Source of the DNA: a virus | Taxonomy: Duplodnaviria > Heunggongvirae > Uroviricota > Caudoviricetes | DNA: 33,807 nucleotides | Strand: one strand, 5' to 3' | Virus record (IMG/VR): IMGVR_UViG_2695420701_000007 | Location: 1 to 33,807 of that record | Part shown: piece after piece, positions 1-33,807 of the stretch | Numbering within the stretch: position 1 is the stretch's first letter | Layout: each line of letters begins with the position of its first letter | The notes under the pieces: generated by a model | What the model was told of the DNA's origin: nothing | Database searches by the model: none | What the model saw: only the letters and a program-made list of their open reading frames with translations | Position numbers and translations under genes: made by a program

Positions 1-1773
1 GGCATCGAAGTTTCCGTAATTTAACGGAATTACCTGTCCGTTTACGGCGAACGTGATGCTGTTATCTGTATTCCTCTGGCTGAAAAAATGCCAGCCTGAA
101 TCATCACCAAGCTCTGCAACAACAGGCCTGGATGGATTACCCCACAAATAAAACGCTGCATTTTTCGTGGAGTTGTTGGCGCTGGATAACGTGAATTTTC
201 TGGCAGTTCCGGCCTGAATATTCTTAAAAGCAATAGCCACGCCATTCTGAAAACGAAATACATGCTGTCCATTCGCATAAACATCCAGCAGACCATCGCC
301 ATTTTGTTTAAACCCGGTATCGTTATCTCCTAAAACGATTGAACTTCCACCTAACGCATTCGTCGTACCAATTCCAAGACAACCATTAATGACGGCATTA
401 ACCAGAATATTTAGTGTATTCCATTTGAGATTCATCAGGTCTTTAACCCGGCCGCCAGCGAGGCGGTGTCTCCATTTGAAATATTCATTACCGTTATCCG
501 CCGTTTCAAACCACATGTAGGAATCGGTGTCTGCATCCGAATCATTTTTAAATCCAATCTTCGCCCAGTCAGTATTCCGAATCCAGGCGAGGATTGAGTC
601 GTTTTCAAAAGTCAGTCCACCGGACAAGGTATCGCCTGTCTTTTGGACAGCGTTATCAGCCTTGTTTACCGTTTCCTGTAAACCAACGTTCTGGATAAAC
701 AGCGGTTTATCGGGAATATCTGCTCCGTTCTGATTTTTTTGCAGCGCTCCTGTGATGCGGATGTCGTCACCTGCGGCTACAGTGTCCTGCGCGGTGCCAA
801 CATTAAGGGTGGCGCTGTCGCCGAGGCCCATATGCTTTCTGGCATCAGACTGGGCCTGTTCACCTTTGTCAGCAATTTCTTTCAGGTTCCCGTTACGGGT
901 CAGGTATTCGCCATCAAGGCGGTCATTTAATGGTTTGCGGGTTTTTCGTATATCGGTGATCTCGCCACTGTCTGATATTGTGGCGATGGGTTCGACATAA
1001 TGGGCAAATCCTGAACTGTCGGTATAGTCGGCTGTTTTCTGACTCGTCAGGCTGAATATGGCTTTATTTTCCCCGGTCAGGGTACCGGTTAATGCCGCGT
1101 CAACATAAACAGTTTGTGAAATTCCGGTGGCGTATGTCAGTGTGCCTTGTTCATCCAGCTCCACACGTAATCCGCGCAGATAGGCAATACCCGGCGCGAA
1201 GGTCGCCTGCCCGGTAGCCTGAGCGGTGAGTTTAAAGGCGTTATTAAAGAACAGGCCAGGCCCGTAGATATCCAGCGCCGCTTTGCGGGTGGCCTCGTCC
1301 ATGCCGTGAAGCCGTGCCGTAAAATCAATCTGCCAGGTGCTTACTGGCGTGGTGATGCCGGTTGCGGCGCTGGCTCCGGCGTATTCCATAATTTCAGAAT
1401 AAATCAGGGTATTACCCTGTTTGCCGTCTGCGGTTTTTATTTTTTTCTGAGGGTGAAGATATACCACCATACAAAGTGTATTTGTGGTGCTGCTTACCAG
1501 ACCCAGCCAGTTAAAAGTAAAATCACCCGTGGACTCCGGCAGGGTAACGGAGTAGGCGACGGTGTTCTCATTTACCATTCCGTTGCGATCAACGTTCTGG
1601 CGGTGAACTATCTGTGCATCGGGGGGCAATGGTTCGTTTTCAGACGGCGTGTCGGCAATGTTCAGATCCGGGATATTTGCAAATACAAACTGATCAATGA
1701 TGATACGGTTGCCGCCTGCGGCTTCCTGCGCTTTCAGGCGCTCAAATGCTGAAGTGATAGCGCTCTGGGTCAT
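1..1773 (-). CDS. H: Tail fiber protein (P2 gpH-like), partial; C-terminal part lies beyond the window start
   Basis: Minus-strand frame opens at ATG (complement of 1771-1773) overlapping the end of the gpI-like gene. Hand translation begins MTQSAITSAFERLKAQEAAGGNRIIIDQFVFANIPDLN and later contains NAVQKTGDTLSGGLTFENDSILAWIRNTDWAKIGFKND and GSSIVLGDNDTGFKQNGDG, typical of P2 H / long-tail-fiber proteins. No listed ORF on this strand, consistent with an open frame leaving the window. Confidence 0.8.
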   Translation of the reverse strand, partial: MTQSAITSAFERLKAQEAAGGNRIIIDQFVFANIPDLNIADTPSENEPLPPDAQIVHRQNVDRNGMVNENTVAYSVTLPESTGDFTFNWLGLVSSTTNTLCMVVYLHPQKKIKTADGKQGNTLIYSEIMEYAGASAATGITTPVSTWQIDFTARLHGMDEATRKAALDIYGPGLFFNNAFKLTAQATGQATFAPGIAYLRGLRVELDEQGTLTYATGISQTVYVDAALTGTLTGENKAIFSLTSQKTADYTDSSGFAHYVEPIATISDSGEITDIRKTRKPLNDRLDGEYLTRNGNLKEIADKGEQAQSDARKHMGLGDSATLNVGTAQDTVAAGDDIRITGALQKNQNGADIPDKPLFIQNVGLQETVNKADNAVQKTGDTLSGGLTFENDSILAWIRNTDWAKIGFKNDSDADTDSYMWFETADNGNEYFKWRHRLAGGRVKDLMNLKWNTLNILVNAVINGCLGIGTTNALGGSSIVLGDNDTGFKQNGDGLLDVYANGQHVFRFQNGVAIAFKNIQAGTARKFTLSSANNSTKNAAFYLWGNPSRPVVAELGDDSGWHFFSQRNTDNSITFAVNGQVIPLNYGNFDA

Positions 1774-2314
1774 TTTTCATCTCCGGTGCATAAAAATAGT
1801 GATAGCTGCCATGCCAGTATCCGTGTCCGATAACACAATCCGTGGATGTGATTATCTGAAGATGGTAACGGCGGCAGGTGCGACCGTACTGGCGAATTAT
1901 CTGATTGAGTAATGTTGTATTTTCTGAGATCTGGTTGTCTGTCAGGCGCAAAAGAACAACATCCCAGTCTGTGCCTGGCTGGCGCTCCTGAATCTCCACA
2001 TAACCGATCCCCAGTCGTTCAAAAATTGCCCTGAATCCCGCCACGCTGCCCGCGTCCTGTGCGTTGATAAAGGCATATTTGACACGCTTTCTGTACAGCG
2101 TGAGCGGTTCGCCGTCAAAACGGGCTATATCATATTGCCAGGCTGTCAGGTTCAGAATGGATTCCGCACATGTCAGTGGGTCGGTCTGGCTCAGTGGCCA
2201 TGTTACCCAGTCGTGCACCTTTCCCCAGAAACGGATAAAGGTGTTTTTCAGGCGGAGCACATCGCCGCGATTCAGCCATGACGGCAACTTAATGTCCGGT
2301 GATTTATCAGACAT
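1742..2314 (-). CDS. I: Baseplate/tail protein I-like (P2 gpI family)
   Basis: 190 aa; segment CAESILNLTAWQYDIARFDGE...KYAFINAQDAGSVAGFRAIFERLG follows the pattern of P2 gpI; immediately upstream of the tail fiber gene with overlapping ends. Confidence 0.7.
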   Translation of the reverse strand: MSDKSPDIKLPSWLNRGDVLRLKNTFIRFWGKVHDWVTWPLSQTDPLTCAESILNLTAWQYDIARFDGEPLTLYRKRVKYAFINAQDAGSVAGFRAIFERLGIGYVEIQERQPGTDWDVVLLRLTDNQISENTTLLNQIIRQYGRTCRRYHLQIITSTDCVIGHGYWHGSYHYFYAPEMKNDPERYHFSI

Positions 2315-3485
2315 TCTTCACCTCAACTGTCAGTGTGTTCAGGCGGGGTACGTTCAGATCGCTGATGATATCCTCAAGGGAAAACGTCACGGATCCCACC
2401 AGAGGAAAGGTGTCATGCAGTTCGCGTCCCAGTTGCGAGAATGAAAAGCGACTGTATGGCCATGTGCGGGTTACGTCGTAGTTACTGTTTTCACGGAATG
2501 CACAACGAATCAGGTTTTCAGTGCCTGATTTCAGGGCGTCGATATCGTTTTTGCTGATATTGGAAAGGTTTTCAACATACACCGTAACCGCCAGATCGTG
2601 GCGGGTTTCCGGCATGGCAAAACAACGCATATCATCGCCGTGGCCGTGATGTCCCTGTGCCATGATGTAATCATTCACGCTGTCAACCCAGGGTTGCGAA
2701 ATAACCCCGGTATCCAGCAGCAGGTAGGCATTAGCTGTACCAGGTCCTCGCGGGGCGTCATGTAAAAAGAAGATGCGATCGATGGTCAGTCCGGCCTGTG
2801 CAGCTATCAGGCTGCGGTAAACTGCGTCAGTGTGATAACTGCCGGCAAGGTTAAACTGGTTACGGCAACGATCTTTTAGTTCGTCGTCACTTTCGCGGTT
2901 TGCGCCCGGTATGGTCAGCCAGTTATCACCGTTACGTACAGACGCAATTCCGTTAATCGCTTTGGGGAGTATCTGGTAATAGCCTGGTGCCAGATTGAAT
3001 GCCGTACCGCTGTCGGTGGCGATCACATCAATAAGGGTGCTTTGCGTGCCTGCGGGGATAATTACCTGCTCGCGGGTCGCCATGGAATAAATCACACCGT
3101 TAATACGCTCCGTCTGAATCAGTGTGCCAGCCGGTACGGTCACACTGTCATTCTGGTTGTTTTTGGTAAAAATGATTTTACCGATCGCACGCGTGGCTTC
3201 CTTGCGGGTAAGCTTGAGGGCGGCAGCGAACAGGTCAACGAACGGCCCTCTGGCAGTCATCAGAAACAGATTATGCAGTACATTGTCAGCCAGTGTGTCA
3301 ACAATCCACACATACGGCGTGATAACCAGCAACTGAATCAGCCGCCAGAATGGCGACATGCGCGACGTATTGGTGATGAGTTTTTCATCATCTGCCACCT
3401 GTTGCAGGGTGTCACGTACGGTCTGTTCATCAACCGGCATTCCGCTTTCGCGCAGTATGTTTTTGAAGTCGATATTATTCTGCAT
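2307..3485 (-). CDS. Baseplate J-like protein
   Basis: 392 aa; position between W-like and I-like genes, overlapping both neighbours (coupled operon); size and order match baseplate J family. Confidence 0.6.
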   Translation of the reverse strand: MQNNIDFKNILRESGMPVDEQTVRDTLQQVADDEKLITNTSRMSPFWRLIQLLVITPYVWIVDTLADNVLHNLFLMTARGPFVDLFAAALKLTRKEATRAIGKIIFTKNNQNDSVTVPAGTLIQTERINGVIYSMATREQVIIPAGTQSTLIDVIATDSGTAFNLAPGYYQILPKAINGIASVRNGDNWLTIPGANRESDDELKDRCRNQFNLAGSYHTDAVYRSLIAAQAGLTIDRIFFLHDAPRGPGTANAYLLLDTGVISQPWVDSVNDYIMAQGHHGHGDDMRCFAMPETRHDLAVTVYVENLSNISKNDIDALKSGTENLIRCAFRENSNYDVTRTWPYSRFSFSQLGRELHDTFPLVGSVTFSLEDIISDLNVPRLNTLTVEVKNV

Positions 3486-3813
3486 AGCGCATCCCCTGGC
3501 TTAACTGACCAAAATCGTAGGTATCGGCGGTAACAAGGAGCTGGCCGCGTTGCTCTTCGTCAATAAATACGGAGCCGGGAATGAGGCGTTCATCCTCCTC
3601 CAGGAGTATCACCATTTGCGTGAACAGGTCGGCCCTGAGTGTGGGGCTGTTCTCCGCAATCAGACGACAGGGCAGACCACTTTCAATCAGGGCGTGAATC
3701 ATGTCCTGAGCAATACTCTGGCGGTTGTCACACAAGACCGGCTCACTGGCGGAGTTGAACGTAAGATCGCCGTCAGTAATGAGCAGGTCGATATAAAGTG
3801 ATTTCGTACTCAT
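3475..3813 (-). CDS. Baseplate assembly protein W-like (gp25-like)
   Basis: 112 aa, directly downstream of the tape measure gene and upstream of the J-like gene; size and position typical of GPW/gp25-type proteins. Confidence 0.5.
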   Translation of the reverse strand: MSTKSLYIDLLITDGDLTFNSASEPVLCDNRQSIAQDMIHALIESGLPCRLIAENSPTLRADLFTQMVILLEEDERLIPGSVFIDEEQRGQLLVTADTYDFGQLSQGMRYAE

Positions 3814-3816
3814 TTG

Positions 3817-5898
3817 TCACCCCGCTGCCAGTTCGCTGTATTCCGCCAGTTGTCCCGGTGTCGCCAGGGTGTCAACGTGCAGTGTGATATCCTGCTTAAC
3901 GTTGTTATTGGTGACTTTGTCGCCCCGGTTGTTGCTTATCTGGTGACTTACCGGCCCGCCCTGGATGGCGGCGCTACGGTTGCCAGTGATAAGCTCCGGG
4001 GCGGGTGTCGGTGCGACGGTCTGTTGTGCGGTGCTGATATTGACACCGGGGATTTTGTTGAGCTTCTCTGCTATCCAGTTCCATGTCCCGGTAAAGGCGC
4101 TCTTAATGGAATCCCATATGCCGTCAAAGAGCTTGCCAATTCCAGCTGTGATATTGCCGAATGTGTCGGCCAGCGAGAAATTTTTAAACCAGTTCGTCAG
4201 ATTGTCCCATCCGGCTTTAATGCTGTTCCATGCATCATCAAACCAGCCCACCACAGCGTTAATGACTTTTAGCAGGGCACTGAAAGCTTCCGTGTCCATG
4301 ATGGCGGCTTTAATACTGTCCCAGTATTTGATAGCCAGACAGATCCCTACGGCAAGTGCGGCAATGGCGAGAATAATCAGGGTTATGGGACTTATCAGGA
4401 GTTGAAGCGCACCGCCTGCGAATGCCGTCGCCACGCCCCACAGGCGCATTGCAACCGCGCCCGCACGTAACACTACGTTCCAGGCTACGATCGCTGCTTT
4501 ACAGATCCCTGCCCAAAGAGCGACCAGCTTTGACCACACCCAGACGGCTTTTTCCTGAATCCATAGCCCCATCAGGCCAAGACGGGTTGAAAGCAGGGAG
4601 GGGCGTAATAAATCCAGGGTGAAGATTAGTCCTTTCCATGCGCCTTTCAGCACGCCAGCAATTCCGCTGAGCCCGGTCATGATAAAGCCGAAGGCCCCCA
4701 TCGTGATACTGGCAAGCGCCCCTGCTGCGGCAAAGGCGAGGGTCATTGCAGTGATATATCCCAGCCAGCGGGCAATATTGGGGAACGTATCCAGCCATTT
4801 CATGAAGGCTTTCCCGCCAGTGATGATTTTTTGCAGGAACGGGGCAAAGACGGGATCGAGCCGCAGACCGATACTGACGCGAACCTGCTCCAGTAAAGAA
4901 TTAACCTGATCCCACGGGTCAACCATCTTTTTCGCCATTTCGATGGCTTTATCCATGCCTTTGATGTTACCTAATGTATTGATGTTCCGTTTCAGCCCGT
5001 CAACATCTCCGGCCAGTAGTTTAATCATGGACACCGCTTCATCGCTGCCAAAGGCTTTTTTCAGCAGGTCTGCATCTGCCACTTTTGACAGATCACCAAA
5101 CTTTCCTTTAATCAGATCGATGATGCCGGTAATGCTTCTGGCACTGCCGTCCCGGTTGGTAAAGTTCAGCCCCAGCACTTTTTGCGCATTCCCAATCCCC
5201 GCCAGGAATGATTTATATTTGGTTCCCGCCTCGCTGCCTGACATGGTGGACTGGAGCTGTCCCAGTACGGCGAACTGTTCAGCGGCAGATACCTTCATTG
5301 CCTGCGCGTTGGCACCCAGCGCAGTAAAGGCAGCAGACATTTCATTACCGGTAGTTTTGAACACCTGAACGGCGGTTGCGGTCTGCCCGGCAATTTGTTC
5401 AACCCACTGCGTGCGCCCCATCTTCTCTGCGGTATTTTTAAAAACACCGTACATGGTGCCCATATAGTTAGTAATGGTGGCCGTGTCTGATTTGGTGGCT
5501 TTGGCGAGAATGGCGGATGCTTCAGTAAATTTTGGCAGTTCATCGCCCTGAAGTCCTGCGATGGCGGACTGGATATCGTAGGCGCTGCGGACGAAATTGC
5601 TGGCGCTTTCGCCGTAGTTAATGGCAAACGTCTGTGAAGTTTTACGCAGCTGATCGAGTGTTTTATTTGCCACATCCAGCGAGCTGACTTCGGCCAGCGC
5701 GGCTTCCATGTCGCGGGCGGGGTTGACCAGTCCTTTTATTCCCTGAGCAGCACCCCATAACCCGGCCACACCAAAACCGAGACGTTTAAAGTCGGCTGTT
5801 GCCTTGTCAGCAAATCCGGTCACAGCCGATTGCGCCTGTTTTAAGGGTCTCGTCAGCTTATCAACCAGACTTAGCGTAAAATCAAGTTCAGCAGCCAT
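3817..5898 (-). CDS. Tail tape measure protein
   Basis: 693 aa, Ala/Gly-rich with long predicted helices and a hydrophobic central block; follows the chaperone/frameshift gene; start ATG overlaps the stop of the E' frame (TAATG). Confidence 0.8.
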   Translation of the reverse strand: MAAELDFTLSLVDKLTRPLKQAQSAVTGFADKATADFKRLGFGVAGLWGAAQGIKGLVNPARDMEAALAEVSSLDVANKTLDQLRKTSQTFAINYGESASNFVRSAYDIQSAIAGLQGDELPKFTEASAILAKATKSDTATITNYMGTMYGVFKNTAEKMGRTQWVEQIAGQTATAVQVFKTTGNEMSAAFTALGANAQAMKVSAAEQFAVLGQLQSTMSGSEAGTKYKSFLAGIGNAQKVLGLNFTNRDGSARSITGIIDLIKGKFGDLSKVADADLLKKAFGSDEAVSMIKLLAGDVDGLKRNINTLGNIKGMDKAIEMAKKMVDPWDQVNSLLEQVRVSIGLRLDPVFAPFLQKIITGGKAFMKWLDTFPNIARWLGYITAMTLAFAAAGALASITMGAFGFIMTGLSGIAGVLKGAWKGLIFTLDLLRPSLLSTRLGLMGLWIQEKAVWVWSKLVALWAGICKAAIVAWNVVLRAGAVAMRLWGVATAFAGGALQLLISPITLIILAIAALAVGICLAIKYWDSIKAAIMDTEAFSALLKVINAVVGWFDDAWNSIKAGWDNLTNWFKNFSLADTFGNITAGIGKLFDGIWDSIKSAFTGTWNWIAEKLNKIPGVNISTAQQTVAPTPAPELITGNRSAAIQGGPVSHQISNNRGDKVTNNNVKQDITLHVDTLATPGQLAEYSELAAG

Positions 5899-6095
5899 TA
5901 CCCACCTTTAAATGCTCTCGCAATGCCGTTATTGATGGCAATACTCATGTTTTCGAAATAACGGTTGTCCAGCCAGACCGCAGCGGCAATGTCTTCCGGT
6001 GTGTCCTCGCCATCCGGTAGCCAGTGGCGGCGCAATACCAGATATTGCGCGTAGCCGTTGCGCTCAATGCCGGACAGTGCCGCCTTTATTTTTTT
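5898..6095 (-). other. Programmed -1 ribosomal frameshift site and E' extension (chaperone E+E' fusion)
   Basis: Slippery heptamer A_AAA_AAA (complement of 6089-6095) followed in the -1 frame by an open frame of about 56 codons (IKAALSGIERNGYAQYLVLRRHWLPDGEDTPEDIAAAVWLDNRYFENMSIAINNGIARAFKGG) ending at a TAA that overlaps the tape measure ATG. Confidence 0.65.
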
Positions 6096-6385
6096 ACGGT
6101 GATATCCAGATTGACGGCAAAATCTTCATTGAGTTTTGCTGCCATCTGAAGGGCTGCTCCCGGGCGGTGAATGAGCTTCTCCAGTTTCTCTTTGTCTTCC
6201 GGGTGTACGCAGCGCATCAGGTAGTTTTTGGCTGGTGCTACCTTGTTATCCATCGTTATTTCATTCACGAACTTGTTGTAGACAGCTTCGGTCGGGGCGA
6301 AGCGAATATCCTCGCCTGCGACGGTCAGGGTGATGATGGTGGTATTTTCGTCTTTCATGCTATTTTCCCCGGTGAGTGGTGCCAT
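6086..6385 (-). CDS. Tail assembly chaperone (gpE-like; zero-frame product)
   Basis: 99 aa ORF directly upstream of the tape measure gene; ends ...ACC GTA AAA AAA TAA with a slippery A_AAA_AAA heptamer just before the stop. Confidence 0.65.
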   Translation of the reverse strand: MAPLTGENSMKDENTTIITLTVAGEDIRFAPTEAVYNKFVNEITMDNKVAPAKNYLMRCVHPEDKEKLEKLIHRPGAALQMAAKLNEDFAVNLDITVKK

Positions 6386-6388
6386 TTT

Positions 6389-6853
6389 TTAATGACATTG
6401 TTCAGTAATGTACTGTTGCAGGCCGTTCACTTGTGCAACGACGGCTTTCGCTTCGGCTCTGAGATGCTGATAATCCCGTTCAGCGTCCGGAGTAAGTCGG
6501 GCGGCGGTTGCATCAGTTGAGCCGGTGGCGGTGGTATCACGCGTGGCGGCGGGCATACAGACGGCGTGGAGCTGCAACCGGCGACGGCCAGAAGCAAGAT
6601 CGGCGCGTAACTTTTCGGATTCAGCTTTTGCATTGGCGAGCTCCTTTGTGTATTTCGCATCAAGCGCGGCGTTCTGGCGCTGACGCAGTGTCATGTCGTC
6701 AATGGTCTGCTGTCGGGTGTCGGCAAGCTTTACGGCTTTCTGGCGGGCTTTTTCTGCCCTGGTGAAGCGGTTGTGCCAGTGGTCAGCCGTGAAGCCGAGC
6801 ACGGCCACGGCGACGACCATGAAGACGATAAAGGCGAGCGTTGCGCGTTTCAT
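6389..6853 (-). CDS. Rz-like i-spanin (inner-membrane spanin)
   Basis: 154 aa; N-terminal TM segment (LAFIVFMVVAVAVLGF), then coiled-coil region with DAKYTKELANAKAE...GRRRL, C-terminal YITEQC; closely resembles lambda Rz. Confidence 0.8.
   Translation of the reverse strand: MKRATLAFIVFMVVAVAVLGFTADHWHNRFTRAEKARQKAVKLADTRQQTIDDMTLRQRQNAALDAKYTKELANAKAESEKLRADLASGRRRLQLHAVCMPAATRDTTATGSTDATAARLTPDAERDYQHLRAEAKAVVAQVNGLQQYITEQCH
6427..6633 (-). CDS. Rz1-like o-spanin lipoprotein, embedded in Rz in another frame
   Basis: Listed ORF 6427-6663; likely start at the internal Met (MQKLNPKSYAPILLLAVAGCSS) giving a lipobox LAVAGC followed by a proline-rich body (CPPPRVIPPPPAQLMQPPPD). Confidence 0.7.
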   Translation of the reverse strand: MQKLNPKSYAPILLLAVAGCSSTPSVCPPPRVIPPPPAQLMQPPPDLLRTLNGIISISEPKRKPSLHK

Positions 6854-6859
6854 GTGGCC

Positions 6860-7303
6860 TTACCTCTGTCCCAGAAACATTGCCCGTTCACGTCCGCGAC
6901 GCGGGGCCAGAATTGTCGGGTTACTGCCTGCGCGGCTCCATTTCAGGAAAGCATCAGCGGCGGCGGTGTAGTTGCCGGCGTTTAACTGACGGCGAACGGT
7001 GGAACCGATAAAAGCGTCAGCGCCGATATTGAAAATCAGGCTACACAACGCGTCATACTGACTCTGGTTCAGCGGAACTGTTACCCGTTCAGCGATGCAG
7101 TGCTCCACCCATGACAGATCGTCGCGTAGCAGTCTGTCGGCGGTGTCCTGAGTGATGGTCATGCCCTTGTGAACTGCGACACCATCAACCTTTCCTGTGT
7201 GACCTGTACCAATGGTCCATACGCCGCGCGGGTCGGGGTAAGCGGTCAGTTTGCAGTTTTCTTCGCGTTTAAGTGCGGTCAGCCCGTTGTCTGAAATTTT
7301 CAT
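6860..7303 (-). CDS. Endolysin, phage lysozyme (T4-lysozyme-like, GH24 pattern)
   Basis: 147 aa; N-terminus GLTALKREENCKLTAYPDPRGVWTIGTGHTG matches the lysozyme catalytic region (E...D...T triad context); start overlaps the holin stop. Confidence 0.8.
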   Translation of the reverse strand: MKISDNGLTALKREENCKLTAYPDPRGVWTIGTGHTGKVDGVAVHKGMTITQDTADRLLRDDLSWVEHCIAERVTVPLNQSQYDALCSLIFNIGADAFIGSTVRRQLNAGNYTAAADAFLKWSRAGSNPTILAPRRGRERAMFLGQR

Positions 7304-7638
7304 TCGTCATTTTTCCCTGCAAATTTCTTTGTGATGAACACACCCAGTGCCCGGATATGTTCAACACCAATAAGGCCAATTGCGGCACCGATACCGACGC
7401 GCCAGTCTTCGGCCAGCCATGCGACGGGGACCGGCTTGATGAGGGTGAATGCCGCCACGGCCAGCAGGCAACACAACGGCACCTCAAGCAAAAGACGACG
7501 CCAGCTGCGGCCTGTGTAAAACACTCTGAGTGCTGCAATGACGGCAGTCATCAGTAGACTGTCAAGAGGGATATCACCACGTAACCAGTCTTTGATTATC
7601 GCCAGCCAGTCGCTCCAGTTGTGGGGAGGGCTTTGCAT
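7300..7638 (-). CDS. Holin (putative, 3 hydrophobic segments)
   Basis: 112 aa with hydrophobic segments LLMTAVIAALRVFY, LLLEVPLCCLLAVAAFTLI, VGIGAAIGLIGV and charged C-terminus (KKFAGKNDE); immediately upstream of the lysozyme. Confidence 0.6.
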   Translation of the reverse strand: MQSPPHNWSDWLAIIKDWLRGDIPLDSLLMTAVIAALRVFYTGRSWRRLLLEVPLCCLLAVAAFTLIKPVPVAWLAEDWRVGIGAAIGLIGVEHIRALGVFITKKFAGKNDE

Positions 7639-7646
7639 TGTCTTTC

Positions 7647-8108
7647 CTATTGGTTCATGATGTCCCGAACATCGGTGGCGCTGAGAACCGGAACACCGTC
7701 AATTTTGACGAACTCCGGCGAAGTCACCATAAATTTGATTTTATGGCTTATGTTGTCACCGCCCTTGCTGTCGATACTCAGCAGGTTACTGATCAGCAGT
7801 TTGCAACCAAAGGCTTCCACCCTGAGTTCTGTCTTTGCTGCACGGGCAAAGAAGAGAAAGTCGGCTTCTTCGATGTCGCGCCAGCTCCCTGCTTCACGCG
7901 CGGCTTCGCCAAGAAGCTGGAAGTTAACGGTATCCAGTTCAATTTCACCGCCAGCTTCCACGTCGCCGCGTACCCAGCCATCAGGTACACCGCGCTCCTG
8001 GATGGCTTTGGTGTTGTCGGTAATATCAAGGGTGGCAGTTTTTACGTGAACGATGCGGCCATTAAATGACACGTCAAAGCTCATGCCACTGATGCGTTCG
8101 GTGCTCAT
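7647..8108 (-). CDS. Tail tube protein (putative)
   Basis: 153 aa, directly downstream of the sheath-sized gene; size and position fit a contractile-tail tube protein. No sequence motif recognised with certainty. Confidence 0.5.
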   Translation of the reverse strand: MSTERISGMSFDVSFNGRIVHVKTATLDITDNTKAIQERGVPDGWVRGDVEAGGEIELDTVNFQLLGEAAREAGSWRDIEEADFLFFARAAKTELRVEAFGCKLLISNLLSIDSKGGDNISHKIKFMVTSPEFVKIDGVPVLSATDVRDIMNQ

Positions 8109-8111
8109 GGG

Positions 8112-9236
8112 TTACTCTCCGCTTTCGTCCAGCATGATGCTGATGGTGATTTCTTTCGGGCAGTTATACGGGCGAACCACGATCGCAATCTGCACTTTGT
8201 CTTTTTCCGGCCATGAGATTTTTACGTCGCCGTCGCGCGGTGACATGCAAAGGCCAGGGAATACCGTGCCGTTGATTTTCAGGCTCTTTGCGCCGTCGCG
8301 CATGGGCTTCGCAAAAAGCTGTTGGTGCGCGGCCACACTTGCCGGGGTGGAGTTCAGTGAGCGATCGGCGATTTTTGGGATAGCCAGCAAACGCACCTGA
8401 CGGGCCATTTCATCGGCAACGCGCAGATATTCGATAGCCTGATAATCGCCACCGTCCACATCGAGCGTGACGCCGTCGGCCCAGTAGTAACCTTCGTAGT
8501 CGGGATACCACGTTGGTACGCTGAAACGCGCCCTGTTCAGGGCCCTGATGGTGGCAGTGTCCAGTTCGCGCTTGTCGCTGTCCTGCGGTTTATCGTTGCG
8601 GCCCATATTGACCAGTGCGCCGGTTGCAACACGGGCGGGGGAATCAGCGATCGTCACTGACGGATTGCAAAGGCGACCGGCCAGTATCCCCGGCTCATTG
8701 CCGAACAGCATCGGGGTAAGCTGCACCGCGTAAGCGGCAATGTCTTTCTGTAGTCCGGTTATGGCGGTGACGTATTCTGACCACTTCTCGCCTGTTCCGC
8801 AGCCGCGAACAGCCAGGATAAACCATGTCCAGCGCTGGAAGGTGTTATTGAGTTCGCTGCGCAGTTGCTGCGCTTTGTTGATATCGTCACCTGAGGCGTT
8901 AGCGCGAACAACGACAACGCCTTCCACCGAGAGGGTGGCCTGTGCATCCATAACCACATCAACCCACGTTCGGGTCCGACCAGAAGGCTGGGGTGTCTGC
9001 ACGGTTGCCAGCCAGATCATGGCATTTTGTCCGGCATTATCCAGAAACGCCTGCACGTTACTGCGCAACAATGAATCCTTTGTTCCTAGCAGCGAGTCAA
9101 GATCGGTTTGTGCTGTAACCGGTGTCGGGAGAATGGCTTTTGTGTGCTCGCCCACCATCAGCAGGGTGCAGGCGATCCCACGCTTGCTTCCGCTGTGGGT
9201 GTTGAGCTGATTAATCGTGACCTGTGGAAACGTCAT
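8112..9236 (-). CDS. Tail sheath protein (putative)
   Basis: 374 aa, follows the S-like gene and precedes the tube gene; assignment by size and synteny. Confidence 0.5.
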   Translation of the reverse strand: MTFPQVTINQLNTHSGSKRGIACTLLMVGEHTKAILPTPVTAQTDLDSLLGTKDSLLRSNVQAFLDNAGQNAMIWLATVQTPQPSGRTRTWVDVVMDAQATLSVEGVVVVRANASGDDINKAQQLRSELNNTFQRWTWFILAVRGCGTGEKWSEYVTAITGLQKDIAAYAVQLTPMLFGNEPGILAGRLCNPSVTIADSPARVATGALVNMGRNDKPQDSDKRELDTATIRALNRARFSVPTWYPDYEGYYWADGVTLDVDGGDYQAIEYLRVADEMARQVRLLAIPKIADRSLNSTPASVAAHQQLFAKPMRDGAKSLKINGTVFPGLCMSPRDGDVKISWPEKDKVQIAIVVRPYNCPKEITISIMLDESGE

Positions 9237-9239
9237 GGG

Positions 9240-9968
9240 TTATTTCCTCTTAATGTCCTGCGGCTTTGTCTGCCAGCCATAATTAATGCCCTGCAACTGG
9301 CGGGACAGTATCCGTGCAAATTCCTCGTTACTGACACCAAGGAACTGACGGGGTGGGATGGTTATCGTCCAGCAGCTTTTGGATGGTATGCCTTCCATGC
9401 TGCGGATAATCACGCCTGCCTGCCCTTTCGTGAGCGACGTCCGGATATCTGCCGTTGATGGTTTGCGGCGCGTCCCCTTTTTTTTGCCGCTCACCGTATA
9501 GCCCAGCTTGCGCAGCTTTATCGCCTGACGGCGGGAGCAGGGTTCCTTATTGGCTTTTTCCATCGCGTCGGTTTTCAGCTGCGATGCGTTCACTGTGAAC
9601 GTAACGCCATGGCTCTGGATATATCCCACTGCACCTACGCTGATTTCCCTGTGATTGTGGGGCTGGCGATAGCTCCTGCCTGCTGCGTATATACGCACCG
9701 ATTCTGCTGATGGCATGTCGTGCACTTTCAGAAATTTAGGGAGCCCCTTCAGCAGCGGTCTGTTGCCGTAGCGGCGTTCTGCAAAACTGCTGCCATCAAC
9801 ATTCTTTTGTTCGCGAACATGGCGCTTTGCGGCCGGAATAACGCCGCGTTTTGCGATACGCTGCAGCAGACGCTGTCGTTTTGCCGGGGGGATCTCACCG
9901 TTGGCCAGCATTGTCTGCAGTTGCTTAAGCTGCGTCCGGTTAAGTTCGCCGTGCAGGGAGATGTCCAT
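9240..9968 (-). CDS. Tail completion / virion morphogenesis protein (P2 gpS-like)
   Basis: 242 aa; VREQKNVDGSSFAERRYGNRPLL resembles the gpS family motif (QQKNPDGSPWAP-type); basic Lys/Arg-rich middle. Confidence 0.55.
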   Translation of the reverse strand: MDISLHGELNRTQLKQLQTMLANGEIPPAKRQRLLQRIAKRGVIPAAKRHVREQKNVDGSSFAERRYGNRPLLKGLPKFLKVHDMPSAESVRIYAAGRSYRQPHNHREISVGAVGYIQSHGVTFTVNASQLKTDAMEKANKEPCSRRQAIKLRKLGYTVSGKKKGTRRKPSTADIRTSLTKGQAGVIIRSMEGIPSKSCWTITIPPRQFLGVSNEEFARILSRQLQGINYGWQTKPQDIKRK

Positions 9969-9971
9969 TGT

Positions 9972-10451
9972 TTATTTCCCTGCCCTGATGGTGGATACAG
10001 TGATATTTTCTGCCACCCAGATCTCTGGCTTATCCAGCCGGTAACGGATGCCGCCCATCATGATAAAACCGGCCTCGTCCGGGATCAGAATGATGGGGTC
10101 AGCGAGAGGCATACTGACAGTCACTTCTGCAATGTTGTCGTCCGTGGGTTCGATGTTGACATCCGGCGCATCAAGCTCAAGCTGGCTGTAGTAGTCATTA
10201 GCCTGTTCGTCCCGCCAGACAAGCAGGGCGCATAACAGCAAATCAGGGTCAACCTGACGCCATGGCCAGCGCTGCCAGTCGAACACGGCGTTGTACTGGC
10301 GAATACCCATTCTTATCTGTCCAAGCCCCATGTCTTTCTCAGCGGGCAAAAGACGAATATCACTCATCCACGAATCAAAGCCGGTATTGTCAAACACGGA
10401 AATGTCAAACGCCTGCCGCAGATATGCATAAAGGCTGTCGAACTGGCTCAT
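9972..10451 (-). CDS. Tail completion protein (P2 gpR-like)
   Basis: 159 aa; LLLCALLVWRDEQ segment resembles the gpR family; located between L-like and S-like genes as in P2. Confidence 0.5.
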   Translation of the reverse strand: MSQFDSLYAYLRQAFDISVFDNTGFDSWMSDIRLLPAEKDMGLGQIRMGIRQYNAVFDWQRWPWRQVDPDLLLCALLVWRDEQANDYYSQLELDAPDVNIEPTDDNIAEVTVSMPLADPIILIPDEAGFIMMGGIRYRLDKPEIWVAENITVSTIRAGK

Positions 10452-10918
10452 AAGATGTACACCCCCACACGGCCTGCGCCCTGGATAGCACGCAGCACAA
10501 AGGCCGCTTCAGCAAGCAGGGTTTCGCGGGTGTCATTACTGTCGATATTGCTGTCGGCGTGGCGGGTGTTCACCGCCGTAAACTCACCGAGAAGATCGGC
10601 TTTGGCGCGGGCAAAGACCGCTTTTTTGTACTGTGCGCAAAGGGCGCTTTCTCCGTTAAGTTGCGGGCCTTCCACGTCCGCCGCCTGCGCTGTTCCCTGC
10701 ACTACGTAGCGGGATTTCACACCGGTCAGTGCGGTGTTCACCTCAAAGACGGCAGACAATAACGCCTGTTCTGCCAGTGATGCAGGGATATCCAGTGGGA
10801 TAGTTCGGCTTCTGCGAAAATCAGCCATGACCAGATCCGGCCAGAAGCCATCATTTTTAAGCATGCCTGTAGCAGTGTCTGTGTTCTGGTCTGTGCTGTA
10901 GCCTGGTTTCAGGTTCAT
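10448..10918 (-). CDS. L: Head completion/stabilisation protein (P2 gpL-like)
   Basis: Listed ORF 10448-11119 overlaps the terminase small-subunit gene; internal Met (MNLKPGYSTDQN..., complement of 10916-10918) gives about 156 aa with no overlap, matching gpL size and position. Confidence 0.6.
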   Translation of the reverse strand: MNLKPGYSTDQNTDTATGMLKNDGFWPDLVMADFRRSRTIPLDIPASLAEQALLSAVFEVNTALTGVKSRYVVQGTAQAADVEGPQLNGESALCAQYKKAVFARAKADLLGEFTAVNTRHADSNIDSNDTRETLLAEAAFVLRAIQGAGRVGVYIL

Positions 10919-11022
10919 GACTGATTCTCTGTGTAGGTCAGGTCGGGCGAACGGTTCCGTGGCATGACTGACGCTTGTGCGTGTCATCCTCACCGTGCCC
11001 GCCTGAAGCCGTGGGGCTTTCG

Positions 11023-11724
11023 TTATACCGCCCGTAATGCGCGCAGACGGGCGGCTATTTTGTTTTGTATGGCGCGAACACCTGCTTTGGGGGTGGTGCT
11101 GTGCGCACGGGCCATCCACTCATCGGCGCTACGTAGTTTCGCCACGTCGTAAATGGCGGCCGGGGTTGTCGGTTTGCCATCGCTGTCCCGTAACAGGTTA
11201 AGACCGGCGAATTTGTACCATCTGGCAACTATATCTTCGTGCAGTGTCCAGTCTTTTTCGATATGGCTCATCACGCGGCTGAAATAGGGCTCGACGGAAA
11301 GGCCTTTATCAAACTGAATCTGTGCCCACTGCATGACCTCATCGGCAACGAACGTTGGCAAATCACGGTCAAAGCGTGGTGGCATGGGTTGATTCTGCCC
11401 GATGGCGATATCGGCCCATTCCAGGGCTTTGTCCATTTCGCCGGTATCAAACAGCCAGACGATGCACCAGGTAAACGGGATGTATTTGTACTCCTCGCCG
11501 CTTTGCAGCCACGCCTCAATCGTCGGCATCCAGCGCGGCAGCAGGGATTCACGCTTGAATGCCACACGATCGGCGTTGGTGGCGCAACTGCTCACAGCCC
11601 TGCAGTCGATTTCCAGTTGCGCCAGTTGCAGATGAAGACTGTCGCGTACGGTCAGTGCCTCGTGGCGTTCCATCGCCTGCTGCGCGGCCAGTCTGGCTCT
11701 GAACTTTTGCGCCGGAGTCTGCAT
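11023..11724 (-). CDS. M: Terminase endonuclease (small) subunit, P2 gpM-like
   Basis: 233 aa; position after capsid gene, Trp-rich acidic protein typical of gpM. Confidence 0.65.
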   Translation of the reverse strand: MQTPAQKFRARLAAQQAMERHEALTVRDSLHLQLAQLEIDCRAVSSCATNADRVAFKRESLLPRWMPTIEAWLQSGEEYKYIPFTWCIVWLFDTGEMDKALEWADIAIGQNQPMPPRFDRDLPTFVADEVMQWAQIQFDKGLSVEPYFSRVMSHIEKDWTLHEDIVARWYKFAGLNLLRDSDGKPTTPAAIYDVAKLRSADEWMARAHSTTPKAGVRAIQNKIAARLRALRAV

Positions 11725-11735
11725 ACGTCAGACCG

Positions 11736-12785
11736 TTATGCTACCTGGTTTGGTTTCGCATGTTCAGGTGATGGCAGTCCCGCCAGTTCAATGTTGTCAA
11801 ATGAACCGTAGAGTGCGTCATATTCCACGGCGCAACCCTGCATACGCAGCCAGTTGTTTTCGAAGCGTTTGCGGTCATCAATCCATTCAGCACGGCGTTG
11901 CTGTGTTCCGCGCTGGAAGTACATATGCAGATTCCAGAGCGTGGTGACAACCAGGCGGTTATCCGGCATAAATGGCGGACTGAATGACTTGCGTCCGGCG
12001 ATCTCACGGTTGATAAGCTGGGCGGCGACTTTTTCTGTCGGGCGGTCGATGCGGTTCAGCATACTGACCGTATCTGCTGCGATAATGTTCTGTGATACCA
12101 GTACAACCAGATCCGGGTGTTGACGGAATTCGGGTGGAATGCAGGTATTAATTACATCGGCGGCAATAGCATCAACAGACGTAAAATCAGCCCCGGTTCC
12201 TGTACGGTTCAATACGACCTTGTCAGTAATGATCTGTTTTGGTGTGCGCGCTTTAACAATCTGATGCCATCCCGGGTGAATATCTTCCCCGTTCGGGCAG
12301 GTATCAGGATTGGTTTCATCTGCGGCATGCGTACCGTTCAGTGCCACGCGTAACAGGTCGTTGGTGACTGACTTGTAAAAGAACGCCTGAAGACGGTTAT
12401 AGAACTCGTTTTCGGTGCCTGCGTTTGCCCAGTTGGTCAGGGTGGTGTAGTCCAGGAATGAACCGGAATCCACTTCGTAAAGCTTGTACTCGTTGCCTTC
12501 ACTCCCCAGCGCTTTATTGAAGCGTCCGTCTTTCTTGCGCCCGGTATACAGCCCCGGAATTCCGGTACTGACTACCTGGCCGACAAGCTGTTCGACCAGC
12601 ATGACGGTGATCTTGCCCATGAACGGGTCGGCATTCTCAATCAGGGCATCGCGTAGCAGGGTTTCACGTGGTGGGCTGATGGTAAAAAACTGTTGTGCTG
12701 TAAATACGCCATTGGCTTTTGCCATCGAAATGGCGTAATTACGCAAAAACTTTTGCGCCTGTGGTGATAACATCTGTGCGGCCAT
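11736..12785 (-). CDS. N: Major capsid protein, P2 gpN-like
   Basis: 349 aa, follows the scaffold gene; size and order as P2 N. Confidence 0.75.
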   Translation of the reverse strand: MAAQMLSPQAQKFLRNYAISMAKANGVFTAQQFFTISPPRETLLRDALIENADPFMGKITVMLVEQLVGQVVSTGIPGLYTGRKKDGRFNKALGSEGNEYKLYEVDSGSFLDYTTLTNWANAGTENEFYNRLQAFFYKSVTNDLLRVALNGTHAADETNPDTCPNGEDIHPGWHQIVKARTPKQIITDKVVLNRTGTGADFTSVDAIAADVINTCIPPEFRQHPDLVVLVSQNIIAADTVSMLNRIDRPTEKVAAQLINREIAGRKSFSPPFMPDNRLVVTTLWNLHMYFQRGTQQRRAEWIDDRKRFENNWLRMQGCAVEYDALYGSFDNIELAGLPSPEHAKPNQVA

Positions 12786-12832
12786 TGGTTTTTCTCCGGT
12801 TGGTCCTTTTGTCTGTTTTTCTCAACGACCGC

Positions 12833-13945
12833 TTACAGCGGTTCAAACTGCGCGGGTTGTTCGCCGGGGGCTGCGCCCGGCGTCGGTGTGCGCTGGCTTT
12901 CAATGACCGAAAAACGCTGGCTCAGATTTTCGATTGCACTGGTAAGCGTTGTCAGTGTGGCGGCGTCGGCCTCATCATCTTTTTCCGTCTTCCGGGTACT
13001 GAAATTCTGCGCTGCGGCTGGCGCTGGCTGTTGTCCGCCATTACGGGCGGCGATACGTGCCTGGAGTTTTGCGGTTTCAGCATCCTGTGGCTGCACCGTA
13101 AAGGTGTTAAGTGCGGTCTGTAGCTCCGTCACGGCGGTGGTGTAGTTCTGGCGTGCCGTGTCGTCTTTCGGGTTGATGGCCAGTGTGTCAGTGGCAACGG
13201 AAAGCTTTTCACTCAGCTCCGCAACGTGATTAGCGTGAGCGCTGAAATCCCCGGTTACTGGCTGTGTGTCTGCTGTTGCGGATGCCGTGGGCTGCGCCGG
13301 TGCGGGTTGCTGTGCCTGTGGTTGCGTGTTCGCCTGCGCGTCAATTTTTGCCGTCAGAGTGACAATCTGGGCTAGCAACTGGTTCGCCTGTTCTTTAGTC
13401 ATGGATTTATCCTCATGATGGTTTGTTGGGGTGTCAGCGACCAGCGTCAGACGCCCAAGACTGAACATTTCAATATTTCCAGCGGCGGCATACTGCGGAC
13501 GTGAGCCCTGTGTGTTGTTTTCCACTGATTTGATTTCCATGCGCTGGGTTCCCAGACTTGCCGGACTGTCGGTTGCTGCCAGCCCGTACAGATAGGTTTG
13601 CCCGGTGTTGGCATAGTTCTCCCAGAACTCGCACGAGGTAAAGAGCTTCTGGCCGCGATCGTTAAGGTTAACCAGCGCCTGGTTAGGCTCCAGCTTCGCC
13701 ATAAGGCGCAGTCTTCCGGCGTCTTCTTTAGCCGCCAGCTCGGAAACAAGCCCCAGATTGGGGGTAAATTCTCGCTCCTGAAGACTGTATACGGGGTGAT
13801 TAGGCCAGATCATCGCTGTGTATCTGGCGGTGCTGTAGTTGTCAGCGGCCTGCTGGATCATTTCGCGGGTAATGGGGCGACCGTCGATGGCGTAGCCTTC
13901 GGTTGCTATGCATATCCAGTCAGTGGTGTATTTCTGCTTTGCCAT
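12833..13945 (-). CDS. O: Capsid scaffolding protein, P2 gpO-like
   Basis: Listed ORF 12833-14005; likely start at internal Met MAKQKYTTDW... (complement of 13943-13945). Contains NYANTGQTYLYGLAATDSPASLGTQ, matching the conserved gpO block, plus a long Q/A/P-rich low-complexity linker. Confidence 0.75.
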   Translation of the reverse strand: MAKQKYTTDWICIATEGYAIDGRPITREMIQQAADNYSTARYTAMIWPNHPVYSLQEREFTPNLGLVSELAAKEDAGRLRLMAKLEPNQALVNLNDRGQKLFTSCEFWENYANTGQTYLYGLAATDSPASLGTQRMEIKSVENNTQGSRPQYAAAGNIEMFSLGRLTLVADTPTNHHEDKSMTKEQANQLLAQIVTLTAKIDAQANTQPQAQQPAPAQPTASATADTQPVTGDFSAHANHVAELSEKLSVATDTLAINPKDDTARQNYTTAVTELQTALNTFTVQPQDAETAKLQARIAARNGGQQPAPAAAQNFSTRKTEKDDEADAATLTTLTSAIENLSQRFSVIESQRTPTPGAAPGEQPAQFEPL

Positions 13946-14102
13946 TTCATTACCGCTTTTTGATGTATCTGGCGGTATTATTGCGGCTGTTTTCGCGGGT
14001 TTCATTCGTTCTGAATCCGGGCTTTTCGTATATGATTTTATGTGCGAAAAATGCCAAAATTTAACGATATTTCAGAGTGTTATTGCTCTTTATGATGGGC
14101 GA

Positions 14103-15926
14103 ATGAAATATACCGAAGAAGTCAGGGACGCTGCCCGCGCCCTGTATCTGAAATTCAGTACACCAAAAGAGATAGCGGCCACGCTGGGGCTTCCTGTGCG
14201 TACCGTTTATAACTGGGCTGTCCGGGGGCAATGGAATGAAATGTTACCAGCCGAGTCGGTGGAAGTGGCTGTCGCCCGGCGAGTGGAACGACTGACCTGC
14301 AAGGATGGTAAAAGCGAGCTTGAGCTTGAAGAGCTGCGCTTCCTGATATCCCAGCACGTCAGGCTGATGGCGCAGAAGAACAAACATGCTGAACGGATGG
14401 AAGAGATCCGGGCGATGGTCAATACCGGCGTGGTGGTCAATGATGGCCGACAGGGTAGCAGTGAAGAAGGGAATGACGAAGGTGGTAAAAAAAGGAAGCG
14501 ACTACGTAAAAATGATGTCGGCGGACTGACAAAAGAAATATTTGATGAAAAAGCGAATGGTCATCTGTTTGAATATCAGCAATATGTGCGTGAGCACGGC
14601 GACGAACTGTTCCGCTTCATTCTGAAAGGGCGACAGGAAGGATTTACCTACTATTTTGCATGGGAAGGGTTTGAAAAGGCCGTTCTCACGGGCAAGAATC
14701 AGATATTCTTTTCCGCCAGTAAACCCCAGGCGGAAGTTTTCCGTTTCTATATTCTCAGTATTGCGCAGCAATTCTTTGGTGTCGAGCTTAAAGGCAACCC
14801 GATTCGCCTCAGCAATGGTGCGATACTGCGTTTTCTGGCGACCAATCCCAATACGGCGCAGTCCTACAGTGGCGACCTGTACGGGGATGAGGTCTTCTGG
14901 ATACCGAAATTTGCCCGCCTGCATGAAGTGGCGTCAGCGATGGCGACGCATGACGAATTCCGTATTACCTACTTTTCAACCCCCAGCGCTAAAACGCACC
15001 AGGCTTACAGGCTGTGGACAGGGGATGAATGGAAGGGCGACGATCCGAAACGTAAGGCGGCGGAGTTCCCGACCAGCAAGGAATTGCGTAAAGGTGGACG
15101 GGTCTGCCCTGACGGGATCTGGCGCTATGTCATCACTATGGAGGATGCGTGCGCTAAGGGACTCAGTGCCAGAGTTAACATTGAGAAGCTGCGTAACCGC
15201 TACAGCGCCACGGCGTTTGCCATGCTGTACATGTGTGAGTTCACTGACTCCCGCGACACAGTATTTAAATTCTCAGACCTTGAAAAATGTGAGGTTGAGT
15301 TCGGCATCTGGCAGGACTTCGACCCCTCCGCATTACGGCCTTTTGGTAATCGTGAGGTGTGGGGCGGTTTTGATCCGTCACGAACGGGTGATAACTCAAC
15401 ATTTGTTATTGTGGCCCCGCCTGTTGAGTCTAAAGAAAAATTTCGCGTGCTGGCTGTCTACCAGTGGGTGGGGCTTAACTTCACCTGGCAGGTTAAGCAG
15501 ATTGAAGAATTAATGAAACGCTACCGGTTTACGCATATCGGGGTGGATATCACGGGTATTGGCCGGGGTGTTTATGATCAACTGGTACGCTCCGCACCGC
15601 GTGAGGTGATGGGGATTAACTACAGTGTTGATAATAAAAATAAACTGGTGCTTAAGATGATTGACCTCATTGAGCGGCGACGTATCCAGTGGGTGAAAGA
15701 TGCGGTTGATGAGGTGACAAAAGAACGTGCCGATATCCCGCTGGCATTTATGGCCATCCGCCGTGTAATGACTGCCAGTCAGAACGCAATGACGTTCGCC
15801 GCCGAACGCAGCGAAACGACCGGTCACGCGGACGTATTTTTTGCCATATCGCACGCGGTCTGTAATGAACCGCTCGACTATGAATATGACCGCCCCTCGG
15901 TGTGGGCATTCGGGAAGGCTGCATGA
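14103..15926 (+). CDS. P: Terminase ATPase (large) subunit, P2 gpP-like
   Basis: Listed ORF 13908-15926 overlaps the divergent gpO start; likely start at MKYTEEVRDAARALYL (about 14103). About 608 aa, divergent from O as in the P2 PQ / ONML arrangement. Confidence 0.8.
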   Translation: MKYTEEVRDAARALYLKFSTPKEIAATLGLPVRTVYNWAVRGQWNEMLPAESVEVAVARRVERLTCKDGKSELELEELRFLISQHVRLMAQKNKHAERMEEIRAMVNTGVVVNDGRQGSSEEGNDEGGKKRKRLRKNDVGGLTKEIFDEKANGHLFEYQQYVREHGDELFRFILKGRQEGFTYYFAWEGFEKAVLTGKNQIFFSASKPQAEVFRFYILSIAQQFFGVELKGNPIRLSNGAILRFLATNPNTAQSYSGDLYGDEVFWIPKFARLHEVASAMATHDEFRITYFSTPSAKTHQAYRLWTGDEWKGDDPKRKAAEFPTSKELRKGGRVCPDGIWRYVITMEDACAKGLSARVNIEKLRNRYSATAFAMLYMCEFTDSRDTVFKFSDLEKCEVEFGIWQDFDPSALRPFGNREVWGGFDPSRTGDNSTFVIVAPPVESKEKFRVLAVYQWVGLNFTWQVKQIEELMKRYRFTHIGVDITGIGRGVYDQLVRSAPREVMGINYSVDNKNKLVLKMIDLIERRRIQWVKDAVDEVTKERADIPLAFMAIRRVMTASQNAMTFAAERSETTGHADVFFAISHAVCNEPLDYEYDRPSVWAFGKAA

Positions 15927-16978
15927 GTAAACGTAAAAGCGCACGCCTGCGTAAACGGGCACAGACAGAAAATTTTACTCCCGGACGCGGCAATATTATC
16001 ACTTTCGGGGAGCCGGAACCGATACTGACTACCGGCACGGAATACATCAACGTCTGGTATAACGGTAGCTACAACTACTGGACACTACCAATAGACAGAC
16101 TTGCGCTCGCGCAGTTGCCGAATCTTAACGCCCAGCATGGCGGCGTACTGTATGCACGCAAAAATATGGTGTGTGCCAGCTACCAGGGGGGTGGACTGAC
16201 GACCGATCAGATGGAAATGGCTGTCTTTGACTACCTGCTGTTTGGTGATGTGGCCATTCTGAAGGTCCGTAACGGGTGGGGACGGGTGGTGGCGCTGGCA
16301 CCATTACCGTCTTTGTATCTGCGTCGCAGCAAGCAACTTGATTTTATCGTGTTACAGGAGGGCGAGCCGCTGGTCTATTCGCCGTCTGATGTTGTGTTTT
16401 TACGTATGCATGATCCGCGACAGCAGATTTATGGACTGCCTGATTATATCGGTGGTATTCATTCAGCGTTACTGAACAGTGAGGCGACCATTTTCAGACG
16501 TCGCTACTATCACAACGGTGCGCATATGGGGTTCATCATGTACGCGTCCGACCCGAATATGTCTGTTGAGGCTGAAGAAGCTATACGTAAAAAAATAGAG
16601 AGCGGTAACGGGCTTGGGAATTTCCGTAACATGTTTATCAGTATCCCAAAAGGGCAACCGGACGGGATTAAAATTATTCCGGTTGGGGATATTCAGCAAA
16701 AAGATGAGTTTTCAAATGTGAAGAATATCAGCGCTCAGGATGTTCTTACGGCGCACCGCTTTCCGGCTGGTCTTGCCGGTATTATCCCGCAAAATGCGAG
16801 CGGACTTGGCGATCCCGATAAGGCAAGGACAACCTATGGACGGGATGAAGTGACACCTGTCTGCCGTAAATTCATGCAGGCTGTGAACAGCGATCCCGAA
16901 ATCCCCCCGTCGTTACACCTTAATTTTACGCTGGAAGATGTGGAAAATGTGGTGTCTGCGCTGGCTGATGAAAAATAA
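15923..16978 (+). CDS. Q: Portal protein, P2 gpQ-like
   Basis: Listed ORF 15902-16978; probable start at MSKRKSARLRK overlapping the terminase stop; FGEPEPIL near the N-terminus as in gpQ-type portals. Confidence 0.75.
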   Translation: MSKRKSARLRKRAQTENFTPGRGNIITFGEPEPILTTGTEYINVWYNGSYNYWTLPIDRLALAQLPNLNAQHGGVLYARKNMVCASYQGGGLTTDQMEMAVFDYLLFGDVAILKVRNGWGRVVALAPLPSLYLRRSKQLDFIVLQEGEPLVYSPSDVVFLRMHDPRQQIYGLPDYIGGIHSALLNSEATIFRRRYYHNGAHMGFIMYASDPNMSVEAEEAIRKKIESGNGLGNFRNMFISIPKGQPDGIKIIPVGDIQQKDEFSNVKNISAQDVLTAHRFPAGLAGIIPQNASGLGDPDKARTTYGRDEVTPVCRKFMQAVNSDPEIPPSLHLNFTLEDVENVVSALADEK

Positions 16979-17040
16979 CCCGAAAAAGACTATATTACCC
17001 CTGCAACCGGTCAGATTGTGGGGGGGTTATGGCGGGTGTG

Positions 17041-17304
17041 ATGAAAATTGAATGTCCGGCGTGTCACTGCCGGGCGGCTATACGCAAAACTGCATGGCAG
17101 GATGACGCAAAAACGCTGGCGGTAGTTTATTGCACCTGCACTAATTCTGACTGCAATATGCGTTTTTCGCTCAATCTTTCCGATCTTCGCGTGATTTCAC
17201 CCAGTGACCTGCAAACTGATGGTGTCGTTAAAGCATTGCTCCAGCGCCTTAAACCAGACGAAAGGCAAATGGCACTGGATATTCTGCTCAGTGATGGCGC
17301 GTAA
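17041..17304 (+). CDS. ogr: Ogr/Delta-like zinc-finger late-gene activator
   Basis: Listed ORF 17029-17304; likely start MKIECPACHC...; Cys pattern CPAC-x-C ... CTCTNSDC matches the Ogr/Delta C4 zinc finger. Confidence 0.7.
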   Translation: MKIECPACHCRAAIRKTAWQDDAKTLAVVYCTCTNSDCNMRFSLNLSDLRVISPSDLQTDGVVKALLQRLKPDERQMALDILLSDGA

Positions 17305-17386
17305 GTGCCATTCTGTGGGGCGGTGGATCTTCCGCTTCCTCGCCCTGACAGACTCACCGCTATGCGGTTCGCTAATCAGGGGCTGC

Positions 17387-17403
17387 GGCGAGCGGTTTTG
17401 CAC
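17387..17403. other. Candidate cos (cohesive end) site
   Basis: GGCGAGCGGTTTTGCAC resembles the P2 cos core GGCGAGGCGGGGAAAGCAC as I recall it; lies in a convergent intergenic region downstream of Q and ogr. Confidence 0.3.
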
Positions 17404-17438
17404 AATATGATCCAGTACAGCAACAGAGAGATTTAGTT

Positions 17439-17957
17439 TTATTCGAAGCTGGCAAGAATCTGTTCTCGAACAGAAGATTTCATCGTTAACCCACGATCCA
17501 GGAAAAATTGGAAATGCATTAAGGCTTGTTGTTTGTGGATAAATCTCCTGCGCACAGCCTCCTGGAGTAGCCCTCCGTGGCGGGCGGCTTTTACACCGCG
17601 TTCCGCACACGTTTTATAAACCGCATTATCCGCCGAAAGACATGTTGCATCATGTATTCTCGCGTTAACAACGCAGCTTATGTCCGCATACTTCAATGCT
17701 CTCCTGCGATTTTTTATCTCAGCCATTTCAATAAAATGTTCAGGTTCGTAATCATTGGTGAAATTGTATGGAAGTTGCAGGCGTGTAAGCTGTTCCTGAA
17801 CATCAAGATTGTATTTAGCTTTTAGTTCCTCGCAGACATAGGGGTCAATCCACACACCACCCGGGTAAATTTGCCAGATAAGATCTAAGCATTTACCTTC
17901 GTAAAAATCAGACAGTACATTCGTATCGATAACACATCTGGGGCATTCAAACGGCAT
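17439..17957 (-). CDS. PIN-like domain protein (DUF4411-like), putative toxin/nuclease
   Basis: Listed ORF 17439-17990; probable start MPFECPRCVIDTNVLSDFYEG (complement of 17955-17957), overlapping the upstream gene stop by about 11 nt. VIDTNVL is the typical N-terminal strand-1 motif of PIN domains; region is AT-rich. Confidence 0.55.
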   Translation of the reverse strand: MPFECPRCVIDTNVLSDFYEGKCLDLIWQIYPGGVWIDPYVCEELKAKYNLDVQEQLTRLQLPYNFTNDYEPEHFIEMAEIKNRRRALKYADISCVVNARIHDATCLSADNAVYKTCAERGVKAARHGGLLQEAVRRRFIHKQQALMHFQFFLDRGLTMKSSVREQILASFE

Positions 17958-19092
17958 CCTCTCCGGCCTCCTGTTCGTCGTACCATTCATCCAGAAGATT
18001 GCTGAGAGCTTTTCTGTCTAATTCTAAAAGTTCAGATATGAAGGTTTCCGACGCGGAACCGGCTTCCCATGCTTTACGCGATAAGACGGTTAGGCGACCT
18101 TTATAATTTAGTGCTTCCCTTATGGGATTTGGCTCGTGTCTCTTCCAGCCTTTACGATTGGCGGTTGCCCATAGGTATCTAGTGTTTTGCTGATTAATTA
18201 AATTACATTTACTAAGACGCTCAATGATGCAAGTGGCTGATACTCTGAAAATGCTTTTTAGTCTAAGGACGGTTTCCTCATACGCCCATCCACCACCTTG
18301 CATGACGAATTGTTTTCGCAACGCGCTTTCTGGTACCAAAAAACAAGCAGCAAAGTGATTAGCAACTTTTTCTTCCGGTGAAATTGCTTTGCCATTAGTT
18401 TTATAGCTTTTAGCAGGGCCATCATACTCATCACGGTGGAAGATAAGATGAGCATATTCATGGCAAATACTGAAGATTTGACGTTCTATTGAAATGCTGT
18501 CGTGAACATTTACATAAATCGCGGTACCGTATTTGTTCGAAAACGCAGAAAATCCGAATACCATCCCTTTATCGGTTTCCTCGCGATTGAACGGGATCAC
18601 TCGAATATCCGATGCTTCCAAAATGGCTACAATGTCACCAACGCAAGTAGCGTTTCCCATACCAAGACGGAAACGTTCTTCCATAGCCTTATCTTCGACT
18701 CTTCGCAAATCTTCTGCTTTGGCGGTAAAAACAGGCATTGAGTTAGGAAGATCTTCTGGCAAATTAGCATCAGCAGCTTCCTCAATTGCATTGATATTTT
18801 TTAACTTTTCAATCAACTCATTGCGAAGTCTGGCATCCAACAAATCCGGACTATCTGCTCGCATTGCAAAACGAAACTCGCCATCATCTTGCTCATAAAA
18901 ATACCCGACAGGCTTATCGAAAATCTTGCAGAGCATGATGAGTTGGGTAACGCTTGGGACGCCTAGCGCCTGCTCAAACTTACTGTAGGTTTGACGAACA
19001 ACACCGATCGCATCTGCGACGGCGCTTGCACTCATTCCTGCGTCGTTTCTGGCCTGAACCAAGCGTTCTGCTATACGCTGTTGAATGTTCAT
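17947..19092 (-). CDS. XRE-family HTH domain fused to ImmA/IrrE-type zinc metallopeptidase (COG2856-like)
   Basis: 381 aa; N-terminal HTH (MSASAVADAIGVVRQTYSKFEQ), C-terminal HExxH motif (ICHEYAHLIF) in a context typical of ImmA/IrrE peptidases; AT-rich codon usage. Confidence 0.65.
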   Translation of the reverse strand: MNIQQRIAERLVQARNDAGMSASAVADAIGVVRQTYSKFEQALGVPSVTQLIMLCKIFDKPVGYFYEQDDGEFRFAMRADSPDLLDARLRNELIEKLKNINAIEEAADANLPEDLPNSMPVFTAKAEDLRRVEDKAMEERFRLGMGNATCVGDIVAILEASDIRVIPFNREETDKGMVFGFSAFSNKYGTAIYVNVHDSISIERQIFSICHEYAHLIFHRDEYDGPAKSYKTNGKAISPEEKVANHFAACFLVPESALRKQFVMQGGGWAYEETVLRLKSIFRVSATCIIERLSKCNLINQQNTRYLWATANRKGWKRHEPNPIREALNYKGRLTVLSRKAWEAGSASETFISELLELDRKALSNLLDEWYDEQEAGEDAV

Positions 19093-19376
19093 ACGTCACC
19101 TGAATTTAACAATGGTGGCTCTTATGGGTTTAGATTGGTTAATTATTACTAACATTATGAATGGAGAGTTGCAAAAATCATAATTAAATTATGCAAATTT
19201 CATGGAGTGTGATGTGGTGTGGGTTCACACTCTCTGCTGATTACATCCAGGGCGGTTTCCGCCCTGGCTCTGCTTACTCAGGAAATAACGCCCGGATATT
19301 TCCGGCCATCTGACTGGTTATCTGTGCGGTTGGTACTGGCTGTGGCGTGGGCGTTCTGCCCTGTTTGCGCCCTGAC

Positions 19377-19745
19377 CTATGCAATCCGCGCCGGATTCAT
19401 ATGGCACATGTTGTGTCTTTTTTCTGCATGGTAATGAGCTTTGTTCTCGTTAAACGGTAACACCTCATTCAGCCCGGCACTTCTGAAATCAGCGTGTAAT
19501 TGCTCCAGTACTGTTTCTTTATCAGCACCCGTTAATTCGAGATAATCCCAGAGGCTGGCGCATAAACCACAGTTTCGCGAAAATATTCTGCCTGGATTTG
19601 CTCCGTTTTTCAGCCACAAATCATAAGTAATATAAAATCCGTGAAGTTGTTGCCTGATACTTTCTTTGATTTCCTGCGCTGGCACGGTGCCTGGTAATTG
19701 CTCTCTCATTGTGAATCTCTCCTGTGTTGTGCCGGTCTGGCGCAT
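19377..19745 (-). CDS. Hypothetical protein
   Basis: 122 aa ORF in the early operon downstream of replication gene A; start uncertain (alternative Met at MREQLPG). Confidence 0.35.
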   Translation of the reverse strand: MRQTGTTQERFTMREQLPGTVPAQEIKESIRQQLHGFYITYDLWLKNGANPGRIFSRNCGLCASLWDYLELTGADKETVLEQLHADFRSAGLNEVLPFNENKAHYHAEKRHNMCHMNPARIA

Positions 19746-20137
19746 GAATGGCGCTGCGGTAAAAAGACCCTTTGCGTCAGTGCGGCCTTGCGATTGACGG
19801 CAGTCAGCGTTCTGGCCAGCGCGACATTGTGTTTGCGGGTCTGCTCTTCGTGGTACTTCTGCATGATTTTCCCGGCCGGCGTGAGTGGTTCCGGCTCTTC
19901 CGGTGAACGGCGCGGACGAACGGCAACTATCCAGCTCTGATATTCACTGCCCGGTCGCCTGTTAAGTATGTCGGTGATGGTGGTTGTGGTGGTGCGATCG
20001 GGGCTGGCCACCGTGATTTCCAGTTCGTCCCCGGGCTGTGGTCTTGTGGCTACGCCTCTCAGTGTCATGGCTGGCGTGCGCTGGCGCATAACGGCGTCGA
20101 ACTGCTGACGCTGCATGGTGCAGTGAAATCGCGTCAT
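19706..20137 (-). CDS. Hypothetical protein downstream of replication gene A
   Basis: 143 aa ORF overlapping the end of gene A; Thr/Pro/Arg-rich. Confidence 0.35.
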   Translation of the reverse strand: MTRFHCTMQRQQFDAVMRQRTPAMTLRGVATRPQPGDELEITVASPDRTTTTTITDILNRRPGSEYQSWIVAVRPRRSPEEPEPLTPAGKIMQKYHEEQTRKHNVALARTLTAVNRKAALTQRVFLPQRHSCARPAQHRRDSQ

Positions 20138-22626
20138 GATCTTACCTCCGCTGACGACTCCTGTGTGATGACGATGCGGCGGGTTGTGGCGCTCCAGTAC
20201 GCGATACGCCCGTCGCCCGGGCGAACGCGGGCACCGTTACTCACGGAAATAATGGCTGCGTCAGGCAGCTGCACACCCAGCGCGTCGAGTTCGCGGGTGA
20301 TTTGTGCGATGGTCGTGGTGTCGACAGGCACGACAACCTCCACCCTGACAGGGGTGTCTGATGCTGGTCTGGTGTTATTTTGTCCGGTATCCGTGGCGGG
20401 CGGCTGATTTTTAAGCTGTCTGATGAGCTGTTTCCGCTCGTAATGGCTCAATCCCTGCAACCATTGTGTCAGGCCATTTTCCGGAAGTGTCAGACGTTTC
20501 TCCTGCTGCCTGTTTTCTGTGCCGGTTCCGGCTGTTTTTTCGTCGCCGGGACAGTTATTGCCACGAGTCCAAGGGGCGGCAGGGCCGCCCTGAAGGTCAA
20601 AACCATTTTCGCGGGCGCTGTCTTCCGCTTCCGGTTTACGTCTTACCAGCTTCCAGTTGTCCGGATGCGTGCACACACGGGAGGATTCCCCGATGAGTGG
20701 CGACCAGATCCCGTAAATCTGTACGCTCTGTTCGCCGTAATCGTTCAGCTCATCTGCGAGGTCGTAGGCGGTGCGAATCAGGTAGTCCTTACGTGGAACA
20801 AGTACGCCGCCCTGTTTCTCTATGTAGGTGGCAAAACACCCGGCATCAGCGGCAGCAAGAACCGCATCCATTGCGTCATCCTTCAGCCGTTGCGGGCCTT
20901 CCGGGTTGCGTGCCATCTGGCTGGCAAGGCGGCGCAGTTCACGCCATACCTGACGGGAGGGGATGCCAAAGAACTGGAACTGGCGGACCCGGTGAAGGCG
21001 CGCCCAGCCGATGGCGCGTTCCACGCTTTCTGCCATCGTCTTTCCTGATTCGTCGTCGATGCGCGGTTTGCCTGTTTTCGGGTCAATGCCATCCACGGCG
21101 TGGCTGTCCAGGTTCTTTCCGATGTAGGTGGCGATATAGCTGGTCGGCGTACCTTTCGAACCGTCGACGTACTCCGCCTTAAAGCGCGGAGTTATGTCAT
21201 CGCCCAGCTCGTGGCGGTCTTCACGAATGGCAATATCGCGGGCGATGGTCACGATGCTGTCGATTTCTTCAGGATGTGCAAAGACCATCATATGCCAGTG
21301 CACCGTGCCGTCATGGTGAGGCTCCACCGTGCGGATGCCATACCAGCGCAGGCCCTTGCGGTCCAGTCTGTTACGAACGGCTTTAAAAAAAGTGTTAACC
21401 AGATAATCACTGGAATCGCGCATGGTAGCCCCGTTCCATTTGGGGTTCGGATGACCGTTCTCCGTTGTTGCGTGGTATTTTGACGGGCAGGTGACAGTCA
21501 GAAACACCGCTTTGTCGCCACGGGATTCGGCTATAAGTTCCGCCCCTTTCATGGTGGCCATCATTTCTGCCTTACGGTGAACCGGGTTACTTACTCCCGC
21601 GTAATACACTGTCTCGAGATCAATCGTGAACCCGTCTTCATTTTCCAGCATGAAACTTTTCAGGAAATCGCGTGTTTTCTCGCGCTGTGCGCGAAACTCA
21701 CTTAACGCGTCCTGGCTCAGATAGGGCGATGTTTTTCTGGAAACCAGACAGGCGGCGCGGAGTTGTTCTTCTCTCCACTCGCAACGTAAAAGCCACAGTT
21801 TGCGTTTCCACCAGTCCGCACAGGTCAGGCGAAGGATTGCGCCCGGCAGCAGTTCCGTGTCCGGTTCGTTCTTGCGGTCTTTGTCTGTTGTCAGCGCGTC
21901 ATAATGTGGAGGCATGGCGTGCAGGTGTAGCGCCATGCGGGCCAGCATCTGATACGCCTTCAGTGCCACCTCCATGGTCAGCTCGCCATCTCTGGCACCG
22001 AAACCATCACAGAGTGTTTCAAAGGAGCTGCTGAACATTGCCGCCGTCATGGTGCCCAGCGTCTGTATCTGGTGCTTGTTAAGCTGCGGCAGGTACAGCA
22101 AATCGTCCAGGCGTTCGCGTCCGGCAAGGGCGCGATAACCCGGTGTCAGCCAGCGGCTGTCGGTGCGGTCCAGTCGTTCGAATATTTTGCGCAGGGTTCC
22201 GCGCGCGTAGCCCTCTGATGGTCGACTCTTTTTGCCTTTCTGGCGGTCAGATTCCTGCTTCTTACGTAAAAAAGAGAGGCGGCGGCTCAGAGGTTCACGC
22301 AGATAAACAGGTAGCGCCTTTAGTGTGACAAATGCACGGGCCACCGGGTCTTGTTCTGTTGCCTGGCGCTTGCTGATGATGCTTTGTGTTACCTTCTCGC
22401 GCCGTTCGTCCTCATCGAGGGCGACCATGAGTTTTTTACCCATGTCTGACTGCACAAAAAAGGCTTCTTCTTCCGCCTCCCTGACTTCCTGTGCTTTCAG
22501 ATCTGCTTCCTGGTAGTAGCGTATGGCCTGTTGCAACGGGGTTTCAGGCGTAGGCTGATACTTCGCAAATGTGGCTGGGTCAATGGCCTGCCGTGGTTCG
22601 TTCCAGTCCCAGGTAAATTCACTCAT
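20134..22626 (-). CDS. A: Replication initiation endonuclease, P2 gpA-like (rolling-circle Rep)
   Basis: Listed ORF 20134-22653 (839 aa); probable start MSEFTWDWNEP. Size and position (end of early operon) match P2 gene A; contains His/Tyr-rich central region (GTVHWHMMVFAHPEE ... TPTSYIATYIGKN) compatible with HUH-type endonuclease motifs. Confidence 0.8.
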   Translation of the reverse strand: MSEFTWDWNEPRQAIDPATFAKYQPTPETPLQQAIRYYQEADLKAQEVREAEEEAFFVQSDMGKKLMVALDEDERREKVTQSIISKRQATEQDPVARAFVTLKALPVYLREPLSRRLSFLRKKQESDRQKGKKSRPSEGYARGTLRKIFERLDRTDSRWLTPGYRALAGRERLDDLLYLPQLNKHQIQTLGTMTAAMFSSSFETLCDGFGARDGELTMEVALKAYQMLARMALHLHAMPPHYDALTTDKDRKNEPDTELLPGAILRLTCADWWKRKLWLLRCEWREEQLRAACLVSRKTSPYLSQDALSEFRAQREKTRDFLKSFMLENEDGFTIDLETVYYAGVSNPVHRKAEMMATMKGAELIAESRGDKAVFLTVTCPSKYHATTENGHPNPKWNGATMRDSSDYLVNTFFKAVRNRLDRKGLRWYGIRTVEPHHDGTVHWHMMVFAHPEEIDSIVTIARDIAIREDRHELGDDITPRFKAEYVDGSKGTPTSYIATYIGKNLDSHAVDGIDPKTGKPRIDDESGKTMAESVERAIGWARLHRVRQFQFFGIPSRQVWRELRRLASQMARNPEGPQRLKDDAMDAVLAAADAGCFATYIEKQGGVLVPRKDYLIRTAYDLADELNDYGEQSVQIYGIWSPLIGESSRVCTHPDNWKLVRRKPEAEDSARENGFDLQGGPAAPWTRGNNCPGDEKTAGTGTENRQQEKRLTLPENGLTQWLQGLSHYERKQLIRQLKNQPPATDTGQNNTRPASDTPVRVEVVVPVDTTTIAQITRELDALGVQLPDAAIISVSNGARVRPGDGRIAYWSATTRRIVITQESSAEVRS

Positions 22627-23012
22627 GGTTGACACCCTGTCACGCGTTGCCATTCCTGCGAGAAGAGGGCAGAAAGACGGTTAAACTCAGTGGTGTATTC
22701 ACTCAGCGAGGCACACCCGCCAGCGGTGCGATGCGCCAGCATTGCTGCAAACACGGAGGCAGGGGAGTTGTAATACGCCAGCAGGGAGTCGCCGTGTGGT
22801 GTCAGGGTGTACAGGGCCAGACCGTGTGGTGTGAAGTCCACGCGGTAACAGTCGTCCACGATGAAATAAAGGGGGCCTGCGTTCTCTGGTTTTGTGGTGC
22901 GAGCCTGGCTGGCGCGGGCACGGAGATAGAAATCAAACATTGCCTGAAGTTTTGGAGCCAGACGGGTGTCCTGTGTGCGCACCCATTTTACGAAGTCATG
23001 ACGGTCAATCAT
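22623..23012 (-). CDS. Hypothetical protein upstream of gene A
   Basis: 129 aa ORF, stop adjacent to gene A start. Confidence 0.4.
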   Translation of the reverse strand: MIDRHDFVKWVRTQDTRLAPKLQAMFDFYLRARASQARTTKPENAGPLYFIVDDCYRVDFTPHGLALYTLTPHGDSLLAYYNSPASVFAAMLAHRTAGGCASLSEYTTEFNRLSALFSQEWQRVTGCQP

Positions 23013-23084
23013 GCTGCACCTCGCTTTGTTAAAGATGTGCGAAGGCCTCCCGCCGCAAGGTGCAGGAAAGGCCCGGAACAGGAA

Positions 23085-23315
23085 TTAATGGAGTTTGTTT
23101 TGCTGCTGGATGAGCTGTTGAAGCTCGTGCAGATCATCCGCCAGATAGCTGAATACAGCGGCGCAGTAGCTGTCTGACAGCGCGTGGCTGCGTTCATGCA
23201 GCATATTGATGTGCATGATTTGCGCGACGCGTGATGCGCGGAAAAGTCTGCGGTTGATTTCAGTCCGGATGTGACGACGCGCAGCGTATGCGCGCTGTTG
23301 TTTGCGGTTTGCCAT
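23085..23315 (-). CDS. Small basic hypothetical protein
   Basis: 76 aa, Arg-rich N-terminus (MANRKQQRAYAARRHIRTEINRRLF), follows a terminator-containing non-coding region. Confidence 0.35.
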   Translation of the reverse strand: MANRKQQRAYAARRHIRTEINRRLFRASRVAQIMHINMLHERSHALSDSYCAAVFSYLADDLHELQQLIQQQNKLH

Positions 23316-23492
23316 GATGTGGCCTCTATGTGTGTAAGTTTTGAAAACTCACCATCCAGAGCTGCGAAACTGTGGGTGGCGAGACGTACGAGGTTCGCAG
23401 TACCGGCAAACATAGAACCCGGCCCGACCGAAGTCGGCCCCGTACGCCCCACCATAATTCGTGTGCGAAAAAGATGTGGCGATACAGTACGC

Positions 23493-23515
23493 ACAAAAAA
23501 ACCGCTGGCGCGGTT
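23493..23515 (-). terminator. Rho-independent terminator candidate (minus strand)
   Basis: Minus-strand reading AACCGCGCCAGCGGTTTTTTTGTG: GC-rich hairpin (ACCGC/GCGGT) followed by a T7 run, inside a roughly 320-bp non-coding stretch. Confidence 0.5.
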
Positions 23516-23635
23516 GTGCGCTATGTTTGTCAGCGGGCTGCGAAACCCGGCACCCGTTTTATGAGGTGCAGCGGAAATGTAACCTGACTGATTGCGACAT
23601 GGCAAGCGGTTTTTTTGTGTGTGCATGATGATCAC

Positions 23636-24190
23636 TCAGTTCGGCAGCAGTTCGTACAACAGGGCGTCGGCGGCGGTCCGGCGGTTGTAGAGGTGAAACG
23701 CCGTATCATCGCTGATGTGCATTTGCATCGTGATGTTGATGTGTTTCGCGATTATGCAGAACGTCATGTTGCGTCTGTCGCGTAGCTCCGTAACCAGCTC
23801 AGCCAGACGATCGCTGTATCTGGTGCAATGGTGGCTCTCGCCGCATTTCTTAAGGCTGTAACCCCGTTTATGCAGTGTGTACCTCACGGTGCACTCGCTG
23901 CGTCCCACCTTCCGGGCCAGTTCCCGTGCGGTTTTTGCGTGACGGTTTTTGGTGAGAAAGGCGATGGCTTCTGCACTCAGCGGTGCTTTTCTCTTGCGAC
24001 CAATCAACCCGCGATTACGTAAAAAAAGAATCCGGTGCATCACTGCGCTGCGGGTTCGCTGAAGTCGTTCAGCCATTTGCCATGTGCTGTGATCCTGATA
24101 AAGCGAGATAAGCAGTTCGTCTTCCTGTTGTGTCCAGGCACTGACGTGCTTCGGTGCTTTACCTGGTCCCCCCATTGGTTTCAGAAACAT
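23636..24190 (-). CDS. Putative DNA-binding regulator with two HTH-like repeats
   Basis: 184 aa; two helix-turn-helix-like segments (STWQMAERLQRTRSAVMHRI and TARELARKVGRSECTVRYTL). Confidence 0.4.
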   Translation of the reverse strand: MFLKPMGGPGKAPKHVSAWTQQEDELLISLYQDHSTWQMAERLQRTRSAVMHRILFLRNRGLIGRKRKAPLSAEAIAFLTKNRHAKTARELARKVGRSECTVRYTLHKRGYSLKKCGESHHCTRYSDRLAELVTELRDRRNMTFCIIAKHINITMQMHISDDTAFHLYNRRTAADALLYELLPN

Positions 24191-24492
24191 GATTTGGCCT
24201 CCTTACGGCTTTCTGGTGTGGAGATGATCAGATTCAGTTTCAGGGCGGTGGCGTGTTCCTCTTTTGCCCCCGGCGAGTCCTCCCAGCCATCCAGCAGGTA
24301 AATCACATCGGCACAGTGCAGCATGGCGCTCCCGATAAGCATGTAGTCCCTGTATCTCAGCCCGTCAGGGAGTGTTGCGGGGTTGAGTACGGTATGACCC
24401 TGCATCCTCAGGCGGGTCGCCGTCATGGTGAAGGCGGTGCGGTTGAAATCAGGCTTCCCCGTCATGGGGCCAGCGATATAGATAACGGCCAT
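24181..24492 (-). CDS. Nucleoside 2-deoxyribosyltransferase-like protein (DUF4406-like)
   Basis: 103 aa starting MAVIYIAGPMTGKPDFNRTAF, the typical N-terminus of the DUF4406 / deoxyribosyltransferase-like fold found in phages. Confidence 0.5.
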   Translation of the reverse strand: MAVIYIAGPMTGKPDFNRTAFTMTATRLRMQGHTVLNPATLPDGLRYRDYMLIGSAMLHCADVIYLLDGWEDSPGAKEEHATALKLNLIISTPESRKEAKSCF

Positions 24493-25451
24493 TACATGAT
24501 CTCCGTGGTGGGGTGTGGAGCGGGAATGTGAGACAGCCAGCCCGCATTGACATCCCGGATCCGGACCTCACGGGCTGGCGGATAAACACCAATCACCTCT
24601 TTTGCCTGCTGGCGTGCACTGCTGCTGGCAGCCACAGCGCGGCGAACGCTCAGGGTGTGCAGCTCAAACGAGGAATAGATCTGCCGGGTTTCGGAGGTGT
24701 CACTGTTGGAGACCACCGGGTGGATACCGTAACGCTGCCAGGCGTTCATCATGAGCGCCGCAAGGTCACGGTGGTCTTTGCGGGTAAATGCCCGGCCGTT
24801 GTAGTGAGTGAACGCCTCTTTACCGTCCGGTGGCAGGTAGGGCGGATCGCAGTAAATGGCGATATCGCCGTGCACCGAAGAAAAACGGCGGATCTCAGCC
24901 GGCATTGTGAAGGCTGTACGGAAATCCGCGTGAATAAAGCGGGTCCGGGTCTCGTTGGCTTTATCAGCAAACAGGCGCATTTCCTGGCAGGGGAAATAAG
25001 GCATGCGGTGTTTGCCGAATGGCACATTGAATTCGCCTTTTTGGTTGGTGCGGTACAGGCCGTTAAAGCAATGGCGGTTCAGGTACAGAAACAGCGCTGC
25101 CCATTCCAGGGATTCGCCGCGTAATCTGTCGGTGGCCAGCGCGATGGTGTTAAATGCCCCGCGATGGCGTTTGTAGGCTTCCGGTGTGCCGCCATCCTTA
25201 AAGAGCGACCATGCACGATCCATTAATTCCGTGGTGTTGGTCGTCAGTTGCTGGTAGAAATTAATCAGCGCGGGGTTGCTGTCACACAATACGTAATAGT
25301 CATAATCCGTGTTCATGAAGACCGAGCCGCCGCCCACGAAGGGTTCGATCAGGCAGGCGGCTTTGGGTAAATATTCGCGCAGCTGCGGCATGATACTGAA
25401 TTTGCCGCCCGCCCATTTGAGCGGTGAGCGCTGGTTCAGAATACCTTTCAT
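24492..25451 (-). CDS. dam: DNA adenine methyltransferase (Dam-like, D12 class N6-A MTase)
   Basis: 319 aa; N-terminal LKWAGGK motif, catalytic DPPY motif (IAIYCDPPYLPP), FxGxG-like SAM region (EPFVGGGSV). Confidence 0.8.
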   Translation of the reverse strand: MKGILNQRSPLKWAGGKFSIMPQLREYLPKAACLIEPFVGGGSVFMNTDYDYYVLCDSNPALINFYQQLTTNTTELMDRAWSLFKDGGTPEAYKRHRGAFNTIALATDRLRGESLEWAALFLYLNRHCFNGLYRTNQKGEFNVPFGKHRMPYFPCQEMRLFADKANETRTRFIHADFRTAFTMPAEIRRFSSVHGDIAIYCDPPYLPPDGKEAFTHYNGRAFTRKDHRDLAALMMNAWQRYGIHPVVSNSDTSETRQIYSSFELHTLSVRRAVAASSSARQQAKEVIGVYPPAREVRIRDVNAGWLSHIPAPHPTTEIM

Positions 25452-25687
25452 GCGTCACTCTCCGGTTTTTTCCCGCGTGTGAATGGGGTGGGTTCGAGCG
25501 TGATTTCGCGCCGGATATTGCGCACGCGTAACTGCGAGCCGTCGTTCAGGCAGATCACGCGTTCATCATCCGGGCCGGTGATGTTGTCCAGCAGCGAACG
25601 GTCAGGGTTGATGTGGCGTTCCCTGATGCGGTAATGGTCGCCGGTGACAGTGCTCTCGCACAGAATGCAGATAATGGCGGGTTTCAT
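25448..25687 (-). CDS. Small hypothetical protein
   Basis: 79 aa ORF with CxxC (CILCES) at the N-terminus; ends overlap neighbours. Confidence 0.35.
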   Translation of the reverse strand: MKPAIICILCESTVTGDHYRIRERHINPDRSLLDNITGPDDERVICLNDGSQLRVRNIRREITLEPTPFTRGKKPESDA

Positions 25688-26214
25688 GCGTCAGCCCTCC
25701 ACTGCGACAACATCACGATGTGGGTGAAGGTGTACCGCCAGTAGGTTTCGTTTTTGGGGTTTTCTATGTGGCAGGTGTCCCGCATGAATGCAAAGAGTTC
25801 GTCGCGGGGATGGTTTTCAGGGTTAAAGCCGTCCCTGACGGCCACTTCATCGGTTATCTGGCGGCCCTGTATTACACCGATATCGGCAATGAAGGCCACG
25901 GCGAACGGCACGGTTTCGCCGTTCTTGTTTTCTGTGACCAGATGAATGTTGTCATACTGCCGGTAGGGCTGTCTTTTCAGGAGTCCGGCAAAGTCTGATG
26001 CGCGGGTAAATGTGGTTCCCTCCTCAAAAACCAGGGTACCGCCGGCGCTGTAATCGGGAAGAACGATGTTGCGGGTCAGGGTGTCTTCATGAAAATATTC
26101 TGCTGACTCCTGGCCCGCCTGGTAGCAATCAAACCCCGTCGGGCGAAGGGATGTGGTCTTGCGTCCGTTGCGGAATGCGTCAATAAAGCAGGGCTTAAAT
26201 TTCATCTGTAACAT
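25684..26214 (-). CDS. ASCH/PUA-like domain protein (putative)
   Basis: 176 aa; N-terminus MKFKPCFIDAFRNGRKTTSLRP resembles the start of ASCH-domain proteins. Confidence 0.4.
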   Translation of the reverse strand: MLQMKFKPCFIDAFRNGRKTTSLRPTGFDCYQAGQESAEYFHEDTLTRNIVLPDYSAGGTLVFEEGTTFTRASDFAGLLKRQPYRQYDNIHLVTENKNGETVPFAVAFIADIGVIQGRQITDEVAVRDGFNPENHPRDELFAFMRDTCHIENPKNETYWRYTFTHIVMLSQWRADA

Positions 26215-26278
26215 CGTCTTATCCTCTTCACGTATTCGTTATGGTTAAGCAGTACCCATGTCCGGCCTTCGTCCAGAC

Positions 26279-26455
26279 TTAACAGCCGGTAACGGTACAT
26301 GACGTTGATGACGCGGGCGGTACCCGCTCCAGCCGTCGCACGTGTGACCGGTCCCCCTTCAGCAGGCGACGGTATGCCGCCCTTGCTGCCCGCTCCGGCT
26401 TTCCCCCTGGCTTCATCCGGTTTTTGCGGTGTCGCGCAGGGATAATCAGCTTCAT
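26279..26455 (-). CDS. Small basic hypothetical protein (not in supplied ORF track)
   Basis: 58 codons by hand translation (MKLIIPARHRKNRMKPGGKPERAARAAYRRLLKGDRSHVRRLERVPPASSTSCTVTGC); its ATG overlaps the stop of the upstream gene (ATGA), suggesting translational coupling. Confidence 0.35.
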   Translation of the reverse strand: MKLIIPARHRKNRMKPGGKPERAARAAYRRLLKGDRSHVRRLERVPPASSTSCTVTGC

Positions 26456-26874
26456 TTGTCGGGGGTTATTTCCAGGTTTCTGGTCTTTACCCAGCGGTCT
26501 TCCTCGAAGGGGGAATCGAAACGGACGAAAACCCGGTCAATGGCGGGGCTACTGGTGCGGGTGTCAACGACCGTTCCGCGTTGCTGCGGACTGTTTTTCA
26601 GACATACGCGGGTCCCTTTGATGAATGTGGTGTGGCAGGTGTGTTCAGCACTTTCCTTTGCCGGGTCAGCTGCTGTCTGAAGGGTGGCAAGCTGATTTCT
26701 CAGACAGGTGTTTTCCTGTACCACCTGTTCAATTGCGTCTGCGGCGATAAGGTGAGGCTCCACTGACAGCACCATCATCGGGTTGTCAGTGTCAGCCATC
26801 ATTGCGGCGTAGTTGCGTAAAAACATTGCGCCCGCAAGGGCTTTATCTTTGAGGGTGAGTGTCGGATTAATCAT
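26452..26874 (-). CDS. Hypothetical protein
   Basis: 140 aa ORF in the early operon. Confidence 0.4.
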   Translation of the reverse strand: MINPTLTLKDKALAGAMFLRNYAAMMADTDNPMMVLSVEPHLIAADAIEQVVQENTCLRNQLATLQTAADPAKESAEHTCHTTFIKGTRVCLKNSPQQRGTVVDTRTSSPAIDRVFVRFDSPFEEDRWVKTRNLEITPDK

Positions 26875-26970
26875 TTTTATTTCCCTTATTCAGATTGTGC
26901 GAATCCCGCCGCGTGAGCGGTGTATTAACGAAACCGGTTAATTAACTAAAGAGGCGGCGTGCTTTACGCT

Positions 26971-27156
26971 CTACGTCTTCTTTGTGCTGAATGAATGCGT
27001 TGTATGCATCCCGTTTTTTTTCTGGCGACGTCTGTCGCGTATTTCCCGCCATGTATCAATAAGTGTCAGTATGCAGATGGCAAAAAACATTGCGGCTGCA
27101 ATCAGTGTGATAACAAATAACGACTCCGGTACACTGAATGAATAACTGAAATTCAT
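26971..27156 (-). CDS. Small single-pass membrane protein
   Basis: 61 aa; hydrophobic helix LFVITLIAAAMFFAICILTLI followed by basic tail RDRRRQKKNG. Confidence 0.4.
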   Translation of the reverse strand: MNFSYSFSVPESLFVITLIAAAMFFAICILTLIDTWREIRDRRRQKKNGMHTTHSFSTKKT

Positions 27157-27161
27157 CGTGA

Positions 27162-27404
27162 TTACTCCGTAATTATTGCGGGTTCGGGAACCATGCCATC
27201 CGTTAATTGTTTCGCCATCCGGTTAAGTTCTTTAAGGTCCTCGCTGGCTCCCGTATCTTTTGAACAAAACAGGGTGTTGCGGACGCTGAATATTCCGCAC
27301 TTCATTACTTCGAAGTGTGTTTTTCTGGCGCGGGGATTAATTTCGTTATCGAAGTAATATCCCTGCAGAAATTCGTTTACCTGTTCTGCTGTGTGTTTTC
27401 TCAT
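27162..27404 (-). CDS. Hypothetical protein
   Basis: 80 aa ORF, 5 nt upstream of the small membrane protein gene. Confidence 0.4.
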   Translation of the reverse strand: MRKHTAEQVNEFLQGYYFDNEINPRARKTHFEVMKCGIFSVRNTLFCSKDTGASEDLKELNRMAKQLTDGMVPEPAIITE

Positions 27405-27445
27405 AACGGAGTCCTCGTTAAAAATAACCGGTGATAAACCCGCTG

Positions 27446-27796
27446 TTATAACTCAGCCTGTTTAATAAAATTTTCTCCGTAAAGAAGGCGATCAACTGTG
27501 CGTAGCGCTTCGTACAACGTGAAATCCTGCCCGAACTGATTGTCGCCGCAGCTCAGAGCAAAAATGCGGTTTCCGGTAAACGGATTGCGCGGGTATTTGT
27601 GGACCACTATTCCAGCTTTCTCAATCATCCAGGTATGCTCGCCAATTTGTTTTACTGTATGGCCATCTGGTGTTGCGTGCGTCTCGTTCAGGTTATAGCG
27701 ACTGTTACTACGTGATGCACTGGTAGCGACGTGGTGTACATGGCGTTCTACGCCATTACGAAATTTGGAGTATGGATTATTAGTGTTTTTTTTCAT
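27446..27796 (-). CDS. Hypothetical protein
   Basis: 116 aa ORF in the early operon. Confidence 0.4.
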   Translation of the reverse strand: MKKNTNNPYSKFRNGVERHVHHVATSASRSNSRYNLNETHATPDGHTVKQIGEHTWMIEKAGIVVHKYPRNPFTGNRIFALSCGDNQFGQDFTLYEALRTVDRLLYGENFIKQAEL

Positions 27797-27817
27797 GATG
27801 ATGCTCTGTTCATTGTT

Positions 27818-28021
27818 TTAGCTGTTAGCCAAAGCGTCTTTTAACATCGCCACAAGGTTTACTTCAGGCTTTTCCATTTTGGCGCGTTTGGGGCGGATAA
27901 TAATTCGACCGTCAGCCAACATCTTTTTGCATGTATTAAGAGGGATACCTGTTATCTCTGCATATTTCTGCAGGGATACATAGGGGGCATTCACATTGAT
28001 ATTGATGGTTATACCTGACAT
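27818..28021 (-). CDS. Cox-like HTH regulator / excisionase-type protein
   Basis: 67 aa; APYVSLQKYAEITGIPLNTCKKMLADGRIIIRP follows the pattern of P2 Cox N-terminus (IPYQEFAKLIGKSTGAVRRMIDKGKLPVI). Confidence 0.5.
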   Translation of the reverse strand: MSGITININVNAPYVSLQKYAEITGIPLNTCKKMLADGRIIIRPKRAKMEKPEVNLVAMLKDALANS

Positions 28022-28037
28022 CCCACTAACCTCCTGA

Positions 28038-28244
28038 TCAGGAAGATTTGTTTTGTTCTTTCTGGGTTAGCTCTAGGCCGCGAAGGAAGATCATGCGCGC
28101 CATGTTAGAGGATGAGCGTTGTTCTTTAGCTGCCATCTCATCAATAAAGGCGCGCTCCTCCGCTGACAGTCGAAGTGCCAGTCTTTGACCTGTGGCGGTG
28201 TTACGCGGAATGCGTGACTTGGTGTCGTGACTAACTTGATTCAT
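28038..28244 (-). CDS. Ribbon-helix-helix-like small regulator; first gene of the early operon (Cro/Apl position)
   Basis: 68 aa; RLALRLSAEERAFIDEMA...SSNMARMIF resembles an RHH (Arc/CopG-type) fold; divergent from the repressor gene. Confidence 0.45.
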   Translation of the reverse strand: MNQVSHDTKSRIPRNTATGQRLALRLSAEERAFIDEMAAKEQRSSSNMARMIFLRGLELTQKEQNKSS

Positions 28245-28303
28245 AGTGGTACATTGTGATCATCTAATGGTTCGTGAAATTACTTTAGGGAACAAAACTT
28301 CCT
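28245..28303. promoter_or_regulatory. Divergent promoter/operator region of the lysis-lysogeny switch
   Basis: 59-bp gap between divergent repressor (plus) and early-operon (minus) starts; contains the TGATCA palindrome (with a GATC Dam site) in ACATTGTGATCATCTAATGG. Confidence 0.5.
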
Positions 28304-28717
28304 ATGTCAACAGAAAAAGAGGAACTAAGCGTCATTATTGGCCGTCGATTACGGGAGGAGCGAGAGAAAATTGGCATGACCCAAGATGATATGGCGTCGA
28401 TTTTTGAAGTTTCTACAAAGACTTGGGGGAAGTATGAAAGAGGGGTGACTACACCGGATGCAGTTATGTTGAATCTCTTGGGAGGGCGCTGCGGAGTAGA
28501 TGTCTATTACATACTTTCTGGTAGTCGTGCACATGGCATCCCTAATGCTACTGAAGATGAGATTGAGCTAATTAAAATATATCGTTCTGCACCTTTGGCT
28601 GTTAAGGCGGCAGCTTTGGCAGCCTTGACTGCTGGTAGTTTGTCTCTAGGTACAATAAGAGCTTCTGGCAAAGGCCATCGTATTGCAGGTCGTGACTATA
28701 ACGAAACGAAGGGTTAG
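28304..28717 (+). CDS. Immunity repressor, XRE-family HTH (CI/C-like)
   Basis: 137 aa; N-terminal HTH (GMTQDDMASIFEVSTKTWGKYERG); divergent from the early operon and co-oriented with integrase. Confidence 0.7.
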   Translation: MSTEKEELSVIIGRRLREEREKIGMTQDDMASIFEVSTKTWGKYERGVTTPDAVMLNLLGGRCGVDVYYILSGSRAHGIPNATEDEIELIKIYRSAPLAVKAAALAALTAGSLSLGTIRASGKGHRIAGRDYNETKG

Positions 28718-28735
28718 TGATAGTAGGGAGGTGAC

Positions 28736-29383
28736 ATGGCTGTCAACTCAAACGGTTCAGACAATCGCGTTTCTGGGCGTGATTACCACGAAAAGAACAT
28801 TCGGATAGAGCGGTATGATGGTCGTCATACAGTCAACATTGCAATCCCTTCCTGTGGGGCTGATGAGCGCCCATTAGTCAAGGCTCAGCGCCATCAACTG
28901 AAGTTGTTGGTTGATAAGATTGTTGATGTCAGCAAGGAAGAATCGTTTGTTGTCTGGCGTAAACTTCATGCTGAAATCGGTGTTGATAGCATCGATAAGA
29001 TGACGGTGAATCAGTATCCAACCGCAATTAGCTTCCTCAATGCGATGCTTGACCGACATAAAGAGCGCGACGCCTGCAAATCACTTGTAAGTCTCCTTCT
29101 TCGCAATAGTGAGAATAATGAAGCTAGACAAAAACTTCTTCGATATTGTCATATCAATTTTGGAACAGGGCGCTTAAATGATCTTACTCGCTCTCAGCTT
29201 CAGATGGCTCTTTCATGGTTAGATCAGCAAACAACAGACTGTGAAAATAATTTGCCCTCAGATAATTCTAAATTTGTCGATAAACAATCGCGATTAGTGT
29301 TTCAGCAAATAATTAAAACATATCCAAAAGAAATGGGGGTATGTTTTGTTATTGGTGTTTTATTAGGCATGATTCTTTTCTGA
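28736..29383 (+). CDS. Hypothetical C-terminally membrane-anchored protein (cargo between repressor and integrase)
   Basis: 215 aa; single C-terminal hydrophobic helix GVCFVIGVLLGMILF; AT-rich relative to the phage core; co-transcribed orientation with repressor. Confidence 0.5.
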   Translation: MAVNSNGSDNRVSGRDYHEKNIRIERYDGRHTVNIAIPSCGADERPLVKAQRHQLKLLVDKIVDVSKEESFVVWRKLHAEIGVDSIDKMTVNQYPTAISFLNAMLDRHKERDACKSLVSLLLRNSENNEARQKLLRYCHINFGTGRLNDLTRSQLQMALSWLDQQTTDCENNLPSDNSKFVDKQSRLVFQQIIKTYPKEMGVCFVIGVLLGMILF

Positions 29384-29588
29384 TAGATCGTTGTTGGAGA
29401 AATCAATTATGGCAAAAGCTTGCTTTAACGACTTTGAAAGAAATAAAAAAGATAAATTAAGCGAGCTGACAAAGGTGAGATAAGGGGGAGTGCAACTAGT
29501 AATGTAAAAAATGGTGTGAGTTACTTGTCATAGTCTTAAAGTGAAGTAATTCCTTGTTCACTAGGAAGTTCAAAGAGGTAAATGAATT

Positions 29589-29846
29589 ATGGTAACTAAT
29601 CCGCAAATTCCATTGACTGGCTTATATGTATCCAAAGTTAATCCATCTAATCGTATAGTTGTTACTGATGTTCATATTGTTTAGGATGATGACGATGAGC
29701 CAGGAGAGCTTCCTTTCTATTTGGTTACTTTTGTAAATGAGGGGGATGAGGATGATATGTTGGCTCCTTCTTGGGAGCTAGATCCTGAGGAATGGGAGCA
29801 GTTAGTTGATGAAGAGCGCTTTATGCGCGTGGAGCAACCATCTTAA
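29589..29846 (+). pseudogene. Small acidic ORF interrupted by an in-frame TAG (amber) codon
   Basis: Good SD (AGAGG) then MVTNPQIPLTGLYVSKVNPSNRIVVTDVHIV - TAG at 29682-29684 - continuing in the same frame DDDDEPGELPFYLVTFVNEGDEDDMLAPSWELDPEEWEQLVDEERFMRVEQPS to TAA at 29844-29846. Confidence 0.4.
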
Positions 29847-29872
29847 TTTATCCTTGGTGTGCACTTTTTAAG

Positions 29873-30874
29873 ATGTCTGTTCGTAAATTACCTACTGGCA
29901 AATGGCTCTGTGAATGCTACCCCTACGGAGCAGCAGGAAAACGCATTCGTAAACAGTTTGTTACTAAGGGTGAGGCGCTCTCTTATGAGCGCCGTTTAAT
30001 GAACAGTAATTTGGGGAGCGAGTTTCAGGATGGTTCTGGCCCCCGCCTTTCCGAGTTGGTTGCTCGCTGGTTTGAGATGTACGGTAAGACACTGTCTTCC
30101 GGTGAAGAGCGAAGGGCTAAACTTGAGGCGATTTGCTCCCGGTTGGGGGATCCGCTTGCTTCTCAATTTGATAAAAACATGTTTGCCACCTACAGGGAAC
30201 GGCGATTATCAGGTGAATGGAATCCAAAGGGGAAGAGGAAGCTTAGCGAAGCAACCGTTAATCGTGAGCAGTCATATCTACATGCTGTTTTTGCCGAACT
30301 GAAGCGCCTTGGGGAGTGGTCTGGTGAAAACCCCTTAACTGGCATTCGCAAATTTCGTGAGGAAGAAAAGGAACTGGCGTTTCTGTATGTAGATGAGATT
30401 GAACGCCTTCTGATTGCGTGTGATGAGTCACGGAATAAAGATTTGGGGGTTGTTGTCCGTATTGGGCTTGCGACTGGTGCTCGGTGGAGTGAAGCAGAAG
30501 GATTAAAGCAATCTCAAGTACTGCCCGGTCGAATCACATTTGTTAAAACTAAAGGAAAGAAGAACCGCACTGTACCGATTTCACCTCAATTGCAGGCTAT
30601 GCTTCCTAAAAAACGAGGAGCGCTATTTTCACCATGTTATGAGGCTTTTGACGCTGCAATTAAGAGAGCGAAGATCGAGCTTCCTGATGGGCAATTAACT
30701 CATGTGCTACGTCACACGTTTGCCAGTCATTTTATGATGCGGGGCGGAAATATTCTTGTGTTGCAAAAAATACTGGGGCATAGCGATATAAAAATGACTA
30801 TGCGTTATGCGCATTTTGCTCCAGGTCATTTAGAGGCTGCTGTTGAATTGAACCCTTTTGACAATAGAGGGTAA
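29873..30874 (+). CDS. int: Tyrosine integrase (phage integrase family)
   Basis: 333 aa; C-terminal catalytic region HVLRHTFASHFMMRGGNILVLQKILGHSDIKMTMRYAHF (HxxR ... Y); adjacent to the tRNA-derived att core. Confidence 0.85.
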   Translation: MSVRKLPTGKWLCECYPYGAAGKRIRKQFVTKGEALSYERRLMNSNLGSEFQDGSGPRLSELVARWFEMYGKTLSSGEERRAKLEAICSRLGDPLASQFDKNMFATYRERRLSGEWNPKGKRKLSEATVNREQSYLHAVFAELKRLGEWSGENPLTGIRKFREEEKELAFLYVDEIERLLIACDESRNKDLGVVVRIGLATGARWSEAEGLKQSQVLPGRITFVKTKGKKNRTVPISPQLQAMLPKKRGALFSPCYEAFDAAIKRAKIELPDGQLTHVLRHTFASHFMMRGGNILVLQKILGHSDIKMTMRYAHFAPGHLEAAVELNPFDNRG

Positions 30875-30981
30875 AAAGTGGCGATAAAAAGTGACAATAG
30901 ATTCAAATGGCGTTGTATAGAGCTATTTTCAAAGTTAATAAAATCATAAGGTTATGATTTATAAATGGTGGTTGATAGTTT

Positions 30982-31035
30982 TTAAAATCCCTCGGCGTTC
31001 GCGCTGTGCGGGTTCAAGTCCCGCTCCGGGTACCA
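30982..31035 (+). tRNA. leuZ: 3' fragment of tRNA-Leu (leuZ-type): phage att core / prophage-host junction
   Basis: TTTAAAATCCCTCGGCGTTCGCGCTGTGCGGGTTCAAGTCCCGCTCCGGGTACCA matches the anticodon-loop-to-CCA part of E. coli tRNA-Leu(UAA) from memory; the sequence upstream does not complete the 5' acceptor stem or D arm, so this is a partial copy. Confidence 0.7.
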
Positions 31036-31080
31036 TGGGAAAGATAAGAATAAAATCAAAGTAATAAGCAGTGTCGTGAA

Positions 31081-31103
31081 ACCACCTTCGGGTGGTTTTT
31101 TTG
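31081..31103 (+). terminator. Rho-independent terminator downstream of the tRNA
   Basis: ACCACCTTCGGGTGGTTTTTTTG: 6-bp GC-rich stem, TTCG tetraloop, T7 run. Confidence 0.75.
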
Positions 31104-31230
31104 TGCCTGCAACTTGTCGTTACACCCTCCTTAATTTTTAATCACCGGCAAAGCCACTCAAAAAGTATCTCTGATACGGACCGGCATGTAAGATAGGTGC
31201 TGGCGAGTTGAGATCCACAAGGAAAAGCGT

Positions 31231-31896
31231 ATGAAAACGGGACCGTTAAACGAAAGTGAGTTGGAATGGCTGGACGATATTCTGACCAAATACAACACTA
31301 ACCACGCCATCCTTGATGTGGCGGAGCTGGACGGTTTATTGACGGCGGTGTTGAGTTCTCCGCAAGAGATTGAACCGGAACAGTGGCTGGTTGCCGTGTG
31401 GGGTGGGGCTGACTATGTGCCGCGCTGGGCGTCAGAGAAAGAGATGACGCGCTTTATGAACCTGGCTTTTCAACATATGGCCGATACCGCAGAGCGTCTG
31501 AACGAATTCCCGGAGCAGTTTGAGCCGTTATTCGGCTTGCGAGAAGTTGATGGCAGCGAGCTGACGATTGTTGAGGAGTGGTGCTTTGGCTATATGCGGG
31601 GCGTGGCACTTTCTGACTGGTCAACGTTGCCCGATTCGTTAAAACCAGCGCTGGAGGCGATTGCGCTGCACGGTACTGAGGAAAACTTCGAGCGGGTAGA
31701 AAAGATGTCGCCAGAAGCGTTTGAAGAGAGCGTAGATGCCATTCGACTGGCGGCGCTTGATCTACATGCGTACTGGATGGCGCATCCGCAGGAAAAAGCT
31801 GTTCAGCAACCGATCAAAGCAGAAGAGAAACCGGGGCGTAACGATCCTTGCCCGTGCGGTAGTGGTAAGAAATTTAAGCAGTGCTGCCTGCATTAA
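31231..31896 (+). CDS. yecA: YecA-like SEC-C motif protein (UPF0149)
   Basis: 221 aa ending in the SEC-C zinc motif [15 protein letters not shown]; host gene following the leuZ locus. Confidence 0.8.
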
Positions 31897-31957
31897 GAGG
31901 CCAAATTGGGTGTCAGCGTTAATTCTGGCACCCAATAAGGAATTTGAGGCTATCTGA

Positions 31958-33169
31958 TCACCCCACTTCTGGTAACAACCCTGCCGCAATCAAAAATTGC
32001 ACGCCAATCACAGCAATACCACAGAGAAACACCACCACCAGCGCCGGACGACCACCTTTGACCCGGTAACCCGCCTGAGGATTGTGCTTTCTGCTTTGCC
32101 AGGTCAACAGCGAAGGGATAATCAATGCCAGTACCGCCAGCGCCACACCGGCGTAACCCAGCGCCATCACAAATCCTCGTGGATAAAACAGTGCAAACGC
32201 CAACGGCGGCAGAAAGGTAATTGCACCAGTTTGCAACCGTCCACCAACGGTATTTGAACGCTGAAATAAATCAGCCAGATAATCAAATAAGCCTAACGCA
32301 ACGCCGAGAAATGACGTGGCGAGGGCTAAATCAGCAAATAAATGCACTGCCAGCTCAACATGCGGAGAGGCCACCATTTCGCGTAACGCCTGTAACAGCC
32401 CGTTTAATCCAGCATGATTAGCCAGCAATCCCATAAAGGTTGTTGAATCAATGCTGCCAAGCGTTGCCACCTGCCAGAAAATATATGCCACCAGGGGGAT
32501 CGCACTACCGGTTATAAACACCCAGCGTAGCTTACGAACGTTGCCATCCATATAGCTGACAATACTCGGCACGCTACCGTGAAAACCAAATGAGGTAAAA
32601 ATCACCGGGATTGCTGACAGAGCCAGCCCCTGTTGCAACGGCAGGGTTAAAAGATTCACTTTGTGAATATGCGGTAGCAGCAATACCAGCATCACCACCA
32701 GAAAAATAATTTTGGCGCTGAACAGAAAACGGTTAAATAAATCGACCAGCGATGTTCCAACACAAACCACGCCACCGGCAACAAAAGTGAACAACAGCAC
32801 GCCAGCGGTTGCCGACATTGAAATACCTGTCCAGTCGCTGATGCTGGAGGCCAACAATTCACCGACACCGCTGATGTATGCCGCAGTCAGAGCATACATT
32901 AAGAACATCATACTGAAGCCCGTCAGCCATTGACCGTAGCGTCCCAGATAGCGTTTTGCCAGCGTGCCCAGACCGGTATCTGCCGGAACATGCTGGTACA
33001 CCTCCAGCAGTAATAGCGCCGTGTAGCACATCAACGCCCAAAGCCCAATCAACAAGATTAACGTAACGCTAAAACCAACACCGGCCGCAGCCAGCGGCAT
33101 TGCCAGCATGCCTGCGCCAATTGTGGTTCCCGCCACGATAAAAACACTTCCCAGGGTTCTGTTTTTCAC
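31958..33169 (-). CDS. tyrP: Tyrosine-specific transport protein (aromatic amino acid permease family)
   Basis: 403 aa polytopic membrane protein; size, hydrophobicity profile and synteny with yecA/yecH match E. coli tyrP. Confidence 0.8.
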
Positions 33170-33359
33170 GCTTTCTTCTGTCCTGACGATCTTTATGAGT
33201 GATATCTGCGGCGCAGGTTAAGGCATAACGGCTGCTTCGTCAAACCGACGTTACATATAGTGTAAATATAAATGTACAATAAAAAGCATTCAGTCCTGCG
33301 CTGGCGCAAAGTCTTCATAAGCGGCAATCGCTACGCTAGGCTTTTTTTGAGGAGGAACG

Positions 33360-33599
33360 ATGGACTCTATTCACGGTCATGAAGTGTTAAATATGATGAT
33401 TGAATCAGGCGAGCAATATACGCATGCCAGTCTGGAAGCTGCGATTAAAGCGCGTTTTGGTGAACAGGCACGTTTTCACACCTGCTCGGCAGAAGGGATG
33501 ACAGCGGGAGAGCTGGTAGCGTTTCTGGCAGCAAAAGGCAAATTTATACCTTCGAAAGACGGTTTTTCGACCGATCAGAGTAAGATTTGCCGTCACTGA
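33360..33599 (+). CDS. yecH: YecH-like small metal-binding protein (DUF2492)
   Basis: 79 aa with CSAEGM ... KICRH; synteny between tyrP and ftnA. Confidence 0.7.
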   Translation: MDSIHGHEVLNMMIESGEQYTHASLEAAIKARFGEQARFHTCSAEGMTAGELVAFLAAKGKFIPSKDGFSTDQSKICRH

Positions 33600-33635
33600 T
33601 TTGAAACGGCGGCAGTAAACCTGCCGCCGGAGAGC

Positions 33636-33711
33636 ATTAGTTTTGTGTGTCGAGGGTAGAGAGTTCTTTGTCGATAAAATACAGACCTTCGCCGCTTTTG
33701 CCTGCCAGGCT
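33636..33711 (-). pseudogene. ftnA: 3' fragment of ferritin gene ftnA, truncated by IS10 insertion
   Basis: Minus-strand translation SLAGKSGEGLYFIDKELSTLDTQN-stop matches the C-terminus of E. coli FtnA; upstream codons are replaced by IS10 end sequence. Confidence 0.7.
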
Positions 33712-33807
33712 CTGATGAATCCCCTAATGATTTTGGTAAAAATCATTAAGTTAAGGTGGATACACATCTTGTCATATGATCAAATGGTTTCGCGAAAAAT
33801 CAATAAT
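33712..33807 (+). mobile_element. IS10 (Tn10-type) outside end, partial; extends beyond the window
   Basis: CTGATGAATCCCCTAATGATTTTGGTAAAAATCATTAAGTTAAGGTGGATACACATCTTGTCATATGATCAAATGGTTTCGCGAAAAATCAATAAT matches the IS10 outside terminus as I recall it (terminal inverted repeat, pIN promoter region with its GATC site). Confidence 0.75.

Follow-up and report, generated by a model that had tools for sequence, protein, structure and literature searches.

The switch region of the DNA stretch analysed here (the window, 33,807 nucleotides) matches E. coli chromosomes at 100%, and there it lies inside a P2-type prophage beside yecA and tRNA-Leu. This prophage is Xuanwuvirus-like and of the P2 family; its relatives carry the Xuanwuvirus classification, and in CFSAN029787 the tRNA-Leu region recurs exactly (68 bp) at the opposite end of the prophage. 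On one strand a repressor gene is followed by the gene for a Flk_N-like protein and finally by that of a tyrosine integrase, and on the other an RHH gene is followed by a Cox-like gene, with a Dam-family methylase gene further downstream (Table 1). The gap between the 68-aa and 137-aa open reading frames (28245–28303) is exactly 59 bp, the length given for the control region in an earlier note on this DNA. The reading put forward there, a genetic switch with an RHH-type first early gene, is borne out by protein-family matches and by gene order, as is the assignment of the switch to a P2-family prophage as its immunity switch; the locus is a real variant of the P2-type switch. The layout is already labelled in PHROGs and in the record of phage 520873.

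Table 1. Features of the switch region and associated genes, in window coordinates.
Feature	Position	Strand	Description
Dam-family N6-adenine methyltransferase	24492..25451	-	downstream of the early genes; TIGR00571 dam, E 3.6e-70
Cox-like gene, 67 aa	27818..28021	-	second early-operon gene; PHROG 575 'Cox-like excisionase and repressor', E 1.2e-27
RHH (Arc/CopG-like) gene, 68 aa	28038..28244	-	first early-operon gene; no Shine-Dalgarno sequence
Predicted Pc (repressor promoter)	28247..28255	+	extended -10 TGGTACATT; nominal start ~28262
GATC (inside TGATCA)	28258..28261		between predicted Pc -10 and start site
Predicted Pe (early promoter)	28282..28310	-	-35 TTGACA 28310-28305, 17-bp spacer, -10 TAAAGT 28287-28282; nominal start ~28275
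Candidate repressor operator	28288..28303		imperfect dyad GGAA-N6-TTCC within GGGAACAAAACTTCCT; fills Pe spacer
Immunity repressor, 137 aa	28304..28717	+	Xre HTH, residues 13-72; two-helix C-terminal domain, 84-112; disordered tail ending ...GHRIAGRDYNETKG
Flk_N-like protein, 215 aa	28736..29383	+	NCBIfam Flk, E 2.8e-15; PHROG 5825, E 1.8e-86
Tyrosine integrase	29873..30874	+	last gene on repressor strand; Pfam Int_N, E 3.2e-32; Phage_integrase, E 2e-22
Attachment-site repeat	30981..31048		3' part of tRNA-Leu; 68-bp exact repeat

The gene order Cox←RHH←|→repressor→Flk_N membrane protein(→integrase) recurs in many Enterobacterales, and the lineage comparisons given below cover 22 RHH-carrying lineages spread over many genera. 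DNA of the RHH gene and control region is present in 524 of 5426 complete E. coli genomes (∼10%), O157:H7 among them. Near position 28280 there is a mosaic junction, with an RHH-linked half on one side and a repressor-linked half on the other. The repressor, its membrane partner and the RHH and Cox proteins match no known defence system in PADLOC.

The first early gene can be placed in the RHH family on the strength of profile matches. Its product aligns over its full length with PHROG 3431 'Arc-like repressor' (E 2.7e-27), and a search of the PDB with the family profile finds the CopG-family entries 6iya and 7etr (E 9e-4 to ∼1e-3) with the strand and both helices aligned. The match to Pfam RHH_5 is below threshold (E 0.0039, 17.3 bits versus a cutoff of 26) and a search of the PDB with the single RHH sequence gave no match. 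The alternating hydrophobic residues L22, L24 and L26 precede the helices, a pattern that on reading the sequence fits a strand. The low-confidence AF2 model of the monomer, built from a nine-sequence alignment (pLDDT 71), consists of one long helix (residues 28–67).

The switch is common, yet this key gene is missing from RefSeq in every E. coli genome sampled: in eight of eight, RefSeq/PGAP omits the RHH gene and calls a 45-aa open reading frame on the + strand instead. Were that annotation correct, the RHH frame would not be a gene, the 45-aa frame would encode the real product and the early operon would start at the Cox-like gene; the lack of a Shine-Dalgarno sequence before the RHH frame points the same way. 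We find this scarcely credible. The + strand frame shares its third-codon positions with the RHH frame and is therefore expected as its shadow. It is interrupted in the window and open for only 31–69 codons across lineages, whereas the RHH frame is intact (63–72 aa) in 22 of 22. The matches of the RHH protein to a phage family and to CopG-family structures, and its positional homologues in Burkholderia phages, also speak against the 45-aa product.

The protein encoded by the second early gene belongs to the Cox family and is probably the excision directionality factor. Its PHROG match (Table 1) substantiates the claim of a separate Cox-like gene after the RHH gene, and the gene is kept in the 22 RHH-carrying lineages. 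It has no Pfam or PDB sequence match, the single-sequence search of the PDB returning only chance matches to lectins. The protein is ∼45% identical to the Cox homologues of HP2/S2 (orf2, cox) and K139. In HP1/HP2/S2 and K139, unlike here, cox is annotated as the early gene adjoining the promoter region, and tblastn found no RHH gene. In 22 of 22 lineages the RHH gene sits between the Cox-like gene and the control region, such that the adjacency of Cox/Apl-type genes to the control region is not found.

The repressor matches only HTH_19, HTH_31 and HTH_3 in Pfam, all within residues 13–72. Neither Pfam nor NCBIfam detects an S24 or other peptidase domain in it, in keeping with the earlier description of a short HTH-only repressor, and its C-terminal domain has no match to Phage_CI_C in Pfam. 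All 120 homologues among the matches listed are 111–208 aa long and contain HTH domains only. The accompanying label 'non-proteolytic' holds as far as self-cleavage of the LexA/CI type is concerned, which is excluded; as a wider claim it exceeds the evidence. The best family matches are generic Xre/HTH and DicA-like models and not the P2 C family. The AF2 model (mean pLDDT 75, below 50 in the tail) shows two helices at residues 84–112, followed by a disordered tail. Comparison of this model with solved structures using Foldseek gives matches to the HTH domain only, including ImmR, P22 c2, DdrO and SinR. The C-terminal half of the repressor is more conserved than the HTH domain.

The window contains no mismatch-free LexA box (CTGT-N8-ACAG), the best 20-mer scoring 13/20 and lying inside a coding region. 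A Tum homologue was not found in the window, and a search for Tum or another antirepressor among the other early and accessory open reading frames returned only families of unknown function.

On the + strand an extended −10 element, TGnTAyAkT (TGnTA[CT]A/G[TG]T), occurs at an identical position in 22 of 22 lineages and is probably part of Pc, the repressor promoter. It lies within a conserved DNA block of about 20–25 bp (28245–28270). The predicted early promoter Pe gives 10/12 matches in a promoter scan and its −35 element overlaps the repressor start codon; TTGAC[AT]-17/18-xAxxAT is the best match in ∼20 of the 22 lineages, its distance from the RHH start being unchanged. With nominal start sites set 7 nt past each −10, these promoter-like elements imply starts near 28262 (+) and 28275 (−). 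The predicted promoters are thus face to face rather than simply divergent, and the nominal starts overlap by ∼14 nt.

The Pe spacer is filled by a candidate repressor operator. In the window this dyad is weak, with arms of 4 bp, and each lineage has a dyad of its own in the Pe spacer, for example GGTATC-N6-GATACC, GGTATAAATATTTATACC or GAGATCTATAGATCTC. The more alike two spacers are, the more alike the repressor N-terminal domains tend to be (rho = 0.57 for the identities), whereas no such correlation holds for the C-terminal domain (rho = 0.10). There is one copy of the operator per locus, a second copy being absent within 3 kb in every lineage. An inverted repeat (28040–28052 and 28291–28303) was considered as a looping operator pair and rejected, because its left arm is equally conserved in phages with a different operator and repressor and because no lineage has a second operator copy.

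We consider it reasonably probable that the region is the lysis–lysogeny (immunity) switch of the prophage and that it works as follows. Pc would drive rightward transcription of the genes for the repressor, the membrane protein and the integrase, and Pe leftward transcription of those for RHH, Cox, the replication proteins and Dam. As the nominal start sites are ∼14 nt apart, RNA polymerase at one promoter would exclude it from the other. A dimer of the Xre-type repressor bound to the single dyad between the Pe −35 and −10 elements would turn the early operon off, and Pc would then be freed from interference, as with C in P2 and CI in 186. If Pe does fire, the RHH protein would bind the ∼25 bp block over the Pc −10 (28245–28270) and block repressor synthesis, committing the phage to lytic growth. 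The RHH protein would thus have a Cro/Arc-like role, and the Cox-like protein would mainly direct excision.

P2-type switches are textbook models of transcriptional interference and of regulators that double as excisionases. The present variant appears to split these two roles between the RHH and Cox proteins, and its promoters, compressed to a ∼14 nt overlap around a single candidate operator, make it a minimal natural test case. In the published switches of P2, 186 and HP1 the repressor operator covers the lytic promoter, and sites for the early protein cover the lysogenic promoter that faces it (PMC7498355). The locus resembles the P2 C/Cox (Pe/Pc) switch in its strand arrangement, the repressor and integrase genes running opposite to an early operon that includes a Cox-family gene, and in its predicted promoters, which face each other, with the candidate operator of the repressor lying over the lytic one. 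It differs in that the RHH gene comes first in the early operon and the Cox gene second, and in the predicted promoter starts, ∼14 nt apart against a reported promoter separation of 40–60 bp in P2-like phages. The P2 C protein has ∼99 aa and binds direct repeats (PMC2995052), which flank the Pe −10, whereas here a 137-aa Xre-type repressor faces a single candidate dyad. P88, the type species of the same genus, has instead a classical C/Cox module with a true C protein. The 186 CI/Apl switch likewise combines face-to-face promoters (pR/pL) with a directionality factor made early and a repressor incapable of self-cleavage. In contrast to the present locus, its first early gene is that for Apl, which binds seven phased repeats, it has the Tum antirepressor, of which no homologue was found in the window, and the C-terminal domain of its CI is unrelated to that of the repressor described here.

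The assignment of Pc repression to the RHH protein is favoured by the Burkholderia P2-like phages Mana, FLC5 and Milagro, in which an RHH gene also occupies the Cro position: the repressor gene is divergent from an early operon with the RHH gene first, and the depositors report HHpred matches of these RHH proteins to AmrZ, Arc and RelB. For Milagro, face-to-face promoters have been proposed (as cited in PMC13026187). The Burkholderia systems differ from ours in that their RHH proteins are only 27–37% identical to the one described here, their repressors are longer (162–223 aa), the RHH gene is not followed by a Cox-like gene and the annotation shows no Flk_N partner. The length of the conserved block, only ∼25 bp, would also suit an RHH operator better than the 5–7 phased repeats of Apl.

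Against this assignment, repression of the lysogenic promoter falls to Cox or Apl, and not to an RHH protein, in every P2-like phage tested (PMC7498355). By analogy, the Cox-like protein could do the same here and shut off Pc in the manner of Cox, Apl and HP1 Cox, leaving the RHH protein with another task. Across lineages the Cox-like protein varies less than the RHH protein, matching the conserved DNA block, and the predicted DNA-facing β-strand residues of the RHH protein differ between lineages that share this block. Co-variation between these residues and the block is inconsistent, the Edwardsiella loci fitting and two others (L017 and L021) not. Three xGTGr repeats in the block (28246, 28256 and 28267), which are weak and were noticed post hoc, are spaced by 10 and 11 bp, as is typical of directionality-factor sites, and similar words (AGTGG, AGTGA and AATGG) lie beside the integrase stop codon near the attachment site. 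On the other hand, these repeats are short, the spacings at the attachment site (13 and 16 bp) are not helically phased and the conserved DNA is limited to the ∼25 bp mentioned above. Moreover, the Cox gene comes second here, and the Burkholderia relatives place an RHH gene opposite the repressor with no adjoining Cox gene. Repression of Pc by the Cox-like protein seems to us a possibility to be kept in mind, albeit an unlikely one.

Were the Cox-like protein to act on Pc, the RHH protein might, by analogy, autoregulate or dampen Pe after the initial burst, as Arc does on Pant in P22 immI, or have a target outside the switch. In P22 immI the RHH protein Arc is the first product of the operon opposing the maintenance repressor and turns the promoters down after the burst. 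However, immI provides secondary immunity, acts by controlling an antirepressor and has RHH proteins for both regulators (Mnt and Arc), whereas the locus described here is the primary switch, with a maintenance repressor of the HTH type.

The GATC in the control region had been described as part of a palindrome that could link the switch to the phage Dam methylase. The GATC is present, within the predicted promoter, and the palindrome amounts to the trivial hexamer TGATCA. The GATC is found at this position in 19 of the 22 lineages; L010, where it reads GTTC, and the two Edwardsiella loci have lost it. In having a GATC inside a predicted promoter that is kept among relatives, the locus resembles Dam-controlled promoters such as IS10 pIN and those of the pap/agn43 type. 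A Dam-family methylase downstream on the early strand, the other half of the proposed link, is confirmed by its family match (Table 1). The E. coli Dam equivalog model gives 232 bits, below its cutoff of 441 bits, and the methylase is presumably specific for GATC.

A switch that senses Dam methylation, with the state of the GATC setting Pc activity or the binding of an early protein and the phage Dam feeding back on it, would account for the position of the site between the Pc −10 and the nominal start. Such a switch would also fit the Dam-family gene that this early operon shares with many relatives, and the two GATC-less Edwardsiella loci, which lack a Dam gene within the 3.4 kb covered by their short flanks. 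We nevertheless hold it to be improbable. Conservation extends over the entire 20 bp block, and the GATC does not exceed the neighbouring bases in this respect; one GATC per 59 bp is no more than chance, and the window as a whole is not enriched (98 in 33.8 kb versus 116 expected). L010 has lost the GATC and keeps the rest of the switch, and the GATC persists in the Arsenophonus loci, where the short flanks covered contain no Dam gene. In E. coli the host's own Dam already methylates GATC. Given the lack of enrichment, the loss in three of 22 lineages and the host enzyme, the link to the phage Dam is a possibility that does not derive from the data. To our knowledge, a single GATC site would not be expected to recruit SeqA.

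As the repressor does not cleave itself, its inactivation would proceed via a partner, most plausibly through the conserved C-terminal domain and tail. The position of the adjacent gene suggests that it is co-transcribed with the repressor gene. It encodes the 215-aa Flk_N-like protein, on homologues of which PF27202 Flk_N is found. The C-terminal hydrophobic segment of this protein (GVCFVIGVLLGMILF) is likely to be a membrane anchor, and its N-terminus (NGSDNRVSGRDYHE) repeats the motif NR[VI]AGRDY of the repressor tail. In every locus examined, a motif of ∼17 residues, [IV]N[VI][ST]GxGxR[VI]AGRD[YF]xE, is shared between the C-terminal end of the repressor and the N-terminus of its partner. 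This is so even in the Pseudomonas and Pinirhizobacter loci, although the partner there is a different small protein, with paired-cysteine (zinc-ribbon-like) motifs and C-terminal hydrophobic segments. A literature search found no paper on the cassette, the tail motif or a link between Flk and prophages.

We tentatively propose, as a reading that is less likely than not, that the repressor and the adjacent membrane-anchored protein form a previously undescribed control pair. SinR/SinI and DdrO/IrrE provide parallels: these repressors also combine an HTH domain with a short helical C-terminal domain, their HTH domains are structural neighbours of the one described here and their inactivation depends on a partner protein or on an external protease. 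The likeness stops there, since only the HTH domain aligns with SinR and DdrO, homology of the C-terminal domains not being detected, and since the candidate partner is a membrane protein with a shared linear motif instead of a helical hook or a protease. By analogy with SinI/SinR partner switching, the motif could let the membrane protein capture and release the repressor. Alternatively, the membrane protein could be a decoy for a protease that recognizes the tail, much as λ CIII shields CII from FtsH. If the proposed pair is real, maintenance and induction of the prophage would be linked to a signal at the membrane and not to RecA, and the shared motif offers a lead both to a non-SOS induction mechanism and to how Flk, a poorly understood flagellar regulator, arose.

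The control region at 28038–28717 is an uncharacterised variant of the face-to-face switch of P2-type phages, partly labelled already in PHROGs and in phage records. Two divergent ORFs of 68 and 137 aa are separated by exactly 59 bp, and their families and strands bear out the earlier note's description of a 59-bp control region between a ribbon-helix-helix (RHH)-type first early gene and a short HTH-only repressor. The 68-aa product scores below the cutoffs against both Pfam RHH_5 (E = 0.004) and the NCBIfam RelB model (E = 0.003), while a profile of this product and its homologues matches solved CopG-family RHH regulators over the strand and both helices (E = 9e-4). A separate Cox-like gene does follow, sharing ∼45% identity with cox of the Haemophilus phages HP2/S2 and of Vibrio phage K139, and a Dam-family methylase gene is indeed encoded downstream. 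HMM searches of Pfam and NCBIfam found no S24 peptidase domain in the repressor and nothing recognisable beyond the HTH, as had been claimed; the term 'non-proteolytic' is appropriate only in the sense of no self-cleavage and not as any broader claim. The reading of the region as a genetic switch is right, so that the observation of the earlier note is confirmed and its interpretation partly supported.

Features of the control region and elsewhere in the window
Feature	Position	Strand	Description
RosmerTA-like pair	17439–19092	−	381-aa HTH and M78 metallopeptidase protein, then 183-aa PIN-domain protein
Dam-family methylase gene	24492–25451	−	Same strand as the RHH and Cox-like genes, further down
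Cox-like gene	27818–28021	−	Next after RHH; PHROG 575 'Cox-like excisionase and repressor' (E = 1.2e-27)
RHH gene	28038–28244	−	68 aa; full-length match to PHROG 3431 'Arc-like repressor' (E = 2.7e-27)
Predicted Pc, extended −10	28247–28255	+	TGnTAyAkT
Predicted Pe, −10 hexamer	28287–28282	−	xAxxAT
Dyad in predicted Pe spacer	within 28288–28303		GGAA-N6-TTCC
Predicted Pe, TTGACA	28310–28305	−	
Repressor gene	28304–28717	+	137 aa; Xre-type HTH at residues 13–72
Tail motif, repressor copy	28655–28714		
Tail motif, copy in 215-aa protein	28748–28792		

The RHH ORF is left unannotated by RefSeq/PGAP in all eight E. coli genomes inspected, where a 45-aa 'hypothetical protein' is called on the plus strand instead. 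In the window this antisense ORF (28093–28188, opposite the RHH gene) is interrupted and is a pseudogene fragment; across 22 lineages of related loci it is open for merely 31–69 codons, and in other genera it is not always open. The RHH ORF is uninterrupted (63–72 aa) in all 22, with a well conserved core (SRxPxx...LRLSxEER...RSxSxMARxIFLRGL). The wobble positions of the two ORFs coincide, and the antisense ORF is therefore the expected shadow of the RHH ORF. RHH genes with 27–37% identity are found in the same position opposite the repressors of the Burkholderia P2-like phages Mana, FLC5 and Milagro, the HHpred matches given by the depositors being AmrZ, Arc and RelB. We accept the RHH gene as real, and its consistent omission from the annotation of the sampled E. 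coli genomes is noteworthy.

When the intergenic DNA of the 22 lineages is aligned, two halves are apparent: the RHH-proximal half is conserved, whereas the repressor-proximal half is lineage-specific. The former contains a block kept across genera, CAT-ArTGnTAyAkT-GTGATC, with an extended −10 element in 22 of 22 lineages that is taken to be the predicted repressor promoter Pc (nominal start near 28262). The latter varies except for a minus-strand TTGACA followed 17–18 bp on by a −10 hexamer, both of which were also picked up by a promoter scan. The spacing of this pair from the RHH start is constant in about 20 of the 22 lineages, and the pair is taken to be the predicted early promoter Pe (nominal start near 28275). 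Predicted Pc and Pe thus face each other, with start sites that overlap by ∼14–15 nt. Face-to-face promoters are reported, at 40–60 bp, for P2, 186 and HP1 (PMC7498355); the design is common to all, but the predicted geometry is tighter here.

The spacer of predicted Pe holds a different dyad in each lineage (GGTATC-N6-GATACC, GGTATAAATATTTATACC, GGTAC-N7-GTACC, GCGAAC-N4-GTTCGC, GAGATCTATAGATCTC), that of the window being weaker. Spacer identity tracks the identity of the repressor N-terminal domain (Spearman 0.57, with a p-value inflated by lineage pairs that are not independent) and does not track that of the C-terminal domain (Spearman 0.10 over the same non-independent pairs). A mosaic junction at ∼28280 separates the window from its nearest deposited relative, Escherichia phage 520873 (Xuanwuvirus): the RHH/Cox/Pc half is ∼92% identical, and beyond the junction the repressors are only 44% identical and the dyads differ. 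No second copy of the dyad is present within about 3 kb in any lineage. The simplest reading is that one dimeric HTH repressor binds one operator inside predicted Pe, and such a very compact single-operator geometry would be noteworthy.

In the favoured model the RHH protein would shut off Pc; we give this roughly twice the weight of a model in which the Cox-like protein represses Pc. Opposite the repressor the RHH gene comes first, as it also does in the Burkholderia phages, and almost no DNA is left between the predicted promoters. The conserved block is also merely ∼25 bp, the size of an Arc-type operator, in contrast to the seven phased repeats used by Apl of phage 186. Repression by the Cox-like protein would agree with every tested P2-like phage, where a Cox/Apl protein is the repressor of the lysogenic promoter (PMC7498355); the Cox-like protein is more conserved than the RHH protein, and xGTGr words 10 and 11 bp apart occur in the conserved block. 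The division of the early regulators between RHH and Cox is noteworthy.

A GATC is located between the −10 element and the start of predicted Pc, although the palindrome that the earlier note placed around it is merely TGATCA. This GATC is retained in 19 of the 22 lineages, being lost in the related locus L010 and in both Edwardsiella loci, and is no more conserved than the neighbouring positions. There is no GATC enrichment in the window (98 observed, 116 expected). The E. coli host has a Dam of its own, and the suggested link to the phage Dam is unsupported. Methylation sensitivity of the switch is possible, and nothing in the analysis argues for it. A second GATC lies in a perfect 12-bp palindrome, TCCTGATCAGGA (28032–28043), which overlaps the RHH stop codon and the Shine–Dalgarno sequence of the Cox-like gene and is not kept in the lineages of related loci L009 and L010 (CCTGAGCATGA).

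The AlphaFold model of the repressor (54 sequences, mean pLDDT 75) consists of a five-helix HTH domain, a linker, two helices (residues 84–112) and a disordered tail. Structural neighbours are obtained for the HTH domain only (ImmR, P22 c2, DdrO, SinR and the phi106 repressor). Conservation is unusual in its distribution, being higher in the 55 C-terminal residues than in the DNA-binding domain (median identity 60% versus 43%), and the last ∼17 are nearly invariant ([IV]N[VI][ST]GxGxR[VI]AGRD[YF]xE). This tail motif recurs at the N-terminus of the product of the next gene, a predicted membrane-anchored protein of 215 aa whose middle resembles Flk_N (NCBIfam Flk, E = 2.8e-15; homologues match PF27202) and which has a single C-terminal hydrophobic segment. 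The two copies differ at synonymous positions, and the similarity is thus kept at the protein level. The pairing is present in all loci examined, distant ones included; in Pseudomonas and Pinirhizobacter the partner is a small paired-cysteine (zinc-ribbon-like) protein with C-terminal hydrophobic segments and no Flk_N. Beyond these two copies, the motif is absent from the window and from the remaining prophage stretch examined. A search with the repressor C-terminal domain alone matched only 27 of 1.84 billion cluster representatives, almost always at the C-terminus of short (71–203 aa) proteins. A conserved motif common to a repressor and a putative membrane protein is noteworthy, and our literature search found no publication on one shared with a downstream protein. 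The repressor ORF ends in four consecutive in-frame stops (TAG TGA TAG TAG, 28715–28726) just before the Shine–Dalgarno sequence of the next gene.

Our search of the window found no self-cleavage domain in the repressor, no LexA box and no Tum homologue. A partner-switch or a protease-decoy are the obvious candidates for the mechanism of the motif, and either, if true, would supply the missing induction route. The Cox-like gene contains a palindrome, CTGCA-N6-TGCAG (CTCTGCATATTTCTGCAGGG, 27956–27975), that agrees with the LexA-box consensus in 12 of 20 positions and is unconvincing as a LexA site.

According to inspected genomic contexts and a scan with a single genome for each species, the Cox-like and RHH genes, divergent from the repressor and Flk_N protein genes, form a four-gene cassette in the 22 lineages, with the integrase after variable cargo in those loci whose downstream genes were examined. 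Distant loci without RHH and Cox genes (three from the Pseudomonas group and one each from Pinirhizobacter, Pectobacterium and Serratia) still have the repressor and its downstream partner. Repressor searches returned a family of 111–208-aa Xre proteins from Salmonella, Klebsiella, Serratia, Pectobacterium, Erwinia, Yersinia and others, and the RHH gene with the control region is found in 524 of 5426 complete E. coli genomes, including many O157:H7 strains. The 215-aa gene and the integrase gene are 490 bp apart, and this gap contains two short ORFs of 31 and 41 aa (29589–29846), the second of them highly acidic. They probably represent a broken cargo gene. At this position related prophages have an 85-aa DUF8087 gene or different cargo (DUF2511, WYL).

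The 2.5 kb around the switch are 100% identical to four E. coli chromosomes. In these the sequence belongs to a P2-type prophage, whose capsid, terminase, replication endonuclease and ogr genes are of the P2 family and which is flanked by yecA on one side and a tRNA-Leu/Cys/Gly cluster on the other. At 30981–31048, 68 bp repeat exactly the 3′ part of tRNA-Leu with the bases that follow it, and they are identical to the far end of the prophage in strain CFSAN029787. This repeat is the attachment core, and the prophage resides in the leuZ-cysT-glyW tRNA cluster beside yecA. The IS600 copy of CFSAN029787 (1267 bp including the target duplication) is absent at ∼19093–19406, compared with 14402–15982 of the related locus L005, and the window therefore derives from a sister genome without the insertion. 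In the record of phage 520873 the homologues are already named 'Arc-like repressor' and 'Cox-like excisionase and repressor'. The type species of Xuanwuvirus, P88, has a classical P2 C/Cox module at the corresponding place, so that the immunity region is exchangeable as a module. A tandem 13-bp direct repeat, TAAAAAGTGGCGA / TAAAAAGTGACAA (30872–30897), overlaps the integrase stop codon and provides candidate arm-type sites for integrase, or sites for Cox, within the attachment arm. A predicted RosmerTA-like toxin–antitoxin or defence pair, the 381-aa protein of which matches PADLOC RmrA (E = 3e-35), is situated between the replication genes and ogr.

Follow-up and report, generated by a model that had tools for sequence, protein, structure and literature searches.

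Why would a phage carry, directly behind the gene of its immunity repressor, a gene for a small membrane-anchored protein? The question is raised by a 33,807-nucleotide stretch of tailed-phage DNA (IMG/VR virus record IMGVR_UViG_2695420701_000007, positions 1 to 33,807; hereafter, the window), in which a 215-codon gene, ORF215 (28736-29383, + strand), lies between a repressor and an integrase. Its product, WP_000290340.1, is recorded as a 'hypothetical protein' and belongs to Pfam family PF27202 and to the PHROG family phrog_5825 (E 1.8e-86), whose function is unknown. A preliminary description proposed an AT-rich lysogenic-conversion or exclusion gene. The module that we report here did not turn up in our literature searches, which covered prophage genes resembling Flk, antirepressors anchored in the membrane, and the immunity regions of Peduoviridae.

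The gene and its setting

The immunity repressor (28304-28717, +) has 137 residues, made up of an XRE-type helix-turn-helix (HTH) domain at approximately residues 10-72, an Ala-rich helix at residues 85-111 and a C-terminal tail. Its Pfam matches are HTH_19, HTH_31 and HTH_3, and the nearest solved HTH domains are those of ImmR (7t8i) and DdrO (6rmq). At the gene junction (28715-28735, +), the stop codon TAG is followed in frame by TGA TAG TAG, and then by the Shine-Dalgarno sequence GGAGGT (28727-28732) that precedes ORF215. ORF215 begins 18 nt past the repressor stop in the identical reading frame and, because four consecutive in-frame stops stand before it, ATG 28736 is its sole possible start. 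Junctions in related loci measure 8-18 nt. Fusion of the two genes by read-through or frameshifting was rejected, given the four stops and the junctions of 8, 11 or 13 nt, hence out of frame, at other loci.

Downstream lies a variable cargo slot (29384-29872, +), whose only content here is what remains, at 41 aa, of a DUF8087 gene (29721-29846); related prophages have in it an 85-aa DUF8087 gene, YebY, a 288-aa ORF or a 128-aa ORF. The slot ends at a P2-type tyrosine integrase (29873-30874, +; Pfam Int_N and Phage_integrase), presumed to be the final gene of the lysogenic operon, after which come the host genes yecA and tyrP. On the other side of the repressor, the divergent early lytic genes (27818-28244, - strand) comprise an Arc-like 68-aa ORF (28038-28244) and a Cox-like 67-aa ORF (27818-28021), with matches to phrog_3431 (E 2.7e-27) and phrog_575 (E 1.2e-27); their order and sequence are conserved in related loci. 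Gene order bears out the earlier view that ORF215 has the orientation of the repressor and the integrase. It is also closely coupled to both and, on this organisation, its expression in lysogens is plausible. Consensus scans, which are crude, detected no clear promoter- or terminator-like site flanking ORF215.

The low GC content first remarked upon is real (0.412, against 0.515 for the window), but would not by itself single out ORF215 as a separate acquisition, since low GC extends over the entire regulatory block (0.454 in the repressor gene, 0.464 in int, 0.422 in the cox-like gene) and the shortfall falls mostly in the variable final 49 codons (0.307). Residues 1-166, the conserved part of the protein, are encoded at 0.444, a value equal to that of the neighbouring genes.

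A terminal motif shared by the repressor and its neighbour

The head of ORF215 had been said to echo the extreme C-terminus of the repressor, and this likeness survives both shuffling and comparison across loci. The repressor segment IRASGKGHRIAGRDYNE (aa 118-134, nt 28655-28705) aligns to VNSNGSDNRVSGRDYHE in ORF215 (aa 3-19, nt 28742-28792, +) with a Smith-Waterman score of 50, against 27.5 ± 4.3 for shuffled sequences, 5 of 5000 of which reach 50; the match within the window is short, at 17 aa with 6-7 identities (p ~0.001). The complete tail, IRASGKGHRIAGRDYNETKG, covers aa 118-137 (28655-28714, +), and its core is GKGHRIAGRDYNE (nt 28667-28705). At the nucleotide level, the coordinates first proposed for the alignment are off by roughly 12-15 nt; with the register corrected, 29 of 51 positions match, distributed as 9, 13 and 7 over the first, second and third codon positions, so that the likeness lies at the protein level and does not reflect a recent DNA duplication.

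The shared pattern, G-x-x-N/H-R-x-A-G-R-D-Y/F-x-E (the GRD motif), occurs near the end of an HTH repressor, 11-17 aa short of its stop, and again at the N-terminus of the following ORF. The pair was present in 92 of the 95 loci of a first set and in 161/170 of a later set, which holds 58 distinct pairs; in these, the G, R, A, G, R, D and E of the motif are invariant or nearly so. For the invariant residues, 4-6 synonymous codons are in use, which indicates selection at the protein level. This codon diversity, together with the peak of in-window identity at second codon positions, led us to reject an RNA- or DNA-level cause for the repeat. The 'local duplication' of the preliminary description may thus be kept in an ancient sense but not as a recent event, synonymous codons being scrambled at invariant residues.

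In both proteins, no other part is as strongly conserved as the motif. Across the ORF215 family, N10, R11, D16 and E19 of the first repeat (aa 3-19) are invariant, G14 and R15 nearly so; in relatives at 23-44% identity the head is the densest cluster of invariant residues (G10, N13, A16, G17, R18 and D19, with R14 and E22 nearly invariant). A second, degenerate repeat may be read in residues 26-39, RYDGRHTVNIAIPS (28811-28852, +), where D28, T32, N34 and P38 are invariant, G29, R30, H31, I35, A36 and I37 nearly so, and relatives have x-G-R-D-[ILF]-V-N-I-x-[IL]-P; clear tandem GRD repeats occur in the relatives P0122, P0124, P0133 and P0158. On the repressor side, 44 distinct cognate repressors, when aligned, differ in their HTH regions but keep the C-terminal helix and tail conserved. 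The helix, DEIELIKIYRSAPLAVKAAALAALTAG (aa 85-111; 28556-28636, +), is conserved across all immunity types of this alignment and presumably acts in dimerisation or as an effector helix ahead of the tail. A homologue search with the C-terminal 57 aa of the repressor, too short a query, returned 3 fragments. We also considered a LexA-like Ala-Gly cleavage site in 'RVAGRD', and set it aside: the repressor lacks an S24 peptidase domain and the partner often has Ser-Gly at this place.

Tail and head appear to co-vary. In a comparison that ignores phylogeny, cognate pairs score 9.16, against 8.61 ± 0.13 for shuffled pairs, and none of 10,000 shuffles reaches the cognate value; one lineage has GRDL and Q-G in tail and head copies alike. 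A second motif variant, Q.F.G.V.G.VAGRD[IV][IV]N, is likewise found in a repressor tail and the next gene's head, and VDQVAGRD is present in both copies within a lineage; for this variant co-variation was not significant (10.1 against 9.27 ± 0.55, with 747 of 10,000 shuffles reaching it).

The motif pair persists through exchange of the repressor DNA-binding domain, the partner body or the phage backbone. Repressors across cassettes carry either HTH_3/HTH_31 or Phage_CI_repr domains, and, among the loci found by an unbiased DNA-pattern scan, each tail-bearing ORF examined has a GRD-headed gene directly downstream (15/15). The head also stands on unrelated bodies: Zn-ribbon proteins with two transmembrane (TM) segments, other 2-TM proteins, bitopic proteins with a C-terminal Cys domain, and a minimal protein of 81 aa. 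All of these alternative partners have TM-like segments, and what they have in common with phrog_5825 is confined to residues 1-25. Since the same head precedes unrelated bodies, the motif cannot bind its partner's own body, and its interpretation as part of the Flk_N fold described below, or as a ligand of that fold, was rejected on the same ground.

Overall, proteins that carry the pair are ~25-35% identical and come from several phage backbones and from three bacterial orders. The cassette is widespread in prophages of clinical E. coli, Shigella, Klebsiella, Enterobacter, Serratia and Providencia, and is also seen in Pseudomonas and Ralstonia; a 60%-identical homologue of ORF215 (P0055), found on 754 contigs, is very common in Klebsiella pneumoniae. 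A scan of species-representative genomes yielded 6 loci only. Among deposited phages, a nucleotide search found no match and, at the protein level, Escherichia phage 520873 was the sole match; its record, being frameshifted and including host yecA, is uninformative on whether the gene is dispensable. Every related locus examined has an ORF215-type gene directly behind the repressor, although it is left unannotated in the frameshifted record of phage 520873. In public records the partner gene is labelled 'hypothetical protein', 'membrane protein' or, misleadingly, 'flagella biosynthesis regulator'. This distribution speaks against the lysogenic-conversion (moron) role first suggested: the gene is conserved beside the repressor in the related prophages checked, the variable cargo lies downstream of it, and the cassette accompanies the repressor even in unrelated high-GC backbones that lack P2-type int and cox.

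A Flk_N body on a tail anchor

The body of ORF215 is a helical Flk_N domain (aa 45-171; 28868-29248, +), the PF27202 (Flk_N) assignment having been precomputed for an identical protein (P0001) and for all close homologues. The NCBIfam Flk model matches aa 40-166 (E 2.8e-15; 56.4 bits; profile positions 25-150 of 339), and hhalign against 20 Flk orthologues gives a probability of 97.6% (E 2.6e-12; 139 columns, 24% identity). These 56.4 bits compare with an equivalog cut-off of 353 bits for NF007987, so that ORF215 does not qualify as Flk proper. Like Flk (Fluke/RflH), it has the homologous helical domain, in a presumably cytoplasmic body on one very hydrophobic C-terminal anchor. It differs in having a single Flk_N module in 215 aa, where Flk has two in ~330 aa (in BLASTP, the ORF215 module matches each of the two), in its GRD head, which is absent from Flk, and in its location in a phage immunity cassette rather than at the chromosomal flk locus. 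Chromosomal Flk may itself have arisen from a phage gene of this kind. A 'Flk' gene in Escherichia phage 500465-2 was discarded as the chromosomal flk, located in the host flank. Searching the PDB sequences with the family profile gave no significant match.

Two mosaic joints bear on how this protein is inherited. Relative to heteroimmune E. coli prophages, one joint falls at nt 28679, within the repressor tail; the second comes after the Flk_N domain, where the matches H15-H18 lose similarity past nt 29232. The segment from tail through head to Flk_N domain is thus passed on as a unit, while the HTH and the anchor or cargo are swapped. Shortly beyond the second breakpoint begins a predicted-disordered linker (aa 172-196; 29249-29323, +; pLDDT <50 at 172-187), which is variable, with no conservation in alignment A1. 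The single C-terminal anchor of the preliminary description is confirmed: ORF215 has one hydrophobic segment, at residues 198-215 (15-aa Kyte-Doolittle mean 2.79), and an AlphaFold helix at 197-214 (pLDDT ~82), which together define the tail anchor PKEMGVCFVIGVLLGMILF (aa 197-215; 29324-29380, +). The anchor contains a GxxxG, in which G207 is invariant in alignments A1 and A2, and G211 is invariant in A1 and nearly so (at least 90%) in A2, which has 81 sequences. [quoted passage not shown]

AlphaFold modelling from the single sequence of ORF215 was uninformative (pLDDT 51). With 81 sequences, it gave confident values for the Flk_N domain (pLDDT 84-96) and anchor (~82), and 38-57 for the invariant GRD head, whose first repeat lies below 50; such low values in a conserved segment would be typical of a motif that folds only upon binding. 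A protease identity was rejected, as ORF215 lacks a catalytic motif and the Pfam search found no Peptidase_M78. Other matches point to phage regulators. Residues 51-105 show a weak match (E 1.7e-6) to the Ant family phrog_245, and remote relatives include AntA with ORF6C, Rha with a Flk_N-like domain, and a fusion of XRE-HTH with an ORF6C-like domain (P0253). The links to Ant and ORF6C are weak (E ~1e-4 to 1e-6), the ORF6C matches occurring only in these remote relatives, and for ORF215 itself the Pfam search gave no direct ORF6C match and no Ant-type N-terminal domain. Weak but consistent similarities would thus tie the Flk_N core to regulators of antirepressor type.

A candidate membrane partner for the repressor

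We favour, with a probability of roughly one in two, the interpretation that the repressor and ORF215 form a two-gene cassette, in which ORF215 serves the repressor as a dedicated, membrane-anchored partner, docked through tail and head and acting as a latent antirepressor or sensor. The repressor would present its disordered C-terminal GRD tail beyond the HTH domain and helix, and ORF215 its disordered GRD head, of one good and one degenerate repeat, ahead of the Flk_N domain, linker and tail anchor. Tail and head would pair directly, by a homotypic association of β-strand type, probably helped by the co-emergence of the two motifs, which are encoded ~90 nt apart on one mRNA. Pairing would dock the repressor onto ORF215 at the membrane, so that ORF215 would set, or gate, how much repressor is free; on some membrane-proximal cue, it would capture and inactivate the repressor and so favour lytic growth, with no need for cleavage mediated by RecA. 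If the partner is made constitutively from the repressor's operon, it cannot be a simple antirepressor and a latent state must be assumed. We infer the direction of the effect (capture as opposed to release or stabilisation); the opposite sign, with ORF215 stabilising, buffering or tethering the repressor, matches the data equally well.

Several known systems share elements of this proposal. The rep-partner-int order is that of ICEBs1, in which immR-immA-int encode a repressor, its antagonist and an integrase. The repressor HTH is closest in sequence, among solved structures, to those of ImmR and of DdrO from the DdrO/IrrE system of Deinococcus, and ImmA/IrrE antagonists are, as proposed for ORF215, made constitutively and in need of activation. 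ORF215 nevertheless lacks an M78/COG2856 domain and HEXXH (its invariant H78-A-E80 is no HEXXH), so that, if it antagonises the repressor, it would do so by binding or sequestering it rather than by cleavage. Likeness to the antirepressors Ant, AntA/AntB and Rha consists of the weak phrog_245 match and the fusions in remote relatives; unlike them, ORF215 has no AntA, Bro-N, KilA-N or KilAC domain, is anchored in the membrane, and is presumably co-expressed with the repressor instead of being repressed by it or by LexA. Anti-sigma factors such as RseA, with sigma-E, offer a further parallel, in that one operon encodes a transcription factor together with a membrane-anchored protein that binds it, and the ORF215 relatives with a TM segment and C-terminal Cys domain have the topology of bitopic sensors; there is no homology, the target here would be a repressor, and ORF215 has no periplasmic domain. 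In lambda cI-rexA-rexB, the rex genes are co-transcribed with the repressor in lysogens and lie in the immunity region. RexA binds CI and promotes the lytic transition, and the membrane protein RexB modulates it (10.1101/2021.04.19.439022). Rex shows no kinship in sequence or fold with ORF215 and has no motif in common with CI, and ORF215 would join in a single protein the repressor-directed part and the membrane anchor.

The layout of the motif resembles that of amyloid signalling pairs (fungal HET-S/NWD2; bacterial BASS motifs with Bell-domain proteins and NLRs; E. coli Bab/Agp of BASS11): some 20 aa at one C-terminus and at the N-terminus encoded by the adjacent gene, modular over partner domains, Gly/Asn-rich with alternating hydrophobic residues, disordered in the monomer (predicted here), one repeat on one side and two on the other, and one partner membrane-targeted. 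The proteins joined are different, being an HTH repressor and a Flk_N, Zn-ribbon or other membrane protein rather than an NLR or sensor and a Bell/HeLo effector; the N-terminal copy is here on the membrane protein; and the GRD motif does not resemble the residues stated for BASS11 (Q92, D99, N100; I87-G88-S89-V90). That the GRD pair might be an amyloid-like, templated cross-β motif in control of a transcription factor, partner oligomerisation nucleating co-assembly of repressor tails into an inactive, self-propagating form, is a speculative extension that we hold to be unlikely. If true, it would amount to an all-or-none, SOS-independent induction switch wired to the envelope in temperate phages of Enterobacterales, Pseudomonas and Ralstonia.

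The same resemblance can be turned toward cell death: the tail of the repressor, or of a displaced or aggregated form of it, would nucleate assembly of the GRD-headed protein, which would damage or depolarise the membrane and kill or arrest the cell, as in abortive infection or superinfection exclusion. The partners resemble many Abi effectors in being small membrane proteins that have 1-2 TM segments and differ in their bodies; ORF215 would be co-expressed with the repressor, like lambda rexAB; the conserved GxxxG suggests oligomerisation within the membrane; and in Bab/Agp and HET-S/NWD2, where the C-terminus of one gene product likewise answers the N-terminus of the next, the membrane effector is the output. 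In those known pairs, however, the C-terminal motif belongs to the effector and the N-terminal one to the sensor, the reverse of what is seen here, and a large folded cytoplasmic domain on a short single anchor without periplasmic part is not an obvious pore former. PADLOC gave no match either, so that the exclusion role first proposed gains no direct support, and we regard this effector reading as improbable. Chance likeness, or a functionless relic of duplication in an ordinary AT-rich moron, would fit the low GC and the brevity of the in-window match; it is at odds with a pair that recurs in 161 of 170 loci at ~25-35% identity, in several backbones and three orders, with the scrambling of synonymous codons at invariant residues, and with a partner gene never absent from the cassette. 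We consider it vanishingly improbable and, on the comparative sequence data, already refuted.

Two further explanations, both of which we judge quite unlikely, leave the pairing of tail and head aside. ORF215 might be a lysogenic-conversion protein that mimics Flk, acting on the flagellar type III export gate (FlhB, or FlhA_C, the cytoplasmic domain of FlhA) to alter flagellar assembly or FlgM secretion in lysogens, the motif being incidental. The Flk homology is real by both profile searches, the tail-anchored topology is that of Flk, and Flk holds the flagellar export apparatus in its early mode, its interaction with FlhA_C having been tested (PMC13344023). Against this stand the gap between 56 and 353 bits, one module instead of two, a head that Flk lacks, the existence of cassettes with partners entirely devoid of Flk_N, and the attachment of the family to repressors rather than to flagellar genes, its 60% homologue being very common in Klebsiella pneumoniae. 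That species is classically non-flagellated. Alternatively, the motif, rich in charged residues, might recruit a third protein of host origin, as a tag or degron common to both proteins and read by a factor such as a membrane-associated AAA+ protease or a chaperone, with ORF215 as pseudo-substrate or adaptor setting repressor stability, much as lambda CIII shields CII from FtsH. The motif is terminal, predicted to be disordered and rich in invariant charged residues, like a short linear motif, and every partner brings it to the membrane, where FtsH is located; 186 CII is reported to be degraded by FtsH and RseP (PMC7708051). Degrons, on the other hand, normally require one kind of free terminus, whereas the motif lies 3-10 residues from an N-terminus and 3-5 from a C-terminus, and a site for a host factor should not co-vary between copies as GRDL/GRDL does, or show VDQVAGRD in both. 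We know of no protease motif that resembles the GRD motif.

Returning to the partner interpretation, the cassette suggests that the phage's lysis/lysogeny switch is connected to the cell membrane in a way not yet described, rather than that the phage has picked up an accessory conversion gene. How repressors that are not cleaved in the SOS response are inactivated, in P2-like and many other temperate phages, is poorly understood, and the cassette bears on that gap. If tail and head do pair, the cassette would represent a general, modular means of coupling the lysis/lysogeny decision to the membrane or envelope, and would extend the principle of terminal motifs shared between neighbouring genes from immune cell-death systems to gene regulation.

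A phage-borne Flk_N protein behind the repressor gene

The P2-like (Peduoviridae) prophage has an integration site adjoining yecA and tyrP, and the region studied here is 100% identical to E. coli CFSAN029787 and three further genomes. The 215-aa ORF of the preliminary description (ORF215, 28736-29383, + strand) does exist: it is preceded by GGAGGT and starts 18 nt downstream of an XRE-type repressor gene (28304-28717, 137 aa). Since the repressor stop and three further in-frame stops read TAG TGA TAG TAG (28715-28726) and ORF215 lies in the same frame, ATG 28736 is its sole possible start; in related loci, junctions measure 8-18 nt with one to three stops. The single C-terminal anchor also stands, as one hydrophobic segment at residues 198-215. 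The low GC that had been noted holds against the window (0.412 versus 0.515), but the repressor (0.454), int (0.464) and cox-like (0.422) genes are likewise AT-rich, and the deficit lies mainly in the last 49 codons (0.307, versus 0.444 for residues 1-166). Elsewhere in the window, a low-GC island (0.41-0.44; 17439-19092, - strand) separates the capsid/terminase genes from gpA. It encodes a 381-aa protein combining XRE-HTH and Peptidase_M78 (IrrE/ImmA-like) domains (PADLOC RmrA, E 3e-35) and, overlapping that gene, a 183-aa PIN-domain protein (PF01850) with a weak PADLOC match to PDC-S70; this island is probably defence or toxin-antitoxin cargo.

A local Pfam search of ORF215 gave no significant match. 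The protein belongs over its full length to phrog_5825, a PHROGs family of unknown function (E 1.8e-86), and PF27202 (Flk_N) is assigned to an identical protein and to all homologues in a large protein database. Residues 40-166 match the NCBIfam model for Flk, a flagellar regulator (E 2.8e-15), at 56 bits, far below the equivalog cut-off of 353 bits. In a profile-profile alignment against 20 chromosomal Flk orthologues, residues 29-168 paired with Flk residues 14-152 (probability 97.6%, E 2.6e-12). An AlphaFold monomer model, built from an 81-sequence alignment (mean pLDDT 74.6), consists of a five-helix Flk_N domain (residues 45-171, pLDDT 84-96) and a C-terminal anchor helix (residues 197-214, about 82), separated by a linker at residues 172-187 (below 50) and preceded by some 40 low-confidence residues (38-57). 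Experiments have established Flk itself as a tail-anchored protein of the inner membrane whose body is cytoplasmic (PMC6794478; PMC13344023). Having one Flk_N-type module where Flk has two, together with an anchor and an extra N-terminal segment, ORF215 is therefore a phage-borne, half-size Flk_N protein, which belongs to the Flk_N domain family yet is distinct from Flk. It falls outside the ImmA, Rex and BASS families and probably outside the Ant family as well.

A terminal motif common to repressor and partner

The preliminary description had also pointed to an echo between the repressor C-terminus and the ORF215 N-terminus. This echo survives alignment statistics: repressor residues 118-134 (IRASGKGHRIAGRDYNE) align with ORF215 residues 3-19 (VNSNGSDNRVSGRDYHE) with a local score of 50, reached by 5 of 5000 shuffles (27.5 +/- 4.3). 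The local duplication then suggested did not hold up as a fresh DNA event, since 29 of 51 nt match in register, split 9/13/7 by codon position; the similarity is at the protein level. ORF215 carries a good repeat at residues 7-19 and a degenerate second one at residues 26-39 (RYDGRHTVNIAIPS), which reads GRD[ILF]VNI in its relatives; we infer one repeat in the repressor and two in the partner.

We refer to the repressor copy as the tail and to the partner copy as the head of a GRD motif. Exactly two copies, in the repressor tail and the Flk_N protein N-terminus, were found in 92 of the first 95 loci, with the tail copy 12-14 residues ahead of the stop of the upstream repressor. The 44 distinct repressors comprise several HTH sequences and have in common a C-terminal helix, DE.EL..[FY]R.APLA[VI]KAA.LAALTAG, and the tail [IV]x[VI]SGxGNR[VI]AGRD[YF]NExKK. 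Searched exhaustively with a profile, 1.84 billion cluster representatives yielded only 141 clusters, in three groups: full-length ORF215 relatives; tail-anchored proteins of ~190-200 aa, 23-44% identical and still starting V.V.G..NR.AGRDY.EV; and chromosomal Flk (~330 aa), without the motif. Among the distant relatives, conservation is densest in the head, which groups six invariant residues, and their loci again present repressor tail then head, even on contigs of 57-65% GC, where the repressor is 28-35% and the Flk_N protein 22-31% identical to those of the window. These high-GC contigs contained no P2-type int or cox inside the fetched 3.5-kb flanks.

Overall, the pair was present in 161 of 170 loci, in 58 distinct versions, with the core G-x-x-[NQH]-R-x-A-G-R-D-[YFL]-x-E in both copies. 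The invariant Gly, Arg and Ala use 4-6 different codons, so selection acts at the protein level. Cognate copies share 9.16 identities versus 8.61 +/- 0.13 after shuffling (0 of 10000 shuffles reach this value, in a test that ignores shared ancestry), and GRDL and Q-G occur in both copies within one lineage. Among the source organisms are Escherichia, Shigella, Klebsiella, Raoultella, Enterobacter, Serratia, Citrobacter, Erwinia, Providencia, Pseudomonas and Ralstonia; source annotations are always "hypothetical protein", "membrane protein" or "flagella biosynthesis regulator". Compared with the family alignment, host Flk (P0161-P0237) has the Flk_N module duplicated in tandem and no GRD head. 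The single-module, GRD-headed phage form occurs in more orders than Flk (Enterobacterales, Pseudomonas, Ralstonia), so Flk may be a domesticated prophage gene.

Exchange of partners and genomic context

A DNA-pattern scan for NRVAGRD[YF] over 2.9 million viral contigs, independent of Flk_N, matched almost exclusively repressor tails or next-gene heads, with two strays (L223 and an ORF in L220); a GRD-headed gene lay directly 3' of all 15 tail-bearing ORFs examined. Partners other than Flk_N proteins are numerous here and include a Zn-ribbon preceding two TM segments, other two-TM proteins, two TM segments with a coiled coil, and a minimal form of 81 aa. They match phrog_5825 over residues 1-25 only, and Pfam gave no informative match for them. 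The tail-bearing proteins mostly match HTH_3/HTH_31 or Phage_CI_repr in Pfam, several under the gathering score, and one of the ten has only a weak YdaS_toxin match.

A second motif variant, Q.F.G.V.G.[VI]AGRD[IV][IV]N, has the same arrangement, as in locus L290 (tail QNFHSQVDQVAGRDVVNQGRRKK, followed by the stop; head MTQEFHGPVDQVAGRDIVNQ). The partners in this variant are likewise membrane proteins; they include ~280-aa bitopic proteins that combine a Flk_N/ORF6C-like domain and a coiled coil with one TM segment and a C-terminal, probably periplasmic, Cys-containing domain. Co-variation among 16 second-variant pairs was not significant (747 of 10000 shuffles reach the observed value). Bitopic relatives (L273, L277, L302, L316, L288; P0249, P0222) conserve a ~60-aa end domain with two Cys, C.F.GK.Y..GS.I.N..APD.EC, which suggests an extracytoplasmic sensing module joined to the same head. 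Two different GRD-headed membrane-protein genes follow one tail-bearing repressor in tandem in L109 (3017-4133) and L309 (1198-2500). The natural fusion P0253 (239 aa, Logan assembly) joins an XRE HTH (HTH_3, E 1.6e-13), an Asn/Gly/Ile-rich stretch (GVNIAGSNSGNINIDNS) and an ORF6C/Flk_N-like domain, and may be a Rosetta-stone link between both cassette proteins.

Around the Flk_N form, gene order is conserved in E. coli, Klebsiella and Serratia prophages: leftward cox-like and arc-like genes, then, rightward, the repressor, the Flk_N gene, variable genes and int. The slot after the Flk_N gene holds DUF8087, YebY, a 288-aa ORF or a 128-aa ORF; in the window (29384-29872) it retains only a 41-aa DUF8087 remnant (29721-29846), the gene product being 85 aa long in strain JNEC-KY174. 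With the Flk_N gene fixed after the repressor and the variable genes downstream, the earlier proposal of lysogenic-conversion cargo loses its footing, and gene order argues that ORF215 is not cargo. By megablast, heteroimmune E. coli prophages are ~81% identical from nt 28679 on, within the repressor tail, and another set is 92% identical only as far as nt 29232, the end of the Flk_N domain. These joints indicate joint inheritance of tail, head and Flk_N domain, with the HTH domain and the anchor or cargo being swapped.

Several observations concern neighbouring genes and related records. The 68-aa ORF that separates cox from the repressor (28038-28244, - strand; phrog_3431, E 2.7e-27) is of the Arc-like ribbon-helix-helix type, keeps 40-59% identity in related loci and is unannotated in RefSeq copies of the prophage; it is likely to open the lytic operon as the equivalent of Cro/Apl. 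In L027 (IMG/VR 2778261154_000006, about 3500-4030), two tandem tail-bearing repressor genes precede one Flk_N gene, the proximal tail being mutated (AGCDY in place of AGRDY). The GenBank entries presented as "complete genome" for Escherichia phages 520873 and 500465-2 (NC_049344.1 and NC_049343.1) include host genes (yecA; flk, fabB, MFS transporter), and the former has frameshifts, a split int and an unannotated Flk_N gene; both appear to be prophage predictions and not sequenced virions.

Possible roles of the cassette

Both motif copies are terminal, the head is predicted to be disordered, and it should face the cytoplasmic side of the membrane in every partner. Since the head is found on unrelated bodies, its binding target must be something other than the partner's own domain. 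As tail and head are inherited as one unit, with some parallel changes, the simplest reading is that they pair directly and dock the repressor onto the membrane-anchored partner. Their coding sequences lie ~90 nt apart, across the 8-18-nt junction, so the two motifs would leave ribosomes close together in space and time. A degron or host-factor tag common to both termini is hard to reconcile with the use of one motif at N- and C-terminus alike and with parallel changes within a lineage. Chance resemblance is ruled out by the comparative data.

For the docked partner, we favour the role of a latent, co-expressed repressor modulator, either antirepressor or sensor, because of operon order, HTH kinship, the ties of the Flk_N core and the RexA precedent. 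The order rep-partner-int parallels immR-immA-int of ICEBs1; the nearest solved structures to the repressor HTH are ImmR and DdrO; and weak links connect the Flk_N core with regulators of the Ant, Rha and ORF6C types as well as with an XRE-HTH fusion. Similarly, lambda RexA is made from the CI promoter, binds CI and promotes lytic transition, modulated by the membrane protein RexB (10.1101/2021.04.19.439022). Tethering, buffering or stabilising of the repressor would fit equally well. The main rival to such modulation is a repressor-triggered membrane effector (Abi or exclusion), in keeping with the small membrane proteins among the partners and with amyloid-signalling pairs like Bab/Agp. Mimicry of Flk on the flagellar export gate is possible for the lineage of the window; it leaves the cassette in general unexplained, and ORF215 fails the Flk equivalog test.

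The cassette is kin to known kinds, either repressor-partner modules or terminal-motif gene pairs. Full-text literature searches returned no description of such a repressor/membrane-partner module, and neither repressors nor HTH proteins come up in the papers on amyloid-signalling motifs. A phage repressor joined by a common terminal motif to the membrane protein of the next gene thus appears to be a new element. Were the motif to act by templated cross-beta assembly, an unproven possibility, the cassette would be categorically new.

Follow-up and report, generated by a model that had tools for sequence, protein, structure and literature searches.

Among the closest described counterparts of the locus reported here is the lysogeny module of phages P2 and 186. 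Like this module, the window (the whole stretch of viral DNA that was analysed, 33,807 nucleotides) has a repressor gene and int on the + strand and genes for a Cox-like protein, an Arc-like protein and an A endonuclease on the - strand; unlike the P2/186 module, it has a gene for a Flk_N-like membrane protein and a DUF8087 gene inserted between repressor and int. DUF8087 is a catalogued family (Pfam PF26332, phrog_17127) of very acidic, beta-rich proteins of about 80 aa with one domain, encoded beside the integrase gene in lysogeny modules of P2-like (Peduoviridae) prophages of Enterobacterales. With its described members the window shares the gene order repressor, Flk_N-like, DUF8087, int as well as a translation that is the same save for residue 32, the difference being that the window copy is broken by a TAG at codon 32.

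Amber codons within phage genes are familiar from laboratory amber mutants of lambda or P2, which are grown on supE or supF hosts. The window allele has the same Gln-to-UAG change as these classical alleles, and a supE host would restore the residue; however, it is a natural allele, it lies in a non-essential accessory gene and its carrier CFSAN029787 is not supE. Stop codons of phages can also be recoded: in crAss-like and Lak phages TAG is reassigned to Gln with the aid of phage suppressor tRNAs, and A1 of Q-beta is a product of programmed read-through. The window resembles these phages in having an in-frame TAG where relatives have Gln, but differs from them in that it has a single TAG, present in just one gene and one sub-lineage, that it encodes no suppressor tRNA, that TAG is a normal stop elsewhere in it and that the relatives are without the stop. 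The comparisons below indicate that the amber is very probably an ordinary CAG-to-TAG nonsense allele of an accessory DUF8087 gene in one P2-like prophage sub-lineage, causing loss of function and not recoding.

The window is a P2-like (Peduoviridae) prophage with capsid, terminase and portal of the P2 family and an ogr/Delta-type zinc-finger gene. Its - strand encodes a Cox-like excisionase-repressor (phrog_575), an Arc-like repressor (phrog_3431) and a GPA-type A replication endonuclease. The row on the + strand starts with an HTH repressor-like gene (28304..28717; Pfam HTH_19/HTH_31 and PHROG transcriptional repressor families), which ends in TAG, and continues with the gene of a 215-aa protein with a Flk_N-like domain and a hydrophobic C-terminus (28736..29383; phrog_5825 with E=1.8e-86, NCBIfam Flk as a partial match with E=2.8e-15). 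The interrupted DUF8087 ORF is third and the gene of a tyrosine integrase follows immediately downstream (29873..30874; Pfam Int_N with E=3e-32, Phage_integrase with E=2e-22); exactly this integrase protein is found on 167 contigs. Precomputed PF27202 matches exist for the identical 215-aa protein of L022 (CXDJ01000036.1, GCA_001260415.1), a locus (19589-33807) 100% identical to the window, and for the 215-aa homologues of the more distant loci L015 and L016; a membrane-anchored role in lysogenic conversion or exclusion could fit this protein.

Some observations from other parts of the prophage are recorded here in passing. The Arc-like repressor is encoded by a 68-aa ORF at 28038-28244 (-), between the Cox-like gene and the HTH repressor (phrog_3431 with E=2.7e-27). 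PGAP skips this ORF in related genomes and instead places a small 'hypothetical protein' on the + strand of this DNA, which it marks as a partial pseudogene in the TAG lineage; this + strand call is probably a mis-annotation. At 17439-19092 (-), between the ogr-like and the partition genes, the ORF of a 183-aa PIN-domain protein overlaps that of a 381-aa HTH-domain protein, and at this typical position of P2 cargo the two may form a toxin-antitoxin or defence pair. The final 96 nt of the window (33712-33807) are not part of the yecH-ftnA region and have matches at thousands of places in chromosomes and plasmids; the terminal sequence, CTGATGAATCCCCTAATGATTTTGGTAAAAATCATTAAG..., is presumably the outside end of IS10, and it was probably an IS insertion that ended the contig here.

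The interrupted ORF was read directly from the sequence: from an ATG at 29589-29591 it runs for 31 sense codons (MVTNPQIPLTGLYVSKVNPSNRIVVTDVHIV), meets an in-frame TAG at 29682-29684 (codon 32) and continues past it in the same frame for 53 sense codons (DDDDEPGELPFYLVTFVNEGDEDDMLAPSWELDPEEWEQLVDEERFMRVEQPS) to a TAA at 29844-29846. Asp and Glu abound in the stretch past the TAG, and for the conceptual 85-aa product the pI is 4.05, with 21 D+E versus 4 K+R. The Shine-Dalgarno-like AGAGG at 29574..29578 (+) is conserved in the E. coli and E. albertii relatives; it lies 10 nt before the ATG, which is a rather long spacing, and also 3 nt before an out-of-frame ATG at 29582. The TAA is followed by int after 26 nt, at 29873. 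An earlier note on this DNA had described a small acidic ORF upstream of int that reads from an AGAGG over 31 codons to a TAG and on in the same frame to a TAA, and this description is accurate, except that the 54 codons it gave for the second part include the stop.

By our own arithmetic, the chance of finding 53 open codons after a stop is about (61/64)^53 = 0.08, hence not improbable, and we regard the ORF as real because an uninterrupted homologous gene is present in relatives, not because of the length of the open frame. Nor is the TAG a sequencing error, as exactly this sequence was recovered from four complete E. coli genomes, an IMG/VR contig, two NCTC assemblies and several independent sequencing runs.

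Among 5426 complete E. coli genomes, 14 hold the locus: ten have it uninterrupted and four carry the identical TAG sequence. The ten intact loci are about 89% identical to the window and their ORF, of 85 aa or, in the EC2 type, of 95 aa, is labelled either 'DUF8087 domain-containing protein' or 'hypothetical protein' by PGAP. The four TAG genomes are 100% identical to the window across 29400-29900. For three of them, all that PGAP retains is a TTG-initiated tail of 41 aa, named 'DUF8087 domain-containing protein'; in the fourth, CFSAN029787, there is no annotation between the 215-aa gene and int.

Small differences at the start of the gene were seen in some of the intact alleles. EC2-type alleles (L003 2648-2700) have a 1-nt insertion directly after the ATG (ATGGATAAC), which is compensated by an upstream in-frame ATG and yields the 95-aa product. 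In the alleles of Bongo and of E. albertii (L002/L016), an upstream ATG opens an 11-codon mini-ORF, MRKSKEVNELW, the TAA of which overlaps the DUF8087 start. This upstream ATG (equivalent to window 29560-29600) is missing in the window, which reads ACTAGG.

A search of 5.8 billion proteins found 23 homologues, all with precomputed PF26332; their sources are E. coli, E. albertii, Yersinia, Serratia, Raoultella, Klebsiella, Edwardsiella and Izhakiella. Those that are neither damaged nor chimeric are single ORFs of 76-109 aa that align across the stop position, and the closest of them have Q there. There are two exceptions among the 23: P0004 has a frameshift, and P0005 probably stems from a chimeric assembly of metagenome data. 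P0005 (85 aa, from an ENA contig of 1477 bp) has C-terminal 53 residues identical to the stranded half of the window gene, joined exactly at the stop position, with R for the stop, to an unrelated N-terminus (MKNMNMKERYWTMNLQLFAGDGG...) with a Firmicutes-phage-like look. An exhaustive search of 1.84 billion representative proteins returned 56 clusters that match the family profile; all are single ORFs of at most 132 aa apart from three proteins of 960-1922 aa, which are taken to be false hits caused by acidic repeats. P0002, an intact sister protein, has a full-length match to phrog_17127 (residues 1-84, E=2.3e-39), and the conceptual translation of the window gene is 98-99% identical to P0002.

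A literature search returned no paper naming DUF8087 and tblastn against 50,697 deposited phage genomes returned no member. A direct Pfam scan of the window gene gave nothing, the local Pfam copy being one without PF26332, and the local copies of Pfam and NCBIfam gave no match for family members. Two homologues bear a UniRef name that suggests a relationship to DUF1292 (PF06949); this was dropped, as no significant profile match was found, neither at E<=1 in 21 family members nor at E<=0.01 in 10 distant members.

The lesion itself is best seen in sister prophages with identical Int, L031 (GCA_045077765.1) and L034 (GCA_043010725.1), in which the gene is intact and encodes 85 aa. Within the gene, the window differs from both at one base only: position 29682 is T in the window and C in the sisters, so that GTT CAG GAT reads GTT TAG GAT and the ancestral Gln32 is replaced by amber (29682..29684, +); the translations are identical save for this residue. 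Codon 32 is CAG, CTG (Leu) or AAG (Lys) in less close relatives, and in other genera the residue is Asp, Glu or Gln. This variable position borders a loop, and only one sub-lineage has the stop. A comparison with homologous loci had been proposed in the earlier note, and its outcome is that the TAG position is a sense codon in the relatives (CAG, CTG, AAG and codons for Asp or Glu). The same note had considered a recent nonsense mutation in a cargo gene as one possible cause; this is supported by the identical-Int sisters, which carry CAG in an otherwise identical gene.

Deamination of 5-methylcytosine at a Dcm site (CCWGG) was considered as origin of the amber. Such a site is present in some relatives: the distant, intact loci L015 and L016 read GTC CAG G, that is CCAGG, and Bongo reads CCTGG. 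The idea was dropped because the allele of L031/L034, the immediate ancestor, reads TCAGG and has no Dcm site, which leaves a plain C-to-T transition.

Are the two parts of the interrupted frame one gene? Among intact homologues, dN/dS (Nei-Gojobori) is 0.1-0.3 before the stop position and 0.1-0.4 after it and, by these ratios, both halves are under purifying selection. An AlphaFold2 model of P0002, built from the family alignment, has a mean pLDDT of 78.7 and shows a single small beta-rich domain with strands at residues 11-15, 22-31, 42-49, 60-63 and 77-80 and a helix at 65-73. In the model, the acidic loop that links strands 2 and 3 begins at residue 32. The 31 codons before the amber (29589..29684 including the stop, +), the sole product expected under normal translation, correspond to strands 1-2, and as the stop falls between strands 2 and 3, the 31-residue product would therefore contain just two of the strands that make up the sheet. 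The acidic loop, strands 3-5 and the helix are encoded by the stranded C-terminal 53 codons with the TAA (29685..29846, +), a stretch identical to that of the intact sister alleles. A member of the family is expected to be one uninterrupted ORF of about 75-110 aa, and the TAG at codon 32 makes the window copy a disrupted allele, a pseudogene.

Gene callers have split the locus in various ways. The exact 31-aa product has been called on at least 24 contigs in public assemblies and a 29-aa product on 73 contigs; both are on record (CSQ73381.1, CSQ73386.1), with organism labels that include 'Shigella sonnei'. The 41-aa TTG-started ORF called by PGAP has no exact record in a large protein collection, where the 31-aa and 29-aa pieces are found instead. 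The 29-aa product would be a hypothetical acidic peptide from a possible internal restart, with GAGG at 29748-29751 and an in-frame ATG at 29757 (29748..29846, +). This ATG encodes the invariant Met57. A conserved second product from this start seems improbable, as the GAGG is missing in the Serratia and Yersinia genes; because of this absence, the GAGG at 29748 is probably an incidental by-product of Glu and Asp codons.

These calls of 31-aa and 29-aa or 41-aa ORFs, together with the fact that an open run of 53 codons after a stop is not rare by chance, would suit a locus of two separate small genes, or of no gene at all, with a frame that is continuous by accident. However, the intact homologues are all single ORFs over both parts with low dN/dS in both, the predicted model is one domain and the PHROG match extends over the full length; we consider such a chance arrangement virtually impossible. 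Where the earlier note had allowed for two separate genes, or for two halves with unrelated conservation, the opposite was found: the homologues are single ORFs and their halves are conserved together.

A different question is whether the TAG is decoded. Of 37 ORFs picked as likely genes of the window, three end in TAG, including the repressor in the same gene row. As TAG is an ordinary terminator of three other genes, the window uses the standard code and a reassignment of the genetic code is ruled out. ARAGORN found no complete tRNA gene in the window or in related prophage loci. The RNA following the stop has no evident structure either: the fold of 29670-29770 is no better than that of shuffled sequence (z=-0.9). 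Of the host side, one TAG carrier was inspected: in the glnX-glnV cluster of CFSAN029787 both tRNA-Gln genes have the wild-type CTG anticodon, and a supE host is rejected for this strain. Exact supE (glnV with CUA anticodon) is present in 155 of 5424 E. coli genomes and, of 40 listed, most are recognisable K-12 laboratory strains. The in-frame stop is not conserved among the homologues.

Still, several features would suit a leaky or suppressor-dependent expression, in which the TAG is decoded at a useful rate, by a suppressor or owing to its context, and the protein is made in small and possibly regulated amounts. Gln is the ancestral residue, and in suppressor-free E. coli it is also the residue that near-cognate tRNA-Gln is reported to insert at UAG, which would make any read-through product wild type. 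The downstream half has no further damage in the window and the TAG allele is widespread. Absence of further decay past the stop is, however, expected since the mutation is young. The base after the stop is G, and G after UAG gives efficient termination in E. coli; with this context, with no tRNA in the window and wild-type glnV and glnX in CFSAN029787, with the normal TAG stops of three other window genes and with a stop that no relative conserves and no evident stimulatory structure accompanies, useful decoding of the TAG seems very improbable. Read-through or suppressor-dependent expression, which the earlier note had put forward as the other possible cause, hence finds no support on any of these counts: conservation of the stop, tRNA genes of the window, TAG usage, RNA structure, and the glnV and glnX genes of CFSAN029787.

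The position of the gene next to int raises the possibility that the amber affects integrase expression. In E. coli, E. albertii, Erwinia and Izhakiella the DUF8087 gene directly precedes int; in Serratia it directly follows int, overlapping the int stop by 8 nt, and in Yersinia it lies beside an int remnant. This position beside an integrase gene, an empirical association drawn from the examined loci and not a published definition, is also seen in the window. Because the two genes are consistently adjacent in the lysogeny module, DUF8087 is probably co-expressed with int.

The insertion site of the prophage is the 3' part of a tRNA-Leu gene that has yecA and tyrP as neighbours. Its junction with the chromosome, attR, is at 30981..31035 (+), where the window has the leuZ-type 3' part of the tRNA from anticodon loop to CCA, not a complete tRNA according to ARAGORN; we take this remnant to be leuZ. 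The junction was compared with a copy of the prophage that has integrated elsewhere: in L027 (run SRR11479054, 3368-3400) this end of the prophage, with the TAG allele, abuts frvX in place of the tRNA remnant; the joining point is 30992, where the identity of the window with this copy also stops. In ST99 strains whose frvX is uninterrupted, the gene reads CACAAGGGATTTAAAATCCCT/GGTGTGATTGG at the junction, marked by the slash (L035 377-410, CFSAN029787). The frvX site (CACAAGGGATTTAAAATCCCT/GG) is a copy of the tRNA-Leu anticodon arm, the normal att core. Judged by this shared core, frvX is a natural secondary attachment site of the P2-like integrase and the site-specific integration is genuine. 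Integration at this site truncates frvX. As a TAG-bearing copy has integrated in frvX, Int is expressed and active behind the amber allele, and DUF8087 is therefore evidently dispensable for integration.

These data bear on the idea that the inactivation was selected, either as DUF8087 is costly to the lysogen or as the early stop alters Int through lost coupling or polarity. The idea is suggested by the fact that DUF8087 adjoins int in every locus examined, by the lack of an obvious Shine-Dalgarno sequence for int, by a hairpin (29839-29846 with 29868-29875) that would bury the int AUG in the minimum free energy fold of the window, and by the higher number of TAG than of CAG alleles among prophages with identical Int. 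However, the hairpin at the int start is no better than in shuffled sequences (z=-0.74) and is not kept in relatives, and Int is made, as the frvX copy demonstrates; translational coupling or polarity on int via the hairpin was discarded as unsupported on these grounds. One outbreak clone, ST99, has been sampled heavily, which accounts for the excess of TAG alleles. Sporadic damage in other lineages, namely the frameshift of P0004, an additional frameshift in L033 and a truncation within the decayed prophage of L004, is the pattern expected of a dispensable gene under drift. Taken together, we regard selection for the loss, or a regulatory effect of the stop on int, as very improbable.

The TAG allele is carried by the four complete genomes, which are of O96:H19/ST99-type E. 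coli, by the IMG/VR contig, the two NCTC assemblies and another draft, and by several sequencing runs. CFSAN029787 is an O96:H19 enteroinvasive E. coli of ST99 from Italy, 2012 (PMC10470518). One copy, CP091384.1, has an extra frameshift in the interrupted gene, which may be a sequencing error. The TAG allele appears to have a single origin, because the compared TAG copies lack differences from the window: L010 and L011 have none over 24000-31000 and L001 has none from 26900 to the prophage end.

Of the 24 longest contigs with identical Int, the TAG groups are L030 (with 17 similar places, for which the allele is inferred from the lack of a called gene and not read directly), L032 and L033, and the CAG groups are L031 and L034 (with 2 more such places); the TAG groups thus outnumber the CAG groups in this set. 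In other parts the TAG prophages have diversified. Between the window and the ST99 copies, about 230 substitutions fall in the replication-gene region 20500-24000, which is 94.4% identical, and a few in the chromosomal flank; the segment 20500-24000, the region of the A gene, looks like a recombinational mosaic. An inserted IS600 disrupts the plasmid-partition-like gene of the CFSAN029787 copy (L010 8608-9967, about window position 19410) and of the IMG/VR contig L011, and is absent in the window. We infer that the predominance of the allele in the databases stems from the clonal expansion of its hosts, O96:H19/ST99 enteroinvasive E. coli and their relatives, and from how heavily these were sampled, not from selection on the stop.

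The history of an ordinary nonsense allele would then be as follows. A C-to-T transition at 29682 turned the Gln32 codon CAG into TAG in one sub-lineage. Translation from the ATG at 29589 would since stop mid-domain, 31 residues in, and the function of the gene would be lost; from what is known of UAG decoding in E. coli, rare near-cognate reading by tRNA-Gln may still yield traces of full-length wild-type protein. The gene appears to be dispensable for the phage, as the TAG prophage exists in several host backgrounds, with a recombinant replication segment and at a second att site.

The frequency of the allele and its persistence through diversification (the A-gene segment, the flanks, the second site) would look the same if loss or attenuation were favoured. 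In that case the allele would be either attenuated, with read-through by tRNA-Gln providing a low dose, or beneficial, with the loss changing the behaviour of the prophage and aiding its spread with O96:H19/ST99 enteroinvasive E. coli. We give little credence to this; if it were true, DUF8087 would be a previously unrecognised accessory factor of P2-like integrases, and the beneficial version could involve, for example, an altered control of excision or integration or an altered interaction with a host factor.

As an ordinary nonsense allele, the amber has little importance beyond annotation: the proper label of the locus is a disrupted DUF8087 gene with an internal stop (Gln32 to amber), not a 41-aa protein or two tiny ORFs. 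The C/T difference at 29682 is a clean marker for sub-lineages of this P2-like prophage in ST99-type E. coli, and natural CAG and TAG carriers with an otherwise identical lysogeny module are a ready isogenic pair for probing the role of DUF8087.

Follow-up and report, generated by a model that had tools for sequence, protein, structure and literature searches.

A 333-amino-acid tyrosine integrase gene, a handful of short direct repeats and a piece of a tRNA gene follow one another near the right-hand side of a 33,807-nt stretch of viral DNA (the window), which raises the question of whether a prophage ends here and, if so, which of these sequences serve its integration. The original prediction had read the region as a prophage–host junction, with a tRNA-Leu 3′ fragment as the att core and the repeats as possible arm-type binding sites of the integrase (Int). 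Our analysis compared sequence identities, the relations between attL, attR and attB, the family assignment of Int, and motif matches together with their conservation. On these grounds positions 30875–31101 are very probably the attR of a Peduoviridae (P2/186/HP1-family) prophage in leuZ, the gene of tRNA-Leu(UAA), that uses an int/attP mechanism of the HP1/186 type.

The prophage–host junction at leuZ

The 3′ portion of the host leuZ, displaced, occupies positions 30981–31035 (+ strand); these 55 nt align with 100% identity (55/55) to positions 33–87 of K-12 leuZ and run from base 1 of the anticodon loop (TTTAAAA) through to CCA. In the intact gene, ARAGORN locates the UAA anticodon at position 35, so the identity opens precisely at nucleotide 1 of the 7-nt anticodon loop. 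No tRNA gene was reported by ARAGORN in the window, and Rfam covariance searches gave no tRNA match at gathering score in the window or at E ≤ 10 in positions 30700–31300; neither search thus returned the complete tRNA that would speak against a 3′ fragment reaching only from anticodon loop to CCA. The fragment occurs in a single copy in the window. To the left of 30981 lie int, a Cox-like gene, a CI-like gene and P2-family structural genes, and to the right the DNA is collinear with K-12 leuZ–3′ETS–yecA–tyrP, as expected of a prophage–host junction. The first host gene beyond it is yecA (31231–31896, + strand), identified from the open reading frame list and the RefSeq annotation of the matching region. 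The empty site in K-12 reads pgsA–glyW–cysT–leuZ–3′ETS-leuZ–yecA–tyrP.

Alignment of attB of K-12, attL of strain RMDEC332 and of an O103 strain, and attR of the window defined a host-shared block of 121 bp (30981–31101), in which host identity extends 66 bp beyond CCA, up to 31101. The block is composed of the 55-nt leuZ 3′ part and the 3′ETS-leuZ trailer with its terminator. The proposed att core therefore stands as a repeated att sequence, but its extent is 121 bp, not 55.

A second copy of the core was absent from the window in a search tolerating up to three mismatches. The window opens in the interior of a tail-fibre gene, so the left prophage end lies beyond it. The four closest complete genomes (RMDEC332, RMDEC364, VL46 and CFSAN029787) are 98.7% identical over 19.7 kb (window 14000–33711) and lack the IS10 found at the window’s end; attL was accordingly read from these close relatives, and the sequence of the distal (P′) arm was taken from related genomes of 98.7–99.8% identity. 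At the far prophage boundary the relatives carry an intact tRNA-Leu(UAA)–tRNA-Cys–tRNA-Gly–pgsA arrangement, that is, the glyW–cysT–leuZ operon. The RMDEC332 prophage is approximately 38 kb long, its genes for portal, terminase, capsid, Ogr, replication endonuclease, tape measure and baseplate make up a set of the P2 family, and its attL contains a direct repeat of the 121-bp block together with intact tRNA-Leu. The complete tRNA had been predicted at the opposite prophage end, with a search for a second att copy there as the check; the relatives bear out the former, and the latter located the block beside intact leuZ in both RMDEC332 and O103 strain WL1467. In the source genome, attL would be expected to consist of a P′ arm ending in ...CAATGGCGGTAGAGTGGCGATGGTGTGGCGAT, followed by the terminator, the 3′ETS, intact leuZ, cysT and glyW.

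Among 5,426 complete Escherichia coli genomes, the int–yecA junction was present in 491 (at least 80% coverage) and the junction of leuZ with the P′ arm in 643. The leuZ-targeting module, which comes in two opposite int/attP layouts, extends to at least nine further enterobacterial genera. Insertion sequences occur nearby, namely IS600 in related prophages and the IS10 at the window’s end.

These insertion sequences imply rearrangements in the region, and the window itself shows only the fragment, as it would if the latter were a decayed pseudo-tRNA, or a deletion or rearrangement remnant beside a defective island, instead of a product of integration. Such an origin is extremely improbable: the fragment is fully identical to leuZ and begins exactly at the anticodon loop, the 121-bp block is directly repeated beside the intact tRNA at the other end in related genomes, and at least nine other genera show the layout of int, arm and TTTAAAATCCC again. 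Moreover, no catalytic residue is missing from the intact int, and the prophage has a full P2-type gene set. Integration into leuZ is the reading retained here.

The integrase and the repeats downstream of int

The int gene (29873–30874, + strand) was assigned to the HP1/186 type from its match to PDB entry 1AIH, the catalytic domain of HP1 integrase (E 4.6e-75), its Pfam domains (Int_N and Phage_integrase) and its identity to known integrases: 59–60% to the Int proteins of HP1, HP2 and S2, 56% to that of 186 and 39% to that of P2. The gene is intact, and the catalytic residues R204, H277, R280, H303 and Y312 occupy invariant alignment columns. P2-like integrases of the P2 type have been associated with arm repeats tgTGGaCa and N-domain residues Y/D/R, and those of the 186 type with arm repeats tgccGCCActt, residues W/E/Y and a tendency towards tRNA genes (Nilsson and Haggard-Ljungquist, PMC3448106). 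The N-terminal segment of Int studied here, GKWLCECY, carries W/E/Y and aligns with GKWLAEVY in HP1, GGWICELY in 186 and GRYEVDIR in P2. A CI-type helix-turn-helix repressor gene (28304–28717, + strand; Pfam HTH_19/HTH_3 and PHROG transcriptional repressor families) opens the lysogenic operon that ends with int. The strand and order of the two genes are as for cI–int in 186, giving the arrangement repressor-...-int-attP. On the opposite strand, positions 27818–28021 encode a presumed recombination directionality factor (RDF), matched to PHROG 575 ‘Cox-like excisionase and repressor’ with E 1.2e-27.

The int stop codon, TAA, occupies 30872–30874, and a 13-bp tandem pair, TAAAAAGTGGCGA (30872–30884) and TAAAAAGTGACAA (30885–30897), with 11 of 13 positions identical, consequently begins on it. 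Tandem imperfect repeats directly after the int stop, as originally described, are thus present, and this is the only 13-bp tandem of such quality in the 33.8-kb window, against 0.33 expected from shuffled sequence. Across the end of int there is also a ten-mer, TGACAATAGA, in two copies (30859–30868 and 30892–30901). It is one of two ten-mers in the window that recur within 50 nt, and as about 1.2 are expected by chance, the pair is not significant by itself. The positions first given for the shorter form TGACAATAG, 30860–30868 and 30893–30901, are each one base too high. A 33-bp duplication marked by TGACAATAGA was considered and rejected, the two segments being unalignable outside the ten-mer. 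Two further repeats, an 18-nt element (30928–30945 versus 30972–30989, 78% identical) and AATAAAATCA, are AT-rich, present in two copies and unconserved in relatives.

The GenBank record of phage 186 gives a predicted arm-site consensus, YAYCGCCAYTY, with three sites to the left of attP and two to the right; on the opposite strand the consensus reads RARTGGCGRTR. Sites were scored against it and with a position weight matrix (PWM) whose sole sources were 186, HP1 and three further relatives; ranks are out of 67,594 positions. The first repeat unit after int contains AAGTGGCGATA (P1; 30876–30886, + strand), which agrees with the consensus at 11 of 11 positions, ranks third and is a genuine candidate for an arm-type site. 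A second candidate, AAATGGCGTTG (P2; 30905–30915, + strand), matches at 10 of 11 positions and ranks 14th. The second tandem unit, by comparison, is degenerate: its 11-mer AAGTGACAATA (30889–30899, + strand) matches at 9 of 11 positions with both mismatches in the GGCG core, ranks 181st and may be a weak Int site at best. The P2 candidate was absent from the original prediction, as was a palindrome at 30941–30960 described below.

Conservation was followed in 12 relatives with 69–93% Int identity, from Enterobacter, Kosakonia, Buttiauxella, Edwardsiella, Serratia, Pectobacterium, Symbiopectobacterium and Xenorhabdus, and including phage 520873. TGGC(G/A) is found at the aligned P1 position in most of them (L012 has TGGCT), with diverged flanks. 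The second tandem unit is offset by 13 bp as opposed to 11 bp in 186 and HP1, and in the closest relatives the offset is 14 bp and the degenerate unit is a different one; the int-proximal sites, with spacings of 13 and 29 bp, likewise depart from the even 11-bp spacing of 186 and HP1. As the distal arm lies outside the window, its three sites were read from related genomes. In RMDEC332 they follow just past the terminator as CAATGGCGGTA-GAGTGGCGATG-GTGTGGCGATA, with exact 11-bp spacing and on one strand. The distal arm at the O103 attL is approximately 94% identical and keeps these sites, and the C to A and G to A changes in its first two 11-mers fit the consensus. At least two consensus repeats therefore flank the core on each side, two int-proximal and, in the related genomes, three distal. 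The short motif GTGGCGAT occurs 7 times in the window where 1.5 occurrences are expected, and with this over-representation a single match would count for little; the case for arm sites is built on clustering, phasing, orientation and conservation.

The same over-representation would suit an explanation in which the repeats after int are chance AT-rich repeats, a weak int terminator or 3′ untranslated region, or sites of a Cox-like factor; the RDF sites of 186, too, are described in its record and in PMC7498355 as direct repeats about one helical turn apart. This explanation is nevertheless very improbable. The motif equals the 186 arm consensus and is repeated with unchanged orientation on the two arms of this phage, of HP1 and of 186; in 186 the Apl sites are located inward of the arm sites, on the core side, and not at an arm’s outer edge; and int is followed by no hairpin or T-run until the leuZ terminator. 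Int arm sites remain the preferred assignment for the consensus repeats.

How many of the repeats would act in this way is a separate matter. It is unlikely that both tandem units (AAAAGTGGCGAT and AAAAGTGACAAT) and both copies of TGACAATAG are functional arm sites, although the 13-bp tandem is the sole one of its kind in the window, its second unit still falls within the top 0.3% of PWM scores, and in the closest relatives a second, degenerate unit likewise follows the conserved site by about 14 bp. The second unit of the window carries two substitutions in the TGGCG core, which is preserved in all well-supported sites of 186, HP1 and the relatives. The first copy of TGACAATAG lies within the int codons for conserved F-D-N-R, for which relatives use other nucleotides, and the 11-mer covering this first TGACAAT copy (TTTTGACAATA, 30856–30866) has a background PWM rank of 3,138; ten-mers repeated within 50 nt are, as noted, expected about 1.2 times per window. 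Of the repeats put forward as possible Int sites, the first tandem unit, with its 11/11 match, is accordingly upheld as a candidate, the second unit (GTGACAAT) is a weak match, and the TGACAATAG pair lacks support.

The predicted recombination site and its relatives

Between the int-proximal sites and the core lies a perfect 9-bp palindrome, AAATCATAA-GG-TTATGATTT (30941–30960, without strand assignment), which was recovered as an inverted repeat. It agrees with the IHF consensus WATCAANNNNTTR at 12 of 13 positions on both strands, as a consensus match only, and the pattern ATCATA-N4-TATGAT, with a variable centre, is kept in the Enterobacter, Kosakonia, Buttiauxella and Edwardsiella relatives. 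The palindrome is a candidate site for IHF or another accessory protein, and a symmetric dimer could bind it equally.

Strand exchange most likely takes place in the anticodon loop, TTTAAAA (30981–30987, + strand), the first 7 bp of the identity block and the putative overlap region. At the position equivalent to window 31049, the attL of RMDEC332 has C where attR and K-12 have A, along with six T residues instead of seven. The phage-type C at attL and host-type A at attR indicate that the right portion of the block at attL is derived from the phage, and they place strand exchange within 30981–31048. The loop is favoured by this polymorphism together with the edge of identity, the TTTAAAATCCCTC sequence of HP1 and the annotation of 186.

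Judged by sequence, the int/attP of this prophage is a further member of the well-known HP1/186-type family, and leuZ is a known and frequently occupied site of elements of the P2 family and others. In HP1, for which sites were read from the deposited sequence and its attP feature, int also reads towards attP, and the core opens with the identical TTTAAAATCCCTC of a tRNA-Leu anticodon loop and stem. The arm sites of HP1 are reportedly footprinted (Hakimi and Scocca, 1994). Its attP reads CTGGCGAT-tgg-CTGGCGGT on the int side and CTGGCGAC-aaa-GTGGCGGT past the host-identical block, with ATGGCGAT further downstream; as here, TGGCGRT repeats with 11-bp phasing occur on both arms, the distal set standing right after the host-identical block. 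In both systems attP carries the entire remainder of a tRNA operon, which in HP1 is a complete tRNA-Lys and here the 3′ETS-leuZ trailer and terminator; the presence of 3′ETS-leuZ in the block thus fits a family habit of carrying the operon remainder. HP1 differs further in its host and in its P arm, which is approximately 175 bp compared with 106 bp here, where the sites are irregularly spaced. HP1 integration requires IHF and Cox (PMC4111918), and a Cox-like gene and an IHF-like candidate site are present in our prophage.

Phage 186 integrates in ileY, and its arm consensus is matched here at 11/11 and 10/11 positions. [quoted passage not shown] In 186 the core has IHF sites on either side, and the IHF footprints of this phage fall at a place equivalent to the palindrome at 30941–30960, a candidate here. 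By contrast, the tRNA used by 186 is tRNA-Ile, with 36 bp of identity that starts later in the tRNA versus 121 bp from the anticodon loop here; its three-site cluster is int-proximal instead of int-distal; and orf69 lies between its int and attP. P2 belongs to the same virus family and follows the same general plan of int beside attP and repeats on each arm; it employs IHF and Cox, for which there are a candidate site and a Cox-like gene here. It differs in Int (39% identity, Y/D/R residues), in its arm consensus tgTGGaCa and in its 27-bp non-tRNA core.

Other elements share the locus or parts of the module. Sp13 of O157 Sakai is integrated at leuZ (PMC8190617), and one or more integrative elements occupy leuZ in O145:H28 (PMC7067040). 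Escherichia phage 520873 (Xuanwuvirus) agrees with this prophage in the yecA junction, in an identical P-arm repeat region and in int (92% identity); its structural and replication modules are different, and frameshifts split its int gene as deposited. The unrelated phages mEp390, Fostie and Pectobacterium ZF40 carry the last 56–60 nt of leuZ, which in mEp390 are annotated as attP.

A scheme of integration can be proposed in which catalysis and the binding of Int, IHF and Cox are taken from family membership. The order of attP would be int, a P arm of approximately 106 bp, the 121-bp copy of host sequence and the P′ arm. Int would act as a heterobivalent tyrosine recombinase, its N-terminal domain binding the RARTGGCGRTR arm sites, probably the two int-proximal ones (30876–30886 and 30905–30915) and the three distal ones at 11-bp phasing, and its core-binding and catalytic domains acting on the anticodon stem-loop. 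IHF may bend the P arm at the candidate site 30941–30960, and the Cox-like protein (27818–28021) would direct excision. As the sequences show, integration rebuilds the tRNA operon at attL from the phage-borne 3′ half of leuZ, trailer and terminator, and the original host leuZ 3′ copy stays at attR, promoter-less, behind int. The leuZ terminator then sits after int at attR.

The phage-borne 3′ETS-leuZ and lysogeny

The block also encloses a small RNA. In K-12, the 67 nt after leuZ are annotated as the ncRNA 3′ETS-leuZ (b4759), and its host copy in the window, with intrinsic terminator, occupies 31036–31102 (+ strand), with a hairpin at 31078–31099 and a T-tract to 31102; it lies within the block until 31101. 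At attL, intact leuZ is followed by the same 66–67 nt and then by phage DNA. A terminator pattern scan found no hairpin or T-run between int and the leuZ terminator. The hairpin of the latter was seen by folding and went unflagged by that scan, probably because the stem absorbs part of the T-run.

3′ETS-leuZ is a sponge of RyhB and RybB and is released from the glyW–cysT–leuZ precursor. It pairs with RyhB and reduces the RyhB level, and the leuZ terminator is Rho-independent (PMC6191717). The attL and attR copies differ allelically, with A/C at 31049 and C/T at 31062: the sponge allele at attL is phage-borne and replaces that of the host, and a second, promoter-less copy lies downstream of int at attR. 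A literature search found no paper on a prophage-borne 3′ETS-leuZ and no dedicated description of this attP.

Because the att block includes the entire 3′ETS-leuZ, lysogeny might conceivably alter the buffering of host small RNAs, a conjecture to which we assign only a slim chance. Should read-through from cI–int be processed at attR, extra 3′ETS-leuZ would be made from a phage promoter, and the buffering of iron and envelope-stress small RNAs would, if this is true, be coupled to the state of the prophage. From the junction frequencies, approximately 9–12% of complete E. coli genomes would express a phage-derived copy of the sponge.

For annotation, the analysis fixes the right prophage boundary, identifies the integration module as of the HP1/186 type and supplies coordinates for the candidate Int and IHF sites and for the crossover. 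For the biology of the phage and its host, it shows that what is carried and substituted on integration goes beyond the tRNA end alone and takes in the whole of 3′ETS-leuZ and the terminator of the operon.

A host small RNA within the att identity block

The 121-bp att identity block (positions 30981–31101), shared by the host attB, attL and attR, holds the entire 3'ETS-leuZ small RNA, a sponge of RyhB and RybB, together with its terminator (31036–31102). The copy at the other prophage end lies on the minus strand at 40768–40833 of L001, one of the closest complete-genome prophages. Because the whole small RNA and terminator are carried in the block, the attL copy transcribed in lysogens is phage-derived, and a second, promoter-less host copy stays behind int. 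The phage copy in RMDEC332, one of the four closest complete E. coli genomes, has an A→C change at the position equal to 31049 and lacks one T; the trailer of an O103 lysogen shows no difference from that of the host.

The displaced copy in the window carries a C→T change at 31062, a position that is C in K-12 and in both of the other lysogen copies compared there (RMDEC332 and phage 520873). It sits in the AAGCAAT block, which is the RyhB-pairing block of the small RNA, and converts a G-C pair with RyhB to G-U (RNA duplex folding, -45.8 versus -43.8 kcal/mol).

Early-region RNAs and the frame upstream of int

Two further small RNAs adjoin each other on the minus strand of the prophage early region, both above the Rfam gathering score: C4 antisense RNA (23372–23459, 81.8 bits) and the Hfq-binding RNA isrK (23495–23569, 69 bits). 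The pair resembles an immunity or antirepressor control module of the P1/P7 type within a P2-family prophage.

Immediately upstream of int, a small acidic ORF on the plus strand (29589–29846) is broken by an in-frame TAG at 29682–29684. RefSeq annotates only its last 41 codons in a related genome (DUF8087). The ORF may be either a pseudogene or a gene of reduced length preceded by a leader.

Insertion sequences and a possible host lineage

The right end of the window falls within IS10/Tn10, which is inserted shortly past yecH, with the IS10 outside end (CTGATGAATCCCCTAATGATTTT...) at 33714–33807 and its RNA-OUT at 33757–33807 on the minus strand; in the closest complete genomes, which lack this IS10, the match ends at approximately 33711. 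An IS600 insertion is present in the nearest prophages from complete genomes (L001 14263–15419) and absent from the prophage in the window (approximately 19100–19400). The genomes of these relatives include CFSAN029787, probably an enteroinvasive strain of E. coli; should that hold, the source may belong to an EIEC/Shigella-like lineage.

Module layout and arm-site variation in relatives

Relatives L006, L016, L073 and L076, with 76–85% Int identity, have a second layout of the leuZ module, in which int is convergent with leuZ and adjoins three P' arm repeats phased at 11 bp and an intact tRNA. In the first three, int ends at approximately 3990 and the tRNAs span 4129–4456; L076 (Kosakonia) holds both layouts in tandem at one site (3001–4944), the first int being frameshifted.

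Part of the family has the arm motif TGGCAGC instead of TGGCGAT, for example GTGGCAGCaaaATGGCAGCagcATGGCAGC (arms of L006, L009, L010, L013, L014, L015 and L076). This difference suggests that the arm-site sequence co-varies with the Int N-terminal domain, a co-variation that could be mapped.

Follow-up and report, generated by a model that had tools for sequence, protein, structure and literature searches.

The window, by which the whole 33,807-nucleotide stretch of the IMG/VR record IMGVR_UViG_2695420701_000007 is meant, stops within sequence that lies directly against the last codons of a chromosomal ftnA gene, and thereby raises the question of what has interrupted this ferritin gene, by which route it arrived, and whether it says anything about the history of the strain. 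It is proposed here that an IS10-Right-type IS10 has inserted at the nine bases TGCCAGGCT of ftnA, that the element would be a full solo copy, and that these nine bases constitute a target to which IS10 has returned repeatedly. Taken as a whole, this reading is considered highly probable.

The Junction between ftnA and IS10

The terminal 96 bp of the window were found to agree, at all 96 positions, with the outside end of the IS10-Right copy that Tn10 carries on plasmid R100 (BLAST E-value of 4e-42), and carry the terminal sequence of the IS10 outside end, starting CTGATGAATCCCC. The matching R100 copy was assigned as IS10-Right because it adjoins tetD, tetC, and tet(B), and five differences (positions 24, 25, 27, 47, and 83) separate the window from the IS10-Left end of the same transposon. 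IS10-Right belongs to the IS4 family, being listed as IS10R in ISfinder and labelled “IS4-like element ISVsa5 family” by PGAP. The covariance model of RNA-OUT (RF00240) gave a match of 60.6 bits, above its gathering score of 41, covering model positions 20–70 of 70 with its 5' end cut by the window end alone, and R100 holds the full-length match at IS10 bp 46–115, in the same register as in the window. Both the identity and the RNA-OUT match uphold the preliminary description of this DNA, which had taken the terminal 96 bp for the outside end of IS10.

The coding sequence of the IS10 transposase begins at element base 108 in the closed genome of strain 20KM2762, the equivalent position here being 33819, past the window end; the transposase gene of the window IS10 points along the plus strand, antiparallel to ftnA. 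Within the visible part of the element, we take approximately bp 1–23 (33712–33734) to be the terminal inverted repeat, approximately bp 30–42 to be the IHF site, and the GATC at bp 67–70 (33778–33781) to be the Dam site of the pIN region.

On the other side of the junction, the minus strand translates to SLAGKSGEGLYFIDKELSTLDTQN followed by a stop, corresponding to residues 142–165 of FtnA, the full length of which is 165 residues. The alignment references were the intact ftnA of RMDEC364 and the disrupted ftnA of 20KM2762. Identity to the intact gene ends at 33711 and the sequence beyond is unrelated, which bears out the earlier claim that ftnA is truncated; with ftnA identity reaching 33711 and bp 1 of IS10-Right standing at 33712, the junction is precise to the base, and the comparison with reference IS10 and ftnA that had been suggested as a check found both of its sides identical to the references. 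A complete 165-codon FtnA reading frame with helices A–E is absent from the window, where only codons 142–165 adjoin yecH. The feature had been said to start at 33636, which is one base early, the complement of the stop codon occupying 33637–33639. It had also been said to break ferritin about 24 codons before its stop, which holds for the remnant in the window but not for the protein: three of the 24 remnant codons are the duplicated target, so that the protein breaks off behind residue 144, with the loss of 21 residues.

Read in the frame of ftnA, IS10 presents a stop codon four codons from the junction; the remnant also lacks a start codon, so that it is not translatable by itself. A fusion reading frame running from IS10 into the ftnA remnant was also considered and was ruled out by this in-frame stop four codons before the junction and by the missing start codon. 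Since the neighbouring yecH is intact and convergent with ftnA, a polar effect is not expected. Between the convergent yecH and ftnA stops, at 33603–33635, lies a GC-rich inverted repeat (cggcggcag taaa cctgccgcc), which looks like a predicted terminator hairpin shared by the two genes; a simple promoter and terminator scan of 33200–33807 called nothing useful, and missed this hairpin because it is followed by no T run. The features of the window are collected in Table 1.

Table 1. Coordinates of the features discussed, in window positions.
Feature	Position	Strand	Basis or remark
Tape measure	3817–5898		prophage
Major capsid	11736–12785		prophage
Replication endonuclease	20134–22653		prophage
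Dam-type methylase	24492–25451		prophage
Integrase	29873–30874		prophage
yecH, intact neighbour, convergent with ftnA	33360–33599	+	open reading frame list, annotation of homologous loci
ftnA 3' remnant, codons 142–165 and TAA	33637–33711	-	translation, identity to intact ftnA
9-bp IS10 target TGCCAGGCT, ftnA codons 142–144 (Ser-Leu-Ala)	33703–33711	.	same 9 bp flank complete IS10 copies elsewhere
IS10 bp 1–96, IS10-Right type, outside end reading inward	33712–33807	+	96/96 identity to R100
RNA-OUT 3' 51 nt (IS10 bp 46–96 of 46–115)	33757–33807	-	Rfam RF00240

The arrangement is consistent with an IS10-Right-type copy (IS4 family, with a cut-and-paste DDE transposase) that would have transposed into TGCCAGGCT at codons 142–144 of the chromosomal ftnA, leaving its outside end against the 3' remnant of the gene and its transposase gene opposite in direction to ftnA. 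A repeat of TGCCAGGCT would be expected past the window, where the element ends, and judging from the identical insertions of other genomes, the IS10 here would be a solo copy, complete at 1329 bp and bounded by a 9-bp duplication.

The Same Nine Bases in Other Genomes

The same junction was found in three closed genomes of one Swiss cat and dog clone, namely 20KM2762, 20KM2300, and 20KM2228. In 20KM2762, the element is a 1329-bp IS10 encoding a 402-residue transposase, flanked by a direct duplication of TGCCAGGCT, with no difference from IS10-Left over its whole length and in the same orientation as in the window. The clone differs from the window in the IS10-Left type of its element, in its chromosome haplotype (28 mismatches per 2.7 kb), and in lacking the prophage. 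The TGCCAGGCT duplication flanks a complete 1329-bp IS10 in L001/L019 (L001 being 20KM2762), L015, L017, L018, and L027, which places on record at the same site the 9-bp duplication that had been expected beyond the window. The homologous insertions at this site are 1329 bp long, encode a 402-residue transposase of the DDE_Tnp_1 type, and have an inside end starting CTGAGAGATCCCC.

If the window IS10 were complete, the product of ftnA would be FtnA(1–144) followed by 14 residues, LRDPLIISPKRNHV, read from the inside end of IS10. A search of the protein collection found this predicted chimera exactly, as protein P0121, for which 11 contigs are listed and 12 were read, the draft contigs among them stopping 75–224 bp inside IS10. 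Three of the contigs at the site (L020–L022) join ftnA codons 1–144 to an IS10-Right inside end, which is the junction expected opposite the one in the window, and three others (L023–L025) end in an inside end of the IS10-Left type at ftnA. Together with the 20KM clone, all six share with the window the target, the break after Ala144, and the orientation. Given that other draft contigs at the site likewise stop 75–224 bp inside IS10, the window probably stops 96 bp into the element as a draft contig broken in a repeat, in which case the genome would hold one or more further copies of IS10; the end of the window should be read as a repeat-induced assembly break and not as a biological boundary. 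Exact matches to window proteins (2307–3485, 3817–5898, 8112–9236, 11736–12785, 12833–14005, 17947–19092, and 24492–25451) bear accessions of one series, CSQ73248 to CSQ73337, which increase along the window and suggest that it derives from one draft assembly of an E. coli/Shigella isolate submitted to ENA.

A misjoin, in which a chimeric contig end would bring together ftnA and IS10 reads while ftnA is really intact, deserves some thought at this point, as the window does end in a multi-copy repeat, where misjoins arise. The break, however, falls exactly at bp 1 of IS10 and at a 9-bp target that fits the consensus, and the junction recurs in the three closed genomes and in many independent assemblies, together with the reciprocal junction and the duplication, so that the probability left to an artefact is close to negligible.

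Two further chimeras disclosed the same target in use in the opposite direction. Chimera P0001 (18 contigs read) arises from insertion at the same nine bases in the orientation opposite to that of the window; three of its contigs (L015, L017, and L018) hold a complete IS10 with four differences from IS10-Right and the same duplication. Chimera P0260, found on two contigs (L027 and L028), likewise reflects insertion at TGCCAGGCT against the direction seen in the window: L027 carries a solo IS10-Left with the TGCCAGGCT duplication, and in L028 (GCA_002474635.1) ftnA codons 1–144 abut an IS10-Left outside end, after which the contig stops. The P0001 and P0260 contigs thus share the target and the break after Ala144 with the window, but are of opposite orientation.

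The seven 6-kb 5' flanks that were aligned (L015 and L019–L024) all differ, at 8–150 sites per 6 kb in pairwise comparison, the nearest difference being 139 bp from the junction, and by BLAST those of L027 and L028 are different again. Counting by nothing more than element type and orientation, at least four insertion events must have taken place at the ftnA site, and the flank haplotypes suggest, as far as sequence comparison can tell, about ten. It is this combination of both orientations, IS10-Right and IS10-Left types, and differing 5' flanks that marks the site as a recurrently used IS10 target, and a preference of IS10 for this target explains more simply than common descent or engineering why unrelated strains share the allele. 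The site is recurrent without being dominant, accounting for one clone (3/5426 complete genomes) against 4206 chromosomal places with an IS10 end. No match to the exact 25-mer of the junction was found in the GTDB species representatives or in the JGI/ENA metagenome contigs.

The window's own flank haplotype was found in none of the partner-type contigs (L020–L028). These show 24–136 mismatches per 5.4 kb to locus L004, whereas the chromosomal part of the window (30981–33711) lies only 1–2 mismatches per 2.7 kb from L004–L008, which are without the prophage. Loci matched through TyrP and the integrase carried intact ftnA only.

Two side observations were made at the locus. Several FtnA variants from Logan, ENA, and NCBI assemblies (P0003, P0004, P0006, P0008, and P0009) have frameshifts at or near CCAGG, in codons 142–145, which may reflect errors of sequencing or assembly, or else genuine indels at the Dcm site. 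In L011 (GCA_900448845.1) and L013 (GCA_012221365.1), which carry the same prophage, ftnA and yecR are separated by an extra segment of approximately 780 bp; the L011 copy of this segment encodes a 167-residue IS1-type DDE transposase, and in L013 no gene is called in it. The segment shows other insertion sequence activity around an intact ftnA.

Solo IS10 or Whole Tn10

A whole Tn10 seated in ftnA, comprising tetR-tetA(B)-tetC-tetD between inverted copies of IS10-Left and IS10-Right, the outside end of the latter of which would be what is seen in the window, would account for the junction as well, since both ends of Tn10 are outside ends. Such an insertion predicts that, at the other junction, ftnA codons 1–144 would meet the outside end of IS10-Left, and L028 is what it would leave. 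The haplotype of L028, however, is not that of the window (compared with L004, it shows 30 mismatches per 5.4 kb, and the window 1–2 per 2.7 kb), and the identical chimera in L027 comes from a solo IS10-Left. Every resolved insertion at the ftnA site is a solo IS10 and none is a Tn10, and where the element is of the IS10-Right type in the orientation of the window (L020–L022), the opposite junction is an inside end. A whole Tn10 is accordingly held to be improbable, and a solo IS10 in the window's genome is favoured by precedent.

The Target and the Preference of IS10

The published target consensus of IS10 is NGCTNAGCN in its strict form and NRCNNNGYN in its relaxed form (PMC4574204). The ftnA target TGCCAGGCT agrees with the relaxed form throughout and with the strict core GCTNAGC at 4/6 positions, and contains a Dcm site (CCAGG). 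A sample of natural targets was drawn up from 142 distinct IS10 outside-end flanks in species-representative genomes and metagenomes, the hosts being mostly other than E. coli. Its preferences reproduce the consensus, with R at position 2 (G in 87 and A in 48 of the 142 flanks), C at position 3 (114), T at position 4 (80), A at position 6 (71), G at position 7 (117), and Y at position 8 (C in 96 and T in 41). GCC is a minority half-site, being found in 19/284 half-sites of the same sample.

Other sites with cores of this kind came to light. In rclA, IS10 occupies the identical target TGCCGGGCT in L098 (NZ_CP053603.1), a K-12 dam/dcm laboratory strain, and in L103 (NZ_CP182371.1); four more complete genomes (H110, H112, H113, and H119) have an equal-scoring rclA match, judging from match scores alone. 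The site looks like another recurrent off-consensus IS10 target, with the non-Dcm core GCCGGGC. An intergenic site (...ccataaac TGCCAGGCA), which shares its core, GCCAGGC, with the target in ftnA, holds IS10 in three unrelated human isolates, EC11, HD12480, and AJ6 (L099, L104, and L105).

A reason for the choice of the ftnA site might be sought in its methylation. Codons 142–144 would then be a natural hot spot because the core GCCAGGC is a Dcm site, the methylated form of which would mimic the consensus: Dcm would place 5-methyl groups on two symmetric cytosines, at the positions of the thymines in the optimal core GCTNAGC. Work by Lee, Butler and Kleckner in 1987 (PNAS 84:7876) is said to offer a precedent for the principle, of which ftnA would be an instance in nature. 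The 142-flank sample, from its mostly non-E. coli hosts, contains one GCCWGGC and one GCCSGGC target, too few for any power. A BLAST query built from the target, and so biased to such cores, returned other GCCAGGC sites in E. coli as well as the recurrent non-Dcm GCCGGGC of rclA, and because of this bias no enrichment is claimed for GCCAGGC. The methylation idea is therefore offered as a rather doubtful one; if true, host cytosine methylation would shape the landing sites of IS10 in wild E. coli.

Consequence for Ferritin

In an AlphaFold2 model of FtnA (24 homologues, mean pLDDT of 90), helix D spans residues 114–144 and helix E residues 148–163; a solved structure of E. coli FtnA is available as 1EUM. 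The protein is interrupted behind Ala144, where helix D ends, with loss of the D–E turn and the whole of helix E. Without helix E, FtnA(1–144) extended by the 14 unrelated residues LRDPLIISPKRNHV would probably be a non-functional ferritin subunit. As FtnA is the main iron-storage ferritin, its loss could alter the physiology of iron stress.

Prophage, Strain, and the Question of Engineering

A P2-like prophage extends from position 1, which falls inside a gene of the tail-fibre region, to approximately 30980, and the chromosomal part follows from 30981 to 33711. The join between the two, at approximately 30981, lies within the 3' part of a tRNA-Leu gene (leuZ), and no intact tRNA was found in the window. 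The prophage is 98.7–98.8% identical to the same-locus prophages of the human isolates RMDEC332, RMDEC364, and VL46 and of CFSAN029787, which is presumably an enteroinvasive strain, and ftnA is intact in all four.

In the preliminary description, IS10 had been taken as a possible mark of an engineered or Tn10-exposed strain. On such an account the insertion would be a laboratory marker, the product of Tn10 or mini-Tn10 mutagenesis. Of each IS10 end, laboratory mini-Tn10 derivatives keep no more than the outermost 70 bp or so; in the window, the native sequence of IS10-Right runs on unbroken as far as bp 96, beyond the 70 bp of mini-Tn10. Many K-12 laboratory strains do retain IS10 from Tn10 work (PMC4574204), and the last 312 chromosomal bases of the window are identical to K-12, but they are identical to many wild strains too. 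Approximately 31 kb of the window, moreover, is the P2-like prophage, which is absent from K-12 and has its closest copies in human isolates, from stool and from cases of diarrhoea, and assemblies of clinical, veterinary, and metagenomic origin have the same ftnA allele. An IS10 end is present in 1877 of the 5426 complete E. coli genomes (35%) and in 3036 plasmid records. A laboratory origin is very improbable in view of these points, and the suspicion of an engineered or Tn10-exposed strain is not sustained by the commonness of IS10, the prophage, or the solo IS10 of the resolved cases.

The IS10 in ftnA is an ordinary mobile-element insertion in a wild E. coli or Shigella-type strain, and nothing points to engineering, for which the insertion is not to be taken as evidence. 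For annotation, ftnA in the window's strain is best entered as a pseudogene interrupted by IS10. For strain typing, identical ftnA::IS10 alleles are no evidence of common descent, since the same nine bases have been hit independently in unrelated strains.

A literature search covering IS10 with ftnA, the 9-mer, and ftnA pseudogenes returned no description of this insertion or of repeated use of the target. The insertion itself is of an ordinary, already known kind, and the only mildly new point is the repeated natural use, as read from the sequences compared, of the same 9-bp ftnA target.

Comparison with Known IS10 Insertions

Set beside IS10-Right of Tn10, the window element has in common the first 96 bp, the position of RNA-OUT, and a target that fits the IS10 consensus; it differs in being inserted here in the chromosomal ftnA, with the terminal 96 bp alone visible. 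As for the target, the cat-promoter site TACCGGGCG of plasmid pSU8 is a recurrent IS10 target in the published work (PMC4574204). This site, together with TGCCGGGCT of rclA and the intergenic TGCCAGGCA, resembles that of ftnA in its off-consensus core of the GCC/GGC type and in the repeated use of the same bases by IS10 in independent strains or plasmids, whereas the loci differ, and the cores of rclA and pSU8 are not Dcm sites while that of ftnA is.
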